A stretch of 64,000 nucleotides of DNA, taken from positions 1 to 64,000 of the IMG/VR virus record IMGVR_UViG_3300037246_001555. The stretch is one strand, 5' to 3'. The notes below the pieces were generated by a model. The model saw nothing but the letters and a program-made list of their open reading frames with translations. It had not been told where the DNA came from and ran no database searches. The stretch comes from a virus. Shown one piece after another: positions 1 to 64,000 of the stretch (position 1 is the first letter of the stretch; each line of letters starts with the position of its first letter). Made by a program: the position numbers and the translations under genes.

Positions 1-2
1 CG

Positions 3-446
3 CCTAGCTCTCTGATCAACGACTACGCAGCATTCATTGAACTGCCGGTTAAGACAATCGTGACTGTTCGTAATCCTCTTGACAACATTGCTTCGTGGCT
101 TAGGGGTAACAAGGCCCGGCGTATGTACCTTGATCGCGCTGATCGAGGTGAGAAGCTGATACGCCGATATCGCCGCTTCTACAAGAACGCCGTGGATATT
201 CTAGAGCAGGTAGACGACTATAAAGTGGTTCAGCACGAAAGGTTAGTTGATTCGCCGTCCGAGGTGATTCAGGAACTCGCCGACTGGTTAGGGCTACCTC
301 ACAACCGTCCGTGGCGCAGACAGTCGGCTAAGCGTATTTGGTCTGAGCCTAGGGAACGCCGCCACGAAGTCACCTATTCCGAAACCGAGCTGGATGAGAT
401 ACGTAGGATAATCAATACTATTCCATTGCTGGAGTACTATCGTTAG
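3..446 (+). CDS. Sulfotransferase-family protein, 5'-truncated by window edge
   Basis: Frame is open from base 3. TVRNPLDNIAS resembles the 3'-phosphate-binding RxPxD..S motif, followed by the V.HERLV..P...I..L..WLGL pattern typical of sulfotransferases. Confidence 0.65.
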   Translation, partial: PSSLINDYAAFIELPVKTIVTVRNPLDNIASWLRGNKARRMYLDRADRGEKLIRRYRRFYKNAVDILEQVDDYKVVQHERLVDSPSEVIQELADWLGLPHNRPWRRQSAKRIWSEPRERRHEVTYSETELDEIRRIINTIPLLEYYR

Positions 447-458
447 GGGGGTGAGTAA

Positions 459-1322
459 ATGGATGATTTGTATTTGCTACACCCCGTCGTCGGACTAGAG
501 AGCGCAGGATACTTGAGCGGCTCTAGGGAAGGCCCAGCTAAACTAGAAGACACTCGTCTTACTCTAGTTCACCCCTTTTACAACGAACGCGATAGATTCA
601 ACCGCCAGGTTAAGGTTTGGGCCGGATGGTCTGACTATGTGCGCTCCCGGGTGAAGATCGTCTTGGTAGACGACGGGTCTCCTGACCCGCTCCACACTTA
701 CATCACTCCTGAGGTAGAGAAGACCCTATCAGGCCTCAACTTTTCTATTCATAGGATTCGTAAGAATCTGAAGTGGAATACCCCAGGCGCGCTCAATTTA
801 GGGTTGACTGTGGCAACCACAGACTGGGTTCTGATTATGGATTCTGACTGCTCGTTTGATAACGACAATATGGAACGGCTACTTAAAGCTGATCCTGAAG
901 AGGGCGCTATTTACAAGTTTCCCAGACAGCAAGTAGGTATCAAGTCAGAGGACCTCTCCAACCAGAGGTACTTGACTTGTGCAATGCTGTTCCATAGATC
1001 TATATTTCTTGACGCCATTGGCGGGTTTGATGAGGATTTCACTGGGGAGTATTCTGGAGGTTATGCTTACTTCGATGTTGACCTTGATGATCGAGTACGT
1101 CGATCCCGCGCCATTCCGATATTCATCTGGAATCACGTAACCATCACGTATTGGATGCCCTCAATATGCGGGCTTGTAGCCCGCTCAGATGCCGACGAGC
1201 GTGTGAACCGTAAGTTGTTCTATGCCAAGCGAGAGGCACGAAGAGAAGAGCTTCAAGTACGGAATCCTACGGCAATTCTCAGGTTCAGGCACTGGAGGTC
1301 ATATCATCATGAGCGCACCTAG
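459..1322 (+). CDS. Glycosyltransferase, GT-A fold (GT2/GT7-like)
   Basis: IVLVDDGS, ALNLGL, LIMDSD (DxD) and IGGFDEDF..Y..FDVD motifs. Confidence 0.8.
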   Translation: MDDLYLLHPVVGLESAGYLSGSREGPAKLEDTRLTLVHPFYNERDRFNRQVKVWAGWSDYVRSRVKIVLVDDGSPDPLHTYITPEVEKTLSGLNFSIHRIRKNLKWNTPGALNLGLTVATTDWVLIMDSDCSFDNDNMERLLKADPEEGAIYKFPRQQVGIKSEDLSNQRYLTCAMLFHRSIFLDAIGGFDEDFTGEYSGGYAYFDVDLDDRVRRSRAIPIFIWNHVTITYWMPSICGLVARSDADERVNRKLFYAKREARREELQVRNPTAILRFRHWRSYHHERT

Positions 1323-1947
1323 TATGACTCGCCTCGGGGAGCTGAACTACTCAGACCGGGTCGAGCATGGCTACACCTATCTCTATGACGAGATCTTTGC
1401 ACCATACAGATACAAGGACACTCGGGTCTTGGAGATCGGTTATGCTCGTGGGCGCGGGACGCGCATGCTGGCGGAGTTCTTTCCGCGGGGCACAGTCCAT
1501 TCGTTTGACATTGAGCCCAACATGCAGCACTACGGAAACCTGACCAAGGAGTTGAAGAAGCGTATCAAGCTGTATAAGGGCGACCAGAGTGACCCGGAGA
1601 GCATTCAAGCCGTACTTCAGCAGGTTTATGACGGACCTAAGAACGCGGCGAAGAGGGGTTATCGCCAATTTGATTTGATTATCGACGACGGTAGTCATAG
1701 GCCGGAACATCAGCAGATCTCATTTGAGAAGTTATGGCCGGAAGTAGTGGCGGGAGGTCTTTACATCATCGAGGACTTTCATCCGTTCTATAAGGAGGGC
1801 CAGCACAAGACGGTGAGTTGGCTTTTCGATATGGTCCACAAGTTGAACAAGTGGGGACATAAGACCGATAGTCCTGAACTGACTGATACGGACTGGATCA
1901 TGTTTTCATACAACCAGGCAATCCTGAGGAAGGCGCCCAGTGAATAA
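1309..1947 (+). CDS. Class I SAM-dependent O-methyltransferase
   Basis: VLEIGYARG, GDQSD, FDLIIDDGSH and GGLYIIED motifs. Start placed at ATG 1309 after GGAGG. Confidence 0.8.
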   Translation: MSAPSMTRLGELNYSDRVEHGYTYLYDEIFAPYRYKDTRVLEIGYARGRGTRMLAEFFPRGTVHSFDIEPNMQHYGNLTKELKKRIKLYKGDQSDPESIQAVLQQVYDGPKNAAKRGYRQFDLIIDDGSHRPEHQQISFEKLWPEVVAGGLYIIEDFHPFYKEGQHKTVSWLFDMVHKLNKWGHKTDSPELTDTDWIMFSYNQAILRKAPSE

Positions 1948-2566
1948 GCATCTCTTGATCATGGGCTTCAGTCGTACAGGTACAACGTTTCTAGTATCGT
2001 TCTACCACCGTTTGGGTTTTGGCACTGGATTTGCGGACGAGTTCATTGACCGCATACAGCATGAAGATAACCAAAGTCATGGGGGCGTTGAGTTCTTTAG
2101 AGAACCAAATCTTCCTGCTGGAATGGATTTTGCTAAGGTTGAAGTGATTAAGCATCCTCTAGGCTACGGCGAGCCTCTTCCTTGGGATATCAAACGTTTC
2201 AACGAACAGTACGGCCGACCCGCAGACATCACCTTTTCACATCGGATATTGACTCGCCGAGACCCTGACTCCAGAACCAAGAGCAGTATCCGTAGAGTTA
2301 GGCTGAAGGAGCAACGCACCGGTCAGCGCGTTAAGTTACCTGCTCGTCTAGACTACGGCGCTCAATTGGAATTCTATGAGGAGAACAATTCCAAACTGAT
2401 TGAGTGGATGGGGGATTGTATTGAGGTGGAGTTTCCTAGAAGCGTACGAGATTTTGACTATCTGTGGCTCCGGTTGTATCCAACTCTCCACGGTAGGGTA
2501 TCTCGTGAGAAGGCTGAAGAGGTGTGGCGGGCTCTAGCCAACGATAACTACGTGACTTATGAGTAG
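1940..2566 (+). CDS. Sulfotransferase-like P-loop protein
   Basis: N-terminal LLIMGFSRTGTT (5'-PSB loop), then VIKHP and LTRRDP. Confidence 0.6.
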   Translation: MNKHLLIMGFSRTGTTFLVSFYHRLGFGTGFADEFIDRIQHEDNQSHGGVEFFREPNLPAGMDFAKVEVIKHPLGYGEPLPWDIKRFNEQYGRPADITFSHRILTRRDPDSRTKSSIRRVRLKEQRTGQRVKLPARLDYGAQLEFYEENNSKLIEWMGDCIEVEFPRSVRDFDYLWLRLYPTLHGRVSREKAEEVWRALANDNYVTYE

Positions 2567-3371
2567 TGTAGTGGGCGTGATGTGGTGTCGGAACGAGGGA
2601 GATCTCTTGCCTCACACCATCCCGGCAGCCCTAAAGAAGGTAGACTGTCTCATGATTGCAGACGATGACTCTACGGATAATAGCTGGGATGTGATCAAGT
2701 CGTTTGACCGTCAGTTGGAATACAAGGTCCGTAGGGCAGACAAGATCTCGGACACAGACTATACTCCAAGGGTCTTCTCCAGGCAGCACCTGCTTGATGA
2801 GGTTCGTCGTAGATTTGGTACGAAGGATGTCTGGGTGCAAATCATCGAGAGTGATACTGCGTTGCTGGACACTGATGTTCGAGAGGTCATTAGCAAGTAT
2901 GCAGTCGATGATATCTCTGTACGCTGGCATATGATCAATGCGTGTCGCCGTGTGTGGACTCCGGAATATGATGTGCCTCGAATTCCAGCCGGCATGCCGT
3001 TGCATGAATACTTTGATGCAGCTCACTGGATGGAGCAGATCAGTAGCTACACTTTCCGCCCTCTCCCTGAACTTCACTACACTGAACGCTTCGTGCCTTG
3101 GCCTCGGGGATGGAGTCACTATCTGAAGTCTGACCCTCCGTGGAAGTTGGTGAAGCATGATGACTCTCCGTTGATTGTTCACTACGGTTATCGAAGTCCT
3201 ACTTTCTATAGCGAGAAGATAGGGCCTTCTGGGGGCACTCCGAAGAAGAATGTGAGGAGTACTGTGCCGTTCTTTAACGGGGCCTACAACAACCACCCGG
3301 TTGACACGTTCTCACCTATCTCTCGTGAGGGATGGAAGGCGTGGCTCAAGGCGCGGGAGGAGGACAAATGA
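2559..3371 (+). CDS. Glycosyltransferase family 2-like (GT2_4 type)
   Basis: MWCRNEGDLL, IADDDSTDNS, and a C-terminal IVHYGY motif. Confidence 0.75.
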   Translation: MSSVVGVMWCRNEGDLLPHTIPAALKKVDCLMIADDDSTDNSWDVIKSFDRQLEYKVRRADKISDTDYTPRVFSRQHLLDEVRRRFGTKDVWVQIIESDTALLDTDVREVISKYAVDDISVRWHMINACRRVWTPEYDVPRIPAGMPLHEYFDAAHWMEQISSYTFRPLPELHYTERFVPWPRGWSHYLKSDPPWKLVKHDDSPLIVHYGYRSPTFYSEKIGPSGGTPKKNVRSTVPFFNGAYNNHPVDTFSPISREGWKAWLKAREEDK

Positions 3372-3739
3372 GCAGGATACCTAATGTCAATACTCTTGCT
3401 GATCTGATTGATCGTTTGGTCGTGGAGGTCAATAAACTCTCTTTCTTCGAAAATCGAAAGCGTGAGGAGCAGGGTAAGGAGATGCCCAATGCAGATCTAG
3501 TGGCAGAGTACGATAACCTTAGTCGAGATTGTTGTGAGCTGAGGTCAGCTTTGAAGAACGAGATTAACGGCCTTGTTACAGAGATAGTGGAGAGCGGTGA
3601 GTACAAGGTAATGCGTGAGCCCAGAACGTTCCGTCCTTCTCCCACTAAGATTGCTGATGTGATAGCTGAGATGTGCATGGAGCGTGCCCGTAGTCTCCAC
3701 AATGGAGAGTTGGTGGCTGCGCTTGAGGGAGAGCTATGA
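3368..3739 (+). CDS. Small helical protein of unknown function (DUF4254-like)
   Basis: TLADLIDRL..E..KL and R..LKNEIN pattern seen in small proteins of glycosyltransferase clusters. ATG 3368 follows GGAGG. Confidence 0.45.
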   Translation: MSRIPNVNTLADLIDRLVVEVNKLSFFENRKREEQGKEMPNADLVAEYDNLSRDCCELRSALKNEINGLVTEIVESGEYKVMREPRTFRPSPTKIADVIAEMCMERARSLHNGELVAALEGEL

Positions 3740-4557
3740 TAACTGAGGTAATCCAATTTTCCAATGAACTAGACTTGCTTGAGGCTCATCTAGAGCATCA
3801 TCGTCCTTGGGGCTGGAGGACCGTGATTGCTGAGTCGGACAGAACCGTCATGGGAACGCCTAAGGCTCTCTATTTCGAGGCGAACAAGGAGAGGTTTGAG
3901 CGGTTTGACGTGGAGTATCTTCAGATTCCGGGGGACATCTTTAAGCCCGCAGCAGGTTATAGGCAGTTCAGGGACAACGATTGGTTGAAGGAGAGGTGGA
4001 TGCACGAGAACTTCGATCCTAAGAATCCTTGGTTGATCTATGCAGACACAGATGAGATCATTACTGAGCAGCCCGCAGATTTTGAGGATGTGGACTACGT
4101 CAGCTTCGTAATAGATGAACGCACAGCCCAAGTGAATCGGCGTACTAGACACTGGCCTGAGGTTTACAGGCTTCATCGTTCTGATATAACGGTAGAACAG
4201 TTAGTGAATCCCAGATTACTGAGACGTAAGTGTCTTGGTCGAGGTTGGCATTTCATGAATTGCCCTTCGCGTCCGGAGGATATGCTCATCAAGGCCCAGT
4301 GCCGTCACTGGTATTTCAATGTACCGCGCCCTGAGGATGCCCCCGGCGTTGAGCACTTTAGATCCCTGTTCGGTCAGGACGTGGATTACATCACAGGCAA
4401 GAAGATAGAGAATTCACAGGTGGTGACTACCAGAGAGCTACCTAGGTGGATGCAGCAGAATCTTCATCTATTTCCGGTAGCTGCGAATCCAGTACCAGAT
4501 ACCGATATTCCGGGTAGGATCAAGAAGAACATTGAGTTGTTCGGACAGGAGGACTGA
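3736..4557 (+). CDS. Glycosyltransferase family 17-like (GlcNAc transferase)
   Basis: FSNELDLLE, VIAES..T..G.PK..YF, YADTDEI and GWHF, characteristic of GT17. Confidence 0.75.
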   Translation: MITEVIQFSNELDLLEAHLEHHRPWGWRTVIAESDRTVMGTPKALYFEANKERFERFDVEYLQIPGDIFKPAAGYRQFRDNDWLKERWMHENFDPKNPWLIYADTDEIITEQPADFEDVDYVSFVIDERTAQVNRRTRHWPEVYRLHRSDITVEQLVNPRLLRRKCLGRGWHFMNCPSRPEDMLIKAQCRHWYFNVPRPEDAPGVEHFRSLFGQDVDYITGKKIENSQVVTTRELPRWMQQNLHLFPVAANPVPDTDIPGRIKKNIELFGQED

Positions 4558-5310
4558 ATGAAGTTCGCCCACCGCCGCAAGGTTCTTGTTACGGGCCCCC
4601 CGTCGTCAGGCACGACAGCCATGACCCTTCTCCTTCACGCCTTGGGTATTGACGGAGGATTCAACGCAGACGAACTTTCCAGTAAGCAGATAGCGGTCAA
4701 GGGGAAGGGGCTTGAGTACATCACCGGGACGACCAGACGCCAACTCAGACAAGACAGAAACTCCGGACAGGACAATTCGCCTCGCTTAATAAAGAAGCCC
4801 ATTGTTCCCGTACATGAGAACAACGCTAGCAATGGAGCGATCCTTGGCGGTGCGACTACCGTTCTGGATAGAGTTCAGAACTTCGGATGGGAGATTGAGC
4901 ATGTGGTTGTGACGGTGAGGAAGTTCGAAGACTTTCTTGAGGCTGCACGACTACATGACACTCACACCCGAAGCCGGGTGAGGCTCAAGTTCGCAGATAC
5001 CAGGGAGACGGAGCGTTGGGTGGGGTACGGCTTCTATAGGACTATACAGCAGCTAGAGGCTGATGAGACTCCCTACTCAGTCGTAGAGTACCCGAAGTTC
5101 AGTGCAAACGCGAGGTATTGCTTTGATAAATTACAGCCTATGTTGACCTGTTCATTTGAAGAGTTCGAACGGGTACATTTTGAACTAATGAGTCCGGACA
5201 AGGCGCATGTAGTGGACGGCAAGGTTAACTCAGCAACGTGGTGGGCCGACGCATCGGGACTAAGCGCCCAGTATGGTCGAGACGGATTATCCAGTAAGGA
5301 AGGTGATTGA
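4558..5310 (+). CDS. Sulfotransferase-like P-loop protein
   Basis: VLVTGPPSSGTT, LIKKP, VVVTVRK. Similar layout to ORF 1940-2566. Confidence 0.55.
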   Translation: MKFAHRRKVLVTGPPSSGTTAMTLLLHALGIDGGFNADELSSKQIAVKGKGLEYITGTTRRQLRQDRNSGQDNSPRLIKKPIVPVHENNASNGAILGGATTVLDRVQNFGWEIEHVVVTVRKFEDFLEAARLHDTHTRSRVRLKFADTRETERWVGYGFYRTIQQLEADETPYSVVEYPKFSANARYCFDKLQPMLTCSFEEFERVHFELMSPDKAHVVDGKVNSATWWADASGLSAQYGRDGLSSKEGD

Positions 5311-5311
5311 G

Positions 5312-6337
5312 ATGAAGGTACTTATTACTGGAGGCTGTGGCATGATAGGGTTCCATGCTGCGAAGTACTACATGGAACGAGGTCATCATGTTGATGTCAT
5401 GGACAACCTTGAGCGGTCGAAACTATTGGGGCATGAGGTGAGTATTCGTCGCGCTCATTTCAACAAGAATCTTTTGAATGATTGGGATGTGGGCGTCTCG
5501 GTCTATGATGTTTCCAAACGGGAGAGTTTTGACTGCTTGTCTGGTCATGATGTGATTATCCACATGGCAGGTCAATGCGGTGTGCCCACCAGCATCGAAA
5601 ATCCTCGTCGGGATTTTGAAGTGAACACTTTAGGCACCCTCAACGTGTTGGAGTATGCTAGGAAGTGTGGGGCTACGGTGGTGCTGGCCTCTACCAACAA
5701 GGTTTACCCGTTGCACGATGAGTTTAAGAAGGTTGGCGACCGATGGCAGTTCGACCAGACACCCTGGGCAGAGAACGGGTTCCCTGAGACTGCCTTCCTT
5801 ATAGGCGCGCGTACGCCTTACGGGAACAGTAAGTACATGGCCGATCTCCTATGCCAGGAGTACGCTCACACTTACGGTGTCCGAACGGGAGTATTCCGTA
5901 TGTCTTGCATATACGGCCCCAACCAGTTCGGCTTTGAGGAGCAAGGCTGGGCCACATGGTTCATCATTGCCACCTTGAAGGGCTGGCCGATTACGATCTA
6001 CGGCGATGGCGATCAGGTGAGGGATATGTTGTATGTAGAGGACGCCATTAAGGCGTATGACGCCTTTGTACAGTCAGATGTGTCTCATGGGGTGTGGAAC
6101 CTGGGCGGCGGCCCTAGTAACACCTTGACGTTGAAGGAGCATCTCGATTACGTAGAGGGGTTGACCGGAGCACGCTCTCCGGTGACGTACGAGGATTGGA
6201 GACCGCTGGACCAGAAATGTTACGTCAGCGACCTCTGGAGGATGGACCGCGATCTGAAATGGGCTCCCAAGGTAGACACCTTAGCAGGACTGAAGCTCAC
6301 TACAGACTGGGTATCTGAGAATCTGGATGTCTTCTGA
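5312..6337 (+). CDS. NAD-dependent NDP-sugar epimerase (CDP-paratose/tyvelose 2-epimerase-like)
   Basis: ITGGCGMIG Rossmann motif, STNKVY, YGNSK (YxxxK), RMSCIYGP.QFG.E.QGW. Confidence 0.85.
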   Translation: MKVLITGGCGMIGFHAAKYYMERGHHVDVMDNLERSKLLGHEVSIRRAHFNKNLLNDWDVGVSVYDVSKRESFDCLSGHDVIIHMAGQCGVPTSIENPRRDFEVNTLGTLNVLEYARKCGATVVLASTNKVYPLHDEFKKVGDRWQFDQTPWAENGFPETAFLIGARTPYGNSKYMADLLCQEYAHTYGVRTGVFRMSCIYGPNQFGFEEQGWATWFIIATLKGWPITIYGDGDQVRDMLYVEDAIKAYDAFVQSDVSHGVWNLGGGPSNTLTLKEHLDYVEGLTGARSPVTYEDWRPLDQKCYVSDLWRMDRDLKWAPKVDTLAGLKLTTDWVSENLDVF

Positions 6338-6927
6338 TGCGAGTAAGAGATGATGATGTATTTCTCATCGGTCATGGGTACGACACACCTGAGAAGGTAG
6401 TCGCTCGTTTCAAGGAAGTCCATATGGTCATTGCTGATGGGGGCGCTCTTCACGTCGCAGCTATTCTGTGCGGTACCCTCCCTCAGTACCCTACCGGGAT
6501 TGAGTTTTTGAAGGAAAGGATAGAGGCCGGTGAGTTGATTCCTGAGATTCACGGATGGGAGCACGTCAGTTATGGACCTCTGACGAAGCAGGAGATAGTG
6601 GATAACTTGAACCGGTGTATCACCACTATCAACGAGACATTCGATTATCAGCCCACGACGTTCTATACCCCGTGGGGTTCAGACAACGCTCACATCAGAG
6701 AAGCTGCGGATACAGTAGGACTGAAGATGGTAGACTGCTCAGAGGTGGTGTATCCGAAGCGGAAGTTCTTCGGGGGGAAGGCGTGGGAGGCCTATAGCCA
6801 CAACATCAGGCAAGAAACGAGTGAGCTGTTTATTCATTGGTGGGAGGATCGGTGGTTAAATCTAGATAGTCACAGCCTAGTTAAGACGTTGAGGACGGTG
6901 CGGGAGAACCGCAACGCTTTTATGTAA
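6337..6927 (+). CDS. Polysaccharide deacetylase-like (CE4/NodB) protein
   Basis: RDDD, EIHGWEH and FYTPW motifs. Confidence 0.7.
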   Translation: MRVRDDDVFLIGHGYDTPEKVVARFKEVHMVIADGGALHVAAILCGTLPQYPTGIEFLKERIEAGELIPEIHGWEHVSYGPLTKQEIVDNLNRCITTINETFDYQPTTFYTPWGSDNAHIREAADTVGLKMVDCSEVVYPKRKFFGGKAWEAYSHNIRQETSELFIHWWEDRWLNLDSHSLVKTLRTVRENRNAFM

Positions 6928-6940
6928 GGGGGCGATTGAG

Positions 6941-7888
6941 ATGAAGGTACTCATTACAGGAGTTCTGGGGGTCATTGGGAGCAAACTTGAAGAGGTTTTG
7001 AAGGCTCGCGGGCATGATGTGTTCGGAGTTGATCTCTTCCACACGAACAGGCCCTACGGACATGGATTAGGCCTGGTGGATAATGAAGACTATTTCCGCT
7101 GCGATATCAGTGAGTACCGACAGATAGAGCGGGTCATTGAGCATGTAGAGCCTCATGTGGTCTATAATTGCGCCGCTGAGTTTGGACGCTGGAATGGTGA
7201 GCACTTCTACGAGAAGGTTTGGACTTCCAACGTGATCGGCATGAAGCACATAATCCGGCTTCAAGAAAAGCACGGGTTCAAGCTCGTACACTGCTCTTCT
7301 TCGGAGGTCTATGGTGACTATTCAAATGTGATGTATGAGGATGTGTTGGAGCAAACGCCCATCATACAGATGAGCGATTACGCGATGAGTAAGAGAGTCA
7401 ACGAGATGCAGATCCATAACTCTCAGGAGCAGTTCAACACCTATACTGTAGTGGTTAGGTTCTTCAACACTTACGGCCCGGGGGAATGGTATCATCCTTT
7501 CCGGAGCGTGAACTGTGTGTTCACTTACAATCTCTTACACGGAAGGCCCATCACGGTCTTTAACGGTCATACACGCACTAGCACATATGTCTACGATAGC
7601 GCGAGAACCCTTGCGAACATCTTGGACAATTTCATTAGTGGTGAGACGTACAACATCGCCTCTAATCAGACGCATACTATTGAAGATCTGGCTGCTCTTT
7701 TGGTTAAATACACCAAAGCAGACCCCTCGTTAGTGGCGTATAAGGATCATGGAGAGGTTCTTACGACAAAGCACAAGTATGTTGACGTGTCAAAGTCCAT
7801 CGCCGACTTAGGCCACGAGGACACTGTTTCTCTTGAAGAGGGCGTACTTGCCACGGTTAAGTGGATGAAAGAGTACTACGCATGCTAG
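6941..7888 (+). CDS. NAD-dependent NDP-sugar epimerase/dehydratase
   Basis: ITGVLGVIG, SSSEVYGD, YAMSK, RFFNTYGPGE. Confidence 0.85.
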   Translation: MKVLITGVLGVIGSKLEEVLKARGHDVFGVDLFHTNRPYGHGLGLVDNEDYFRCDISEYRQIERVIEHVEPHVVYNCAAEFGRWNGEHFYEKVWTSNVIGMKHIIRLQEKHGFKLVHCSSSEVYGDYSNVMYEDVLEQTPIIQMSDYAMSKRVNEMQIHNSQEQFNTYTVVVRFFNTYGPGEWYHPFRSVNCVFTYNLLHGRPITVFNGHTRTSTYVYDSARTLANILDNFISGETYNIASNQTHTIEDLAALLVKYTKADPSLVAYKDHGEVLTTKHKYVDVSKSIADLGHEDTVSLEEGVLATVKWMKEYYAC

Positions 7889-8664
7889 CAAGACTCAACG
7901 CCCATAATCAGCGTGGGCGAGATAGCTTTGGAGTCAATTTCGAAGAATTGTAGAACGTGGTCTAAATCTAGCCCTTTCTGAGGGTTTGATCTTTTGGAGC
8001 GGGGCAATCTTAGTGCATTAGCGATGTTCTTCTCATGAATTATCTGTACCCACTTAGGTTCCTCGGTGAAGATGGTGTGCTTTCGGAGATCTGATCTGCC
8101 GTGTAGGAAGTCTAGTATGGTGGTTTCGGGGTGCTTGATGATATTGAATGGCGCTATATCCCAGGTATAACCCGCCCAGAAATCGGTAAACACTCGATAC
8201 TTGATTCCATGAGAGAATGTTATCTCCCCACCAAAATCTACAGCCTTAGCCGACTCAATGAAGTCTTTTGAGATAGCATCATCAGTGTCCAGATTAACGG
8301 AGTCTACCCCCCGTATCGCGGCCTCAATATCCCAAACCGCGGGTTTGATTTCAACCTTATCTAGCTTACTTAGTTCATCAAGGAACCACTTCGGACTACG
8401 AGGGTGTACGATGTTTACCCATCGAAAATCCTGATCGGTCTGTGCGAGGACGCTAGGGTGTGTGAAGGTTTTGAATAGCTTCAGCCTGTTAGTAAGCCAT
8501 GAGTCGTAGAACCTATATCTCCACATTTTTCGTTCGTAGTCCTCTCGCCGATCAGTGCTCATATATCGAAGGCTATGCTGATGGCAATTCCAGCGGGAGT
8601 ATACTATCACGGCTTTTGGAAAGTCCTGATACGGTCTACGTGAAATCCCGTCATCTCTTCCCAC
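7885..8664 (-). CDS. Putative glycosyltransferase (rhamnosyltransferase-like)
   Basis: RLKLFKTFTHPSVLAQTDQDFRW, NLDTDDAI, and W.QIIH..N motifs. Confidence 0.65.
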   Translation of the reverse strand: MGRDDGISRRPYQDFPKAVIVYSRWNCHQHSLRYMSTDRREDYERKMWRYRFYDSWLTNRLKLFKTFTHPSVLAQTDQDFRWVNIVHPRSPKWFLDELSKLDKVEIKPAVWDIEAAIRGVDSVNLDTDDAISKDFIESAKAVDFGGEITFSHGIKYRVFTDFWAGYTWDIAPFNIIKHPETTILDFLHGRSDLRKHTIFTEEPKWVQIIHEKNIANALRLPRSKRSNPQKGLDLDHVLQFFEIDSKAISPTLIMGVESC

Positions 8665-9227
8665 ACGCCCGCCGCGGTCTCCTCAACGGCGCGGTGACTG
8701 AAGTCTTGGTTGGTATCGTGGAATGCGATCCACCCTCCCGATTTCACCATAGGTGCCCACGTATTGAAGTCCTTCTTTACGGCCTCGTAGGTGTGATCGG
8801 CGTCAATGAACACGAAGTTGAACTTGCGGTCCTCTAGTTTCTTAGCCCACGTATCTGTGCTGCCTGGGCATAGTTCGATCCACTTATCTACATTGAACTT
8901 GTCCATCTGGTAGTGAGCATCTCGCTGCTTGGCGTTCGTAGGGAATAGATCTACTGAGTAGATCTTGGCGTTGAGACCGTTTTCTCGCACACAATCAGCC
9001 ATCAAAATAGCTGACCCTCCCCGAGAATGGCCCAGATTGGCGTAGTCGCCGTCACCATGCAGCGCGGGGACGTCGTGAATGAAGCGCATCTCCGCATCAC
9101 TCAAAAGTGCTACATGCTTCAGCCGAGTCCAGATACGGTTCTTGGACTCGTTCTGGTAGTCTCCCCCTGTGGGGTGCCTTCTTGGATTCAGCTCATGGCT
9201 TCTATGTGATCTGTCTTCAGTAACCAT
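8607..9227 (-). CDS. Class I SAM-dependent methyltransferase (Methyltransf_24-like)
   Basis: LGHSRGGSA, FVFIDADHTYEAV, GGWIAFHD. Confidence 0.8.
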   Translation of the reverse strand: MVTEDRSHRSHELNPRRHPTGGDYQNESKNRIWTRLKHVALLSDAEMRFIHDVPALHGDGDYANLGHSRGGSAILMADCVRENGLNAKIYSVDLFPTNAKQRDAHYQMDKFNVDKWIELCPGSTDTWAKKLEDRKFNFVFIDADHTYEAVKKDFNTWAPMVKSGGWIAFHDTNQDFSHRAVEETAAGVWEEMTGFHVDRIRTFQKP

Positions 9228-9237
9228 CGTAACCTCC

Positions 9238-11496
9238 CTATGCTTCGTTTCCGTAATGCCCTCGCCAGCCTGAACCCGGGACTCCTTGACTGTTCTTACC
9301 TCGTAGAACCTGCTGCCAGGCTTCCCTAGCGGACCCTGGCTCCCTTCTACTCAACCCCAATTCCTTCCTCTCACGATCTCTAAGAGCCGCTTCGAATTGC
9401 TCTTTCTCTAATGCCCAAGGGTCAGCAGCAGAGCGTGATGCACTTGACTTAGGTAGATTTACTTGCTGCGAGCAGATCATCCAAATTGCCAAGTACCAAG
9501 CGTCCAATACGTGATCCCCACGGAATGGGTCACTCACCAACCAGCCCTTTTTGTCTCCAGACTTGGACTCTCGTTCCCTATTCTCGGCCACGTCAAGGCA
9601 CTGTCGGACCTGATCATGGATCAGATATGAGCCCGGGGATTCATCTTCGGCCGTAAACGGAAAGTCCAGCAGATGGAAAAATAGATGGTTGTAGCGGGCC
9701 ATGTTGTTGATGAATTCCTGATTCTCTCGTCTCCAGTTCTCACCAAGCTTCGCCATGTTCTTGTGTCTTAGTTGGACGTCCATAGGCCAGGGCTGACCCT
9801 CATCAGCCAACTCTGTGAAGATTTGGTTTAGCATTGGAGCCTCGTCGGTGATGGTATACAGCCAACGATCCGGGTCCCCTCCCAAGGCTTCAATCCAGCG
9901 AGGAACCCGTGAGCGTAGAATGACCAAGTTCTTCTTCATAGTAGTGCGCTCATCGGAGTTGAAGTACTCCCACACAGTCACGATGTCATTGCCGTCGTAT
10001 GCTATGAGGCACCCGCCGAAGTTCCTTGGTCCCTGATCAATGCCTAGTATGAAGACGGCTCTGTCGAAGAAGTCGTCTTCAATCATGCGGAGGTGGTCAT
10101 CCCGTACTAGGCCGAACTTGGCGCCTTCCGCGGATACACCTATGCCCTCGAACTCCGAGGCGTACTCCTCGTCAGTAAGCTCCATCCGTGCCGCGTCCAA
10201 CTCGGACTTCACGAATTCAGGGTTGTCTTGGGGGTCTAGTCGAGTGACTAGCATGGAAACGTTCCAAGGGCATCCATTTGCAATCAGACGTTGATCCCGC
10301 TTCCAGCGAATCATCCTGCCCGTCTTAGGGTCGCGACCGTGCATGTTGGTCAGACGCCCTATGAATCCCGCTACGCCCTTAGGCGTACCTAGGGCGACGA
10401 TACGACCTAGACGCTCTGACATACGAGCACGAAGCTCCTCGTAGATGTCAGCAGGCAGCCATCCAGGCTCCGCGCACAGTGCGAATTCCAAGGCATGCCC
10501 GGTAATCGAGCCCTTGGATTTTGCTGACTTGACCCGGATCTCTGAGCCCCACTTCGTTGTCATGATCATTTCGCCGGTCTTCTTGTCGTGGACTACGTTG
10601 ACCATCTGCTTGTAGTAGGGGAAGAAGAGGGCGTTGAGGAAGTTCTTGATGTACTCTACCTCCTTGGAAGCCCGGTCGTAGGTCTCCGCTAGAATCCAGA
10701 TTTCAACCCCAGGCAAACAGATAGCCATAGTGGCTATCAGCCCGAGTAAGTAAGACTTACCAGCACGCGCGGCACCTTCGCCTACGACATGGCGTTCTGG
10801 CGCGCATAGAATACGAACTTGTCCTGCGTGGGGGGTACGGCGCGGATCGCACCGTTTGATGATTTCCATTTGACGGTCAAAGCGCCGCGGAATCTTTGTG
10901 GTGCCCTTGGTTGCGCCCGTCTTATCTCGCCAGTCGGCTAGCCTTGAGTTGCGAATGTCCGCAAGAGCGAAGGAGCTGTGGCAAGCCGGGCAGTGAGCCG
11001 TTTGATACCGCCAAGCCAGGTCGATCCACTTGTAGATCAGGTTCACGTCCTTGCCTGGATCGTGAAGCTTTTTGAGCATCTTGATGGCGTTGAAGCGGTC
11101 AGCAGCCTTGGCCTTGGGGTTGTCTCTTAGCTTCTCTAGAACTTTGAAGGCGTACTCTCGGAGATCTCCCTTGTGCATCTCTCCGAAGTCAACGCGCATT
11201 GACTCCTTGGCCTTCTCCTCAGCCAAAGCTCTATCAGTGTGTTTCTGTATCTCAGCCTTGATACGAGGTGCTCGGGCTAGATTCCTAGCATTATCGTTCT
11301 CTTTGGAGCCAGGCTCAGACGCCCAGCCGAGCGCTATCCTTGAAGCCTCGACGCCTCCCATGCCGGTGTCAGCAATCAGCTTAGCGAAGTGTATTTCTTT
11401 AGGGCTACAGCGCTTTCGGTACCCCGTGTTACCGGCCTTTATGGGGTCGGGCTTAGTCCCCTTCGGGGAGCCAGTACCCTGAGTCTTCTTGCTCAT
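9238..11496 (-). CDS. terL: Terminase large subunit with long N-terminal extension
   Basis: Walker A (GAARAGKS), RVKSA, coupling motif ALGTPKG, EYASEF, RNase H-like ILGIDQG and GDHVLDA. ATG 11496 follows AGGAGGAG. Confidence 0.8.
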   Translation of the reverse strand: MSKKTQGTGSPKGTKPDPIKAGNTGYRKRCSPKEIHFAKLIADTGMGGVEASRIALGWASEPGSKENDNARNLARAPRIKAEIQKHTDRALAEEKAKESMRVDFGEMHKGDLREYAFKVLEKLRDNPKAKAADRFNAIKMLKKLHDPGKDVNLIYKWIDLAWRYQTAHCPACHSSFALADIRNSRLADWRDKTGATKGTTKIPRRFDRQMEIIKRCDPRRTPHAGQVRILCAPERHVVGEGAARAGKSYLLGLIATMAICLPGVEIWILAETYDRASKEVEYIKNFLNALFFPYYKQMVNVVHDKKTGEMIMTTKWGSEIRVKSAKSKGSITGHALEFALCAEPGWLPADIYEELRARMSERLGRIVALGTPKGVAGFIGRLTNMHGRDPKTGRMIRWKRDQRLIANGCPWNVSMLVTRLDPQDNPEFVKSELDAARMELTDEEYASEFEGIGVSAEGAKFGLVRDDHLRMIEDDFFDRAVFILGIDQGPRNFGGCLIAYDGNDIVTVWEYFNSDERTTMKKNLVILRSRVPRWIEALGGDPDRWLYTITDEAPMLNQIFTELADEGQPWPMDVQLRHKNMAKLGENWRRENQEFINNMARYNHLFFHLLDFPFTAEDESPGSYLIHDQVRQCLDVAENRERESKSGDKKGWLVSDPFRGDHVLDAWYLAIWMICSQQVNLPKSSASRSAADPWALEKEQFEAALRDRERKELGLSRREPGSAREAWQQVLRGKNSQGVPGSGWRGHYGNEA

Positions 11497-11656
11497 CGTC
11501 CTCCTCCTGTTTGTCCCAAGGGCATCCCGGCCGCTCCGGTGTAGTAGTCGCAAGGGCTTTTTCGAGCGCCTCGATTACTCGTTCGTCAGGGCTAGCGTCT
11601 TGCTTAGGGACCCAAGCGCTCAATTCTTGAAGTGCGCGGGATAGTTTATCACTCAA
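11453..11656 (-). CDS. Hypothetical protein
   Basis: Short acidic ORF overlapping both neighbours in operon fashion. Confidence 0.45.
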   Translation of the reverse strand: MSDKLSRALQELSAWVPKQDASPDERVIEALEKALATTTPERPGCPWDKQEEDDEQEDSGYWLPEGD

Positions 11657-11955
11657 TTAACGAAGGCCGCCACCGCAATACCGGCAATGCTAACAGCCAG
11701 AGATACAGCTCCGGCCACAATTACCGCCGCCCGCTTCAAGCCCTTCAACTCTCCTTCACGCGCCGCTTCACGAATAAGAAGCGTGTCGATCTTTCCGTCT
11801 AGGACGGACACTTGATCGCTTAGCCGATCAAAATTAGCTTCGTCCTGCTCAGTATGATCGGTCAGCCGCTGACTCAGCACCGCAAGCCCGCTGTCTATGG
11901 CTGCCAGTCGATCCTCAGCAACCTCAACTTTTCTTTCAATCAGCTCTATTTCCAT
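11653..11955 (-). CDS. Holin/XhlA-like membrane protein
   Basis: Coiled-coil followed by a single C-terminal hydrophobic helix. Adjacent to an M15 peptidase. Confidence 0.5.
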   Translation of the reverse strand: MEIELIERKVEVAEDRLAAIDSGLAVLSQRLTDHTEQDEANFDRLSDQVSVLDGKIDTLLIREAAREGELKGLKRAAVIVAGAVSLAVSIAGIAVAAFVN

Positions 11956-13442
11956 TATGCGGATTCCTTGTCTGGGAAGTATTTCTCAATCAGGCCAGCG
12001 TGTGCTCTGAGACCTCGGCGAGAAATGCTGCTGGTTTTTCCTGATACTTTGAGATGGTCAGCGAGGGACTCTTTGGTTTCTCTGTTGTCGCGCTCTATGT
12101 GTAGGTGAACATTATTCCCCGATCCGTGAAGAATGTATTCGAAATCGCCCTTTCGCCATAGCTTGCCTTTTTGGCCGTGGACCTTTACTTTGATGCCTTC
12201 CCCAGGCAGGCTATCTGTCAATTTCTTGATCGCTGAGGAGGAGGCGTTCTTCAAGCGAAAGTCTACGGCTTCTCCTATTTCATGCAAACTCCAGTCTCCT
12301 CTGTCCCTGCGCCCCGAGGTGATTTCTGGGGTGATGCCTGCTTCTCGTAGGATAGGTGCAATCTCTTCAATAGCAGGCCCCAGCTCAGCGCTTAGATTCT
12401 TCACGTCAATGTCTTTACCTTGGGCCACTTGAACGCCCGCACGCTCCATGAAATCCGTGAATACGGGCTCAGTAGCTTCAGCAACCTCATTAGGCTGCCG
12501 GCTCTGTCTAAATGCCTCAGCAGACATACGCATACGTGATTTATCTCGCGGGTTGAGGCCGCTCATAATCTCAGTGCCGGGCTCCTCCGGTGCGAAAGGG
12601 GAGTTTCCTCCTGCCAGTTGCTCCTTGGCATGAGAGACGGCTTTGTTCATGATAGACTGATGCTCTCGCGCGTCCCCTCCTTGCGCTAGATATGACACCT
12701 CATCCTCAGAAAGCGCGGGTACGATAGCGGGAACCAGTGTTTCCTCACCGTCAATCTCCACGCCCACGGAAACTTCAGACATCATACGGTCTGATCCGTC
12801 TTGCATGGGAATGAGACCTAGCCATCCCTCGCCTTTCTCAGTACCGTCCTCACGCCGGCCGTAGCCTTCTTGGCTGGGCGTAGCCGCAATCTCAGGCGCT
12901 AGTCCGCCAGTCAGGTACTGAGCCCACTCCGCGCCGCTTTCCCCCTTTTCGCGGGTATGGAAGCGGTCTCCGTGGTACTCGAAACCTTCTTGACCGGCCT
13001 TGCGTGCTTGGGTAAACGCCTGCTTGAAAGAGAGGGGTTTGCCTTCTTCTGGGGCCTGATCAATGATCTGCTCCCACTGCCTAGGGTCGGTGAAGACCTT
13101 CTTGCCTTCGGGTATGGGAGGGGCTACGCGGACTGGCGCTTGGGTGAGAACTTCGCTAGCTGCTCCCTCAACGGATAGCGCGATAGTTTCAGTACCCTCG
13201 TCGGAGCTGGCAAAGCGGCTCGCAAGGCTAGTAAGGGTGATGGGGTCTGGCTTCTGGCGCGTGGAGGCAAGAATAGACCCGTGGATGCGCTCACGCTCCT
13301 GCTGGGTGTCCGCCATCTCCAGATTCTGGAACTGGCGCCAAGTAGCCGTAACGGGGTTGCTAGGAGGGGCGGCTGCTACCGGGGCAGCTACCGGCTCCTC
13401 AGGGACGCTGTACTTGTCGAGGAACCATTCGGGGAGGGCCAA
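11955..13442 (-). CDS. Multidomain protein with C-terminal peptidase M15 (Hedgehog/DD-peptidase) domain; putative peptidoglycan hydrolase
   Basis: ITSGRR..SLH..GEAVDFRL...HLHIE Zn-binding signature at the C-terminus. N-terminal half is low-complexity with phage-type motifs. Confidence 0.65.
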   Translation of the reverse strand: MALPEWFLDKYSVPEEPVAAPVAAAPPSNPVTATWRQFQNLEMADTQQERERIHGSILASTRQKPDPITLTSLASRFASSDEGTETIALSVEGAASEVLTQAPVRVAPPIPEGKKVFTDPRQWEQIIDQAPEEGKPLSFKQAFTQARKAGQEGFEYHGDRFHTREKGESGAEWAQYLTGGLAPEIAATPSQEGYGRREDGTEKGEGWLGLIPMQDGSDRMMSEVSVGVEIDGEETLVPAIVPALSEDEVSYLAQGGDAREHQSIMNKAVSHAKEQLAGGNSPFAPEEPGTEIMSGLNPRDKSRMRMSAEAFRQSRQPNEVAEATEPVFTDFMERAGVQVAQGKDIDVKNLSAELGPAIEEIAPILREAGITPEITSGRRDRGDWSLHEIGEAVDFRLKNASSSAIKKLTDSLPGEGIKVKVHGQKGKLWRKGDFEYILHGSGNNVHLHIERDNRETKESLADHLKVSGKTSSISRRGLRAHAGLIEKYFPDKESA

Positions 13443-13466
13443 ATTGTATCTCCAGTAGGTCGCAGT

Positions 13467-13829
13467 TCACACTGAAACTCGTTTCTTTGAGCACGCTTCC
13501 GCAAACTCAGGACAGTCTTTCGAGTCGGTATGCGTTTTGACCCTGTTGTCTTCCTTGCTTGTTACCCACCCCATTTGGTTTAGCACATCTTCAGGCACTA
13601 GCCAGTGGTTCTCGTGGTGACAGCATGGACAAGCCCCGAGAGTCAAAGCTTCGTTGAACATAGCCTCGAAGAACGTCTCGCTCTTTGAGGCCTCGTTTAG
13701 CTCATTGATGATTTGGAGTCGCACTGATTCTGAGGTAGACGGGTCCACCAACAGCTCTGCAAGCGCAGCAGCATTCTGCTCATCAAAATCTTCAATTAGG
13801 TTGTCGGACTTTTTGCTTGTCAAGTGCAT
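13467..13829 (-). CDS. Hypothetical Cys-rich (zinc-binding) protein
   Basis: CPCCH and CPEFAEAC. Preceded by the conserved promoter-like motif and GGGAG. Confidence 0.55.
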   Translation of the reverse strand: MHLTSKKSDNLIEDFDEQNAAALAELLVDPSTSESVRLQIINELNEASKSETFFEAMFNEALTLGACPCCHHENHWLVPEDVLNQMGWVTSKEDNRVKTHTDSKDCPEFAEACSKKRVSV

Positions 13830-13834
13830 TCTCC

Positions 13835-13853
13835 CTAGTAAATAATACCGTTT
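13835..13853 (-). promoter_or_regulatory. Conserved phage promoter-like motif, copy 1
   Basis: AAACGGTATTATTTACTAG on the minus strand directly before RBS/ATG 13829. Confidence 0.75.
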
Positions 13854-13878
13854 GGTCGAATGATGAAGCAGTTTGATT

Positions 13879-14697
13879 TTACTTGACGATACGTTTCACT
13901 TCTGGAAGGAAATCGAGCGCCACCACATCTTCAGACGTTAGGTTCCAGTAGATCTCTAGAGTGGTTACGACACTGCTGTGCCCTAGCCAGGAGGCAACCT
14001 GCTTTGGATTGACCCCGCTGGTCAGGGCTAGTGAGGCGAATGTGTGGCGCAGATCGTGGAATCGGATTGGCTGTATGTGGGCATATGAACATAGTCGTCG
14101 GAGCGCGGGGTTCGGGTCGAATTGTTCAAACACTTTCTCGGAGGGTTTACGTAGAAGGAAGTTTCTAGCTTCTGCAAGTGACCGGGATAGTTCTGCGCTC
14201 ATCGGAACGAGTCTGCTCCGTCCGCTTTTAGTGGGCCCGTCATACGAGTGAGAGATTTTGATCTTTCCTTGGAGCATGTCGATATCTCCACATCGAAGGC
14301 CGAAGATCTCCCCCCTACGTAGACCGGCGTGCATAGCCAGAAGCATTACAGGGTAGAATTTGGGGTTCAGCTTTCGGGTGACTTCCATTAGGCTGCCTGC
14401 CTGTTTGACGCTCAAGGACGTCACTTCCTTTTGCTGCTCGCTCCGGCTGAGCGCGCGTATGAATCTCTGAGTGTCCACCTTTGGTCCGCCCTTGAATTCT
14501 ATGTAACGTCCCAGCAAGCGGATCAGCGTCTTTAGCGTGTTCCTAGATAGCCCTTCTCCTTCCCATATAGTCAAAATACTCCGTGTGGCGTCATCATTCC
14601 ACCCATCCCAGGGAGTTCCAGCAATATGACGCCTGTACAGGCTCTGGTATGTTTTGATCGTGTTTGGTCGTCCGTAGAACGTGTCTTCAAAGTCCAT
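13879..14697 (-). CDS. Tyrosine recombinase/integrase
   Basis: GLRRGE (R), PTKSG (K), FHDLRH (HxxR), LGHSS and EIY catalytic residues. Confidence 0.9.
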   Translation of the reverse strand: MDFEDTFYGRPNTIKTYQSLYRRHIAGTPWDGWNDDATRSILTIWEGEGLSRNTLKTLIRLLGRYIEFKGGPKVDTQRFIRALSRSEQQKEVTSLSVKQAGSLMEVTRKLNPKFYPVMLLAMHAGLRRGEIFGLRCGDIDMLQGKIKISHSYDGPTKSGRSRLVPMSAELSRSLAEARNFLLRKPSEKVFEQFDPNPALRRLCSYAHIQPIRFHDLRHTFASLALTSGVNPKQVASWLGHSSVVTTLEIYWNLTSEDVVALDFLPEVKRIVK

Positions 14698-14710
14698 TGT
14701 AGTGTCTCCT

Positions 14711-14729
14711 CTAGTAAATAATGCCGTTT
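14711..14729 (-). promoter_or_regulatory. Conserved phage promoter-like motif, copy 2
   Basis: AAACGGCATTATTTACTAG on the minus strand, followed by AGGAG and the recombinase ATG. Confidence 0.75.
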
Positions 14730-14791
14730 ATCCTGAGTGAACAGCCGGATAAAGATAATTAAAGTAAGATAGATAGCTTAAACAAAGTGTA

Positions 14792-14810
14792 AAACGGTAT
14801 TATTTACTAG
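14792..14810 (+). promoter_or_regulatory. Conserved phage promoter-like motif, copy 3 (divergent from copy 2)
   Basis: AAACGGTATTATTTACTAG at the start of the plus-strand virion module. Confidence 0.75.
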
Positions 14811-14929
14811 AGGGATTTTCGATCCAACTAGGGATAGTTGAAGGGAATCTATTTATATGCGACTACCCGTCGTGCTTCCACTCAAGCTTCAGCAAGGCGA
14901 GCTTCATGATCTACGTTGAGGAGAGTTAA

Positions 14930-17900
14930 TTGTCCATAACGACGATTATTCAGTCTGATATAGAATCGCGGGATAATGACTATATAGGTCTTGCCTCAAA
15001 TAATACTGACGCTGAAGAAATAAATTTGGTGGTTGGTGACGTATTTTTAGGTATTCAATCGAGTTTCTTGTGTGGGTTCAATAACGCTGTTGTGCCTCCA
15101 AATTCGGAGATTACCTCTGCTGTTTGTGATTTCTTTACTGACCCGTTGTTTGGTCCTCCACAAACTGGGGCGATAACGTGCGATATTAAAGCACCTGACC
15201 GTGAGGCCGGCAGCGATGATGGTAGCCTCAAATATTTTCCGTTCTACGGCCGCGATACCGAGGTGGGTATAGGATGGCGATTTCACGGCAGCGATACATT
15301 TCATGTTCATGTTAAGTCAGATGTAGGAGGTACGATTGCTGATACTACAGGAGTTGCTACAACCAGATCTGACCCTGTAGCACAAACCTCCGGTATTAAT
15401 GAAGTAGCTCAGAAATTTACTGTAGGTACTAGCGTAACTTTAGGATCGGTAGATTTGACACTTGCTAGGGTAGGGACTGGCGGTGGAAATTGGCAAGCGT
15501 CCATAGTGGCTCCCCTATCGTCACCGTCTGACGGATCTATTCCTGGCAATCAGAACGCCACAGTATTTGTTAGGCCTAATTTAGCTATATCTGATGTTGT
15601 TGTAGGCTCTACTATTTCTACCTCTGAAACGGTTGTTACATTCAGCTTCAGCGGTGACGAGCAAGTAACTCTTCCAGCAGGCGACTATTATGTTAGGTTG
15701 TTCAAGAGTGACGGAGACGTTACTGACTCTTCTAACTATTTGAACACGTATCTTAACCGTACTTTTCTTGGCTCGGCAGGTATGAGGCATACTGCGAACG
15801 TGGTTGGATTGGGGAAATTCAACTACCCGGTTGACGCTGATATACTTGTCGCAGCTCGAACTTTTGAGCTTTCCACTAGCGTTGCTTGGGTGATGCCCGA
15901 CCCTATGAATCAGCTTACACGGCATTCAACTCCTAGCTTGGCCGTTCTCGTACAGGAAATCGTAGACGACCCGGGATATATTCAAGGTAATCACATTGCT
16001 TTAAACTTCACGGCTACAGGCGAGACCAATAAGAGATCGCTTATCGCATTTATAGCTGCGATACCTGCGCTTGGACCTAGACTTCACATAACCTATAAGC
16101 CCGCGCCCACGATTACCTTAAATCTAGGGTCAATCTCACAGGGCGTTACGGTTAACATGAACGGGTTCATATCTGCGGATAGTATTGAACCAGCACAAGA
16201 CGATGCAGACCTTGTGCTTGATGTTACGGGCGTAACTGCTGGACAATTTGAGTTGACTACAGACTCCGGCACGGCTATTACACAGTTTACGCAGGGCCAG
16301 ATTGATAGCAGCCTGGTTGTGTTTGTTCCTGATGGTACAAACGTAACGCCAGCATGGTCTGTGCAGGCCACCGACGACATTCCGCTGAAGTCGAATGTGA
16401 TACCTGCTATCGTGATTTTTACAGCCCTGGACCCATCGCTCGACGTCAATCAACTGACTCTCATTCGAGCTGCGACCGTCTCGATTACTGCTGCTGAGAT
16501 GCTGGCCTCTGACACAGGACAAGATGACGCTGATCTGATATTTACTGTATCATCTGTTACAGGAGGTCAGTTCGAACGAGTAAGTGCTTCGGGTATTGAG
16601 ATTACTACGTGGACACAGTCAGAGGTAACTGCCAATGACATAGTGTTCATTGATGACGGTAACGTGACCGCGCCGTCTTACGATCTGTCTGTAACGAATA
16701 ATGCTAGCTTGTTTGACGGCCCTGACGCTGCTACTATTACTTTTACGGCTCCACTGCCGGTAATCAGTACCAACCAACTAACGCTAGTCCGTGCTGAAAC
16801 AGTTCTGATTACTGCTGCTGAAATGCAGGCTAGTGATCTAGCTCAAAGCAACTCTACTCTGGTATTTACCGTTTCGAGTGTTTCCGGGGGGCAATTCGAA
16901 AGAGTTAGCGCCCCCAGTGTTGCGATCACTACGTGGAATCAATCCGAAGTCACGGCCAGCGACATCGTCTTTATTGACAATGATGATGCTACCGCTCCTT
17001 CGTATGACTTACTGATCACAAATGATGCCAGCCAAACTGACGGTCCTGATGCGGCTACGATTACTTTCACTACTGGACCGACCCTTGTAACCAATCAGCT
17101 AACGCTCACGCAAGGACAGACGGTTGGCCTTACGTCCAACGTTATGCGGGCGACGGCTACAGACGCAGATCAGGACGAAGGCGATCTGATCTTTACGATC
17201 TCATCGCTAACTAACGGACAGTTCCAGAGGCTGAGCGCGCCCGGCATTGTGATTACTACGTGGACACAGTCCGAGGTTACGGCCGGGGACATTGTGTTCA
17301 TTGACGATGATGATCGTATAGCACCTGCCTACGATCTGTCTGTTACGAATGACGAGAGCGTCTCAGACGGCCCGTTCGCGGCTACCATCACCTTCTCGTT
17401 TAGGCGTTGGACTGAGGTTGCAGGACCTTCTCGGGTAGATAAGTACGAATGGCGCCTACCCAACAACGATCAGTTGCATGTGGAACAGACTGTGGGTCCG
17501 GGTGACTTGTTGATCAAGCCTGAGGACATTTCCCTCAAGCCTACTAAGTCACCCAAACGCTCAGGCATACAGCACGGACAGGACGACTGGGACTTTGATC
17601 CCATACCGGTTACGAGATGGTATGTCGCATCCGAGACAGTAATGCCCGGTAGTTGGACGGATGTTGATGGGCCTACCAAGCTAGATAAGTACGAATGGCG
17701 ATTGCCAAACAACGGGGACCAGCACGGAGAACAGACAGTCGCCCCTGGAGATCTGCTGATCAAGCCAAGTCAGCTTGAGCTGGTACCAACTAAGTCGCCT
17801 AAACGCTCAGGCATACAGCACGGACAGGACGATTGGAACTTCAACACCGTACCTGATACCTCATGGTATACAGCCTCTGAACCTCTAGTAGGGGGTTGGA

Positions 17901-18139
17901 CCCGTTTTGAGGGCCCTGCAAAGGTAGACAAGTATGAGTGGCGCTTACCAGAGAACAAGGATGAGCACGTAGAACAGACAGTAGCCCCCGGCGATTTGCT
18001 CATTAAGCCTGAGGCTCTCGCTCTCAAGCCTACTAAGTCGCCTAAACGCTCAGGCATACAGCATGGCGCTGATGACTGGAATTTCACTAATGTACCCGAT
18101 ACTTCGTGGTATGCTTTCGGAATGATTGAGGATTTGTAG
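14930..18139 (+). CDS. Large virion adhesin-like protein: four cadherin-like/CSPG repeats plus three C-terminal ~81-aa repeats
   Basis: Repeated NQLTL...ASD....L.FTVSSV.GGQFE....ITTWTQSEV....IVFIDD...APSYDL.V (cadherin-like/CSPG pattern). TTG start after GAGGAG. Confidence 0.7.
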   Translation: MSITTIIQSDIESRDNDYIGLASNNTDAEEINLVVGDVFLGIQSSFLCGFNNAVVPPNSEITSAVCDFFTDPLFGPPQTGAITCDIKAPDREAGSDDGSLKYFPFYGRDTEVGIGWRFHGSDTFHVHVKSDVGGTIADTTGVATTRSDPVAQTSGINEVAQKFTVGTSVTLGSVDLTLARVGTGGGNWQASIVAPLSSPSDGSIPGNQNATVFVRPNLAISDVVVGSTISTSETVVTFSFSGDEQVTLPAGDYYVRLFKSDGDVTDSSNYLNTYLNRTFLGSAGMRHTANVVGLGKFNYPVDADILVAARTFELSTSVAWVMPDPMNQLTRHSTPSLAVLVQEIVDDPGYIQGNHIALNFTATGETNKRSLIAFIAAIPALGPRLHITYKPAPTITLNLGSISQGVTVNMNGFISADSIEPAQDDADLVLDVTGVTAGQFELTTDSGTAITQFTQGQIDSSLVVFVPDGTNVTPAWSVQATDDIPLKSNVIPAIVIFTALDPSLDVNQLTLIRAATVSITAAEMLASDTGQDDADLIFTVSSVTGGQFERVSASGIEITTWTQSEVTANDIVFIDDGNVTAPSYDLSVTNNASLFDGPDAATITFTAPLPVISTNQLTLVRAETVLITAAEMQASDLAQSNSTLVFTVSSVSGGQFERVSAPSVAITTWNQSEVTASDIVFIDNDDATAPSYDLLITNDASQTDGPDAATITFTTGPTLVTNQLTLTQGQTVGLTSNVMRATATDADQDEGDLIFTISSLTNGQFQRLSAPGIVITTWTQSEVTAGDIVFIDDDDRIAPAYDLSVTNDESVSDGPFAATITFSFRRWTEVAGPSRVDKYEWRLPNNDQLHVEQTVGPGDLLIKPEDISLKPTKSPKRSGIQHGQDDWDFDPIPVTRWYVASETVMPGSWTDVDGPTKLDKYEWRLPNNGDQHGEQTVAPGDLLIKPSQLELVPTKSPKRSGIQHGQDDWNFNTVPDTSWYTASEPLVGGWTRFEGPAKVDKYEWRLPENKDEHVEQTVAPGDLLIKPEALALKPTKSPKRSGIQHGADDWNFTNVPDTSWYAFGMIEDL
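17408..18139 (+). repeat. Three tandem intragenic repeats (~243-246 bp)
   Basis: Units start near 17408, 17654 and 17897. Each encodes DKYEWRLP...EQTV.PGDLLIKP...PTKSPKRSGIQHG.DDW.F with near-identical DNA cores. Confidence 0.9.
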
Positions 18140-20320
18140 ATGTCTATTAGAGAAGGAACCTTTTACGGCATTTGGCCCGTCCTTGACGGCAAGCCCCTCA
18201 ATTTGCAGTGGGGTGAGGTACGGTCAAACACCGCTGAGACCAAAGCTATTGTACGTAACTCGGTCCAAGAGCTTGAGACGGGCGTTGACGAACTCAACGC
18301 GCTTCGCGCTCTCTTGGGGCAGGCATATGGCGACCTATCCTTTCGTAACAAGTACCGCTTCTTCTATGATAGCGCAACTCAGGAGATGTGCTGTCAGAAG
18401 AATGACGGTACTGTGGATACTCCTGTGTGGACCGATGCTTGGTGCGTTCGATTCCACGACGGTCAGTTCCAAGCCGTAGGTCAAGGAGGCATACAGTCCA
18501 ACGCAGGATTCTATGGCCCCGGTCTACAGACAATTGAGGAGGTTGCTGAATCCGGTTCTTTGGCTGACAGTTCGGTTCTCAACCCCTCCAAGATCTTCTT
18601 CAGAGCATCTGACGGTCTTGAGGTAGAGAAGATTACTTCTGGAGCCAATAAAGGCCAGCCCGAGATTCGCTTCACTCAGCCTTTTGGCCGCGCTACTCAG
18701 TTCTTCAGATCAGGGAGCGTTTGGCAGGTATCCCATCTGTTTGGAGTTACCCCCGTTCTTGCTCAAGTCATGGACTCAGACGACAGAATCGTGATACCCG
18801 ATACGGCCGACGTATCTGATCCGAATACTGCGTGGTTCTACTTCAACGATACTTTTACCGGCTCTGTGTACATCGCCTCCGGCGGTGCAGGGGCGGCGGC
18901 TCTAGTCCCGCTTGATCCATTCTACCTTGTTGTCCGCACAGACGAACAGCCCACGGACGGTCATGTGCTTGATCCTAACGCGCACTTGATTTTTGATTCG
19001 CGGGATTTCTATGTGAATGTAGATCTGGACGACGCTCATGGGGGTGCGACCCCCACAGCTTTTCTTAGTCTGACGGACAACGCCCATAGCGGTGTGACCT
19101 TCACGGACGGCACTAACGAGTACATCGCCGCCCAGCTCCTAAACGTCAACGAGGACAGATTCTATCTCTCTTCAGACAAATCAGGGAAGCCAGTCCTCAA
19201 CAGTCAGTTCCGCGACACTACAGATTTCGGGGCGCATGTCCGGATGGATGATTCTCTGAATGTGGAGAACACCGTCACGGCCGAGGCGTTTTATCTGGCC
19301 CCGGGCTCCGGAGGAGAGATCAGTAAGAGAGGCAACGATCTTTTGATCAAGTCTCGTGACGGACAGGTAGTTATTGACGATGAGCTGCTTGTGGAAAATC
19401 AGGTGGTCGCCGAGGCCTTCTATGTGAAGAATGGGAATGAGCTGACCTCTCTACGGTTTAGAGAGAGCGACGGTAGCCCCTCTATTCAGAACGTACAGGA
19501 TGTCATTGTTCCTTCCAATACTTTGACTGATAACGGTGACGGTACCGTCACGCTAACAGCGGTAGCGGGCGCACTAGACATCAAGGACGAGAACAATGTG
19601 TATCTCGCGCCGAATGTCCTTACATTCGCGAACGCCTTCTTCTACTTGACCAATGATTCTAGTGGCGATCCGGTAGCGAATCTACAACCGGATGTAGCCG
19701 GCTCAGGCGCGCTAGACATCAAGGATGAGAACAATACATACACCGCTCCAAACGCTTTGACGTTTGCCAATGATTACTTTTACCTCACCAACGACTCGGT
19801 CGGTGACCCTGTGTGTAATCTACATTCCGGGTCGTTGTTTCCTCCGTCTATATTCACAGATGTAGGAACAGGAGCAAATCAGACAGTAACTGGCAGTGAG
19901 CTAGACATCGCTGATATGATAGGTTTTGAATTCCCATCCACCCCGGACGGGCATAAGACGTTTCAAATAGAGGCAATTATACCGTTCAATATGATCGCCT
20001 TCAGCGTTGGTGGAGGGGAGGCGACTGTAATTGTGACTATAAGATTGTATCTAGGGCCAAATGGAGATAAAGATGACACGGTTGTAGGCGGCCATCAGCG
20101 GTACGCTCAGGTTAACCTGGGGGGTCAAACCATCAATTCACGAGGAGAAGTAGTGTTCAACCGCCGACTGACTCCTTCTGCCGGCGATAAGTTTGGTTTC
20201 TCTGTTATAGACGACGGTGCAGTAGGTGCAGGAGGTAATAGTACTTCGTTTCTCCTCATTAAGAGTTCGTCTTCTGCCGGTATCCGCCCCTTCGTCACAG
20301 TCACTCAGACCTCGGAATAA
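18140..20320 (+). CDS. Tail fibre / receptor-binding protein
   Basis: Beta-rich. Internal repeats (ALDIKDENN.Y.APN.LTFAN..FYLTNDS.GDPV.NL twice; V.AEAFY twice) and a distinct C-terminal domain. Confidence 0.6.
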   Translation: MSIREGTFYGIWPVLDGKPLNLQWGEVRSNTAETKAIVRNSVQELETGVDELNALRALLGQAYGDLSFRNKYRFFYDSATQEMCCQKNDGTVDTPVWTDAWCVRFHDGQFQAVGQGGIQSNAGFYGPGLQTIEEVAESGSLADSSVLNPSKIFFRASDGLEVEKITSGANKGQPEIRFTQPFGRATQFFRSGSVWQVSHLFGVTPVLAQVMDSDDRIVIPDTADVSDPNTAWFYFNDTFTGSVYIASGGAGAAALVPLDPFYLVVRTDEQPTDGHVLDPNAHLIFDSRDFYVNVDLDDAHGGATPTAFLSLTDNAHSGVTFTDGTNEYIAAQLLNVNEDRFYLSSDKSGKPVLNSQFRDTTDFGAHVRMDDSLNVENTVTAEAFYLAPGSGGEISKRGNDLLIKSRDGQVVIDDELLVENQVVAEAFYVKNGNELTSLRFRESDGSPSIQNVQDVIVPSNTLTDNGDGTVTLTAVAGALDIKDENNVYLAPNVLTFANAFFYLTNDSSGDPVANLQPDVAGSGALDIKDENNTYTAPNALTFANDYFYLTNDSVGDPVCNLHSGSLFPPSIFTDVGTGANQTVTGSELDIADMIGFEFPSTPDGHKTFQIEAIIPFNMIAFSVGGGEATVIVTIRLYLGPNGDKDDTVVGGHQRYAQVNLGGQTINSRGEVVFNRRLTPSAGDKFGFSVIDDGAVGAGGNSTSFLLIKSSSSAGIRPFVTVTQTSE

Positions 20321-20356
20321 CGATTCGAGTTAATCAATTAGCTTGATCAAACAAAC

Positions 20357-20375
20357 GAACGGCATTATTTACTAG
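20357..20375 (+). promoter_or_regulatory. Conserved phage promoter-like motif, copy 4
   Basis: GAACGGCATTATTTACTAG, intergenic. Confidence 0.75.
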
Positions 20376-20391
20376 GGAAGGGAGCATCTTC

Positions 20392-20490
20392 ATGCCGACA
20401 CGACCGGGCCCCTCCAAGGCTATGAGAACTATTGTTTAGTTTGACGAGTCTGCGCTTATTTTAGGCATATACGTTACGACTGACGCTTAG
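20392..20490 (+). pseudogene. Degenerate partial duplicate of the downstream gene
   Basis: Translates MPTRPGPSKAMRTIV*FDESALILGIYVTTDA*, matching RTIIPADQSGTILGIYVACDG of ORF 20502. Confidence 0.5.
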
Positions 20491-20501
20491 AGGAGTATTT
20501 C

Positions 20502-20804
20502 ATGCCTGCTTACGTAGGAACAAAGATTACTAGGGTACTTGGCAACGACAGTGCAGATACCCGTACCATCATACCCGCCGACCAGTCTGGTACTATCCTG
20601 GGCATTTATGTTGCTTGTGACGGCGTGCTTGATATTGTGCAAGTTCAGACTGCCGCTGGCGTCGCTCTCGGTACTATCGCCTGTGGCGTAGATAGCACTG
20701 AGCAGATTGAGGTGCCGTTTTTGGTAAGTAACGGTTTGCTGGTTGTGTCTGGTGCCGGAGTAGCCACTACCTTTATTACGGTGATCTTCCGGCCGGACAC
20801 GTAA
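20502..20804 (+). CDS. Small beta-rich virion protein (paralog of 30988-31278)
   Basis: Good RBS, alternating hydrophobic pattern, similarity to ORF 30988. Confidence 0.55.
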   Translation: MPAYVGTKITRVLGNDSADTRTIIPADQSGTILGIYVACDGVLDIVQVQTAAGVALGTIACGVDSTEQIEVPFLVSNGLLVVSGAGVATTFITVIFRPDT

Positions 20805-20805
20805 G

Positions 20806-21453
20806 ATGGCTCAGACGCGCGGTGACCACGCCGTCAAAGGCGACTTCGTAGTAGGAGGCAATGGCAAGTTCGAGAAGGGTTTGGATTCCTCTTACCTTGA
20901 GATCGTTGATTCAAAGGCGTCGGGGGTGCCCGGAGGTACCTTTACGGGGCATGACCCCGGCGAAGCTGCTTGGCGAACGCGGGACTTGGTTGAGGTAATT
21001 CATGATGATTTCTCTGTTGATACGACCGTAAGCGATACGCCCGGAGCTGGTGGAGATATCACTCTGGGGAAGGGCGTTTACTACGCTGAGATTTCAACCC
21101 CGGCGTTCAATGTCAATGAGCACGTGGCTAGGTTGGCTGATGTTACCGATAATCCGGGCGCGCAAGCCAACACAGTCATTCTGGGAACTACGGAGTTCGC
21201 CGCCGATACAGCCCTATGGATTACCGGCACCGATGGCGACCAGACCGTAGGCCTACCTATCGTCGCCGGGTCGGGGCAAACACGCTCGCAGGTTACAGGC
21301 AGGTTTCAGTTGTTCTCTCAGAGGACCCTAGAGGTTCAACATCGCTGCGCCAACACCCAGGTCATTGATGGATTTGGCAGTGACGGCGCGTTCTATGAGA
21401 CCAACAATATTTTTACTATTGTGAAGATGTGGCAGGTGCGTGATGATATATAG
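20806..21453 (+). CDS. Virion protein with tail-fibre C-terminal-type domain
   Basis: GGTFT...WRTRDL motif typical of phage fibre tip domains. Confidence 0.5.
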   Translation: MAQTRGDHAVKGDFVVGGNGKFEKGLDSSYLEIVDSKASGVPGGTFTGHDPGEAAWRTRDLVEVIHDDFSVDTTVSDTPGAGGDITLGKGVYYAEISTPAFNVNEHVARLADVTDNPGAQANTVILGTTEFAADTALWITGTDGDQTVGLPIVAGSGQTRSQVTGRFQLFSQRTLEVQHRCANTQVIDGFGSDGAFYETNNIFTIVKMWQVRDDI

Positions 21454-21465
21454 GAGGAACGAGTA

Positions 21466-21747
21466 ATGAATGAACATGATACCCGGGGTGAGCTGCTCAT
21501 TCAGCGCGAAGAGCGGAAACATGAGAGATCTAAGGCGAAAGCCGTGGCTTTGGAAGAGACTATGAAAAAGACCATAGCCGCTCAGCTCAAGAATGTGGAC
21601 GTGAAGAGATCTCTTGCTCCTGATGTAATGGCGGCTACAAGCAATCCAAGTCGCCGAGACGAGCTGTTGGATAAGGCGATAGACGGCAAGTATCAGGATG
21701 ACGGGGAAGTCTTTACGGGCTGGGAGGATAAACCGTGGGAGCGGTAA
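21466..21747 (+). CDS. Hypothetical protein
   Basis: ORF preceded by AGGAGG in operon context. Confidence 0.55.
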   Translation: MNEHDTRGELLIQREERKHERSKAKAVALEETMKKTIAAQLKNVDVKRSLAPDVMAATSNPSRRDELLDKAIDGKYQDDGEVFTGWEDKPWER

Positions 21748-21762
21748 CGCAGGAGGCAGCTA

Positions 21763-22167
21763 ATGTCGTGGGGAGATAGTAAGCGAGATCTGATTGTTGC
21801 AGAGAACGCAGCGGCGCAGCGCGAGATTGAACTATTGCGCGAGCAGATTACAGACCTCCGCACCGACCGGACGGAGCTGAAGCAGCAGCTAATGGCGACA
21901 CAGGAGGCCCTTATAGCTAAGGAATCGCCTGAAGCGTATCGAGATCAGAAGTACGCTGAGGATCAGGCTAACCAAGAAGAAGTACCGAACACCCAGAATG
22001 AGGCACTTAGATTGCAGGCTAAACGTGCTGATATCACTCAACAGTGGATGTCCGAAGTTGAGTCTCCTTTGTTCAAAGATGCTGATGACATGATTCAGAT
22101 GCTAATCCCCGCCCTAGGTGTGCCAATGGGGGAGTCTCCTTCCTTACACAATAATGACGAGTCCTAG
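21763..22167 (+). CDS. Coiled-coil protein upstream of portal
   Basis: AGGAGG RBS, heptad-rich sequence. Confidence 0.55.
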   Translation: MSWGDSKRDLIVAENAAAQREIELLREQITDLRTDRTELKQQLMATQEALIAKESPEAYRDQKYAEDQANQEEVPNTQNEALRLQAKRADITQQWMSEVESPLFKDADDMIQMLIPALGVPMGESPSLHNNDES

Positions 22168-22177
22168 GGTATAGACG

Positions 22178-24391
22178 GTGAGTACAAGTATCGACTATCG
22201 TAAAAACATCAAGAAGGGTCAGCTCCATCAGATTGATGAGCTGGCTGCTGGTGACGATAAGCTTGGCGGTGCTATTAAAGAGTACGCCGACACTGTGAAC
22301 TCCAACAAGCAGAGCCTGCACTGGCAGCGCTCCGTCCGTTGGATTGAGAATATCTTCTTTACGGCAGGACGTCAGTATGTTGATGATATCCTTGTTTCGC
22401 GTCTAACGAATAACAGTGACTCCTCAGTAGGCGATCTGTCCGTTATTCAAGAAACGACTAAGAATATTCCGAAGCCTACAAACGATCTACTTGGGCGGTA
22501 CATCGAGACTAACATCGCTCTTTTGACTGAGAATCGACCGCGCCCTAGGGTGACTCCGAAGTCGGACAAGGATGAGGATCAAACCGCCGCGGAGCTGTCT
22601 GAGCTGGTGCTAGAGCATTTGTGGGAAGCACTTAAAATGCCCGCTAAGATGCGGGAGACAGCTCGAATGGTGCTGCATACCGGTGTTAGTCTGATTGAAG
22701 TGGCTTGGGACCCCACCGCTCCTAGGCGTATCCAAATCGGAAAAACAAAACAGGAGATTGAGGTAACCCTACCAGAAGGATCTCAGCCAGAAGCTATGGC
22801 TGTTGAGCGAGATGTACCCGTACTAGATGATGAGACGGGGCTGCAAGTCATGGAGGACGAGGTCGAATACGGAGACCTCAGGGCCAACATCGTGACCTCG
22901 TTCCAGTTCCACACCCCAGCGACTCACTTCTGGGAGGATTTGGGCTGGACTCTAAAGGAAGAGTTCGTTGCGATTGACAAGTTGCGTGACAAGTATCTGG
23001 CTCCTCCGAAGCAATCAGCAGGACTGACCAAGGAGAAGGGCTGGGATCTTAACGCGCTGGATAATCTGAAGGAAGAGAATGTCACCTCTCTGTCTCTGTG
23101 GTGGTGGGAGCGAATCTCAGAGTTGGTTGAGGGACCGGGTCCTAGTCTGTATATCGGTTCACCTGATTACTGGGAAGGTCATGTGATTGTCCGGACCTTT
23201 GACAGGGCGCCCTCGAAGATGTGGCCCAGAGGTCGTACCATAATCTCTATTGGAGATGCGGTTCTTTACGACTCCCCGAAGAAGATCGGGGCCAGGGCTT
23301 ACGATCCACGATGGCCTGACCGCTGGCATCCCTATGTACGGTACCGTTGGGAGGGCCAGACAGGCAGTATTCACGGGCGCAGTCTAGTATCGAAGCTGCT
23401 GCCGAAGATCAAGCGCGTTAACGCCATTGACACCACCTTGATTATGTGGCGTCACACGGTGCCCATCGCGACCTGGGTGGCTCCTAAGGGCTCGATGCCA
23501 GTGGAAGATCTATGGACAGGTCGCCCAGGCATGATTTGGGAGTACGATCCACGCCGGACCGCGGGCGCTGCACCGGAGCCTGTCTATCCGCCTCCGTATC
23601 CCACGGCTGCACTAACAGAGCGTGAGACTCAGATATCTGAGATGGAGGCCATTGCCGGCACGGAGCAGGTTCTACGTGGCGAGCGCCCGATCGGCGTAAA
23701 CAGTGCTGCCATGATTGACATTCTACGGAAGCAGGCGCTAGCTAGTCGTTCGGCCACGCTTCAAGAATGGGACGAGTCGCATCAGGAGCTTGGAGAGCTG
23801 ATGCTTCAGACCACTATTCGATACGTTAAGAAAGACCCTCGGTACCTTGAGCGCATTCGTATTCTGGCTCGCGAGAAGCACAGCCGGGTCTCGATTGAGC
23901 AATTCTCAGGCGAAGATCTGGCGGACAACGTTATGGTGCGGGTGGACACGGCTAGCTTGGCTTTGGTGTCCAAGGAAGCCCGCGAGGCTAAAATGATCGA
24001 GGTACTACAGTACCTCCCCAACATTCAGGCTATAGAGGATATTGGCCTACGCCAGGCCATCCTTGATGAGATTGGTCTGAAGAAGGCGCTCATGCCCAGT
24101 GGTCCTGATGTGAACAGAGCGAAGAAGATGGTCTCTCTAATTAAGCAGGGACGATTCGATAGAGTCACCTACATGCCAGAAGACGACCCGTATATTTTCA
24201 AGGCTTTGCTGGTAAACGAATCGAAGAGCGATGGCTTTATTGATCTGCCGCAAGATCAGCAGCAAGCGCTTACTCAGTCCATCGACCTCTATGACCGACA
24301 AATCAAGCTGCGTGAAATGCAACAGCAGCAAATGATGCTCGCCCAAATGGAAATGCAAGCCTCCATGCAAGGCGGCGGGCAACAGGAGTAG
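22178..24391 (+). CDS. Portal protein (P22-like)
   Basis: 737 aa. N.L..YIET.IA.L..NRPRPRVTP...ED..AAE signature, Q-rich C-terminus, located upstream of scaffold and capsid genes. Confidence 0.8.
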   Translation: MSTSIDYRKNIKKGQLHQIDELAAGDDKLGGAIKEYADTVNSNKQSLHWQRSVRWIENIFFTAGRQYVDDILVSRLTNNSDSSVGDLSVIQETTKNIPKPTNDLLGRYIETNIALLTENRPRPRVTPKSDKDEDQTAAELSELVLEHLWEALKMPAKMRETARMVLHTGVSLIEVAWDPTAPRRIQIGKTKQEIEVTLPEGSQPEAMAVERDVPVLDDETGLQVMEDEVEYGDLRANIVTSFQFHTPATHFWEDLGWTLKEEFVAIDKLRDKYLAPPKQSAGLTKEKGWDLNALDNLKEENVTSLSLWWWERISELVEGPGPSLYIGSPDYWEGHVIVRTFDRAPSKMWPRGRTIISIGDAVLYDSPKKIGARAYDPRWPDRWHPYVRYRWEGQTGSIHGRSLVSKLLPKIKRVNAIDTTLIMWRHTVPIATWVAPKGSMPVEDLWTGRPGMIWEYDPRRTAGAAPEPVYPPPYPTAALTERETQISEMEAIAGTEQVLRGERPIGVNSAAMIDILRKQALASRSATLQEWDESHQELGELMLQTTIRYVKKDPRYLERIRILAREKHSRVSIEQFSGEDLADNVMVRVDTASLALVSKEAREAKMIEVLQYLPNIQAIEDIGLRQAILDEIGLKKALMPSGPDVNRAKKMVSLIKQGRFDRVTYMPEDDPYIFKALLVNESKSDGFIDLPQDQQQALTQSIDLYDRQIKLREMQQQQMMLAQMEMQASMQGGGQQE

Positions 24392-24394
24392 ACA

Positions 24395-25345
24395 ATGGCA
24401 ACAACAGCAGGACGATACGGTCGAGGCGAAGTAGCCAAAGCAAAGAAAAAGGGGCGTAGTGATACGGGCTCTGCTTACGAGTACGGCGGATCGCGAGCCG
24501 CGACTTCATATTTGCGAGGAGACGAAGGCAGTGCGTACCAGCAAGCGTTGGACGTACTGGGTTCTACCCCCTCGATGAAGAAGTCTGGGAAGCTTAGAAA
24601 AGGTGGCACTACCGCAATAAAGCATCAGGACGCTATCCAACGGGCGTCGCGACTTCGTGACGTGGCTTCGAATCGCGCACTGGGGGCGTTTGAAAGGGCT
24701 AGCACCCAGCATTCTAAACCTTGGCTTCAGCGAGCCTCTGAGGGGCTAATCAGTGGCCGCTCTGCGCGTCATTCTCTAGCGAACTTGCAGCAATTCGGAG
24801 GTGAGGGCGTTCGTCATACGGGTCGTACCTCCCGTCGCGCTGCGCTAATGGGCGAGCATGAGTTTGAAGGTCTTGGTATCGAACAAGCCCGCCAGACACG
24901 CGGAAAACTGCGCTCCCTGGCGCAGGGTAATTTTGATCCCTCCCTTATCGGCGACCCCGGTGTCAGGGAAGAAATAGCCCTAGGCAGACCCCAGGGTAGT
25001 ATAGGTATGGAGTACGGTCCGGGCCGTGCTGGCGGGCGAACCGCTGAGTGGCGCGGCGGCGCAGGCACCACGGATATATCTGATGCTGAACGGGCCTATT
25101 CTGGTCTTGCCGGAGGCGCACGGCAGGAGTACCAGTACGACGTCGCGCCGCCCCCTCCTGCAAGCGCGGCTAGGAACCGATGGGGCGGCGTCGGAAGTGG
25201 CTTTGTAGCCGCCCCCGAGAGCGTCAATTATGGGCGCGTGTCAGGTCTTTCAACTATGGATCGCTATGGTCGGACCCCGGAAGAGCAGGATATCTATGAG
25301 GCAGGTAAGAAAAAGAAGGGGAAGGGACCCTTCGGTCTCTTCTAA
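24395..25345 (+). CDS. Gly/Arg/Ala-rich low-complexity protein, possible virion core protein
   Basis: Composition and position after portal. Confidence 0.5.
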   Translation: MATTAGRYGRGEVAKAKKKGRSDTGSAYEYGGSRAATSYLRGDEGSAYQQALDVLGSTPSMKKSGKLRKGGTTAIKHQDAIQRASRLRDVASNRALGAFERASTQHSKPWLQRASEGLISGRSARHSLANLQQFGGEGVRHTGRTSRRAALMGEHEFEGLGIEQARQTRGKLRSLAQGNFDPSLIGDPGVREEIALGRPQGSIGMEYGPGRAGGRTAEWRGGAGTTDISDAERAYSGLAGGARQEYQYDVAPPPPASAARNRWGGVGSGFVAAPESVNYGRVSGLSTMDRYGRTPEEQDIYEAGKKKKGKGPFGLF

Positions 25346-25355
25346 GGATTGAAGT

Positions 25356-25517
25356 ATGCCTGCTGTATCTCAAGCGCAGCACAGCTTCATGCAAATGTGT
25401 GCTTCACAGAAGAGCCGCGCTAAGGCACACGGTAAGTGTCCTCCGCGGCCTATAGCTAGGAAGTTTGCTAAGCTAAAGCTGTCGGCGAAGGCGAAAAGTA
25501 GGGCTTTTGATGCCTGA
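25356..25517 (+). CDS. Small basic protein (MPAVSQAQ..FM type), not in ORF track
   Basis: 53-aa ORF MPAVSQAQHSFMQMCASQKSRAKAHGKCPP..., an N-terminal motif common in small phage proteins. Confidence 0.55.
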   Translation: MPAVSQAQHSFMQMCASQKSRAKAHGKCPPRPIARKFAKLKLSAKAKSRAFDA

Positions 25518-26034
25518 CAAGAAAGTATCAACTAAGGGTCTATTGCTGGGTCTTGGAGCAGCAGGAACCGCAGCAGCCGGTACAGCGGCTCTCGAAGGGC
25601 GTCTTGCTGAAAGGGCTAGACGCGAAGCCGCGAAGTCTCAATCAAATACGGTTGTAAAGCGGCAGCTCGACCGCCGCACTCGCCAGAAGAAAGTAGCCTC
25701 GGAGTTTCGACTCTCTGAGACTAAGCTCAAAGAGCACCCCGGAAGGAAGTGGGCCACCAAGTCACTGAATGAGAATCCGAATGAGTTTCGAATCCAGACC
25801 CAAAATCAGAGGCTAGCCCGCCGCGCAGCAAAGGCAGCCGGTAGAAGCATGGGCGCTTTTGGGTTGATGGTTGGAGCTGCCGGAGCTGTTTCTGATATAC
25901 GCCGTATTGATCGAGAAGGAGGGCTTTGGGCCAATCGTTTTGGGAAGTTTGTGGAGAAGTTGACTGGCATGCCTCAAGGCTCTTCGGGCCGAGGAATGAC
26001 AGACGCGGAGAGTAGAGCTGCAAACTCATTGTAG
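25507..26034 (+). CDS. Basic hypothetical protein
   Basis: Lys/Arg/Ala-rich ORF with Gly/Ala hydrophobic stretches. Confidence 0.5.
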   Translation: MMPDKKVSTKGLLLGLGAAGTAAAGTAALEGRLAERARREAAKSQSNTVVKRQLDRRTRQKKVASEFRLSETKLKEHPGRKWATKSLNENPNEFRIQTQNQRLARRAAKAAGRSMGAFGLMVGAAGAVSDIRRIDREGGLWANRFGKFVEKLTGMPQGSSGRGMTDAESRAANSL

Positions 26035-26043
26035 GGAGGTAGA

Positions 26044-26427
26044 ATGAACGAAGATAAGATCATTGTGTTTCTGGACGACGACCCTAGTCGAGCGGCGCTT
26101 CAGTTTCAGCGAATGAACAAGCAAGATCAGGAACGAACTTTCTGGGTTAAGACAGTCCCCGAAATGCTGGATATGCTCAAGAACTACAGAGCACGGCTGG
26201 ACATTGTTTCGCTGGGCTATAACTTGAATGGCGGAGAATGTCCGGCCCATCCAGCTAGTGAGGACTGCGGGCTGGAAGTGGTAAGGTGGCTGGAAAAGCA
26301 ACCCTCAGAACTGTATTCTCACGTACGCTTTATTGTTCATACGTGGAACCCAGTAGCTGGCGTAAAGATGGCTACACGACTTAGGGGACAAGGTTACAAG
26401 GTGATCCGAGTACCGTTCGGATCGTAG
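26044..26427 (+). CDS. Cyclic-phosphate-processing receiver-like (cREC) domain protein with degenerate motif
   Basis: VFLDDD, LDIVSLGYNL (family usually SLDHDL), GLEVVRWL, IVHTWNPVAG..M. Confidence 0.65.
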   Translation: MNEDKIIVFLDDDPSRAALQFQRMNKQDQERTFWVKTVPEMLDMLKNYRARLDIVSLGYNLNGGECPAHPASEDCGLEVVRWLEKQPSELYSHVRFIVHTWNPVAGVKMATRLRGQGYKVIRVPFGS

Positions 26428-26436
26428 GAGAATATA

Positions 26437-26754
26437 ATGGCTGAGGCTGAAAAGAAGAAGCGGACGATTCTCATGTCTGAGGACCCGTCAGAGGTAACCC
26501 CTCCGTCGGTTAGGACTCGAACGCGAGAAATTGCCTCTTCCATGCGAAGGTATATTCGTCCTAGAGGGGTCGGTTTCGGAGGGACCATAGGCAAGCTCTC
26601 TCGTAAAAATGGGGGGGATATCAAGGCCAAATGGAAGGTCGGCATCATGAAGGGTTTGGCTAGTAAAGGTATTCGAGGCAACGCTAGAGGCCCTGGGGGC
26701 GGGCGCCTTCGTGGCAAGTCCGGTCCCGGATTCCGCTTTAAGATTAGTTTCTAA
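26437..26754 (+). CDS. Highly basic Arg/Lys/Gly-rich protein
   Basis: Composition; AGGAG RBS. Confidence 0.5.
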   Translation: MAEAEKKKRTILMSEDPSEVTPPSVRTRTREIASSMRRYIRPRGVGFGGTIGKLSRKNGGDIKAKWKVGIMKGLASKGIRGNARGPGGGRLRGKSGPGFRFKISF

Positions 26755-26768
26755 GGAGAGTCTAAACA

Positions 26769-26990
26769 ATGAACCCTATGGAAGTACTCGCGCCTAATTA
26801 CTTGGGCGACATGATGGAGAATCTTGGCGTGGGCGAGCTTGTCAGGAACCGAGGACTTGGAGTCGCTGAGGTAAGCCCTGATGCGATGAAAGATCGAGAG
26901 ATCCGTAACAACCCCGCTGTCGAACGAGACCGGATGCGGACCGCTAAGGCCCGTGAGTTTGGAATGACCAAAGAGACCGTAGGGTTCTAA
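26769..26990 (+). CDS. Hypothetical protein
   Basis: AAGGAG RBS, operon context. Confidence 0.5.
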   Translation: MNPMEVLAPNYLGDMMENLGVGELVRNRGLGVAEVSPDAMKDREIRNNPAVERDRMRTAKAREFGMTKETVGF

Positions 26991-27001
26991 AGGAGTTTGA
27001 C

Positions 27002-27256
27002 ATGTCTGATAAGAAAGCGTCGTTGAAGAGGAAAGCCTCCGTCCGGAGTCTATTCGACCTCAGCGACATCCCCACTGTGACGATCCAGCGTGAGCCTGTA
27101 CACGTATCTCCGGCTAAAGTAACCGAGCAGGTCATTAGGCTTGATCCTAAGATCAAGAACCGAGGCGGTACGATTGGCGCTGTCGTAGGTAAACCCAAGC
27201 CTCAACGCTATATGGGCCCCAACATAACTAGGTCCCGTAGAAGCACCGGCCGCTAA
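27002..27256 (+). CDS. Basic hypothetical protein
   Basis: AAGGAG RBS, Lys/Arg-rich. Confidence 0.5.
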   Translation: MSDKKASLKRKASVRSLFDLSDIPTVTIQREPVHVSPAKVTEQVIRLDPKIKNRGGTIGAVVGKPKPQRYMGPNITRSRRSTGR

Positions 27257-27493
27257 TTGTCTACTATTTTCAACAAAGGAGAAAACGTAATGCGTTCCGC
27301 ATTTATCACTCTACTTCTAATGGTGAGCCTCAGCTTTGGCTGTGCGCTCTACCCCATGCTGCTTGACGTAGGGAAGGACGCTTGCGATTCTGCCCTTGAG
27401 GGCTCCAAGGCTTCCGCACTCTGCGATAAGATTGAGGAGCTGAAGGCAGAAGCCGAAGCCGATCTGGCCGCCAAAGAGGCAGAGTCCGAGTAA
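27257..27493 (+). CDS. Putative lipoprotein/membrane protein (likely start ATG 27290)
   Basis: MRSAFITLLLMVSLSFGC lipobox-like signal peptide after AAGGAG. Confidence 0.5.
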   Translation: MSTIFNKGENVMRSAFITLLLMVSLSFGCALYPMLLDVGKDACDSALEGSKASALCDKIEELKAEAEADLAAKEAESE

Positions 27494-27494
27494 G

Positions 27495-27572
27495 GGCCCC
27501 TGCACCCCCCTCCCGAGTGCGGCGGGCCTCCCCTGGAAAGCGTTCCTCCCCCGCTTTCCAGGGGCCCTCTTT
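27495..27572 (+). ncRNA. Tandem stem-loops with CCUCCC loops; candidate sRNA and/or terminator
   Basis: Hairpin 27495-27528 with loop CCCCCUCCCGA. Perfect 13-bp hairpin 27530-27564 with loop UUCCUCCCC, then a pyrimidine tail. Confidence 0.45.
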
Positions 27573-27616
27573 CCCCTGAATAATTAGGTTCAGTAAACCT
27601 GCCTGATTAAATAGGT

Positions 27617-27635
27617 AAACGGCATTATTTACTAG
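27617..27635 (+). promoter_or_regulatory. Conserved phage promoter-like motif, copy 5
   Basis: AAACGGCATTATTTACTAG upstream of the scaffold/capsid operon. Confidence 0.75.
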
Positions 27636-27747
27636 AGGAAGTAGTTCAACTGCCTATAAGGCCGCCCCTCTTCCTGGGCCGTAAATGTTGAATGTAACTC
27701 GCCCTGATTACTCCATGAGGGCGTTAAACACCTAGGAGGTACAGGCA

Positions 27748-28701
27748 ATGCCTGATGCGAACGAAATCCAAGCAGCTCTAGAAGAGGTGCTGGACCCCAA
27801 AGTGGAATCGCAGCCCACGACCGAACCGAACCCGGATGTAGCCGATGCACTCCAGCAGGCACTCAAGACTGGAGACAAAGCGGAAGGCGCTTCTGACGAC
27901 GCGGTTGACAAGAGCACTGACGACACCAGTAAGGAATCGAAGACGGTTCCCTACGAGCGGTTGTCCAAGGTAGTGCAGCAGAAGAATGAGCTTTCCGAAC
28001 GCTATAAGAGCCTCGAAGAGCAGTTCAGTTCTGCCAATACGAGAGAACAAGAGCTTCGCGGACGAATCGGAGATCTAGAGCAAGACTCTCAGATCCTCGA
28101 TGCGATCAAGAACCTTGCTACGGATGAGCAGCTTCGCCCCCATGTGGTGGCGATTGACAAAGCTCTCCAGGGCATCACGGACGAGATCGAGACCGCGGAA
28201 GAGAAGGGCGACCAGCAGGCCGCATCGAACGCTGAGAAGCGATTCGAGCAGAAAGCGGCTGAGTTGGAAGAACTTCTCGATGATCAGCGAGCTGAGAACC
28301 TCTGGAGCGAGGCTGCTGGTTATGCCAAGGACATGCTCGAAAAACTACCTGATGGCTACACGGACGACGACAGAGCCGTCATAGGACAGCTCTGGAGTAA
28401 TCGTGTTGATTGGAACGGGATTGAGCAGGCTGGTAGTGATGCTATCCGCCCGGCTCTGAACGCTTCACTCGCCGAGGTGATCAAGGGGTATGGTATCCCG
28501 CGCGGTGCTCTGGTCGCTAATACGACCAAGGAAATCGAAGATCGGGTTCCCGAAGCCAGAATCGTATCCGCTGAGGATACGATCAAGAGCCTTACGGATA
28601 AGGACTGGGCCGAGACTGACGATAAGGACAACCTCGTTCATAGCGAGGCTGACTTTAGCGCTGGTTTGGCCGAGATGCTCCGAAAGACTCGCGGCGCCTA
28701 G
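27748..28701 (+). CDS. Capsid scaffolding protein
   Basis: Acidic N-terminus, VPYERL..V motif, coiled-coil, immediately upstream of the capsid gene. Confidence 0.7.
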   Translation: MPDANEIQAALEEVLDPKVESQPTTEPNPDVADALQQALKTGDKAEGASDDAVDKSTDDTSKESKTVPYERLSKVVQQKNELSERYKSLEEQFSSANTREQELRGRIGDLEQDSQILDAIKNLATDEQLRPHVVAIDKALQGITDEIETAEEKGDQQAASNAEKRFEQKAAELEELLDDQRAENLWSEAAGYAKDMLEKLPDGYTDDDRAVIGQLWSNRVDWNGIEQAGSDAIRPALNASLAEVIKGYGIPRGALVANTTKEIEDRVPEARIVSAEDTIKSLTDKDWAETDDKDNLVHSEADFSAGLAEMLRKTRGA

Positions 28702-28777
28702 GGAACCCTAACCAAGCCTTAGAGCCTCCACGCACAGTGCATGGTTGCACCTACGGTTTGATAAGGAGTTCCTAAAA

Positions 28778-29989
28778 ATGGAGACTTTTGCCACACTTGG
28801 CGATATGCTCCTACGTCGGTACGTCGTGGATTTCATCGGGCAGATGCAACAGCTTTCTTCCCCAGTCCACAGCCGACTCAAGGAGAATACGCGCTTCATC
28901 CCTTCGGGTGACGGTGCGTACTTTGCTGTCAGAATTGACGGCAATGAGTCGGGCGGCGGCTGGCGCGGCACTGACGACAACACCCTGCCCTCCGCGGGCA
29001 ACGAGCGCATCAAGCAGGCTCGCGTACGACCCAAGAAGTACTACCACACGGTTACCTTCTCTGGTCTCGCAGAGGCTGTTTCGAAGCGCGCAGGCGAAGA
29101 CGCCTTCGCCGCCGGTATCACGGACGCAATCAGTTCGGCTGTAAAGCGTGCGGGTGCCAACTTCGAGACCACGTTCCTGCGTGGCGACGGTACTGGCCGA
29201 CTCACTAACGTGAGTGGCTCCCAGGCCGCCGACACGACCATCGTGGTCGATGACTCTCGGACGATTCGTACGGGACAGGTTGTGGTGTTTCTGAACAACA
29301 CGACTGGTCTACGCCAGGCAGGCCCGGTGCAGATCACCTCGAACGACATCGCCAACGCCACGATTACGGTCAATGCGGCCGTGACCGTCACGGATAACGA
29401 CGGCGTTTACATCAGCGGTGAGCAGGATGAGGCTTCGGCCCCGTCTGAGCTGACGGCCCTCGGGCTCCCGGCGCTGGTGAACAACACCGGAACTATCTAC
29501 AACCTCTCCCGGACGACCTACCCCATCCTTCAGTCGAAGGTGATTGCGGCGGGTTCGACCAGTCTCGATGAGAGCATGCTGCGCAGACTGCGCAAGCAGC
29601 TCATGATCGAGACGGCCGTTGAGAGCCTTGAGGGCTTCGCGCTCATCTCGAATCACGATCAGTACGATCGTTACACTGAGATCGCGCTTCCCTTCCGGCG
29701 CTTCAACGACATGCGTCTGGAGCTGGGTGCTCAGCAGGAGCTGACGACCTTCGAAGGTCGCCCGTGGCTGGTCACTTGGGCCGCGCTGCCGGACGAGGTG
29801 TACTTCCTCAACCTGGGTGCCATCGAACGAGGTATCGTTCGACCTTTCGCGATTGACGAGAGGGTGAATATGGCATGGGTCCCCGGCCAGGACGCTTTCA
29901 CGGTTCTGATGAAGACCTACTGCGAGAACGTAGGCAGGTACCTCAACCAGAGTGCGAAAATCACCGGGTTGACTACGCCGACCTACTGA
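28778..29989 (+). CDS. Major capsid protein (HK97 fold)
   Basis: ~400 aa, strongly biased codon usage, AAGGAG RBS, RGDGTG motif, followed by a terminator. Confidence 0.75.
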   Translation: METFATLGDMLLRRYVVDFIGQMQQLSSPVHSRLKENTRFIPSGDGAYFAVRIDGNESGGGWRGTDDNTLPSAGNERIKQARVRPKKYYHTVTFSGLAEAVSKRAGEDAFAAGITDAISSAVKRAGANFETTFLRGDGTGRLTNVSGSQAADTTIVVDDSRTIRTGQVVVFLNNTTGLRQAGPVQITSNDIANATITVNAAVTVTDNDGVYISGEQDEASAPSELTALGLPALVNNTGTIYNLSRTTYPILQSKVIAAGSTSLDESMLRRLRKQLMIETAVESLEGFALISNHDQYDRYTEIALPFRRFNDMRLELGAQQELTTFEGRPWLVTWAALPDEVYFLNLGAIERGIVRPFAIDERVNMAWVPGQDAFTVLMKTYCENVGRYLNQSAKITGLTTPTY

Positions 29990-30019
29990 TCTTAGCGGAT
30001 CGGTGACAATCTAGGAATA

Positions 30020-30052
30020 GCCCCTGGGGTATCAGCCCCAGGGGCATTCTTA
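30020..30052 (+). terminator. Intrinsic terminator after capsid gene
   Basis: GCCCCTGGGG-tatcag-CCCCAGGGGC followed by ATTCTTA. Confidence 0.7.
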
Positions 30053-30070
30053 TACTCGGGAGAGATTGTT

Positions 30071-30508
30071 ATGGAATGGAAGCCTCTACACGGGTTTAAA
30101 GGCCTGTACTCTGTATCTGACACGGGACTCGTTCGTGCTGAAGCTAAAGTCATCAAACGCCCAAGCTCCACCCGTGGAAAGCTTCAACACCGGAAGCAGA
30201 AGATGATGAGGACTCCAGCTAACGGTCACGGTTACGCTTCCTTCCCTGCCACCAAAGACGGTCAACGTAAGACTGTAGATGTCCACCGCGCAGTCTATGA
30301 GGCCCATGTTCGTCCTCTGGAATCTGGAGAGCACGTACACCACGTGAATGACTGTAAGTTGGACAACCAAGTTTCAAATCTTCAAGCCATGCCCGATCTT
30401 GAGCACAAGCGCCATACTCAGCAGCGCATAAAAGACAAGATCGCAGTGGCTGACTTTCTAACTCAGATCCTAATGACCAAAGGAGCCCTAAATGTCTCTA
30501 CTCTCTGA
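30071..30508 (+). CDS. NUMOD4/HNH homing endonuclease
   Basis: EWKPLHGFKGLYSVSDTG.VR (NUMOD4), VHRAV...VHHVNDCKLDN..SNL (HNH). Confidence 0.85.
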   Translation: MEWKPLHGFKGLYSVSDTGLVRAEAKVIKRPSSTRGKLQHRKQKMMRTPANGHGYASFPATKDGQRKTVDVHRAVYEAHVRPLESGEHVHHVNDCKLDNQVSNLQAMPDLEHKRHTQQRIKDKIAVADFLTQILMTKGALNVSTL

Positions 30509-30779
30509 CCACAAGTTCGAGGCCTTCGGTCGCCCCTACGGCCTCGCCCGTGTGGAGTACACAGGCGCCGCAGCCACGTTCCTCGTGGATCAATCGGCTT
30601 CTGCCGTAGCCTCCATTGAGCCCTCGTCCAGCGCCCCCGCGGCCACCATTGCATCGGGCGACTCCAACTTCGAAAAGACGGTGACCCTCGCTGCTGGTTC
30701 TCCGGCCGCGGTCGTGACCGTAGCAATCGCCTACAGTGGCGGGACCATCTCCAGCTCCAAGCCCGCCTCGCGCGCCTAG
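30492..30779 (+). CDS. Small beta-rich virion/decoration protein (paralog of 33405-33686)
   Basis: Shared TF.VDQSA and DSNFEKTVT.A.GS motifs. Confidence 0.6.
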   Translation: MSLLSDHKFEAFGRPYGLARVEYTGAAATFLVDQSASAVASIEPSSSAPAATIASGDSNFEKTVTLAAGSPAAVVTVAIAYSGGTISSSKPASRA

Positions 30780-30788
30780 TAGCGCCTA
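30768..30788 (+). repeat. 21-bp direct repeat, left copy
   Basis: TCGCGCGCCTAGTAGCGCCTA, identical to 32799-32819. Confidence 0.9.
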
Positions 30789-30792
30789 TAAG

Positions 30793-30984
30793 GTGTTCAA
30801 TCGTAGAGTAATCGCTAAACTGAATGCTAAGATTGATGAGCTTAGTGATCAACTGCTCGAAATGAGTAATAGGCTCTCAAAAAACGACAGCAAGCTCAAC
30901 AGTGCGCTAGCCGAGATACGCGGTGTACTGGCCGAGCTAGAAGATGTACGTAGCGGTAGAATTCTAAGTAACCGTAAAGGCTAA
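30793..30984 (+). CDS. Short coiled-coil protein
   Basis: Heptad pattern. Start tentatively GTG 30793. Confidence 0.4.
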   Translation: MFNRRVIAKLNAKIDELSDQLLEMSNRLSKNDSKLNSALAEIRGVLAELEDVRSGRILSNRKG

Positions 30985-30987
30985 ACA

Positions 30988-31278
30988 GTGAACTACAGAG
31001 CGTCAGTCGTAACAAGGGTTACTTTAGACGCGGATAGGCAGATAGCGTCCGGCGACAGTATTGTAGTGTTCGGAATTGTTTTTTCAAACAGCACCACTCT
31101 ACCCGCAGAAATTGATGTTCTTGATGGCGCCGGCACTAAGCATATAACTGTCACGGTCCCTCCTGAAGATACTCGTATAGTTGATTTCGAGTTCATAGCA
31201 GACAGCGGACTCACGATTGACAGCCTAGGCAATGCTAACGTAGTGGCTACCGTGTTCCATAGTCAGGGCGGAAGCTAG
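30988..31278 (+). CDS. Small beta-rich virion protein (paralog of 20502-20804)
   Basis: TRV...R.I.....V.GI and F.FIADSGL pattern shared with ORF 20502. Confidence 0.55.
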   Translation: MNYRASVVTRVTLDADRQIASGDSIVVFGIVFSNSTTLPAEIDVLDGAGTKHITVTVPPEDTRIVDFEFIADSGLTIDSLGNANVVATVFHSQGGS

Positions 31279-32783
31279 TGAGCCGGTTTCTTACAACGGA
31301 CAAATCCAGTATTGGAGCCTTCGGGGATTTAAGAACCGCCGCTTTAACTCAAGAGGTCGCTATAGACTTCTCTCTTCCTCCTTCTGAGGCCTTTGTTAAT
31401 ATTGCTGCAAACAACTTAGGCTCTGTTTCTCAAGACACCACAAATAAGCTCCTTCAAGTTCAAAGTGGTGCTAGCGCGAATTCTGCTGCTTATCTTGGCA
31501 CTCGAAGGCCGGTGCAGCACTTTCCCGGCCAGGGAGGGCTCGTACGATTTTCAGGCATCTTCACCGCCGGAGTCGTTGGAAACGTACAACTGATTGGATT
31601 AGGCAACGAGTCAGACGGGCTTTTCTTCAGTTATAACGGGGTTGATTTTGGAGTGCTTCGTAGGACTGGTGGGAGTTTTGAGGTCCAACAACTCGTAGTC
31701 TCCAACGGCGCGGATAACAATGCAGGTACACTTACTATCACGCTGAATGGCAATGCTAAAGAAGTAGAAGTAGAGAATGCAGATACCGCTAGAGAAGTAG
31801 CCGAAGCCATCGCCGCTACAGACTTCAGTGACGTTGGAGATGGGTGGTTAACGTCCATATTTGATGAGACAGTAGAGTTCATCTCGTACAATTCTGAAGT
31901 TAAGGGAGGGGCCTTTTCTTTTGCGGACACCGACTCTACAGCCTCAGCCGCCTCGTTTTCTCAGGCCGTGGCCGGAGTAGCCCCGACAGAAGAGTTTATT
32001 GCTCAAGCCTCGTGGTCTGACGACGCGATGGATGGAGCGGGGGCGACTGCTATGACCCTCGATCCTACAAAAGGAAACGTGTTCGAAATACAGTACCAGT
32101 GGCTGGGTTTCGGAATGATCAAGTTCTTTATTGAAGAACAGAACACTGGCGACTTTGCTTTGGTTCATAAGATTAGCTACGCGAACCAGAATACGGCGCC
32201 TAGTCTTTCTAATCCGACACTACCTTTGTGTGTTTCTTCTGTGAACACTTCTAACACCTCAAACGTGACAGTTAAATCAGGCTCTATGGCGGGATTTACG
32301 GAGGGCATAGACCGCGGAGCTGCAAACGCATTTTTCGCAGCCCAAGGAGCAAAGAACGTTACTTCTGCTTCTGAGGCCCCTATACTTACTCTTAGCTCTA
32401 AGTTGATATTCCAAGGCAGCGTTAACCCTGTAGTAAGCATACCCCAAAATGTGAATTTCTCAGCGTCTGGCTTGAGTAATAAGCAGATTTGTGAGTTCAG
32501 GATATATAGGGGGGCTTCTCTGACCGGACCTGTTGCGTATACCGACGTAAATACTAATTTCTCTGTAACTCGCTTTGACACAGCAGCTACAGGATTCTCC
32601 GGCGGCCTGTTTCTCTTGGCTACGGAGGTGGCAAACAATGTTTCGGTGAATGTAGACCTTGCAACCTTATTTGGAGCTAGCTGGTTCAGGGGAGAAAGCA
32701 TCACGATCACTACTACTATTGTAGGCGGCGGTGCTATAGATATGGAAGCAGCAGTCTCTTTTACGTGGGTAGAAAGCTTCTAA
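31278..32783 (+). CDS. Beta-sandwich (lectin/LamG-like) virion structural protein
   Basis: PGQG..VRFSGIF, DGLFF, QASW..D.MDG.G...LDPTKGNVF.IQYQWLGFG pattern seen in phage structural proteins. Confidence 0.55.
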   Translation: MSRFLTTDKSSIGAFGDLRTAALTQEVAIDFSLPPSEAFVNIAANNLGSVSQDTTNKLLQVQSGASANSAAYLGTRRPVQHFPGQGGLVRFSGIFTAGVVGNVQLIGLGNESDGLFFSYNGVDFGVLRRTGGSFEVQQLVVSNGADNNAGTLTITLNGNAKEVEVENADTAREVAEAIAATDFSDVGDGWLTSIFDETVEFISYNSEVKGGAFSFADTDSTASAASFSQAVAGVAPTEEFIAQASWSDDAMDGAGATAMTLDPTKGNVFEIQYQWLGFGMIKFFIEEQNTGDFALVHKISYANQNTAPSLSNPTLPLCVSSVNTSNTSNVTVKSGSMAGFTEGIDRGAANAFFAAQGAKNVTSASEAPILTLSSKLIFQGSVNPVVSIPQNVNFSASGLSNKQICEFRIYRGASLTGPVAYTDVNTNFSVTRFDTAATGFSGGLFLLATEVANNVSVNVDLATLFGASWFRGESITITTTIVGGGAIDMEAAVSFTWVESF

Positions 32784-32798
32784 ATTCCTAAACCGTTT

Positions 32799-32819
32799 TC
32801 GCGCGCCTAGTAGCGCCTA
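32799..32819 (+). repeat. 21-bp direct repeat, right copy
   Basis: TCGCGCGCCTAGTAGCGCCTA followed by GAAGGAG, the RBS of the next gene. Confidence 0.9.
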
Positions 32820-32832
32820 GAAGGAGTCAACC

Positions 32833-33105
32833 TTGTCCCAAATCCTATCGCAAAAGATTCAATCGGTGCGCCGAGGGAGTAGCTCTGTGGCCGCCACAGT
32901 AGTCAAGCTTACCACGCGGTCCGATTCCGTAGAAGTGCCGAGAATGGCTGCAACTGCGAACACCGCCGCGCAACTCCGACGCCCCGGTGACAACGTTGTC
33001 ACGGTGAGTATCACTGACATTGATACTGTTGCTTTGACGGGAAATGTCGGTGATGAGGTCCTACTCGTCACCCTTCATGATGACCCCGTTCCGGAGCTGA
33101 GGTAA
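32833..33105 (+). CDS. Small beta-rich virion protein (paralog of 34662-34994)
   Basis: SDSVEVP / SDTVTVP and GDEVLLVTLH / GSEVVLFTLH shared. Confidence 0.55.
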   Translation: MSQILSQKIQSVRRGSSSVAATVVKLTTRSDSVEVPRMAATANTAAQLRRPGDNVVTVSITDIDTVALTGNVGDEVLLVTLHDDPVPELR

Positions 33106-33108
33106 GTC

Positions 33109-33399
33109 GTGGCCCCCAAGATTTCTGACGGCACAGAGGTCAGAATTCAGGTTTCCAATAGGCTTACCCTACGGGTTCGTGAGCTGTATCCGGTAACCGA
33201 CAACGACTTTGTTTCAACCACAGCCGGAGGCCTACGTCAGGACCAGGGCGTTCTAGCCACCAAGTCTACGGTTGGCATTGCTGAGAGCGAGTTCTACACT
33301 GGAGTCTCTCGCGTCAAGGGCGCAGCTCCCGGTAGCAACCTCTATGTCAAGAATGCTGCTGGCACTCGGGCAATCGTGGTCCAGCTCGAAGACAACTAA
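33109..33399 (+). CDS. Small putative virion protein
   Basis: Operon context, beta-rich. Confidence 0.5.
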   Translation: MAPKISDGTEVRIQVSNRLTLRVRELYPVTDNDFVSTTAGGLRQDQGVLATKSTVGIAESEFYTGVSRVKGAAPGSNLYVKNAAGTRAIVVQLEDN

Positions 33400-33404
33400 G
33401 TCTG

Positions 33405-33686
33405 GTGGCTGAACTATTGCCTACATCTGAGAAGAACTACGAGTTCCGTTCGAAGATCTACAAGTTCTCAGAGTTCGCCTACGCTGGTACGGAAATCACC
33501 TTCAAGGTTGATCAATCCGCTGTATCGTCGGTGGCGGTACTCCCCGCCTCAGGGGCGCCTACCGTGACTCTGGGATCGTCTGACTCGAATTTCGAGAAGA
33601 CGGTAACGATAGCCTTAGGCAGCGCATCGGCCACTGTTGTAATTGTCACTGCCCACGGTAAAACCGCGGCGGGAGTTAAACCGTAA
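33405..33686 (+). CDS. Small beta-rich virion/decoration protein (paralog of 30492-30779)
   Basis: FKVDQSA and SDSNFEKTVTIALGS. Confidence 0.6.
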   Translation: MAELLPTSEKNYEFRSKIYKFSEFAYAGTEITFKVDQSAVSSVAVLPASGAPTVTLGSSDSNFEKTVTIALGSASATVVIVTAHGKTAAGVKP

Positions 33687-34453
33687 TGCCCTCTGCATAC
33701 GATACATCCGGACGCCTGAAGAAGAACGCGCTCCTTGGAACCTCCCTTGCGGTAGACCCCGACCAGGCGGTTCAGAAGGGTCAGTTCGAGGAGCTTCACG
33801 CTGAGGCCAAAGGAGTCGCTGGTCAGGGCCGTGAGCCCATGCTCGGCAGGCTACAGGGCCGCTGGCAGGAGTTCGGTCAGCAACAGCAGCATAGGCTTCA
33901 GACTATAGCCGAACGTAAAGGGTCGCTTGAGACTCAGTACTCTGGTCTGGGTGACTCTAAGATGGAGGCAGGCTTCGCCGCCAATAAGCGGTACTCTCAA
34001 GGTGAGGGCTATAATGCGAAGTCAACTTCGGCCCTAGCTAAGGCCGGAATGCCTACGGACTTCTTGAACGAGGCTAGGGAGAGCTTCTACAAGGAGTTCT
34101 ACCATGAGCTGCGATCCGCGGCGAAGAAAAAGAGCAAGGGTGGCTTTCTTGGGAAGATGCTCCCGTCTAAGCTTTCAAAGAAGATGGGCAAAATAATCCC
34201 AAGCAAGATCTCTAGAGTCCTGGGTCTCCCAAGCGGAAGCAAGCACAGCTCCGAAGCAGCGCTCGCCAAGTACGCAAAGAACATGTGGGAGGCGCGTTAC
34301 GGTGACCCGGTGGAGCAGCAGTATCGCGAACGAATTAGTGCTGAGGTCGATACACTCAACCAGCAGTATATCCCGCTGCAAGAAGAAGAGCTTGACCGTC
34401 AGGAGCGTCTGGCGGATCGGGCTGAACTCTATAACATGTTCCTTGGAGAATAA
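33686..34453 (+). CDS. Hypothetical helical protein, possibly internal virion protein
   Basis: Gln/Lys/Ala-rich helical ORF within the structural module. Confidence 0.5.
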   Translation: MPSAYDTSGRLKKNALLGTSLAVDPDQAVQKGQFEELHAEAKGVAGQGREPMLGRLQGRWQEFGQQQQHRLQTIAERKGSLETQYSGLGDSKMEAGFAANKRYSQGEGYNAKSTSALAKAGMPTDFLNEARESFYKEFYHELRSAAKKKSKGGFLGKMLPSKLSKKMGKIIPSKISRVLGLPSGSKHSSEAALAKYAKNMWEARYGDPVEQQYRERISAEVDTLNQQYIPLQEEELDRQERLADRAELYNMFLGE

Positions 34454-34456
34454 TCA

Positions 34457-34660
34457 ATGAATTGGCTTCGTTCGACTCTGTTGAAGATAGCACGTAACGC
34501 AATCGACCAGCTCATTCAGGAGGCTATGGATTCGGCGATCAAGGAACTTAACGAAGAGATCGACGCGGCGTTCGAGGACGAACGTGAGCGGGCGGCTCTC
34601 AAATCTGGAATCGTGATGCTCCGACAGCGCGTAGCTTTGGCGATTAGAGAGAGGCTATAA
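34457..34660 (+). CDS. Hypothetical protein
   Basis: GGAG RBS, operon context. Confidence 0.5.
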   Translation: MNWLRSTLLKIARNAIDQLIQEAMDSAIKELNEEIDAAFEDERERAALKSGIVMLRQRVALAIRERL

Positions 34661-34661
34661 C

Positions 34662-34994
34662 ATGCCCAGTCTTGATAACAGCTATAATGCCGCTTCCGTG
34701 TTTGTAGATGTCCCCGGACGCCCCGATCAGGTAGCTCGTGTGTGGCGCCTAAGAATGCAGTCCAGCTCTGATACTGTAACGGTGCCTGAGTTGCTGACTC
34801 GTTCTGGGTCGAATGATCAAAGCTCCGTACGGGTACTCGACCCGGCCACTGGCGTGACGACTAACGCAGCGGCCACCACTTCGAACAACGAGAATGTGGT
34901 GACAGTTGCGAGTTCCTCGGCCGGTAGTGAGGTTGTGCTTTTCACGCTTCATCCCCGAAATGCCCGAGGTACCGTGGCCCCTGACCCCTCGTAA
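34662..34994 (+). CDS. Small Ser/Thr-rich virion protein (paralog of 32833-33105)
   Basis: Shared motifs as above. Confidence 0.55.
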   Translation: MPSLDNSYNAASVFVDVPGRPDQVARVWRLRMQSSSDTVTVPELLTRSGSNDQSSVRVLDPATGVTTNAAATTSNNENVVTVASSSAGSEVVLFTLHPRNARGTVAPDPS

Positions 34995-35015
34995 TACCGG
35001 CCTAAACAAAGCCTT

Positions 35016-35034
35016 AGACGGTATTATTTACTAG
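35016..35034 (+). promoter_or_regulatory. Conserved phage promoter-like motif, copy 6
   Basis: AGACGGTATTATTTACTAG, intergenic. Confidence 0.7.
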
Positions 35035-35140
35035 ACGACTAAGGGTGTGGTGAACATCCTAGTTGTTTCACTAAACAAAACAATTGGAGATTGCTGACCC
35101 CCGTTGGAGGGAAGGACTCTTCGCTGAGAAGGAGAATCCA

Positions 35141-35524
35141 ATGGCGCATGACGTTAAGATTCGTTTCAAGTCGTTCCTGCCGGGTGGCGGGTACGACAGT
35201 TCCGGAAACCCCGTGCAGGGTAAGACGCGCGTAGTCGGCATCGTTGATGTGACTTCGTATGACGGCGAAGAGGGTGATCAGTTCGACGCCCGCTCCGTTG
35301 GTCTCACCAACATCGACGCCTTGACCCTTCGTGTCCGGGACCAGATGGACGGATCGTTCCCTGGTGCAAAGAATCGTGACTGCCTGTACTCGCAGAGTAC
35401 CGGTCACTTCTACCTGCTCACTCGCGTTGCCACTGGCGTGGCTCTGGGTGTGGTTGCAGGAAGCACCGAGACGCTGGAGTTCGACGCTTTCGGCGACAGT
35501 GTTGCGGACGTGGAGCTGACCTAG
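35141..35524 (+). CDS. Putative abundant virion (decoration) protein
   Basis: Own promoter motif and terminator, AAGGAG RBS before ATG 35141, capsid-like codon bias. Confidence 0.5.
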   Translation: MAHDVKIRFKSFLPGGGYDSSGNPVQGKTRVVGIVDVTSYDGEEGDQFDARSVGLTNIDALTLRVRDQMDGSFPGAKNRDCLYSQSTGHFYLLTRVATGVALGVVAGSTETLEFDAFGDSVADVELT

Positions 35525-35553
35525 CACCAAGTCAGGACAGCCCTGAACCAGAT

Positions 35554-35588
35554 AGAGGAGGTCCGTATCCTACGGGCCTCCTCTTTCT
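35554..35588 (+). terminator. Intrinsic terminator
   Basis: AGAGGAGGTCCGTA-tcc-TACGGGCCTCCTCT followed by TTCT. Confidence 0.7.
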
Positions 35589-35612
35589 ACTTAAATCACT
35601 TGAGAGGTCTCT

Positions 35613-35798
35613 ATGTCAAGTTACGAAGCCCCGTTGAGATGTCAGCAATGCGGGATGGTTATTCGGAAAAAGCCCAAGGCTAAAACCCCGAAGTACTGCC
35701 CTCAATGCCGTGAAACAAAGCAGCAGGCTTGGAAGAAGGCAAACCTCTCACCAGCCGCCCAACGCAAATCGCGTTTTCAGGCGATACCTAACAAGTAA
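35613..35798 (+). CDS. Small zinc-ribbon protein
   Basis: CQQCG...YCPQC (two CxxC). Confidence 0.6.
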   Translation: MSSYEAPLRCQQCGMVIRKKPKAKTPKYCPQCRETKQQAWKKANLSPAAQRKSRFQAIPNK

Positions 35799-35810
35799 GG
35801 AGAAATTCAA

Positions 35811-36065
35811 ATGGCTACTGTTGCCAAGCGCTATATTCTGCCCCTCGGCCCCGTGAAGATTGAGGTGATTAACATCACTGCAATCACGGATGCCGATACA
35901 GTCACAAGTAGCATTCAACGCCCCGACTTCGGCTTGTTTGTTCAGGGTGAAGATGCTGGAAATACCCAGCTCGCGACCAATGTTTCGATCTCTGGTCGAA
36001 CGGTCACTCTGAACAATGGGAACTTCTCAAGTTCCACTGGAGTCCTGCTTCTGTTCGGCTTCTAG
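35811..36065 (+). CDS. Small beta-rich virion protein
   Basis: AAGGAG RBS, Ser/Thr-rich beta pattern. Confidence 0.5.
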   Translation: MATVAKRYILPLGPVKIEVINITAITDADTVTSSIQRPDFGLFVQGEDAGNTQLATNVSISGRTVTLNNGNFSSSTGVLLLFGF

Positions 36066-36097
36066 GCGTGAAAAACTCGTAGGGGAGGAGGTACGTT

Positions 36098-36793
36098 ATG
36101 GTAGTTGATCTGCCTAAATGTGGGCGTCCGTTGGATGTTCGATATCATCAATGTGAGCTTGGAGTGGACCTACCGTCCGCGTTCATGCACGATTTGTGGT
36201 CTATAGATAGCCACCTGTATCCTATTTTCCATCCGTATCGAATTCTTTGGGACGATTTGGTCAATAGCTACACCGGGGCAACTCAGGACGAGCGCTATCC
36301 CATTACTGAGAACAGCCATCGTGTTGGCGAGCTGGTTATGGGCCACGTTCTCTCCAACGGGCAGGGAGTACCTACTCCTGACGGTTCTTGGCATATTTGG
36401 CGTTGGTGCGAGCCCGCTCGCGCGTGGGCTCACATCATTCCTGTAGAGTCCAAGGATCGGACTTACTTGAGACTCTTGGTTGAACGCCTCTGGCTTCAGG
36501 CTAAGTACAATGACAGGTACGGCCACCGGGGCTATCAGAAGATGATGGAAGAGGCAGACGTTGATCAGAGACAGAAGATTGCCGATGATAAGAATGATCT
36601 CATGGGCGAGATTCACAAGGCTAATTCAGGGATGATGAAACGCATCATATCTAACTATGAGCGTGGGGTGGTTGATTCCACCAATCCACAGAAGGAATCT
36701 GTGATTTCATATACCGGGCAGACGAATAAGAGTAGGACTGTGCGCCCTCTTGAAGACCGCGAAGGTGGTTTGATCCTCCCCGACGATATGTAG
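36098..36793 (+). CDS. Hypothetical protein
   Basis: Strong GGAGGAGG RBS, 231 aa. Confidence 0.55.
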   Translation: MVVDLPKCGRPLDVRYHQCELGVDLPSAFMHDLWSIDSHLYPIFHPYRILWDDLVNSYTGATQDERYPITENSHRVGELVMGHVLSNGQGVPTPDGSWHIWRWCEPARAWAHIIPVESKDRTYLRLLVERLWLQAKYNDRYGHRGYQKMMEEADVDQRQKIADDKNDLMGEIHKANSGMMKRIISNYERGVVDSTNPQKESVISYTGQTNKSRTVRPLEDREGGLILPDDM

Positions 36794-36801
36794 GAGCGTG
36801 C

Positions 36802-38127
36802 GTGGCAACCTCAGCTAAAAGGTACGGTCTTGAAGTTACCAACGATCTTGAGTTGGAGCTAAGACTTAGGCGCATTGAAGGTGAAATTGACAAGCGTCCG
36901 GTGTCTAGCGACTTCGCAGACTCCGACGCAGTGCAGCGCGTAGACACCATTCCTCAAGTCACTGGGCTTCGTGTGAAGGGTAAGACCGCCGGTGCAGTTA
37001 CTGTGGCTTGGAATCAAGTACGGATTTCTGATCTTCGGCGATACGAGCTGACTATAGCTGAAGACTTGGCCTTTTCTATCAATGTCCAGACCTTCAATGT
37101 TGCTGGTACAGAGTTTCAGTTCAGCACGGTAGCTGAGGAAGGAGGCGGTGGAGACACTACGATCTTTGCTAAGGTGCGGGCCCGGAATAGGGCGGGCACA
37201 CCGGGCCCCTTCTCGGCGGTGCTCAACACCGAGACAGGTCAGGCCCAGTCCGCGGACATTGCTGACGGCGCTGTTACGGCTGAGAAGGTCGATCCTGATG
37301 ACCCGATTCAGTTCTCCGGGCTAGATGATGCTGATGTTGGTGCTAAGCTGGCTTTGAGCGGCTTTATCAACAATCTGAGGTTGTCAAACAACAGCGATGA
37401 TTCCGATCATGATATAGATATTGCTGTTGGTGTTGCTAGGGATTCGACTAACGCTTTGTCTATTTCGCTCACAAGCGGATTTTTAAAGCGAATTGATGCA
37501 CCGTGGACCGCCGGAAGTGGCGGCGGGGGGTTGCCTTCCACGGTAACTTTGTCGGCGGATACCCCGTATTTTGTGTTCTTGGTGTCTAACTCCTCAGGTA
37601 CATCAACAGACGCGGGGTTCGATGATGATCCGGCTGCCGTTAATCTATTAGCGGTAACTGGAGGTTTTACTCGATTCAGACGTATAGGGTGTGTAGTCAC
37701 AGACTCTAGTTCGAACATTCTACCGTTTCTTCAGTACGGAGACTACTTCCAGCTAGGCGATCCGCAACAGGATATTGATATTACGGACCCGGGTACTTCT
37801 GTGCTTACACACACGTTGACTCATATACCTGTAGGTATTGAATGTCTAGTGAATTGCACTTTGAACTGGTGTCCGAATTCGGACGACAACTGGAGCGGTG
37901 TTGTGAAATACGGCCCAGCCGGCGCTTCCTTTTTACCCGCCGTTGACTTCACCAGCTTTGATGGCCGCTCCCGTGGCGACGCTCGGAGTATACAGCACTC
38001 GCCTCAAATCCTAGTAACGTCTTCCGGCACGTTCAAAACTGATGCTTCAGCTAGTCGAGTCAATCTGCATTTTGTGGTTATGATTCACGGATGGACTGAC
38101 CTTAGAGGTAAAGACGGTACGGCATAA
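36802..38127 (+). CDS. Tail protein with fibronectin type III domain and fibre-like C-terminus
   Basis: VTGLRV...VTVAW...Y...KVRARN..G..GPFS (FN3), then DHDIDIAVG.ARD and FRRIG motifs. Confidence 0.65.
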   Translation: MATSAKRYGLEVTNDLELELRLRRIEGEIDKRPVSSDFADSDAVQRVDTIPQVTGLRVKGKTAGAVTVAWNQVRISDLRRYELTIAEDLAFSINVQTFNVAGTEFQFSTVAEEGGGGDTTIFAKVRARNRAGTPGPFSAVLNTETGQAQSADIADGAVTAEKVDPDDPIQFSGLDDADVGAKLALSGFINNLRLSNNSDDSDHDIDIAVGVARDSTNALSISLTSGFLKRIDAPWTAGSGGGGLPSTVTLSADTPYFVFLVSNSSGTSTDAGFDDDPAAVNLLAVTGGFTRFRRIGCVVTDSSSNILPFLQYGDYFQLGDPQQDIDITDPGTSVLTHTLTHIPVGIECLVNCTLNWCPNSDDNWSGVVKYGPAGASFLPAVDFTSFDGRSRGDARSIQHSPQILVTSSGTFKTDASASRVNLHFVVMIHGWTDLRGKDGTA

Positions 38128-38142
38128 CTAAGGAGAAGATGA

Positions 38143-38835
38143 ATGGCAACCATTGATGACAATTTGTCCGGGCTAAGAGACCGCACTAGGCGGTGGCTCC
38201 ACGAGCTAGCTCCCGGTAACTCCTTTTGGAGTAACACGTTTATTGACCAGCAAATCAACGTCTCCTATAGGCGCCGCTGTGCAAATCTCGTGATGGCCTT
38301 TGAGGGTTACTTCACGAACGTCGCGACTAGAGATCTCGTCGCAGATCAGGAGAGGTACGCTTGGCCTCCCGGCTTTGAGCGTTGTGAGAAGATGGAGCTG
38401 GTTAGAACAGACGGTACCACGGTGCCGCTTGAGGCGCAACGCCGTCACTACAGCGTCAATTTCACCGAAGTGAACAACACCCAAGACTCCTACGTCCCCA
38501 CATATCGCCCCATTGGCGGAGGCTTTGTACTAGAGCCCGCGCCGGGCGAGACCACTGCGAACGGTATCCGAATGGAGTACCACGGCCTCCCCACGCTGAT
38601 GCAGGCTGATGGCGACTCCATGCACGCGGACTTCCCTCGTAGTTTTGACGAGCTGGTGGTGCTGGACTCGGTAATCGCTTGCATGGACTCAGAGAACCTG
38701 ATGGAGACCGGAGCCATGCGTACCGCCCTCCGCCAGCGCAGCGACTGGGAACAAGACTGGGAAAGGTACATTGACGGTAAGATCATCGGTACCAACAAGA
38801 TTCAACCCTTTGTCCCTCACTACGCGGACGCCTAA
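38143..38835 (+). CDS. Head-tail adaptor (tail tubular protein A-like)
   Basis: LRDRTRRWL.E...FWS...I...IN, Y..P, L.PAP pattern. Precedes the nozzle gene. Confidence 0.65.
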   Translation: MATIDDNLSGLRDRTRRWLHELAPGNSFWSNTFIDQQINVSYRRRCANLVMAFEGYFTNVATRDLVADQERYAWPPGFERCEKMELVRTDGTTVPLEAQRRHYSVNFTEVNNTQDSYVPTYRPIGGGFVLEPAPGETTANGIRMEYHGLPTLMQADGDSMHADFPRSFDELVVLDSVIACMDSENLMETGAMRTALRQRSDWEQDWERYIDGKIIGTNKIQPFVPHYADA

Positions 38836-38863
38836 TAACTACAACCAACACAGGAGTTTTATC

Positions 38864-39013
38864 ATGATGGATTACGGAAACAGCAACGAAAGAAGCATGC
38901 GGCATCATCCCAAGTCTAAGGGAGCACACAAGAAGTACATGGCAGATATGAAAAAGAAGGACAAGGCGAAGGACAAGCTGAAGGACAAGGCGAAGGAGAG
39001 AGGCTTCAAGTAA
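38864..39013 (+). CDS. Small Lys-rich protein with KDK(A/L) repeats
   Basis: AGGAG RBS before ATG 38864; short tandem repeat AAGGACAAGGCG. Confidence 0.5.
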   Translation: MMDYGNSNERSMRHHPKSKGAHKKYMADMKKKDKAKDKLKDKAKERGFK

Positions 39014-41566
39014 ATGAGCGCCAGACAGAAGATGCCCTCTGTTGACATCCTCAACTTTGAGGGCCTCTTCACCAAGCAGAACCCCGAGACACTCAACGTT
39101 ACTCAGCTCCGTGAGTGCAAGAACGCTGACTTCTTTCGTGAGTACGGCTCGTTGTCGAAGCTGCGCGGGAATACCCGCGTCCTCAACGATCAGTACTCAG
39201 AAAGTAGCGTTACAAAGGGTATCTATTGGGGGACTAACTACAAGGCCCAAGATCTCTCCGGCGCTATAGATCGGCAAGTTCTCATAGGTGCGGGTACTAC
39301 TATTCGTACGATCAATTCTGACGGCTCGACTACTGAGCTATTGGACGGCGAACCCGATTCTCTCTTTCGGACTTCGGGCCAATTGGATCGGTTCCTGTTC
39401 TTCACCAGCCAGGACCCCTTCGATGTAGGCAAACGAGGCCAGATGTCGAAGTATGATGGAACGCGCATAACTAAATGGGGCGTTGACTCCCCCGGTAATC
39501 AGGTAATCAAGTTCACAATTGGCGGGGCCGTTGAATCCGATATTGATGTCCCGATTGAGGGATTTGATGATGTTTCCCTATTCACACCCACCAACGCGAC
39601 GGTTTCAGAATCATCCCAGCCTGCTTGGCGCTCTACCTCGGCGAAGATGACTAAGGGTACGGCGTCTACTAAGGCTAGTATTGAGCGCCTCGGCACAGAC
39701 GTCGTTGCGCCCGCCCCCTTTGCAATCAACACCATTATCGAAGATCGCGCACAAATGCAGGTATTCATTCCACGGGAAGACTACCGTAAGTTGGTTACTA
39801 GCGGTGCGGCAATATCTGTGTATATTGGCTCTTCTGCTACCCTGGTTAGCAACTATTTCCGCTACGACTTTCAGATCGGCAGACTATTTGAGGGTTGGAA
39901 CACTCTGGTGTTCGACTTTTCGACTTTCCCCAGTGGCGACTTCGGCACCACGGTGGGCATACCGGATGACGATCAGCTTACTAGCTATCGCTTTGAGGTC
40001 ACCACCAACAACGCATCGGACATTCTGTCGGTGTATTGGGATTTCTTCACCTCATTCGATCAAGGAGCGCCCGTTCCTACCTTTGCTTCCGCTGGTGGTA
40101 CTGTGTTCAATCAGGCCCCCACTGCCATTTGGAAGTACAAGGTTACTTTCGTTGACGATGCGGGTTTTGAATCCAACGCCGGGCCAGAATCAGTTGATGC
40201 GGACAATACGTCCGGTTCGACAAATTTCGGTCAGATAGACTTGACGGACCTGCCCGTCTCCAAGACCGGCGCTATAGTTAAGCGAAATATTTACCGCACA
40301 GTAGCAGCCGGCTCGACGTTCCTATTTCTTGCTACCGTCAATGACAATGTAGCTACGACTTATGAGGATACGACTTCGGACGTGTCTTTGGGTACAGTTA
40401 CCCCTCCTATTCTCGGCGATCTGATCTTCGATAACAGCCTCCCTCCCAGTGGCGGGATTATGCTCATCTGGAAGCGGACTGCTTTCGTGGCGGGGGACCC
40501 CCTTAACCCCACCATTCTGTCGTTTAGCCGCTTTGATTTGCCTGAGGCTATGCCACTAAATAACGCGATAGAGTTCGATGAGCGCGTTACCGGTTTGTTT
40601 AAGACCTATCTCGGCGTTGTGGTTACCACCGAAACCTCCTACTGGAGGATCATCGGTGATAATCCCGACTACACTGTAGATAAGGTCATCGAAGGCTTTG
40701 GCGGTGTAGGCCCCCGCGGTGTGGGGACCGGTCGAGAGATCGGCTGGGCTGTGGATCGCGACGGCCTTCGACTCTATGATCTTCGTGACACCATCAAGGT
40801 ATCCGAAGTGATCCGTGATCGAGTTGATGCTTTCAACAAATCGAGTCTGGAGGACACCCACACAGTCCACAGCAGAAAGGACAATGCGCTTATTTGGTTG
40901 AACAAAGATACATCGGGGGTGTATTCGGACATTTACATGTACCAGTACATGATTGATGAGGTGCGTCAGGGCTGGTACACACAGGTAACCCCGAACCCTT
41001 CTTCCTTCAACATGCAGCATCTGTGGGAGATAGAGGACTCCAACGGCGATTTTAGGCTGTACGCCTCTACTGATGGGGGCATGGTCCACAATATGATGTC
41101 TGACTCCTCCCTCAACTGGCTGAATGACTCGGGCCAGTCGAGAGCTATCACAATGGACGTTCAGACGGCCTATATGCGCCTAGGAGTCACGGAGGAGGCT
41201 GTGGCGCTGGCTGGGGCCTCTGGCCGTATTACGGTTCGCTACGTCGAGCTGAGGATCAAGGAGAACACTGGTGCTGCCCACACGTGGACGGTTACCGTGG
41301 ACACGAGCGACTCCGCCAGCGAGAACGCAACTGTCCGCGATACTCAAGACCTCACATTTGATTTTAAGGCGGGACAATCGCTTCTACGTCTACCCACACA
41401 GGACCTCACACCCGCGGAGTACGCTAGGCTTCGTTTGGTGAATTCAGAGAAGGACAAGGATTTGTCTATTATGGGCATCAAGATCTACTACCACGTGAGG
41501 TCAGGCCAGTTCGCGGTCACCGGCGAATCCGGTGGTGGCGTCGCCGGAGGCGGCGGACAGAATTAG
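39014..41566 (+). CDS. Tail nozzle / stabilization protein (tubular protein B / P22 gp10-like)
   Basis: 850 aa beta-rich protein with N-terminal F.GL...N.D....G.L.K..G pattern. Lies between adaptor and ejection genes. Confidence 0.65.
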   Translation: MSARQKMPSVDILNFEGLFTKQNPETLNVTQLRECKNADFFREYGSLSKLRGNTRVLNDQYSESSVTKGIYWGTNYKAQDLSGAIDRQVLIGAGTTIRTINSDGSTTELLDGEPDSLFRTSGQLDRFLFFTSQDPFDVGKRGQMSKYDGTRITKWGVDSPGNQVIKFTIGGAVESDIDVPIEGFDDVSLFTPTNATVSESSQPAWRSTSAKMTKGTASTKASIERLGTDVVAPAPFAINTIIEDRAQMQVFIPREDYRKLVTSGAAISVYIGSSATLVSNYFRYDFQIGRLFEGWNTLVFDFSTFPSGDFGTTVGIPDDDQLTSYRFEVTTNNASDILSVYWDFFTSFDQGAPVPTFASAGGTVFNQAPTAIWKYKVTFVDDAGFESNAGPESVDADNTSGSTNFGQIDLTDLPVSKTGAIVKRNIYRTVAAGSTFLFLATVNDNVATTYEDTTSDVSLGTVTPPILGDLIFDNSLPPSGGIMLIWKRTAFVAGDPLNPTILSFSRFDLPEAMPLNNAIEFDERVTGLFKTYLGVVVTTETSYWRIIGDNPDYTVDKVIEGFGGVGPRGVGTGREIGWAVDRDGLRLYDLRDTIKVSEVIRDRVDAFNKSSLEDTHTVHSRKDNALIWLNKDTSGVYSDIYMYQYMIDEVRQGWYTQVTPNPSSFNMQHLWEIEDSNGDFRLYASTDGGMVHNMMSDSSLNWLNDSGQSRAITMDVQTAYMRLGVTEEAVALAGASGRITVRYVELRIKENTGAAHTWTVTVDTSDSASENATVRDTQDLTFDFKAGQSLLRLPTQDLTPAEYARLRLVNSEKDKDLSIMGIKIYYHVRSGQFAVTGESGGGVAGGGGQN

Positions 41567-41599
41567 TCAGATCAAATAAATATGCTTGTAGAATGATCT

Positions 41600-41618
41600 A
41601 AACGGTATTATTTACTAG
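41600..41618 (+). promoter_or_regulatory. Conserved phage promoter-like motif, copy 7
   Basis: AAACGGTATTATTTACTAG followed by GGAGGAG and ATG 41633. Confidence 0.75.
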
Positions 41619-41632
41619 GGAGGAGTGTATCT

Positions 41633-42151
41633 ATGCCTGAATTGAAGAAGATACGTATTAGAGAGGCCCAGCCCCGGGATGTTGGTTTGTTCAAGAAGCT
41701 GTGGATGAAGCTACTTGAGTCGCAGCATGAAGCTGGAAGTCCTATTCTGCCGAATGAGCACAACCTAGAGGTGGCGGTAGGATTGTTCAATATGTACGTT
41801 GACGCCGATAGGCCAGACGAGTTTCGGAAAGACGGCGTGGTATTGTTCGTTAGTGACGCGGCCGTCTTGATGTGGGGGGACATGTGTTTACCGTATCAAG
41901 TCTCCATAGGCGATAAGGTCGCTTACGGCTGGGGTCACTACGTTGATCCGGAATATCGAGGCAAGGGCATAATGGACAAAATGCTAGATGAAACTCTTGA
42001 ACGACTCAAGTCTATGGGGTTTGACGCCATTCTCGGTAGCACTATGGACGGCGATGACCACGCAGACGAAGCTCTGCGTCGGGGAATTAAACAACGAGGC
42101 GATATTCATCTAACCGGTGAGCGCCCTTGCTACGTGCTGTTTAAGGAGTAG
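41633..42151 (+). CDS. GNAT acetyltransferase
   Basis: IREAQPRD, YVDPEYRGKGI acetyl-CoA motif. Sits before ejection proteins, as in many podoviruses. Confidence 0.8.
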   Translation: MPELKKIRIREAQPRDVGLFKKLWMKLLESQHEAGSPILPNEHNLEVAVGLFNMYVDADRPDEFRKDGVVLFVSDAAVLMWGDMCLPYQVSIGDKVAYGWGHYVDPEYRGKGIMDKMLDETLERLKSMGFDAILGSTMDGDDHADEALRRGIKQRGDIHLTGERPCYVLFKE

Positions 42152-42154
42152 TTA

Positions 42155-43237
42155 ATGGCTGGTCTTGCCGGAGGCGCCCTGAGCGCAGTAGGCGGTATTG
42201 TCACTGGTGCAATGCAGGCCGCCGCCCAGAAGAAAATCGCGAAGCAACAGATCAAGTCTCAGGAGCGTATTCACGAGTCTGGGGCCGCGGAGCGTGAGAA
42301 GCTGAGTCAGATGACTCGCGCCGATCAGGATATCGCCCGCCAGAATCTTTTGGCCTCAGAGCAGGCCCGCCTCAATGTCATGTCTTCTCTCGGAACCCCC
42401 GGTACCTACGGTAGCGTGGGTTCTCGTTCTGGGCCGATCTCTTTGGGGGTCCTCAAGCCTATTGGGCTGGCAGGCCTGAACCGGAGCGGAGGAGACACTC
42501 TAACAGCTTCGGGCGAGCTAACGAAGACCGGTCGAGTAACAGCCGAGGACGTTCAGCTAGGGAAGAAGGCTAGATGGAAGGGGATGCGCGAGTGGAATGT
42601 GACGGGCGCCAATCTGGACCCCGACGCTATGGCTAGCGCTGTTGAGGGCACCGCGGGCTTCCGTACCGTATCCCGCATGGTTGCCGAAGCAGAGCAGCTC
42701 ATGAATCGTGAAGGCCCGCTTTGGGATCAACTGAACAATTCAGTTGTTGGTGGGATCTACGAGTCCAACGCCGCATTCCAGCGTCAGGCTATGGAGGAGG
42801 TGTCTCGTATGATGGCCCGAGGAGGCACCGCTCGCAGGGTCGGGCTTCAGATGGCCCAAGCGTTTCAGGTTCAGGAGCAGGTGAACCGGACCCGCACAGG
42901 CCAGCTATGGCAGGCGAAGATGGGTTTGGAGAAGTTCCGCACCGATTACAGTCAGCAGGTAACCTCCTACTCGCAGGCGTGGGTGAGTAATCAAGCTGGT
43001 ATCCGCGACTCCTTTACAAACGCACTCCAGAATCTCCAGCTATATTGGTCTAGTACGATGGCCCCCACTCTCGTGGGTGCGTCGGTGGGCGCACAGCAAT
43101 CCACTCAGCAGGGTGTTTTGAGCGCCGGTCGAGGACTAATGGATGCGGCTAATACACAGGGTCAGGCCATCAGTGGAGCTACTCAGGGAATGATTGGTGC
43201 GATTAAAACCATTGACTGGTCTGGCGACGGCGGTTAA
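42155..43237 (+). CDS. Internal virion / DNA ejection protein
   Basis: N-terminal Gly/Ala hydrophobic segment, Gln/Ala-rich helical sequence. Confidence 0.6.
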   Translation: MAGLAGGALSAVGGIVTGAMQAAAQKKIAKQQIKSQERIHESGAAEREKLSQMTRADQDIARQNLLASEQARLNVMSSLGTPGTYGSVGSRSGPISLGVLKPIGLAGLNRSGGDTLTASGELTKTGRVTAEDVQLGKKARWKGMREWNVTGANLDPDAMASAVEGTAGFRTVSRMVAEAEQLMNREGPLWDQLNNSVVGGIYESNAAFQRQAMEEVSRMMARGGTARRVGLQMAQAFQVQEQVNRTRTGQLWQAKMGLEKFRTDYSQQVTSYSQAWVSNQAGIRDSFTNALQNLQLYWSSTMAPTLVGASVGAQQSTQQGVLSAGRGLMDAANTQGQAISGATQGMIGAIKTIDWSGDGG

Positions 43238-43248
43238 GGAAGCATAGT

Positions 43249-45384
43249 ATGGCGAACGGATTTCAAGGAGCTGTTTCTTCCGGTACGCAACGTCGTATGG
43301 CGGGTGCTATGGAATCTGAAATGGGCTTTGGGGCGATGTGGTCCGCAGGAGCATCTCCGCAAGTCCAGCAAGCTCAGATGGCCTCCGCGCGGGATCGTGG
43401 AGCTATGGCCGCGCAGAATATTCGTAACCGCTACTTCAAGAAGGAGTGGGAGCAGATCCAAGAAATCGAAGTCCAGCAGCACTTGGATCGTCTTTCCGCC
43501 GCTGAAGATACGAGGCGTAATACACTACTGACAACCACCATGCCAGTAAAGCGTATGGTAAGTCCCGAAGAGCAGTCCTCTCGCGGCCTCGGCATTGCTG
43601 CGGAGCAGCACGCAGCCGGTCACGGTCAGGTCCAAAGTATACCCGGCGCACCCGGCAGAGACGGCAAGCCTACTCAGTCAACAATTGATCAGCCTCCGCC
43701 CCCGCCGCCCAATACGATGGGCGACCAGGAGATAGGTGCTGTGGAAGCCGAAGATATGCTAGCACTAATGGACCCTGTTAGTGGGACTCCCATTGCTGTT
43801 TCGTCCGACCGAGGTATCTCTCTCATTAAAAATGCGAACTCAGCCTATTGGGGTACGTACGGCGAAGTAATGCAGAACATGATGTCTATCGGCGTAAAGT
43901 ACGCGGGTAATCCCTATGCCGATAAGTTCATGTCGGAAGTTCTCGGACAGGTAGAGAAGCAGGCTAGCATGTCTGCCACCGGTCAGACCGACCCGCAAGC
44001 AGCTCAGGAATGGATGGAGGGCCGGCAGCAGTGGGAAGCTGAGCAGTCTATCCGTAATCAGAATGTAGACCGTGGACGGCTTGCTCTTGAGACCAATGAA
44101 GCCGATCTTCAGGTAGCCGTACGAGACGCTGACCGCCTGGCTGGGACCGACGCCGCTTTCCGTGACCTCGTTGGTGACAAGATCGTGGGCAAGTTTGAAA
44201 GCGGCGAGCAGCTCACTCGTAGCGAGTCGCTTGAAGCGTCTAGCGCCGTGGCTAAGCACCGCTCACTTCAGGAGAAGGCGATTCTACAGCGAGTCAACCA
44301 GAGGGTTTTCACTATCTCGACGGCCAATCTTCCGAATCCCTCCAACTGGCTTCCTGAGATGTCTACCGGCGATCCAACGTTCAAGCTGTATTACAATCAA
44401 GCATTTCAGGAAGCGGTGGCGAATAAGCTTCCCGAATTTAGAGATATGGACCCGGAATTTGCGGGTGAGAAGCTTCTCGCTTTGGGAGCTAATCCGACTG
44501 AGGTGCAGTTGTTCATGGCCGGCGGAGGAGCCGGGCCGACGGTTATTGAGGCTATTCAAACGGAGCTGTCTCAGACCGGAGAGGTTCAGAAAGCCTACGA
44601 TCAAGCGTTCTTGAGGCGGCTCCCGCAGTTGGAGAAGCAGCAGCCGGAACTCGCGGGCCTCATCGACCAGTCTATTGAGCAGACGATTCAAGAGATGAGG
44701 AATCTAGGCTACAATCCGAATGAAGAACTCCTTAGAACTGATCGGTACCGGACCTTCTTCGAATCGACCTATCAGCGCCGCGCCCCTGACTACCATGATC
44801 CGGACACTTTCTACCGTTTGGCCCGCACAAAGGACCGTCAGGTAGCCGAAGCAGATGACCGACGCCGTGAGGCTGAAGCGCGCGAAACGGCTCTGCTGGA
44901 GAAGCAGGCGGCCCTTCATAGTCTCGGCGTTTACCCGGAAGGCGGAACTACCAGGCCCACGGGACCGCTTGCAAAGCCGGCTCCTCCGGTAGAGGTACAA
45001 GCGCCCGCTCAGCCCGCCGCCACTGAGACGACCACTACAGGCGAGTCAAGTGAGTGGGATCGAGTATATGGTCCAGGTGCGACGCCCTCGGAACTCCTAG
45101 TTAAGGGCGCCCTCGGAGCAGTCCAGGGCGTAGCTAGATTCTCTCGCCGGGCGTTTGGTGATTACCAACCCTTACTGGTGCGTGAGCCCACTAGAGCCGT
45201 TAGCTACAACATACAAGGTCAGCCGCTAGACGAGGACGGCCAGCCGTTGGAATCGAGTAACCCCTACGTGAACCTGCCGAGGAATATCCTACAGCAGCTC
45301 ATCTCCACAACGCCCTCTGACTCTCAAGCATTTGAGTTGCTTGAGGAGGCCCTCGCCGCTTACTCGGCAGCCGCAACGGAGTAG
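43249..45384 (+). CDS. Internal virion / DNA ejection protein
   Basis: 711 aa helical Gln/Ala/Glu-rich protein; synteny. Confidence 0.55.
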   Translation: MANGFQGAVSSGTQRRMAGAMESEMGFGAMWSAGASPQVQQAQMASARDRGAMAAQNIRNRYFKKEWEQIQEIEVQQHLDRLSAAEDTRRNTLLTTTMPVKRMVSPEEQSSRGLGIAAEQHAAGHGQVQSIPGAPGRDGKPTQSTIDQPPPPPPNTMGDQEIGAVEAEDMLALMDPVSGTPIAVSSDRGISLIKNANSAYWGTYGEVMQNMMSIGVKYAGNPYADKFMSEVLGQVEKQASMSATGQTDPQAAQEWMEGRQQWEAEQSIRNQNVDRGRLALETNEADLQVAVRDADRLAGTDAAFRDLVGDKIVGKFESGEQLTRSESLEASSAVAKHRSLQEKAILQRVNQRVFTISTANLPNPSNWLPEMSTGDPTFKLYYNQAFQEAVANKLPEFRDMDPEFAGEKLLALGANPTEVQLFMAGGGAGPTVIEAIQTELSQTGEVQKAYDQAFLRRLPQLEKQQPELAGLIDQSIEQTIQEMRNLGYNPNEELLRTDRYRTFFESTYQRRAPDYHDPDTFYRLARTKDRQVAEADDRRREAEARETALLEKQAALHSLGVYPEGGTTRPTGPLAKPAPPVEVQAPAQPAATETTTTGESSEWDRVYGPGATPSELLVKGALGAVQGVARFSRRAFGDYQPLLVREPTRAVSYNIQGQPLDEDGQPLESSNPYVNLPRNILQQLISTTPSDSQAFELLEEALAAYSAAATE

Positions 45385-45388
45385 ATAA

Positions 45389-48300
45389 ATGCCCGAATTC
45401 GGTCTCGGAATTTACGACCCGGAGAGGGAAGCTCGTGCGCGTGAGACTGTTTACGGTGACAAGCCCCCCCGCCTCACTCCGGCTCCCCCCACCGGACCGC
45501 TCGCTAAGGCCTCCAAGAAGGACCGCGAGCACGCCGAGATGTCTACCCTCGCCCGAGGAATGATCTCCAAGCACGACGCCGCGACCCGAGAGCGCGAACT
45601 CATTCGTGATTCTAGCTATATGGCTACTGTCGGTCTGGGCACCGTCAACCCGAATGCGAATTACGAGTTCGAGCAGTCCCGCGATTCCGAGGCCGAATAC
45701 CGCCGACAAGACTTCCGTCAGAACGACCCGCATGCCGCTTTCCTCCAGCCCGACAACTCGCTCATAGATCCTAATGAGGAGCCGGGAGATTCTGGGAACG
45801 CCTTCCGTAGTACCTTGAATTTCATCTTCAGTGATGAGATGGGCATGCTAGGTATGAAGTGGGACGATGAGGCCTTCTCGTGGAACAAGGATAACTTCAT
45901 CAATCAGATCACTGAGCACCCCTACTCGACAGCATTCACTCTAGCTAGCTATATCGTACCCGTCGGCCTCGCATGGCAGAAGGGGTCACGAATTGCTCAG
46001 CGCGGGGCTAAACTTGCCGCGGCTACTGGTGCTGATGCCGCTGCTGTCACGGGTAGTGGGATTCTTGGCTCTAAGGTGGGCTGGCGCTTCGATGATCATG
46101 CCAAGCTTGTTCAGACACTTGCGAAGCCCGAAGCAAATGACGGCCGCCGATTCTTCAGTGATAGCACTGCTGACGCGCTAAAGAAGGCTACCTCGCCTGA
46201 CGAGATCAAGGACATCGTATCTCCTACTGAGCTGAACAAGATGCTGATCAACGACTGGCATCAGGAACGGTACTTCGAACTGCGTCAACTTGCTAAGCAG
46301 GGCAAGCTGGAGACCATCCAGCAGAAGGCTGCTTGGACGATGTGGCGTCGCTTCGGTAACAAGTACTTTGAGAAGCTTCAGGACATCGACAAGGTCATGA
46401 TTCAGAGCATGGACGACTTCTTTGTGAAATCTCAGATCGGGAGATTCCTTGCTCAGGCGCCGGGCCGACTCGGAGAAGAGAGCAACCAGGCTATCTTTAA
46501 GTATTGGCAAGCCGGTACGGGCAATCGCAATACGGCTGAATTGGCAAAGAAGGTCGGTGCTGAGAATGCTGACTGGGCTGAGCGGATCGTAGGTAAGTGG
46601 GAGAATCTATTCGTTGAGCAATATGATGAGGGGTTCATCGACTACGCTACTGTGTCTATGTTCACAGATCCGGATAAGGTACCTGCGGGTTTCCATCTTC
46701 CTGCCATCCTAAAGGGTACGCCGGGGTTTGAGGAGCTAGGAGGTAAGTTTCTGACCGTGGAGGCTGGCTCTCAGTACGGCTCGCTCGTTGAGCGGAGAGG
46801 TCTGGACATAGGGAAGGCTCTGACCGGCCCCACCACTAAGCATCGCGGTAAGTTCACCACAAGCCAAGCAGTACTCGATAACTTGGATGAGTTGGAGACG
46901 AATCCTGCTAAGCTTACTATCGGGGGCTTCATTAAGGACAACATACTCTTTCAGATACACAGGAACTTCCGCGATATCATCGTGGATGCCACCGAAGGTA
47001 GTACTAGGTGGAGCCAAATGATAGCGTCGCGTGAGGCGTATGAGTCTATGCCTAAGTACGCTAAGCAGAATTGGATTAGTTTCGAAGATCTTGACAGCGT
47101 GGTACCCGGACTCTCTGAACGCATGGAGCGTATGGTTCAATCCAAAGTCACTAAGGAGGGCCTCGACTCGGCCAAATATACTTCTATGCCTGTCATTGAT
47201 CGGGAGGTTGTGAAGAAGTTTTTCGGGCGCGAGGGCTCCGCCAGACAGGTTGGAGGCACTTTCGGGAAGTTCTTTGAGCTGTTGACTGCTGTCCATAAGA
47301 CGTCACGCACGGCGCTTAATGCTCCCACACATATGTCTAACATCACCGGTAATATGATGTTCCTGGCAATGGCGGGGATGAATCCATTCGGCAAGCAGGC
47401 GCTGAATGACGGTCGTATGTTTGCTAAGGCCTTCCATAGTCTTGCTAAGTCCGCAGGCAGTCGAGGCGAAGATACTATCGACTCTTTGATGACCAAGGAT
47501 AACCTTGCGAAGCTCTTTGGTGATGACCGATATGCGACTGACAAGCTGGGTAACAAGGTCGATTTTGCTGAGCTGTTCTCTGACTCTATCATGAAGGATT
47601 TGACCGAAGCTCAAGCATTTGATGAGGTGGAAGGTCTGAAGAATGTTGATCGACTCCTCGCCCAGCTCGAAAGGCTGGAGACTGACGGTTGGGGCGACAA
47701 AGCTTTGGAAGCCACAGCTCGCGCCATTGCAGGCGTGGGTGAGGTTCCCGGAATCAAACAGACTTTGCATGCGGCGTCCTCGGCGTATTTGGCTGAGGAC
47801 ATGATTCCGAAGATGATGTATGCTGCGAATCTTGCTAGGAAGGGCTGGGGCAAGGACGCGATTATACGTGAAGTGGGCCGCCGCCTTCCTCAATACCGCA
47901 CTGTAGGCTCCATGCAGCAGGCTGCACGCCGTGTTGTACTGCCTTGGATTACGTTCCCGGCTGAGGCCACTCGAATCATGAAGAACAACATGATGGACCG
48001 GCCCGTTCAGATGATGGCGTGGATGCAGGCCCCACAGATCGCGCAGAGTATAGTTAGCGGGTCAGGCCAGGGCCCGGACTTCAGTGAGTACGAGGATGCG
48101 ATTAACGCTGCCCCTCCCTGGGCTGTACGGTACCAAACAGTCATGGTGGACGGTAACGACGCCCCGGAGCTGTTGGGGGCTGTAGGAGGTGCTGGAGTCG
48201 CCGGTACGGTGGGTGCTGCGGTTGGCGGAGCCAGGGGTGCGGCTATTGGAGCTGTCGCTGGCGGTGTCGCAGGCGCAGCCCTCGGGGCGACGTTCGGCCA

Positions 48301-49396
48301 GGAACAGGCGGAGATTAAGGACTTCAACCGGGCTTGGGTAATGGATTTCCTACCCCAATCGGCCCTGTTCCCTTCTAGCCTTCACCCCTCTCAGTGGGAG
48401 AAGGTGATCCCTTCTGGTATGGGCGGAGCCCCAGTACTCGGTCGTGAGTCGGCTATGACTGCTAAGGACTTGTTTCCTGTGGAGCCCTTTGCCGTGTTCA
48501 CTCCGCTATTGGAGCTGTACGCGGGCCGCGGGTCTTTTGGGCGTGAAATCAATGACGCTAAGAGCGGGATAGACTACGCTGGTAAGATGGCGTTGGGCTT
48601 GCTGGGTCACCTTTCGCCGCCGATCATGCAGAAGTACGGTATGAAGTTGGACGACTCTAACGGGAACCCTATAGAGATGGCGGAGATATTTGAAAGCAAC
48701 GGCGGGCAGTCCACGCTGCCTAGGGCTATTACTGCTACCTTTGGCGGTCTTGCTCTGGGGGGCCTGTCCTTCTTGGGGGCTAAGAGCGGTCTAGGCGTAG
48801 CGGCGAAAACGGCCGCGGGATCGGCAGCCCTTGCTGGCGCTATTGGTGCCGGAGCAGGCCACTCTATCAACATGAGTCGTCTCATGGAGGATCTAGGGCT
48901 CAACCCAAATCCCAGAACCGGCCAGATGGGGGATATGACTCTTGACTTTGTGGCTAACAGCTTCTTTGGGCTGAACAAGTCATGGAGGTCAGACCCCCTT
49001 CAAGCCGAGTACCAGCAAACGCTGAGGAACAAGCAGACGGCTGAGCTGCGGGCGTCTTCCGTGAAGCAGTTCCGAGATGCGATCACCAACGGACGAGCTA
49101 GCTCAGCAGCCGCCATCTTGGCTGAGATCAAGAAGACTTATATCTACCAGTATGGCGATACTAAGATAGCTGATGTTGAGTTCATTGAATGGTCTCAGAG
49201 GATGATGAGGGACATCGGCAGCCTGCCCATCTATGGTGGGGTCTCTGAGAAGGAGCTGGTTATGCGAATCAACGCCCTCAGAGCGGCCAACGCAGAGAAG
49301 TACAAGATGCAGCGCGCTCGATTGGCAGAGAACCGCGCGGAGTTTCTACGACGTCAGCTCAAGAAGGCAAACGGACTGAAAGTGATGGTGGAGTAA
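45389..49396 (+). CDS. Large internal virion / DNA ejection protein
   Basis: 1335 aa, last large gene of the structural module, glycine-zipper segments. Confidence 0.6.
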   Translation: MPEFGLGIYDPEREARARETVYGDKPPRLTPAPPTGPLAKASKKDREHAEMSTLARGMISKHDAATRERELIRDSSYMATVGLGTVNPNANYEFEQSRDSEAEYRRQDFRQNDPHAAFLQPDNSLIDPNEEPGDSGNAFRSTLNFIFSDEMGMLGMKWDDEAFSWNKDNFINQITEHPYSTAFTLASYIVPVGLAWQKGSRIAQRGAKLAAATGADAAAVTGSGILGSKVGWRFDDHAKLVQTLAKPEANDGRRFFSDSTADALKKATSPDEIKDIVSPTELNKMLINDWHQERYFELRQLAKQGKLETIQQKAAWTMWRRFGNKYFEKLQDIDKVMIQSMDDFFVKSQIGRFLAQAPGRLGEESNQAIFKYWQAGTGNRNTAELAKKVGAENADWAERIVGKWENLFVEQYDEGFIDYATVSMFTDPDKVPAGFHLPAILKGTPGFEELGGKFLTVEAGSQYGSLVERRGLDIGKALTGPTTKHRGKFTTSQAVLDNLDELETNPAKLTIGGFIKDNILFQIHRNFRDIIVDATEGSTRWSQMIASREAYESMPKYAKQNWISFEDLDSVVPGLSERMERMVQSKVTKEGLDSAKYTSMPVIDREVVKKFFGREGSARQVGGTFGKFFELLTAVHKTSRTALNAPTHMSNITGNMMFLAMAGMNPFGKQALNDGRMFAKAFHSLAKSAGSRGEDTIDSLMTKDNLAKLFGDDRYATDKLGNKVDFAELFSDSIMKDLTEAQAFDEVEGLKNVDRLLAQLERLETDGWGDKALEATARAIAGVGEVPGIKQTLHAASSAYLAEDMIPKMMYAANLARKGWGKDAIIREVGRRLPQYRTVGSMQQAARRVVLPWITFPAEATRIMKNNMMDRPVQMMAWMQAPQIAQSIVSGSGQGPDFSEYEDAINAAPPWAVRYQTVMVDGNDAPELLGAVGGAGVAGTVGAAVGGARGAAIGAVAGGVAGAALGATFGQEQAEIKDFNRAWVMDFLPQSALFPSSLHPSQWEKVIPSGMGGAPVLGRESAMTAKDLFPVEPFAVFTPLLELYAGRGSFGREINDAKSGIDYAGKMALGLLGHLSPPIMQKYGMKLDDSNGNPIEMAEIFESNGGQSTLPRAITATFGGLALGGLSFLGAKSGLGVAAKTAAGSAALAGAIGAGAGHSINMSRLMEDLGLNPNPRTGQMGDMTLDFVANSFFGLNKSWRSDPLQAEYQQTLRNKQTAELRASSVKQFRDAITNGRASSAAAILAEIKKTYIYQYGDTKIADVEFIEWSQRMMRDIGSLPIYGGVSEKELVMRINALRAANAEKYKMQRARLAENRAEFLRRQLKKANGLKVMVE

Positions 49397-49656
49397 TGCG
49401 TCGGGGTTGGCTGATAGCCGCCCTATTGCTGCTCTTGGTGACGATAGGTGCAGAACATGCACATCATAGAAGTGGACATCAGTACGACAGGTGGCGTGAA
49501 TATCGGGGTATAATCGACTGCGTTGACCTCGACTGGGTTATCTTTGTCTTCGAGGAGCGTGTGAACGGCGACGAGTACGACAGTCTAACTATACAAATAC
49601 ACCAGAAGCTCGATAAACTTCGGGAGCTTAGGCGCGGTCTTTGTCGGGACGTCTAA
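49396..49656 (+). CDS. Small protein with N-terminal signal/TM helix
   Basis: MRRGWLIAALLLLLVTIGA. Confidence 0.45.
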   Translation: MRRGWLIAALLLLLVTIGAEHAHHRSGHQYDRWREYRGIIDCVDLDWVIFVFEERVNGDEYDSLTIQIHQKLDKLRELRRGLCRDV

Positions 49657-50390
49657 CCCCAGAGCGCCTCTAGTGCCGGGCACACAGGGAAGTCTTCAAT
49701 CCGCTCGCGCAATGCGGGCAACTCCTTCAACAAATCCAGATCAATCAGTTCGCCGGGGTGGTAGGAGCGCTTAGCCTTCCTGCTGATGCGCCGAGTTGCG
49801 TCCTCCTCCTTGGGGGAGCGTAGGGCGTTGTGCATGTGCCAGCAGGTGATATCAGGGAACCATAGCTCCGACTTCTCGTTCTGTTTGTAACCGGACCGCT
49901 CGCCCGGATGAGTGCCCGACCAGAAGGCATCTCGGGTATACAGGCGGTGGTGGCTGCGACGCCGGTCGTATTGCTTCGTTAGAGCCTCGTTCACCTCCAC
50001 CCGCTTGAATACTCCAAACTTGTACGTCTCCTCCACCATCATGTAGTGATGTTGAAGATCATCGGCGGCACCACTTATCTTGCCTAGATCCTCGGGAGTA
50101 TAAAGCTCATCACCGTCGAGAATGAAGTAGATGTCCCTGCGGCCTTCGGCGATCATGCTGTTCCGGAACGCCCCCTGGACCTCCGGCTCCACGTGAGGCA
50201 TCTTCCGAACGAACAAGTCGGCCTTCCCGTCCATGCGAGCTGTAAACCAGTCGATGATGTCGCGAGTGTTATCTGTGCTTCCAACGTCGTAGATAACGTA
50301 GGAGTCGAAGAAGCCCTCAGTCTGCTTTAGAACATAGGGCAGAAAATACTCCTCGTTTTTCACGAGTACCATTACGCTAGGGTTGCTCAT
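49653..50390 (-). CDS. Glycosyltransferase family 2-like
   Basis: VKNEEYFL, YDVGSTDNT, FILDGDE. Confidence 0.8.
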   Translation of the reverse strand: MSNPSVMVLVKNEEYFLPYVLKQTEGFFDSYVIYDVGSTDNTRDIIDWFTARMDGKADLFVRKMPHVEPEVQGAFRNSMIAEGRRDIYFILDGDELYTPEDLGKISGAADDLQHHYMMVEETYKFGVFKRVEVNEALTKQYDRRRSHHRLYTRDAFWSGTHPGERSGYKQNEKSELWFPDITCWHMHNALRSPKEEDATRRISRKAKRSYHPGELIDLDLLKELPALRERIEDFPVCPALEALWG

Positions 50391-50728
50391 AGATGTCTCA
50401 CGTCAACGGGGATGCCGTCATCTGCGAAGTCACAGACGATATCTATATCGTTTTTAACGGAGGGTGAATTAGACCATAGGATGAGTGCGCGGTCGATCTT
50501 AGACCCTTCGACATGAAACTTGACACTAAGATCGACAACCTCCCAACCCAGCTCCCGGGCGATAGTGACCGCTGCGGCTTCAACTCCTTGGTGTCCGCTG
50601 TGGAGTAGGGTGTGAGAGGGAGGATTCGCTGCGGTTCCTATCATTCTATACCCTCGGATCAGGTGTTGCAGTTTATCGAACTCTTTCCCGGTCACCCAGT
50701 CGGGCGGGCCTGTTACGTAAAGTCTCAT
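50387..50728 (-). CDS. Possible SLOG/YspA-like nucleotide-binding protein
   Basis: LYVTGP.DW, LLHSGHQGVEAAA...A.ELG. Confidence 0.4.
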   Translation of the reverse strand: MRLYVTGPPDWVTGKEFDKLQHLIRGYRMIGTAANPPSHTLLHSGHQGVEAAAVTIARELGWEVVDLSVKFHVEGSKIDRALILWSNSPSVKNDIDIVCDFADDGIPVDVRHL

Positions 50729-51621
50729 GATTGTACGACCTCCAAGATTTGATCAACTCGATTTTCCACTAGGTGGTGTTGCTTTACCTCAAGGTAAGCG
50801 CTCGCCGCAATCACGTTAGCTGCGTTGGGATTATCCATTACCCACCGCATTGCCACTTCAAGTCCCGCGTGGGAATACGCATGATAAGGGATGAAATGCA
50901 CTCCCGGCCGGAATAGCTTTTCCGTGCCGGAGCGGGCATCTATGTCATTTATCAGCGGCTTCATCATGAGCATTGACTCCACTACCCTGAGATTGGGGCC
51001 ATCGTGCTTCTGACAGTGATTAAAGAGGTGCCGGCACTGAGCCATAGCTTCTGCTGTCTGCGGCCAACGATGTTTGATCCCGGGACCCACTTGTCGTGCT
51101 TCGACCGTCCAACCGTTGTTTTTGGCTATCTCAACCATTGGATTTGCCCTTGAGAGCCCGCCTTTTGAGCCGAAAAAACCGAAGTCGAACGCCTCTTTTT
51201 CGCATGTTTCCGCGTATTGCTTCCCATCGAACCATTTCAGGTCCGTGAAGTTGGGACACCAATGAGCACTGGAATGTCCCGCGAACAAGTCCCTCTTGTC
51301 CCAGACCGCGTAGAATACATGGTCGTAGTTCTTGCCTACTCGATGGTGTACCGTAGGCCAGCCATGCGAGTCGATGAACATCACGGCGCTGGGAACAGGC
51401 AGCTTCCCCTCCTGAGCTTGCCACAGCAGCTCCCCCTTCTCGTTACGGCCACAGTCGATGTCGAGCACTAAGTCAACTCCGTCGTAGTTGGCTTCAATAC
51501 TCTTGGGGGCGTCCACCACCTCATGGCCCTTCTCGCGGAGGACTCGCACAATAGACCCCGAGTAGGTGTCCACCCGTTTGTTTGATCTAGTTATCCAGTT
51601 CCGCGTGACCATGATGTTCAT
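50725..51621 (-). CDS. Glycosyltransferase, GT-B (CgeB-like)
   Basis: FDFGFFGS, FN....DGPNLRVVESM, F.PGVHF, IA...Y..V...H....RV. Confidence 0.75.
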   Translation of the reverse strand: MNIMVTRNWITRSNKRVDTYSGSIVRVLREKGHEVVDAPKSIEANYDGVDLVLDIDCGRNEKGELLWQAQEGKLPVPSAVMFIDSHGWPTVHHRVGKNYDHVFYAVWDKRDLFAGHSSAHWCPNFTDLKWFDGKQYAETCEKEAFDFGFFGSKGGLSRANPMVEIAKNNGWTVEARQVGPGIKHRWPQTAEAMAQCRHLFNHCQKHDGPNLRVVESMLMMKPLINDIDARSGTEKLFRPGVHFIPYHAYSHAGLEVAMRWVMDNPNAANVIAASAYLEVKQHHLVENRVDQILEVVQS

Positions 51622-51989
51622 TGCTGGCTCTTCGCCTTCTTTCTGAGTGCTGCGACGGCGGCTCTTTCCCTACCTAGTTGGTTCCAGTTGATATAGCCGC
51701 TTTCAGTCATCATCGCTCCAATCGACCGCCTCTTCAAACGGAGAATTTTGTCGTATTCACGTATGATTTTGCTTCCTACTAGATCAACCCTGGCGATTTC
51801 TTTCTTTAGTTTGGCTTGTGTGTTTTCTAGGTCCTTCTCCATTACTGAAAGCCGGTTACGCTCCTTGCGCTCTAGTTTTAGCTGTGCGCGTAGGTTAGCG
51901 AGTTCCTCCTTGAAGTCCTTGCGAACCGCCTTTTTGGCCTCCTTGAAGACGCTTGCCATGATCATATCAGAACCTGTTGTCGTTGCCAT
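51618..51989 (-). CDS. Basic coiled-coil protein
   Basis: Operon overlap with neighbours. Confidence 0.5.
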   Translation of the reverse strand: MATTTGSDMIMASVFKEAKKAVRKDFKEELANLRAQLKLERKERNRLSVMEKDLENTQAKLKKEIARVDLVGSKIIREYDKILRLKRRSIGAMMTESGYINWNQLGRERAAVAALRKKAKSQQ

Positions 51990-52684
51990 TACTTGCTCCC
52001 TTCTCTAAATCCTTGTTCGAACGCTTGTGCTCTTTTGAGGGCGTACTCTGGCGTCCTCGTAGCGTGTTTGAGCTTTGCTAGTGCTCCCTTATATCCCTTC
52101 CTGTACCTACGTCGTACCTTTCTAGCCCGACGAAGTGCCATGCCCCGCTTCAGGCTGGAAAGGCGGTCAATGAAGCAGAACCCCATCAGGTGATCCATTT
52201 CGTGCTGAATCACAATCGCCTCATAGCCTTCGAACCACTCGTGGTGTGCTTCACCTTCGAAATCCAACCACTCCAGCTCCAGCTTATCCAGCCGCCGTAC
52301 GGGGTTCCGGTAACCGTAGGGGAAGGACAGGCAACCCTCGCCCGGCCACTGGAGCTGTTGGGCTCCCTGACCAATGTCAGTGATCCTCGGATTGAGAAAC
52401 ACGCGGGGCGTCTTTGAGGCGTCCTCTTCCGTCCACTTGGTATCCATGACAAAGATCTGGAAGGGGATGCCTGTTTGTTGTGCTGCAAGGCCGACACCGT
52501 GGTGCTTGTACATTGCCTGGATCATGGCTTCGGCCGTATCACGAACCAGCTCGGTGCCCAGGCCCTCCTCAGGGAATGGCGCAACCGGCATCTTCAGGGT
52601 CTCGTCAGGCCAGATAACCAGCCTCAGCTCAGGCTTCTCTTCTTCCGCCTCAGGTGCGGGAGTGTTAGGGTCAGGTTCAGTCAT
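51989..52684 (-). CDS. def: Peptide deformylase
   Basis: All three PDF motifs: GVGLAAQQ, EGCLS, QHEMDHL. Confidence 0.95.
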   Translation of the reverse strand: MTEPDPNTPAPEAEEEKPELRLVIWPDETLKMPVAPFPEEGLGTELVRDTAEAMIQAMYKHHGVGLAAQQTGIPFQIFVMDTKWTEEDASKTPRVFLNPRITDIGQGAQQLQWPGEGCLSFPYGYRNPVRRLDKLELEWLDFEGEAHHEWFEGYEAIVIQHEMDHLMGFCFIDRLSSLKRGMALRRARKVRRRYRKGYKGALAKLKHATRTPEYALKRAQAFEQGFREGSK

Positions 52685-53256
52685 TTACTTTTCTCCGGCA
52701 AGTCATTGATGCTGGCGAACTCTCCGAAGTACTCCACCGCTGCTTTGTCATAGGCGGCAGCCGCATCCTCTTCTACGTAGTACGTCCCCAAGTTGATATG
52801 CCTGTGCTCCTGCGTGATCGTGGCCCGCCAGCACTTCTTGCGTCCATCCGTGATCTTAGACACTCCCTTGTAACTAGAGGATGGTTTTCCCCCGGCTTGT
52901 GTGCGCCGCTTCCTCTTGTTGGCCTCGTTATCGCTACGGGTAGCGAGGCGTAGATTTGCGCGACGGTTGTCCAGCTTATCCCCGTTTATGTGGTCGATTA
53001 GGAATCCACGCGGCAGCGGTGCCCCGAGCATACGCTCCCACACCTCGTTGTGCAGGTAGTACTCCCCGCTTGCCCTACCGGCCTTCCACCTACGGATTGC
53101 GTAGTAGTGAGGGAACTCCTTGGAGCCGGCCGTCTTTAGACGCCAATCCCCACTCAGAAGCTCCTCGTCCTCCTCATCAATCCAGCTAATCAGGCCCGAA
53201 TCGCCCAGAGGTACTTCGATGATGCCGTCGTCCTCTTCTTCGTACTCTTCTGTCAT
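52681..53256 (-). CDS. HNH-AP2 homing endonuclease
   Basis: IDHINGDKLDNRRANLR followed by SSYKGV...W.A.I...LG.Y..EEDAA.AYD (AP2). Confidence 0.85.
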   Translation of the reverse strand: MTEEYEEEDDGIIEVPLGDSGLISWIDEEDEELLSGDWRLKTAGSKEFPHYYAIRRWKAGRASGEYYLHNEVWERMLGAPLPRGFLIDHINGDKLDNRRANLRLATRSDNEANKRKRRTQAGGKPSSSYKGVSKITDGRKKCWRATITQEHRHINLGTYYVEEDAAAAYDKAAVEYFGEFASINDLPEKSK

Positions 53257-53471
53257 TGTCCGAAGATCGCCTTAGCCATCAACATCACTACGTAGATGAA
53301 TCCGAGAGTTGCGCCTATTGAAAGTGCGGAAATTCCAACCCAGACAGCGATCATCAGGCCCGCCGCGTGCTTTACGGTTTTCTCTGATGCCTTCAACAGA
53401 GACTCTAGTGCTTCATCGTCTTCAAAGAAGTCCTTACCAAAGTCGTCAAAGTTCGTTTGAGATTCTCTCAT
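53253..53471 (-). CDS. Small membrane protein
   Basis: C-terminal hydrophobic helix, GGAG RBS. Confidence 0.5.
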   Translation of the reverse strand: MRESQTNFDDFGKDFFEDDEALESLLKASEKTVKHAAGLMIAVWVGISALSIGATLGFIYVVMLMAKAIFGQ

Positions 53472-53481
53472 GTTGTTCTCC

Positions 53482-54246
53482 CTATTCTAGTACCAGATCG
53501 CAGTACGTGTACTCTTTGCGCTGAAGCTCTTTCAGCACTTGCCGGTTACGGCGGAGTTGATCCGATACGTCTATCTCCCATCGCCCCCCCTCGGTGTCCC
53601 CGAGCTGAACGATCTTGTCTCGGGCTTCCTTGATGTCCACCCACCGGGCTGGGTGGTTTATCAAGCCTGATCTGGCGACGCGGTTGCTCCACTCTCCGTG
53701 GGCGTAGCCCGCTCCCCGGAATAGAGGGTTGAAGGCTCCCACGGTCTGCACGACAGTCGAGGTTAGGAAGGTTAAATCCCCCCTGGGACTTGGCCCATAA
53801 ATTGGTGTGAGGGACGCTTCTGCCATGTAGGCCGAAAACGCCGGCACCTCCTCAGGTATCTCCTTGTCCTGCACGCGGCAAAAGTGATGGATACCGGATA
53901 GTATGGCCGCTGCTTCGTATGCCTCAAACCAGCCCCGCTCTGTAGGCTTCAAATCGTCCTCTAGGATGCACAAGAGATGACAGTCCTGTAGTGCCCACAG
54001 AGCGCGGTTCTTGTTGGCTGCCACGCCTTTGTTCGGGCCTTGGAGTAGGAGCACGTCTTGGCGCCTGGCTATCTGACTAACTGTTTCACCATGACCGTCA
54101 TATGCTTGGGAAGCCGCTTCATCTGACCCATCATCGCAAATCACGACGCGAGTACCGGCTGGGGCCGTGCGCTTGACCGCCTTAACGATCTCCTCAAGAC
54201 GGTCCAGTCGGTTGTAGTGACAGACGGCAACTCCGCGCTTGATCAT
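53482..54246 (-). CDS. Glycosyltransferase family 2
   Basis: VCHYNR, VICDDGS, NKGVAANKN, ILEDD, GYAHGEWS. Confidence 0.8.
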   Translation of the reverse strand: MIKRGVAVCHYNRLDRLEEIVKAVKRTAPAGTRVVICDDGSDEAASQAYDGHGETVSQIARRQDVLLLQGPNKGVAANKNRALWALQDCHLLCILEDDLKPTERGWFEAYEAAAILSGIHHFCRVQDKEIPEEVPAFSAYMAEASLTPIYGPSPRGDLTFLTSTVVQTVGAFNPLFRGAGYAHGEWSNRVARSGLINHPARWVDIKEARDKIVQLGDTEGGRWEIDVSDQLRRNRQVLKELQRKEYTYCDLVLE

Positions 54247-54461
54247 TCTGAGTCCTCGAACTGAAACCATCCTGGGCTAATGAGCATCTTCGTGGCCTCT
54301 CGGAGAGTTTCTACCGCGGGTCCGGTTTCCTCGTACACAAATGCCTTCTCCACGGCCATCCTCAGAGCGGTAGGCAGGGTGGTGTGCCTTAGCATCGCCT
54401 CCACTACTCCGTCGTCTTGTGTGATGTGTCTGATGGCGTCAATAAGTTCGGTCTTGGTCAC
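54243..54461 (-). CDS. Hypothetical protein
   Basis: Operon context. Confidence 0.45.
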   Translation of the reverse strand: MTKTELIDAIRHITQDDGVVEAMLRHTTLPTALRMAVEKAFVYEETGPAVETLREATKMLISPGWFQFEDSE

Positions 54462-54462
54462 G

Positions 54463-54861
54463 TTAGATTTCTCCCACTATGTTGTCTTCGATTATGTCAT
54501 CGAGGGCGTCACTATTTAAGACGGAGGTGTAGCTGTACTTTTTGCCGGTTCTATGATCCGTGACTCGTTGCTTGGGCTCGTTATACGATCTTACTCTATC
54601 GGAGACTGAACGACCCTTAGGCTGAACGCCCCGTGCAAGATCTTTCATGATCGGCACCAACTTCGCAGCCAACCGCCGAAATGCCTCTTTGCGGTTTTGA
54701 GGCTGTTTCTTGTGGTCTTCACACTGCGACGTGATGCCAGTAGGCAAGTGAGTCATCCGGCAGGCTGAATCTGTCTTGTTTCGGTGCTGTCCTCCCGCGC
54801 CGCTTCCTCGGTAGTAGTCGATTCTCAAATCGCTTTTACGGACCGTCTGGGGCCAAGCCAT
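54463..54861 (-). CDS. Truncated class I peptide chain release factor (GGQ domain only)
   Basis: YYRGSGAGGQHRNKTDSACRMTHLPTGI and RVRSYN.P..RVTDHR. Only 132 aa. Confidence 0.85.
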   Translation of the reverse strand: MAWPQTVRKSDLRIDYYRGSGAGGQHRNKTDSACRMTHLPTGITSQCEDHKKQPQNRKEAFRRLAAKLVPIMKDLARGVQPKGRSVSDRVRSYNEPKQRVTDHRTGKKYSYTSVLNSDALDDIIEDNIVGEI

Positions 54862-54864
54862 GAC

Positions 54865-57800
54865 TTACTCCTTCTCCGCAAGAACGGTGTTAATCACCTG
54901 ATTGAGCTTGTTCCGAAACCTGATCGGGCTGGCTGCTTCCGAAGCCGTTTTGTGCCCGCCAACCACTAGCTTAGTGAACAGTGCCTCGTCCTCAACCAGT
55001 TCCGTAACCAGCTCTCCGCCACGTTGAGCGTCCCCCACAGGATAGAGCAGGCAGTTCTCCCTATCCTTCAGGAACTCAGCGCCTGTGTCGGTGGTAACAA
55101 CCGCAACCCCAGCACTCATCGCCTCCAAGGATAGTCGGCCTAGGCCCTCAGTATGGCTAGCCCCGAACCAGACGGTTAGCTGCTTGAGGACGAAAGCCAT
55201 GTCTTTCCGTGAGGCGCTCCTAATGTACTGCATGTGCCAGGGCACCCGCGCCTTCATCTCACCAAAGCCAACAGCTTGGAAATTAGCCTCGTACTTCTTC
55301 TTCAGCGCGTCTATCACAGCCATTGCTTCTGGCGTCCCCTTGAGGGGGTGGTCATGAACCAAAGTGCCGAGACGGAACCCTGCTTCGCCGCTGCCGTAGG
55401 TGCGGTTGGTGGGAGGCATATTGAACATCTCGTGTCCATAGTGGTACCACCCAACCACGGTGACCTTGTCCTCCGGCCAAGCCTTATGGTCCCAGTCATC
55501 TACCGGATTGATACACGCACCGCGAAGCCACTCGGTGCTCGTCATGATGTGGTCCCAAGGCAGATTCAGGTTATCGTTCTCGGTCTTCTTGAACCTAGCG
55601 TTGTGACTCAACTTGTACATGATGAACTTCTTGTTGGGGAAGTCCGTCATGAGCTTCTCGGCAAACGGGTTGTCCGAGTTGATGATCACGACCTCTACGT
55701 CTTCCGGCACCTCTTCCCACGCGGTACGAACATTGATCCTCTTCGCCATGTTCAGAACCTCAGGGTTCCAGTCGGTGTAAATAGTGGACAGCTCCACATT
55801 GTGTCCTAGCGCCTGGATCTGCTTGGCGGCCGAGATGATAGTGGTCGGTCCGCCGTGCTTGCGTAGATGCGGAGTGACCACCTCGATGCGGGTCTTGTTC
55901 ACTTCAGGCTCAGGCGGAAACACGAAGTTGATGAAGCGCTTCACTGTCTCGTGGCGGTTAACTGATTTATGCAGAAGCGCTCTTCTTACCCCCTTCTTTT
56001 CTTTCCATGAGAGGGCGAGATTTGCCGCCCTTCCCGGCCTGTCCTGTACCGTGACGCGCGTATCCCAAGCCTCCTCGTACTCGTGGATACCCTTGTTCTC
56101 TCGGGTGATAACGCGGCACCCCGAGACTAGCGCCTCCAGTCCAGGCATCCCGTAGGAGTGGATCTCGGAGGGGTCTACGAACACGTCCACCTCACTGCCT
56201 AGAAGCGCCGCCATCTTTGCTTGTGAGAGGTTGCCGACACAAGTGACGCCTCGCCGCCCCGGCAGCGCCTTGGGGCCGATTGCTAGCACGCGAATGTCGG
56301 GTCTTTTTTCCGGCTTTAAAGCGTCAAGAAACTCAAAGGCCCAGTCCTTTCCCTTGAATGGGTAGATATCGTTGATCAAAATAGCGATGGTGTATCGCTC
56401 ATCTCCGTCTTCACGATTGCGCATGTGGAACAAGTCCATATTTACCCCAGGCAAAATAACCCCAGGCACAGCAGCCCCGATGTTCCGAAGCTCTTTAGCG
56501 ATCCAGTTGGAGGCGCAGATGTTAGGTAGCCTCTTGTACGACTCCAGAAAAGCCGGGATCAAGTCCTCTCTACCCGTGCTAGTAGCTAGGGCAACGTCGT
56601 AGCTTTGGACGAAGTTAAGGCCCTCGATACCCTTATAGCTTTGATCAATGTCCCACACCAGAGGGGTTAACTCAGTTACGGCGGCAAATACCTTACCGTT
56701 CATGAAGACTCGTTGGGTGAAGGTAGAGGTGAACTCGTCATGGCTTTTGAACAGAATCGGGGCTGTCCGAAGGTTGCTGACCACTTGAAGGTTGAGGGGT
56801 TTTTCCTCATCATAGCTCTCTAGCACTACGCAGACCTTAGCGTTGTACCCGTTCTCGATTAGTTCATTTACGATATCAGCGATGAAGTTCATGCCCCCGC
56901 ACGTCCCTGCGGACTTAACTACGAAGGCAATGTTACCCCGGTAGATTTTCTTGAAGGCCTCTTTTGGCAGCTTGGACCTAAGGTGATCCACGCACCCCTT
57001 GGCGTCAAAGCCGTTCTGCCACGACCCAAAGTCCGGATGAAGCTCATTGAATCTGGAGCTGCCACTCTTGCGCAGCCCCATATGCTCTCCTTCGCCGAGC
57101 TGGCTGAAGCTGGTTCCTCGCTCGTGGAAGACGTAGGCGTTGTCCGCGATTACCCCGCGGTTCCGTAGAATGATCCCCCTCTCGTCCGTTTGCTTGATGG
57201 CTTTGAACCAGAAATCCGTCTCCTCGCCATACGAGATGTATGCTTCATCGAACGGTCCGACTTCCTCCCAAGTGCTTCGGCGCGTAGTGAAGCAGAAGCC
57301 AGTCGGCATGATCTCGTTGTACGTGAGGGCGTTCGGTGCTTTAGCCACCGCGTCCGCCATGTCGATATAGCTGCACCCGTTGTACATGGATACGTTCACC
57401 AACGCTGTATTGTTGGTTACTGGATTCACGATTACGTTCCGCTCGTCTGCTTCCAGGGCCATGAGCTGCCTCACCAGCCAGCCCTTAGTCACGATGGTGT
57501 CGCTGTTCAAGATGCAGACGTATGGGTTACTGCCTTCGGCCACGCCACGATTAGCCGTCGGCGCGAATCCTCGATTCTTTCGGTTGTAGAGGACGGTGAT
57601 AGACGGGTGAGCCTTGTCCTTGACTACCGATTCGAGGTACTTCCGTACAGCAGGATCGGGAGAGCAATCGTCTACAATGATTAGATTGTAGTCCCACTCG
57701 GTTCTCTTGGCGATACTCTCCAGACAAGGCTTCAGAACGTGCAGGCCTCCGTAGACGGGGACCACGATATCCACCGGACCCTTCAGCTTCCCAATCGTGT

Positions 57801-57972
57801 TGAACACGTCCGGTCTAGCTGACGGCGTCTCAGTGGGTAGATTGGCCGCGATAGCTTGAATCATCTCTGGCGTGGGCGCGATCTCAGTCCGTTTGGACAT
57901 GAGCTGATCGGTGAATGCCGCGTGGTCCGTCTCGTTGGGTTGGCCCCAGATCCCGTTTCTATCAAAGGGCAT
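54865..57972 (-). CDS. Multidomain glycosyltransferase (GT2 plus two GT4/GT-B-like domains)
   Basis: IVVPVY, IVDDCS, LNSDT, GEETD; then YGMPGLEALVSG and EGLGRLSLEAMSAG. Confidence 0.85.
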   Translation of the reverse strand: MPFDRNGIWGQPNETDHAAFTDQLMSKRTEIAPTPEMIQAIAANLPTETPSARPDVFNTIGKLKGPVDIVVPVYGGLHVLKPCLESIAKRTEWDYNLIIVDDCSPDPAVRKYLESVVKDKAHPSITVLYNRKNRGFAPTANRGVAEGSNPYVCILNSDTIVTKGWLVRQLMALEADERNVIVNPVTNNTALVNVSMYNGCSYIDMADAVAKAPNALTYNEIMPTGFCFTTRRSTWEEVGPFDEAYISYGEETDFWFKAIKQTDERGIILRNRGVIADNAYVFHERGTSFSQLGEGEHMGLRKSGSSRFNELHPDFGSWQNGFDAKGCVDHLRSKLPKEAFKKIYRGNIAFVVKSAGTCGGMNFIADIVNELIENGYNAKVCVVLESYDEEKPLNLQVVSNLRTAPILFKSHDEFTSTFTQRVFMNGKVFAAVTELTPLVWDIDQSYKGIEGLNFVQSYDVALATSTGREDLIPAFLESYKRLPNICASNWIAKELRNIGAAVPGVILPGVNMDLFHMRNREDGDERYTIAILINDIYPFKGKDWAFEFLDALKPEKRPDIRVLAIGPKALPGRRGVTCVGNLSQAKMAALLGSEVDVFVDPSEIHSYGMPGLEALVSGCRVITRENKGIHEYEEAWDTRVTVQDRPGRAANLALSWKEKKGVRRALLHKSVNRHETVKRFINFVFPPEPEVNKTRIEVVTPHLRKHGGPTTIISAAKQIQALGHNVELSTIYTDWNPEVLNMAKRINVRTAWEEVPEDVEVVIINSDNPFAEKLMTDFPNKKFIMYKLSHNARFKKTENDNLNLPWDHIMTSTEWLRGACINPVDDWDHKAWPEDKVTVVGWYHYGHEMFNMPPTNRTYGSGEAGFRLGTLVHDHPLKGTPEAMAVIDALKKKYEANFQAVGFGEMKARVPWHMQYIRSASRKDMAFVLKQLTVWFGASHTEGLGRLSLEAMSAGVAVVTTDTGAEFLKDRENCLLYPVGDAQRGGELVTELVEDEALFTKLVVGGHKTASEAASPIRFRNKLNQVINTVLAEKE

Positions 57973-57974
57973 TA

Positions 57975-58211
57975 CTAATCTCCCACCACAAAGACTTCTA
58001 TTTCCGTTTCGTCTTCATTAGCATTGTCAAGTCCATACCATTCATATAGGTCTCCGTTTTCGGGATTTCCTATTACGCCTACTTTGGCACGAGTAACCCA
58101 ATAAATAGGAAAGTACTCATGATCTCCGCCCGAACTAACTACACGTAAATCGTCGGGTACGTTTTCGAGCGCCTTGCGAAGATCCTTAACTGTCACTACT
58201 CGCGTTGCCAT
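57975..58211 (-). CDS. Small hypothetical protein (TV.DL...L family)
   Basis: N-terminus similar to ORF 59458-59682; AT-richer DNA. Confidence 0.5.
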   Translation of the reverse strand: MATRVVTVKDLRKALENVPDDLRVVSSGGDHEYFPIYWVTRAKVGVIGNPENGDLYEWYGLDNANEDETEIEVFVVGD

Positions 58212-58787
58212 TTACTTCTCCTTCCCTAGCAGTATCCGTTTGACGAATTCGTTTCGCACGTCCTCGCCTTCAGTCTGCGGCACCTCGATGACGGGCAAAT
58301 CCCAGCGAATGCAGTACCCAGCGATGAGGGCGTCGATCTGGCTTTGCCAGCTCATGAGGTTTTGACGGACGCCGTCGCTTTCCCCTTCCCAGTAGCCCCA
58401 GGGGAAATAGAAGATGTGGCTGTAGGTAGAGAGCATTGAGGCGCGAACCTTCTCTTCGAACTCAAGGTATGTGTTGTCCGGCATGAAACCACCGCAGTAG
58501 GCCAGGCAGTAGCAGTAGTGATCGAGTATTGTCCTGTCCGCTACATAGCTGAAATTTTGATCTTGCCTGAACTTCTCATCGAAGATTCTGGTTTGGAGCG
58601 ATAGTTTTCCGTTGTCCGGTAGGGCCAACACTGAATTTTCGGTTAGATCTTCCGACTCGTAGATGATCCTCGCGGCGCTCTTGAGCAGGGGAAGGTCCAG
58701 CTCTCTAGCGAGGAACTCGGCTGTGGTGGTTTTGCCAACTCCTCCAGCACCCGTGAAAGCGATTCTTGTACCTTGACGAATTGACAT
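58212..58787 (-). CDS. P-loop kinase (AAA_28/NadR-like; possible dNMP kinase)
   Basis: IAFTGAGGVGKTT, VADRTILD, DGVR. Confidence 0.75.
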   Translation of the reverse strand: MSIRQGTRIAFTGAGGVGKTTTAEFLARELDLPLLKSAARIIYESEDLTENSVLALPDNGKLSLQTRIFDEKFRQDQNFSYVADRTILDHYCYCLAYCGGFMPDNTYLEFEEKVRASMLSTYSHIFYFPWGYWEGESDGVRQNLMSWQSQIDALIAGYCIRWDLPVIEVPQTEGEDVRNEFVKRILLGKEK

Positions 58788-58809
58788 ATTGATCAAACCT
58801 CCCGAAGGT

Positions 58810-58856
58810 GAAAGTGGGGGGACCCCTCCGTCCCCCCTAGTCGCGGCCCGCGACTA
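58810..58856 (-). terminator. Double hairpin / probable terminator after ORF 58854-59363
   Basis: Minus strand: TAGTCGCG-ggc-CGCGACTA, then GGGGGGA-cggagggg-TCCCCCC-ACTTTC. Confidence 0.55.
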
Positions 58857-59363
58857 AAAGATGCGACCGATCAGCGGGATCGCCTGGAAGAAGCGGCGAA
58901 CCACGTTGTTCCGCCACCGCAGCGTATCGTCAACCCGCTTGAGAGTGCGGTCACCGGCTTCGGTGTCTCCCTGCTCATAGTACATCTGGGCGAGGGTGAA
59001 GAGTAGACACACCTCGTCCGGTCCGCCCATCGAGCCTCCGCCCATCTGAGTATTGGCGGTGAGGCCAGCCTGGCAGGTACCCAGGATCAGGGTGCTGGGG
59101 CTGGAGGCCGAGTTCTCGGCGTCTTCGAACACGACGTTCGAGCTGGAATCGACCTGGGCGCTACCGGCAGTGGCAGAGCTGTTGCCGGAGCCGAACACGC
59201 CAGCACCGGCTGCCGCACCGGCAAAGGCCGTCGAAGAGGCGGCTGCCTCGGAGGTGGAGCCGCCGCCGCAGTTGCCCTTGCAGCTAGACTTGTCCTTGCT
59301 GGCGAAGGCTGGCCCCGCAAACAGGATGGCAGTCAAAGCCGCCAGAATCGTGAAATATCGCAT
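58854..59363 (-). CDS. Secreted/membrane Ala/Ser-rich protein
   Basis: Signal peptide MRYFTILAALTAILFAGPAFA; own promoter motif and terminator. Confidence 0.6.
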   Translation of the reverse strand: MRYFTILAALTAILFAGPAFASKDKSSCKGNCGGGSTSEAAASSTAFAGAAAGAGVFGSGNSSATAGSAQVDSSSNVVFEDAENSASSPSTLILGTCQAGLTANTQMGGGSMGGPDEVCLLFTLAQMYYEQGDTEAGDRTLKRVDDTLRWRNNVVRRFFQAIPLIGRIF

Positions 59364-59409
59364 ATTGAGTTTCTCCCTAAAATGAGGTGTGAGAGATCAA
59401 TTCGTCTCT

Positions 59410-59428
59410 CTAGTAAATAATGCCGTTT
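59410..59428 (-). promoter_or_regulatory. Conserved phage promoter-like motif, copy 8
   Basis: AAACGGCATTATTTACTAG on the minus strand upstream of ATG 59363. Confidence 0.75.
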
Positions 59429-59457
59429 CGTGCTAGTCGGTGGCCGAACTTTCTCGT

Positions 59458-59682
59458 TTAATCTGGGGCGTCGCCGATACTGGTGTAGGGTATTACAAAG
59501 GCGTCCTCGGGCTCGCTGTCACAAATCTCCCTCCAGTCCCAGTAAGAGTCACCGACCGACAGGCTATTGACCCTCCAATCCCAAGAATTGACTCTTAGGC
59601 CCTCTCCGAAATGACCCTTCACTACGATCTCTAGAGAGCCGTCAATACCTTCGAGTTTCTCGCGTAGATCGTCAACTGTCAC
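59458..59682 (-). CDS. Small hypothetical protein
   Basis: MTVDDLREKL, related to ORF 57975-58211. Confidence 0.5.
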   Translation of the reverse strand: MTVDDLREKLEGIDGSLEIVVKGHFGEGLRVNSWDWRVNSLSVGDSYWDWREICDSEPEDAFVIPYTSIGDAPD

Positions 59683-60308
59683 GGCGTCACCCCGTACCCA
59701 AAACTCTCCAGTGATAGGTCGAAATCTCCCGTCCCCCTAACTAGCTCCAGCATCTCAGCCGCTATCTCTTGGATCTCCAGTTGAGCGTCCGGCTTGTTCC
59801 TAAGTCCTTGGAAGTGCATGAAGGATCGGAAGTTGAAGCTGACGTCCATGACTGTTTGATTAGCGTAAGGCAGCATGAATCTGGCCGACTCCTTGGCTCT
59901 CTTGCGGGAGAGACCGGACAGCCCTAGCCGCGTGAGCAACAGGTGATAGTCCTTGTACCGTTCTTCCATCTCGCTTTGGAATTGCTCCTTGATATCCTCA
60001 GGCCAGTCCTCAGGAACGAGCCACTTGTCCCCCTTCAGCTCCTTGTACCTAGCCGACTCGGCGTTTATGCTCACTCCGATACGGTGTTTGATCAAATGGA
60101 TGTGGCTGGCGGTATCGCAAGTCACGAGAAAGTGCAGCATGCTCTTTTCGAACGGGGTGTGGTGTCCCGCCCTAGCTAGCGTCCCCAGGAAGCTCCCTAT
60201 TCTTGCCCTCTTATCTGGAGTCAGTTCTCTCTCTGTTGAGGACCAACCACTTAGCGCGTGGGTAAGATCGCCGCCGTAATGGCCTAGTAGCTCTACTTTG
60301 TTGTCCAT
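59679..60308 (-). CDS. thyX: FAD-dependent thymidylate synthase
   Basis: GHHTPFE, KHRIGVSINAESARY (RHRx7-8SxR variant), KESARFMLP, AQLEI. Confidence 0.9.
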   Translation of the reverse strand: MDNKVELLGHYGGDLTHALSGWSSTERELTPDKRARIGSFLGTLARAGHHTPFEKSMLHFLVTCDTASHIHLIKHRIGVSINAESARYKELKGDKWLVPEDWPEDIKEQFQSEMEERYKDYHLLLTRLGLSGLSRKRAKESARFMLPYANQTVMDVSFNFRSFMHFQGLRNKPDAQLEIQEIAAEMLELVRGTGDFDLSLESFGYGVTP

Positions 60309-60312
60309 ACCT

Positions 60313-60462
60313 CTACCCCATCCCCCAGATTGTGCGGTGCCTGATTTCACCCCAAGAATGTTTCTGGCACCGCTCAAGCTTCTCGGGACTTATAGCAGTG
60401 CAGTGGCAACTGAATAAGTGATGATACTCCTCAGGTTTCTCAGGCTTGGACTTTAGTCTCAT
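60313..60462 (-). CDS. Small hypothetical protein
   Basis: ATG 60462 after GGGAG. Confidence 0.35.
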   Translation of the reverse strand: MRLKSKPEKPEEYHHLFSCHCTAISPEKLERCQKHSWGEIRHRTIWGMG

Positions 60463-60587
60463 GGTGTTCTCCCTAGTAAATAGTCTACGAGGCTGTATTC
60501 GGTCGGAAAGAGTAGCGTGCACACAACCCCGAGTGCCGCCACTGCCCAGAAGATATGGATCAGGCTCAGATTAGATCCCCGCTTCAT
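60459..60587 (-). CDS. Small membrane peptide (42 aa), not in ORF track
   Basis: MKRGSNLSLIHIFWAVAALGVVCTLLFPTEYSLVDYLLGRTP. Overlaps both neighbours in operon style. Confidence 0.4.
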   Translation of the reverse strand: MKRGSNLSLIHIFWAVAALGVVCTLLFPTEYSLVDYLLGRTP

Positions 60588-60990
60588 CGCGAGCTTTTAG
60601 CGCTTCTTCAATAGTGGTGTAGGTCCCTATATTTCCAGCCGCCCTTGATTTTACTTGCCACCTTTCTCGATTACGGTAGATATGGTGCATGGGGTTATTC
60701 CTACGACAGCAATGATTACGGAGGTTCTCTCTGTGGGTTACCGTACGTAGATTTTCTCGTCGATTGTCCAACGTGTCCCCGTTTATGTGATCCACCTCTA
60801 AGCCCTTAGGCTCGTTCATTAGAACTCGATGTAGGTACGTGAATTGTCTTGTCTTATGGCAACGCCTTGCCGCATAGATTTTTCCGTGTCCGCTGTCGTG
60901 AGCATACCACTTAAAGCTACCTACCAACTTTTCATCTTCGTTGTCAATAAGCGCAGTCAGCCCTTTAGATAACGCAACTGTCGCCATCAC
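60571..60990 (-). CDS. HNH homing endonuclease
   Basis: YLHRVLM...VDHINGDTLDNRRENLR and AP2-like tail. Confidence 0.85.
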   Translation of the reverse strand: MMATVALSKGLTALIDNEDEKLVGSFKWYAHDSGHGKIYAARRCHKTRQFTYLHRVLMNEPKGLEVDHINGDTLDNRRENLRTVTHRENLRNHCCRRNNPMHHIYRNRERWQVKSRAAGNIGTYTTIEEALKARDEAGI

Positions 60991-62938
60991 ACCCTCGCTC
61001 TTCTATCCTATCTTCTGGACCGATTACGTCGTAGCGAACCTTCTTTATCTTGCTAGACTGTTCTTCGTACTGCTCCTTGGTGATCTTCTCGTACGGCGCT
61101 TGCTTGTAGAGCTTGTCCCCGCGGAGCGGCAAGAAGGACACGGCCTTGAGCCTCTTCTCGTACATCGTCAAGGCATGAGCCAGGTCCGCCTCATCCTCCT
61201 TGCGCACGGTGATCGTCACGCTGACTTGGTTGTCCGACCATTTCGCCTGCATGGCAGCAGATAGTTCAAACTGCTCCCAGACGGAGATCTGATCCTTGGA
61301 CCGTTCGAAGTGCGGCTCATGGACGGGGAATTCTACCACCATAGTGTGCTCTTGTTCGTATGCGTCCGGCACCACGTTGTAACCGGCCTCCTTCATGATC
61401 CCCACCAGCTCGCTGTTCTTGTTCACTCGGACCCTCCGAATGTAGTACTCGGAGTGGGGGAAGTGAATACCCGGCGTAACCCCAGGCAGGAGGCTAACGG
61501 TGCCAGAAGGCTTGACCGTGGTCACCTTCCGCGAGCGAGGGATGCACAGCCAGTCAGAGTAAACAACGTCCCACTTCTTGACTGTCTGGTAGCCGTCTTC
61601 GCACCAGTTGAGATGCTCTCGGAAGCCTACCTTGTTGATTTGTTCAATGATCCCGCTCTGGCTGAGCCCGATACGGCGGTTTCGAAACATCACCGCGTTC
61701 GTCCGCGGATCGTGAGTAGAGATTAGAGTCACGGTTTTGGCGTACATATAAGCGTACTTTAGAGTGCGCGTGTAGTCCTCCAGGGTGGTGTGCCTAGAGG
61801 GGAATGTCTCCACGAGATTGCACAGCTCAAACGATTCCAAGCTCTGCTCTCCGCAGGGGTTACAGCCCTTTACTCGGTGGTCTTTATGCGTCTTGCCGTC
61901 ACACGTACGCCCATATGCCCTAGCGTTGTCCAACCAAAAGATCCCCGGTTCGCCATTCTTGATTGCACGAGCGGCGATCTCATCGTAGTTCATTCCGATG
62001 TGGCCTATGATGCTGTTATTGGACGCCCATCGGGCCTTCTCCGGGTTGTTGATGTTCTCCTCACTCTTCAGATCCAGAAACTCCTCATCATCGGGGCTGC
62101 CGAAAGCGATCTCTGCTGTGCGTCGGATGCCTCCCGCAACTACCGCCTCTCCGGCGTAGTTCATCAAGTCCACGATAAGAGTGGAGTCCACACGAAGATC
62201 CGGCCCAGCATAAGTGTCGCACAGTTTGATCGTACGCTCAATCAGTTTCTTTAGCGGGTCCGGGCCGGGGGCGATTCCGCCAAAGCCCTTTATCGGGCTG
62301 CCTGCCCCTCGAATCTCGCTGAAGTCAAACTCCGAAGGTAGGGTGTCCCGTCCCGAGTATGAATCCAACACCCGCTTGAATGCCGCTGTCCAGCCCTCTC
62401 TGCTATCCTCTACTACGTGCTTCTCCTTGGTGATACGAGGAACTCTCAACTCTACGTCAAGCTGTGACCCGTCAGTATCGAACCCTACTCCCACGCCTAG
62501 AAGAGACATGTCCATCAACCACACAAAGGGGGCTGAGAATTCTCTGTTGATCTCGTCCGTGGACACAAATCCGCAGTTGTTAAGGCAAGCGCCCCCTCTT
62601 TCGAACATGAAAGGCGTGCCCATCGACCACAGACCCCTCCCGGGAGGGAGGAACTCCATGTCAAAGATCAGCCGGTACATCTCCTGAGCAGAGTGCTGCG
62701 CGCGGCGCTCGTTCCACGGCAACTTCCAATCATGACAGTGGATTTTCTGCACGAGGAAGCAGCCCTCAACTACACGTTGAGTTGTCTGCCACCACTCCTC
62801 GGTCTTACTACCTACGGTTGGGCGCGCGTACGTTCGCTTATAGCTGAAGTAGCCTAGTGGGCCCCACAGAACGGTTTTACGCTTATACTTCTTTAGGAAG
62901 TTATCTGTGAGTCTGAACTCAATCTCACGATGAATCAC
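60965..62938 (-). CDS. nrdJ: Adenosylcobalamin-dependent (class II) ribonucleotide reductase, monomeric type
   Basis: PPGRGLW, LNNC, GVGVGFD, NPCGEQ.L...ELCNL, TVKPSGT, C-terminal CDGDSC. Confidence 0.92.
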   Translation of the reverse strand: MIHREIEFRLTDNFLKKYKRKTVLWGPLGYFSYKRTYARPTVGSKTEEWWQTTQRVVEGCFLVQKIHCHDWKLPWNERRAQHSAQEMYRLIFDMEFLPPGRGLWSMGTPFMFERGGACLNNCGFVSTDEINREFSAPFVWLMDMSLLGVGVGFDTDGSQLDVELRVPRITKEKHVVEDSREGWTAAFKRVLDSYSGRDTLPSEFDFSEIRGAGSPIKGFGGIAPGPDPLKKLIERTIKLCDTYAGPDLRVDSTLIVDLMNYAGEAVVAGGIRRTAEIAFGSPDDEEFLDLKSEENINNPEKARWASNNSIIGHIGMNYDEIAARAIKNGEPGIFWLDNARAYGRTCDGKTHKDHRVKGCNPCGEQSLESFELCNLVETFPSRHTTLEDYTRTLKYAYMYAKTVTLISTHDPRTNAVMFRNRRIGLSQSGIIEQINKVGFREHLNWCEDGYQTVKKWDVVYSDWLCIPRSRKVTTVKPSGTVSLLPGVTPGIHFPHSEYYIRRVRVNKNSELVGIMKEAGYNVVPDAYEQEHTMVVEFPVHEPHFERSKDQISVWEQFELSAAMQAKWSDNQVSVTITVRKEDEADLAHALTMYEKRLKAVSFLPLRGDKLYKQAPYEKITKEQYEEQSSKIKKVRYDVIGPEDRIEERGCDGDSCVI

Positions 62939-63237
62939 TTCCGAATCTCCTTGTTACCGGGAGTCCAGTCCCAGTCTGGTTTCTCCTCTCTAATCTTTGT
63001 TGCTACTTTGTCCATACACTGTTCAGTCATATGGGAGTAGTCACTTCCTACCAGTATATGAGCTTCGTCCTTCTGCATGAATTTCCCGCACCCCGCGCAT
63101 CTTCGGTGTTTAGACGAGATGATTGGAGCAGGGTTCTCAGCGGCGCTCGCCATAACCTCCGCGGTGTGGTTCCTAAATTGAGCTGTCCACGCCCGTATCT
63201 GCTCGGCCGTCATACCCCAGAACATTACGTCAACCAC
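62935..63237 (-). CDS. Hypothetical protein with CxxC
   Basis: CAGCG...H...C, ClpX-type Zn-finger-like. Confidence 0.45.
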   Translation of the reverse strand: MVDVMFWGMTAEQIRAWTAQFRNHTAEVMASAAENPAPIISSKHRRCAGCGKFMQKDEAHILVGSDYSHMTEQCMDKVATKIREEKPDWDWTPGNKEIRK

Positions 63238-63713
63238 ACCATCTTCGGAAAGAGGCGCCCCTCGATAGTGAAATCTCTACCGAACACTTCAACGTGCTGG
63301 CGTTCGTACTCGGACGCTCTAATCCAGCCGTCTTTAGTCATGAAGCCCCAATCCTTCAAGTGCTTAAAGGCAATGAACAAAGTCCAGCACGAACCCGGCT
63401 CATCCCCATCAATCAGCTCCAGACGATGAAACTCCTTGGCGCTGCGGAAGATAATGTCCCCCGCTTTTCTATCCAGATATGTGCCGTCCATGAAGTGCTC
63501 GCGGTATCTCCCCTTCAGGATGATACTGATATTCCACCAGGGATGGCAATGCAAATCATCCGGGTCATTAGCCCACAGCCTATGCAGATATGTGCGGCCC
63601 TGCTTGGACCTCCAAAGGAAGTACCGCTCAAGGTAGTCTGCCTCGTTGCGCTTAATCATACGCCAAGAGCCCCGCCGCTTCAACCCCTCTAAGATGAGAT
63701 TAGTTACTGACAT
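63225..63713 (-). CDS. Cupin-like phage protein
   Basis: YLERY, LH.....DDLHCHPW..ISIILKG.Y.E, FHRLEL, WGF. Confidence 0.55.
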   Translation of the reverse strand: MSVTNLILEGLKRRGSWRMIKRNEADYLERYFLWRSKQGRTYLHRLWANDPDDLHCHPWWNISIILKGRYREHFMDGTYLDRKAGDIIFRSAKEFHRLELIDGDEPGSCWTLFIAFKHLKDWGFMTKDGWIRASEYERQHVEVFGRDFTIEGRLFPKMVWLT

Positions 63714-63999
63714 TGTACCTCCAATCACCCCAAAGGATGTGAACGAGTTGACGCTTACCGTTGGGCGCGATAATGCAATGGGTGTTCATCCAGCTAGAAG
63801 CGCCGGACGTATAGTCCAATCTCAGCTCAGAGCTGGTTCCCACCCGGGTAGCTCCCTTGAAGATTTCCGGGCTGTGAAGATGGGCGGTTACAGTCTTAGC
63901 TCCAATCCTGGCGAACGCCTGTATGTTGCCTCTGGCCCCGTCTGACCCCCGATGACCGTGATAACCCAGATAGTTGTCCTTGACTATGAACGGGTAATC
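63700..63999 (-). CDS. C-terminus of T5 A1-like metallophosphoesterase/nuclease (5'-truncated; absent from ORF track)
   Basis: Open frame DYPF...YHGHRGSDGARG...TVTAHLHSP....VGTSSELRLDYTSGASSW.NTH..I.PNGKRQL. Confidence 0.65.
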   Translation of the reverse strand, partial: DYPFIVKDNYLGYHGHRGSDGARGNIQAFARIGAKTVTAHLHSPEIFKGATRVGTSSELRLDYTSGASSWMNTHCIIAPNGKRQLVHILWGDWRYNVSN

Positions 64000-64000
64000 C

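Follow-up and report, generated by a model that had tools for sequence, protein, structure and literature searches.

The 64,000-nucleotide stretch of viral DNA analysed here (the window) belongs to an uncultured marine-sediment phage and opens with 13 ORFs in a row (positions 3-9227), which very probably constitute a genuine phage glycan-tailoring cassette. Genes g1-g11 are all encoded on the plus strand, with adjacent ORFs overlapping or at most 13 nt apart. The last two genes, g12 and g13, lie on the minus strand and continue straight on from the large terminase gene (TerL), which heads their operon. Nine of the 13 products pass the curated Pfam cut-off (g1, g2, g3, g7, g9, g10, g11, g12 and g13), two have sub-threshold matches (g5, GT2; g8, Sulfotransfer_1), and the Pfam search returned no match for g4 and g6. 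Pfam, homologues and fold together agree with the tally of the earlier sequence-only reading: three sulfotransferase-like proteins, four glycosyltransferase (GT)-like proteins, two methyltransferases, two SDR enzymes, one CE4 deacetylase and one small helical protein. Thirteen is a lower bound, since a close relative carries an additional GT17-like gene upstream of the cassette stretch. The G+C content of the cassette is 0.50-0.51, versus 0.51-0.58 over most of the window.

Table 1 Genes of the cassette and neighbouring features of the window.
Feature	Positions	Strand	Assignment	Evidence
g1	3..446	+	sulfotransferase, family A, C-terminal 147 aa only	Sulfotransfer_3 27.8 bits (cut-off 27); Sulfotransfer_1 24.7 (cut-off 22)
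g2	459..1322	+	GT2-family (GT-A fold) glycosyltransferase	Glycos_transf_2 53.4 bits
g3	1222..1947	+	SAM methyltransferase (Methyltransf_24/FtsJ-like)	Methyltransf_24 36.7 bits
g4	1940..2566	+	divergent sulfotransferase-fold protein, family B (modelled)	fold; no Pfam match
g5	2559..3371	+	GT-A glycosyltransferase, Glyco_tranf_2_4 type	GT2 20.7 bits (cut-off 23.3); homologues
g6	3332..3739	+	small protein	accompanies g5-type GT
g7	3736..4557	+	GT17-like glycosyltransferase	Glyco_transf_17 35.1 bits (cut-off 26)
g8	4558..5310	+	sulfotransferase-fold protein, family B (modelled)	Sulfotransfer_1 16 bits (cut-off 22); fold
g9	5273..6337	+	SDR NDP-hexose epimerase	Epimerase 151 bits
g10	6337..6927	+	CE4 (NodB-type) polysaccharide deacetylase	Polysacc_deac_1 33.5 bits
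g11	6941..7888	+	SDR NDP-sugar enzyme, dTDP-glucose 4,6-dehydratase-related	Epimerase 135, RmlD_sub_bind 76 bits
g12	7885..8664	-	PF11316 putative rhamnosyltransferase-like GT	Rhamno_transf 60.9 bits
g13	8607..9227	-	sugar O-methyltransferase-like (Methyltransf_24 / rhamnosyl O-methyltransferase-CmcI)	Methyltransf_24 79.9, RMNT_CmcI 35.5 bits
TerL	9238..11553	-	large terminase; heads operon into g13, g12	Terminase_6N 24.7 bits; phrog_2 E 1e-25
Tyrosine recombinase (context)	13879..14697	-		Phage_integrase 77 bits; homologues in G001, G002, G003, G005, G008
Second GT cluster (context; separate finding)	49653..57972	-	GT2, Glyco_trans_1_2, GT2, 1035-aa GT2+GT4 fusion	

The three sulfotransferase-fold genes fall into two families. 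The contig end truncates g1, whose product is about 96 residues short at the N terminus; what remains aligns, at 50% identity, with residues 97-242 of the complete 242-aa homologue on contig L086. It contains the stretch R-N-P-x-D-x-x-x-S, which we take to be the 3'-phosphate-binding motif. For the weak P-loop proteins g4 and g8, the alternative of a kinase was checked on structural models. Foldseek alone ranked adenylate kinase first for both, gave no match at E <= 0.001 and did not tell the two folds apart. Among the 50 best re-ranked structures, sulfotransferases account for all 50 for g4 and 47 for g8, and both proteins thus model with the sulfotransferase fold rather than as kinases. In g8 the Lys/Arg and Ser of the motif, presumably catalytic, are absent, and the protein is possibly inactive or altered in function. 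Clear sulfotransferases are found in relatives (Sulfotransfer_4, 117 bits in G003; Sulfotransfer_3, 32 bits in G002), and the head module of G002 contains one of family B.

Homologues of the glycosyltransferase g2 are present in L086 (74% identity) and G003 (42%). Despite its sub-threshold score, g5 is assigned to the glycosyltransferases because its homologues in G002 and G003 (24-37% identity) pass Glyco_tranf_2_4, scoring 33.8 and 29.7 against a cut-off of 27.5; the G001 counterpart is 69% identical. The small protein g6 has neither a Pfam nor a PHROG match, and its gene type adjoins a g5-type GT in the present phage (G0), G001, G003 and L052. L086 carries a g7 paralogue 5' of its g1 homologue, and G008 a g7 homologue. 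For g12, a start at another in-frame ATG, at 8562, would give a 225-aa product; its homologue in G002 (48% identical) comes after a sulfotransferase, behind TerL.

Both proteins that the sequence-only reading took for NDP-sugar epimerases/dehydratases are SDR enzymes in Pfam, but g9 is nearest to CDP-tyvelose 2-epimerase (PDB 9rl0, E 9e-54; 1orr, E 5e-48) and not to a dehydratase, and its homologues are labelled CDP-paratose 2-epimerase by JGI. The g11 product matches the "dTDP-glucose 4,6-dehydratase related protein" of PDB 8w3u/9ar1 (E 3e-87). In g10, Asp-Asp and His-x-x-x-His are unchanged in all four phage homologues. The real start of g9 is probably at 5312 and that of g3 probably near 1303-1309, since for g3 the homologue alignment only begins at residue 28. 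The g13 ATG lies 10 nt past the TerL stop and is preceded by GGAGG.

Related records place the cassette within phage genomes. G003, a 119,599-bp DTR record rated 100% complete, holds a homologous 14-gene cassette internally (16000-26202), as one operon behind TerL and before the integrase/portal region, with all gene junctions overlapping or at most 9 nt apart. The cassette is therefore phage DNA and not host chromosome flanking a prophage, an alternative the sequence-only reading had named. TerL is 73-74% identical to its G001 and G002 counterparts. Glycan genes follow it in six of the seven related records whose TerL region was examined, with mosaic content; the seventh, G005, retains its virion genes and is missing the TerL-linked cassette. 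The first glycan gene lies 10 nt past the TerL stop in G0 and 0 nt in G001; in G002, G003 and G008 it overlaps TerL by 4, 22 and 4 nt, respectively. In L049, L050 and L069, g9-type genes are found 3.5-5 kb away from the major capsid protein (MCP) gene instead. The second GT cluster, interspersed with def, HNH and an RF-1-domain gene, is kept in G001, G003 and G005 (35-73% identity). Among 50,697 GenBank phage records the MCP has no match, and the earlier label "podovirus-like" goes back to a single PHROG match to an internal virion protein.

Each relative carries a tyrosine recombinase near the cassette (within 2.5-5 kb). A scan of species genomes gave a single match, a phage-only 119.6-kb contig with both ends in virion genes, and no integrated copy. 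There is little sign of lysogeny.

Five records were searched for supporting functions. None encodes a sugar-1-phosphate nucleotidyltransferase or an APS kinase, and none contains an ORF with four or more hydrophobic segments, as expected for a polytopic membrane protein. The cassette enzymes are all soluble, and phage-encoded export machinery is absent. The enzymes must consequently draw on host NDP-sugars, SAM and PAPS. The earlier suggestion that the phage makes its own unusual sugars is not supported by these searches; the phage could only remodel host NDP-sugars.

We propose that this accessory cassette of soluble cytoplasmic enzymes, tied into the terminase operon, edits host nucleotide-sugars. 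Judging by family membership, g9 (tyvelose-2-epimerase-like) and g11 (RmlB-related SDR) would convert host NDP-hexoses into rarer sugars, and the GT-A enzymes g2, g5, g7 and g12 would build a short glycan on an acceptor. N-acetyl groups would be taken off by g10, SAM-dependent O-methylation carried out by g3 and g13, and sulfate from host PAPS added by g1, g4 and perhaps g8. The acceptor may be the phage's own virion proteins, which we favour over the host surface as the target; taken as a whole, this explanation is tentative and falls a little short of an even chance.

The position of glycan genes behind TerL, or near the MCP gene or in the head module, is counted for virion glycosylation. 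So is the precedent of mycobacteriophages, whose own GTs glycosylate capsid and tail-tube proteins; according to the cited text, soluble phage GTs modify capsid/tail proteins in Che8, Corndog and Myrna (Freeman et al. 2023, via PMC12363180, PMC12619734), and the glycan genes lie, as here, among late and structural genes. While these phages are described there with few GTs, two of them named essential, our cassette comprises at least 13 genes, with sulfotransferases, a CE4 and SDR enzymes among them, and no C-terminal or motif signature of the putative glycosylation was found. No homology to g4, g12 or the family-A sulfotransferase was found among GenBank phage proteins, and hence nothing in the sequences connects the cassette with the mycobacteriophage enzymes of proven function. 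Neither Ser/Thr-Gly nor N-x-S/T motifs are enriched in the virion proteins of G0 or G003 (top motif T-x-T-x-T, z = 2.7, uncorrected for multiple testing). G005, which retains its virion genes without the TerL-linked cassette, indicates that particles can assemble without it. Host-acting morons, too, are typically found in late or packaging operons, and the nearby tyrosine recombinase also fits lysogenic conversion.

Remodelling of the host surface is the next most probable reading. The enzymes would act at the cytoplasmic face during infection or lysogeny/pseudolysogeny, adding branches, methyl and sulfate to lipid-linked O-antigen, capsule, EPS or S-layer glycan precursors and removing acetyl; host flippase and polymerase would export the altered glycan, causing a superinfection block or serotype change. 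The quickly changing mosaic content resembles host O-antigen and capsule loci, the recombinase is always close by, the slightly lower G+C suits acquired genes, and the missing phage transporter is compatible if export is by the host. GtrABC/O-acetyltransferase modules for O-antigen conversion are phage glycan-altering genes close to an integrase, but these systems have one to three genes, need polytopic membrane proteins and are expressed from the prophage. Here there are 13 genes, a Gtr-type or other polytopic component is absent from all five records, and translational coupling to TerL takes the place of a separate lysogeny-expressed unit. The sole genome match is a phage-only contig, and some relatives carry glycan genes within the head module. 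Host-surface modification is the published reading, in the text cited, of the nearest gene sets, the "LPS" genes of P-SSM2 (PMC1079782) and the jumbo-cyanophage clusters (PMC7824862).

It is improbable that the enzymes yield a soluble product, such as an unattached tailored oligosaccharide or glycolipid, or glycosylate host proteins in the cytoplasm. Enzyme solubility would fit, and the combination of GT2, CE4, methyltransferase and sulfotransferase recalls rhizobial Nod-factor tailoring, but the searches revealed no acyltransferase, no exporter and no processive GT2 of the chitin-synthase type bearing membrane domains, and we know of no precedent in phages. A secondary-metabolite role is weighed for a second cyanophage cluster in the cited text of Iyer et al. 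(PMC7824862).

Slightly less probable still is DNA hypermodification, in which GTs and tailoring enzymes would decorate a modified base at replication or packaging, against restriction. The linkage to the packaging gene TerL would suit it, and phage GTs hypermodifying DNA with diverse glycans are published (Pyle et al. 2024, as cited in PMC12619734). Against it, a thymidylate-synthase-family hydroxymethylase was found in none of the five records, while controls matched in 10 of 14 genomes. The ten largest ORFs of the replication module encode ordinary functions (SbcCD, RecA-like, gp32-like, PolA, DnaB, helicase), and CE4, rhamnosyl-O-methyltransferase-like and GT17-like proteins belong to polysaccharide-type families. 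A Tet/JBP search was empty in the five records, and its control matched nowhere.

An artefact, either prophage-flanking host chromosome or an assembly chimera, might be suspected from the truncated g1, the slightly lower G+C and the location right at the beginning of a linear contig that is 73% complete, but is effectively refuted by the internal cassettes of G003, G002 (5 kb more DNA beyond) and the phage-only contig G008, by the short TerL-g13 gap with an RBS context in common, and by a public marine-sediment run, possibly the source sample, that has 0.92 of the sampled 1-9227 words.

The claim that such elaborate pathways are poorly described for bacteriophages was overstated, as clusters of this kind have been published since 2005. 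Two clusters in P-SSM2 together comprise 24 glycan-type genes (Sullivan et al. 2005, PMC1079782, which also cites temperate-phage LPS genes), and Iyer et al. (2021, PMC7824862) review jumbo-cyanophage clusters, mosaic in content, in which several GTs accompany O-methyltransferases. As these sources present them, the marine T4-like cyanophage clusters resemble ours in having 10 or more clustered genes, with several GT families, NDP-sugar epimerases/dehydratases and O-methyltransferases, two clusters per genome, and a gene content sporadic in occurrence and polymorphic among related phages. Our phage differs in lineage (MCP unmatched), in having no nucleotidyltransferase or phosphosugar enzymes, and in its three sulfotransferase-fold genes, CE4 and direct translational coupling to TerL; the word "sulfotransferase" does not occur in the main text of PMC7824862. 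Megavirinae, which are eukaryotic giant viruses, have clade-specific fibril-glycan clusters of 6-33 genes with GTs and full de novo nucleotide-sugar pathways, as summarised by Notaro et al. (2022, PMC10117803), whose abstract does not state sulfation as a feature. Their product is proven to coat the particle, and they differ from our cassette, which would perform late-stage NDP-sugar editing only.

Single Sulfotransfer_3-type genes occur in OM43 phage MVGs and Synechococcus phage S-SRM01, where the cited text calls their role in phages unclear (PMC10580990). Here, three sulfotransferase-fold genes of two families are embedded in a glycan cassette, which gives them a plausible substrate class. 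If virion proteins are the acceptor, the variable cassette would diversify their glycan, while the backbone may come from the conserved second GT cluster.

The glycan genes form a compact block at the start of G0, the IMG/VR record analysed here (87,489 bp, linear, 73% complete by CheckV). Its bases 1-64000 make up the window. The ORFs g1-g11 run on one strand, each overlapping its neighbour or lying at most 13 nt from it, and g11 meets g12 in a convergent 4-nt overlap. The last two, g13 and g12, continue the terminase operon: between the stop codon of the large terminase gene (TerL) at 9238 and the ATG of g13 at 9227 lies GGAGG. Curated Pfam cut-offs are exceeded by nine of the 13 cassette ORFs. 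The g5 product falls under the GT2 cut-off; its homologues in two relatives exceed the cut-off for Glyco_tranf_2_4. The g6 protein, which has no Pfam or PHROG match, directly follows a g5-type glycosyltransferase in G0, in the related phage records G001 and G003 and at locus L052, and a g6-type protein adjoins a GT2 gene at L069. Possibly g6 serves the g5-type enzyme as a subunit or adaptor.

Positions and assignments of the features discussed. Positions without a prefix are in G0, written G000 where a contig is named.
Feature	Position	Assignment or content	Evidence
Cassette, g1-g13	3-9227	13 ORFs filling the interval; g1-g11 + strand, g12 and g13 - strand	
g1		sulfotransferase	above Pfam cut-off
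g2		GT2	above Pfam cut-off
g3, g13		Methyltransf_24; g13 additionally rhamnosyl-O-methyltransferase/CmcI	above Pfam cut-off
g5 with g6	2559-3739		
g7		GT17	above Pfam cut-off
g9, g11		SDR epimerase/dehydratase	above Pfam cut-off
g10		CE4	above Pfam cut-off
g12		PF11316 rhamnosyltransferase-like	above Pfam cut-off
Virion gene	39014-41566	850-aa protein	PHROG 'internal virion protein'
Gene next to it	41633-42151	acetyltransferase-like	
Second GT cluster	49653-57972		
Genes interleaved with it	50387-54861	peptide deformylase, HNH-AP2 endonuclease, 132-aa RF-1-domain protein	135 bits (deformylase)
DNA polymerase	G000:C1:75224-77932 (L082), outside window	family A, with N-terminal uracil-DNA-glycosylase-superfamily domain	62 bits (domain)
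Second, weaker CE4 paralogue	G000:C1:84016-84669 (L083), outside window		21.7 bits, under cut-off
Patatin-like phospholipase	G000:C1:85887-86807 (L083), outside window	near the other record end	102 bits
Cut g3 homologue	L009:1-432	in G001	
Head-module insertion	G002:C1:8157-18405 (L006)	about 10 kb	
G003 cassette	G003, 16000-26202	14 genes, TerL strand	
TerL and portal ORFs	G005:C1:8704-11895 and 21294-24824 (L044, L045)		
End of G008 cassette	G008:C263:95632-96075 (L081)	dCMP/cytidine deaminase, then a weak GDSL-like hydrolase	73 bits (deaminase)
Sulfotransferase-like family A		g1 and homologues in G001, G002, G008, L086	Pfam passed narrowly
Sulfotransferase-like family B		g4, g8 and five homologues	
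Sulfotransfer_4 member		in G003	117 bits
g9 homologues on 115-130 kb contigs		P0009, P0012, P0029, P0052, P0054, P0083, P0091, P0092, P0101, P0118	

The best match of g9 is a CDP-tyvelose 2-epimerase (PDB 9rl0, E 9e-54), and among its best 120 homologues all entries with a source name are called 'CDP-paratose 2-epimerase'. With 137 bits, g9 stays well short of the RmlB equivalog cut-off of 365. For g11 the best match is a 'dTDP-glucose 4,6-dehydratase related protein' (PDB 8w3u, E 3e-87). The CE4 residues of g10, Asp-Asp and His-x-x-x-His, which we take to be the NodB metal and catalytic motifs, are retained in four of four phage homologues.

About 96 N-terminal residues are missing from g1. 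The 3.6-kb contig L086 carries, in order, a GT17-like paralogue, a full-length family-A sulfotransferase and homologues of g2 (74%) and g3 (78%), and the G0 cassette therefore probably extends past base 1. L086 was the useful one of two short contigs recovered from the metagenome scans with the g3 alignment; the g2 query returned no match. The G0 and G001 contigs both end within the cassette, cutting g1 and the g3 homologue, respectively, which suggests that strain-level hypervariability in the cassette fragments assemblies. Two public sequencing runs, both DNA from marine-sediment metagenomes, share 0.92 and 0.07 of the sampled words of the cassette. The former may be the source sample, and the latter is uninformative on habitat. 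No RNA run was listed, which points in neither direction as to expression.

The lineage holds three families of sulfotransferase-like proteins. In family A, g1 narrowly exceeds the Pfam cut-offs for Sulfotransfer_3 (27.8/27) and Sulfotransfer_1 (24.7/22). In family B, g8 remains under the curated sulfotransferase cut-off (16/22) and g4 has no Pfam match. Single-sequence phmmer searches of the PDB with g4, g8 and a full-length family-A homologue returned nothing significant, nor did a 7-sequence family-B profile, whose best hit (E 0.86) was the P-loop of tyrosylprotein sulfotransferase. The alignment of family B to family A by hhalign has a probability of 8%, which does not show homology between the two.

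The sequence-only reading had taken these P-loop proteins to be sulfotransferase-like and had named their modelling as kinases as a refuting outcome. AlphaFold models were built from 7- and 8-sequence alignments (pLDDT 62 for g8, 73 for g4). In Foldseek searches with both models, NMP kinases and sulfotransferases were mixed in the ranking and no match reached E <= 0.001; VIA-align re-ranking alone favoured the sulfotransferase fold over the NMP-kinase fold. On these models, g4 and g8 are assigned to the sulfotransferase fold, as had been proposed. In the ESM Atlas both fall in mostly viral clusters, several with a sulfotransferase Pfam on 10-92% of their members, which we treat as a lead only.

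Sulfotransferases carry a 5'-phosphosulfate loop, K/R-x-G-T/S-T, in which the Walker A lysine is missing, together with R-x-P ... S as 3'-phosphate motif. In the N-terminal loops here the sequence is x-G-T-T, again with no Walker A lysine. Both motifs have counterparts in g4 (SRTGTT, and an R-D-P...S stretch in RRDPDSRTKS); RNPLDNIAS occurs in g1, and GRSGHT in the full-length L086 homologue of g1. The g8 loop is PSSGTT, and since both the basic residue and the Ser of the motif are absent, g8 may be inactive or divergent. We judge the predicted sulfotransferases g1 and g4 to be probably active, and the activity of g8 to be uncertain.

The cassette is phage DNA. A TerL search, run twice, found only two related loci, the MCP (major capsid protein) alignment 25 and the g9 alignment 31. 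G001 (44 kb) and G002 (51.5 kb) are syntenic with G0, with TerL 73-74% and MCP 93-94% identical, and carry glycan genes immediately behind TerL. G003 is a 119,599-bp genome with direct terminal repeats, 100% complete. All junctions in its homologous cassette overlap or span at most 9 nt, and the cassette has TerL as its neighbour at one end and small genes, a tyrosine recombinase and the portal gene at the other. G008 is a 119,592-bp contig from a MAG that bears the title 'Deltaproteobacteria bacterium'. In it, a family-A sulfotransferase gene overlaps TerL by 4 nt and is followed by co-directional rhamnosyltransferase-like, GT17-like, family-B, GT2, FkbM methyltransferase and TOD1/MUCI70-like genes. 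The contig starts and stops within virion genes, and it is therefore a permuted phage genome without host flank. Despite their near-equal length, G008 and G003 have zero nucleotide similarity. The proviso of the sequence-only reading that the cluster might be host chromosome flanking a prophage can thus be set aside, on the syntenic relatives, the complete G003 and the phage-only G008. The conservation that it had asked for in related contigs was found, with mosaic contents.

Glycan genes follow TerL in six of the seven records whose TerL region was inspected (G0, G001, G002, G003, G008 and L053). The exception is G005, whose TerL region has no glycan cassette and has two methyltransferase genes 2-3 kb upstream. 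The g9-type genes at L049, L050 and L069 are instead placed 3.5-5 kb away from the MCP gene. Enzyme classes are common to G0, G001, G002, G003 and G008; gene order and content differ. We conclude that the cassette is an accessory element, mosaic in content, that moves about within the late region. The second GT cluster is kept in all four records that cover it (G0, G001, G003 and G005).

Other features of these records were seen alongside. The head-module insertion of G002 contains a family-B sulfotransferase-like gene adjoining 958- and 979-aa proteins without Pfam match. TerL of G005 has 1063 aa, with homology to the G0 protein in two blocks, and its portal ORF has 1176 aa versus 737 aa in G0; both likely contain insertions, possibly inteins or homing elements. 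In G0, the internal-virion-protein match is the one sign we saw of a putative podovirus-type ejection apparatus. Ten of the 120 best g9 homologues lie on contigs that match the genome size of the lineage, which suggests many more complete relatives in public data.

No match to MCP, g4, family A or g12 was found among 50,697 GenBank phage records, and there is therefore no cultured relative and no host by that route. The sole genome match is the phage-only contig G008 in its MAG, which we do not count as host evidence.

Several functions are missing from the five records searched. Neither a sugar-1-phosphate nucleotidyltransferase (PF00483; complete record included, controls matched in 14/14 genomes) nor an APS kinase was found in any. 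No ORF of G0, G001, G002, G003 or G005 has at least four hydrophobic 19-residue segments in a simple Kyte-Doolittle scan, which is not a trained predictor. With no sugar activation, APS kinase or polytopic protein, the pathway would therefore edit host NDP-sugars and borrow SAM and PAPS, without an export route of its own. On the observed classes, ownership, operon structure and turnover we build a scheme whose biochemical steps we infer. In it, g9 and g11 would make rarer NDP-hexoses, from which four GT-A enzymes would assemble a short glycan; the CE4 enzyme would expose amines, and two methyltransferases and two or three sulfotransferases would finish the product.

We tentatively favour virion proteins as the acceptor, because the genes either share translational coupling with TerL or are embedded next to MCP, because all the enzymes are soluble, because no integrated copy was found and because particle glycosylation has precedent (PMC12363180, PMC12619734 and PMC10117803). 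As in mycobacteriophage virion glycosylation, GT genes sit among late or structural genes. Three findings count against a virion acceptor. A search for sequon-like motifs ([ST]GS, [ST]GxT, [ST]G[ST], Nx[ST], [ST]3, TxTxT) in structural versus other proteins of G0 and G003, with 100 shuffles, gave z <= 2.7 throughout, and an open tripeptide scan returned only Gly/Ala-rich words. G005 does without the cassette. Finally, tblastn of g12, g4 and the family-A sulfotransferase against the GenBank phage set gave no match at E <= 1e-3, including to the proven mycobacteriophage enzymes (Che8 gp110 / Corndog gp38 type).

Remodelling of the host surface is possible, if rather unlikely. The nearest described clusters have been interpreted this way in print (PMC1079782 and PMC7824862), in the former as a proposal, and both the mosaicism and the recombinase nearby agree with it. 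Gtr-type O-antigen conversion differs in having polytopic membrane proteins (flippase, bactoprenol GT, serotype-specific GT), of which the scan found none here. A soluble product or a host-protein target is improbable. Modification of DNA is about as improbable. Glycosylating hypermodification systems use a hydroxymethylase or TET/JBP dioxygenase to make the sugar-accepting base, and no such enzyme was found: the thymidylate-synthase family (PF00303) was found in none of the five records, with controls matched and G0 only 73% complete, and Tet/JBP (PF12851) likewise in none, yet no control matched either and the same incompleteness of G0 applies. Among the ten largest replication-module ORFs there is nothing unusual. 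That the cassette is an artefact is exceedingly improbable.

Within the favoured virion reading, a two-tier scheme for the roughly 120-kb sediment lineage can be drawn, which we hold to be doubtful. The conserved GT cluster would lay a backbone on particle proteins, and the TerL-coupled, rapidly swapped cassette would write lineage-specific deoxy sugars, free amines, methyl ethers and sulfate esters.

Large mosaic phage glycan clusters are already in print, for P-SSM2 in 2005 (PMC1079782) and for jumbo cyanophages in 2021 (PMC7824862). The kind is therefore known, and the earlier claim that such a pathway is poorly described for bacteriophages was too strong. The cyanophage-type 'LPS' or capsule clusters share with the cassette its gene classes (four GT-like, two SDR and two methyltransferase genes, here within 9.2 kb) and a sporadic, polymorphic content between related phages; they differ in encoding sugar activation enzymes, according to Iyer et al. 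(PMC7824862). Single phage sulfotransferases have been noted, their function being called 'unclear' in PMC10580990, the sole paper on phage sulfotransferases that we came across. Our searches of the open literature turned up neither a sulfated phage glycan nor a sulfotransferase of a phage that has been characterised; sulfotransferases of cyanophage clusters may be listed in the supplements of PMC7824862 and PMC1079782. What sets the cassette apart is its sulfotransferase load, its CE4 enzyme and its fixed place coupled to TerL, in a lineage of about 120 kb that is uncultured and without GenBank relative.

To our knowledge, glycan clusters of phages have a twenty-year history, with a product identified for almost none, and virion glycosylation has been proven in only a few actinophages. 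The cassette gives three sulfotransferase-fold genes a clear glycan context, and its fixed packaging-linked position, its swapped contents and a complete reference genome make an experiment feasible without culturing the phage. If the product is on the host, serotype conversion would be extended to sulfation. If it is on the particle, phages would diversify their own surfaces with charged glycans. Should the two-tier scheme hold, particles would acquire a variable, negatively charged 'serotype' of their own, and the product would be the first sulfated glycoconjugate of bacteriophage origin.
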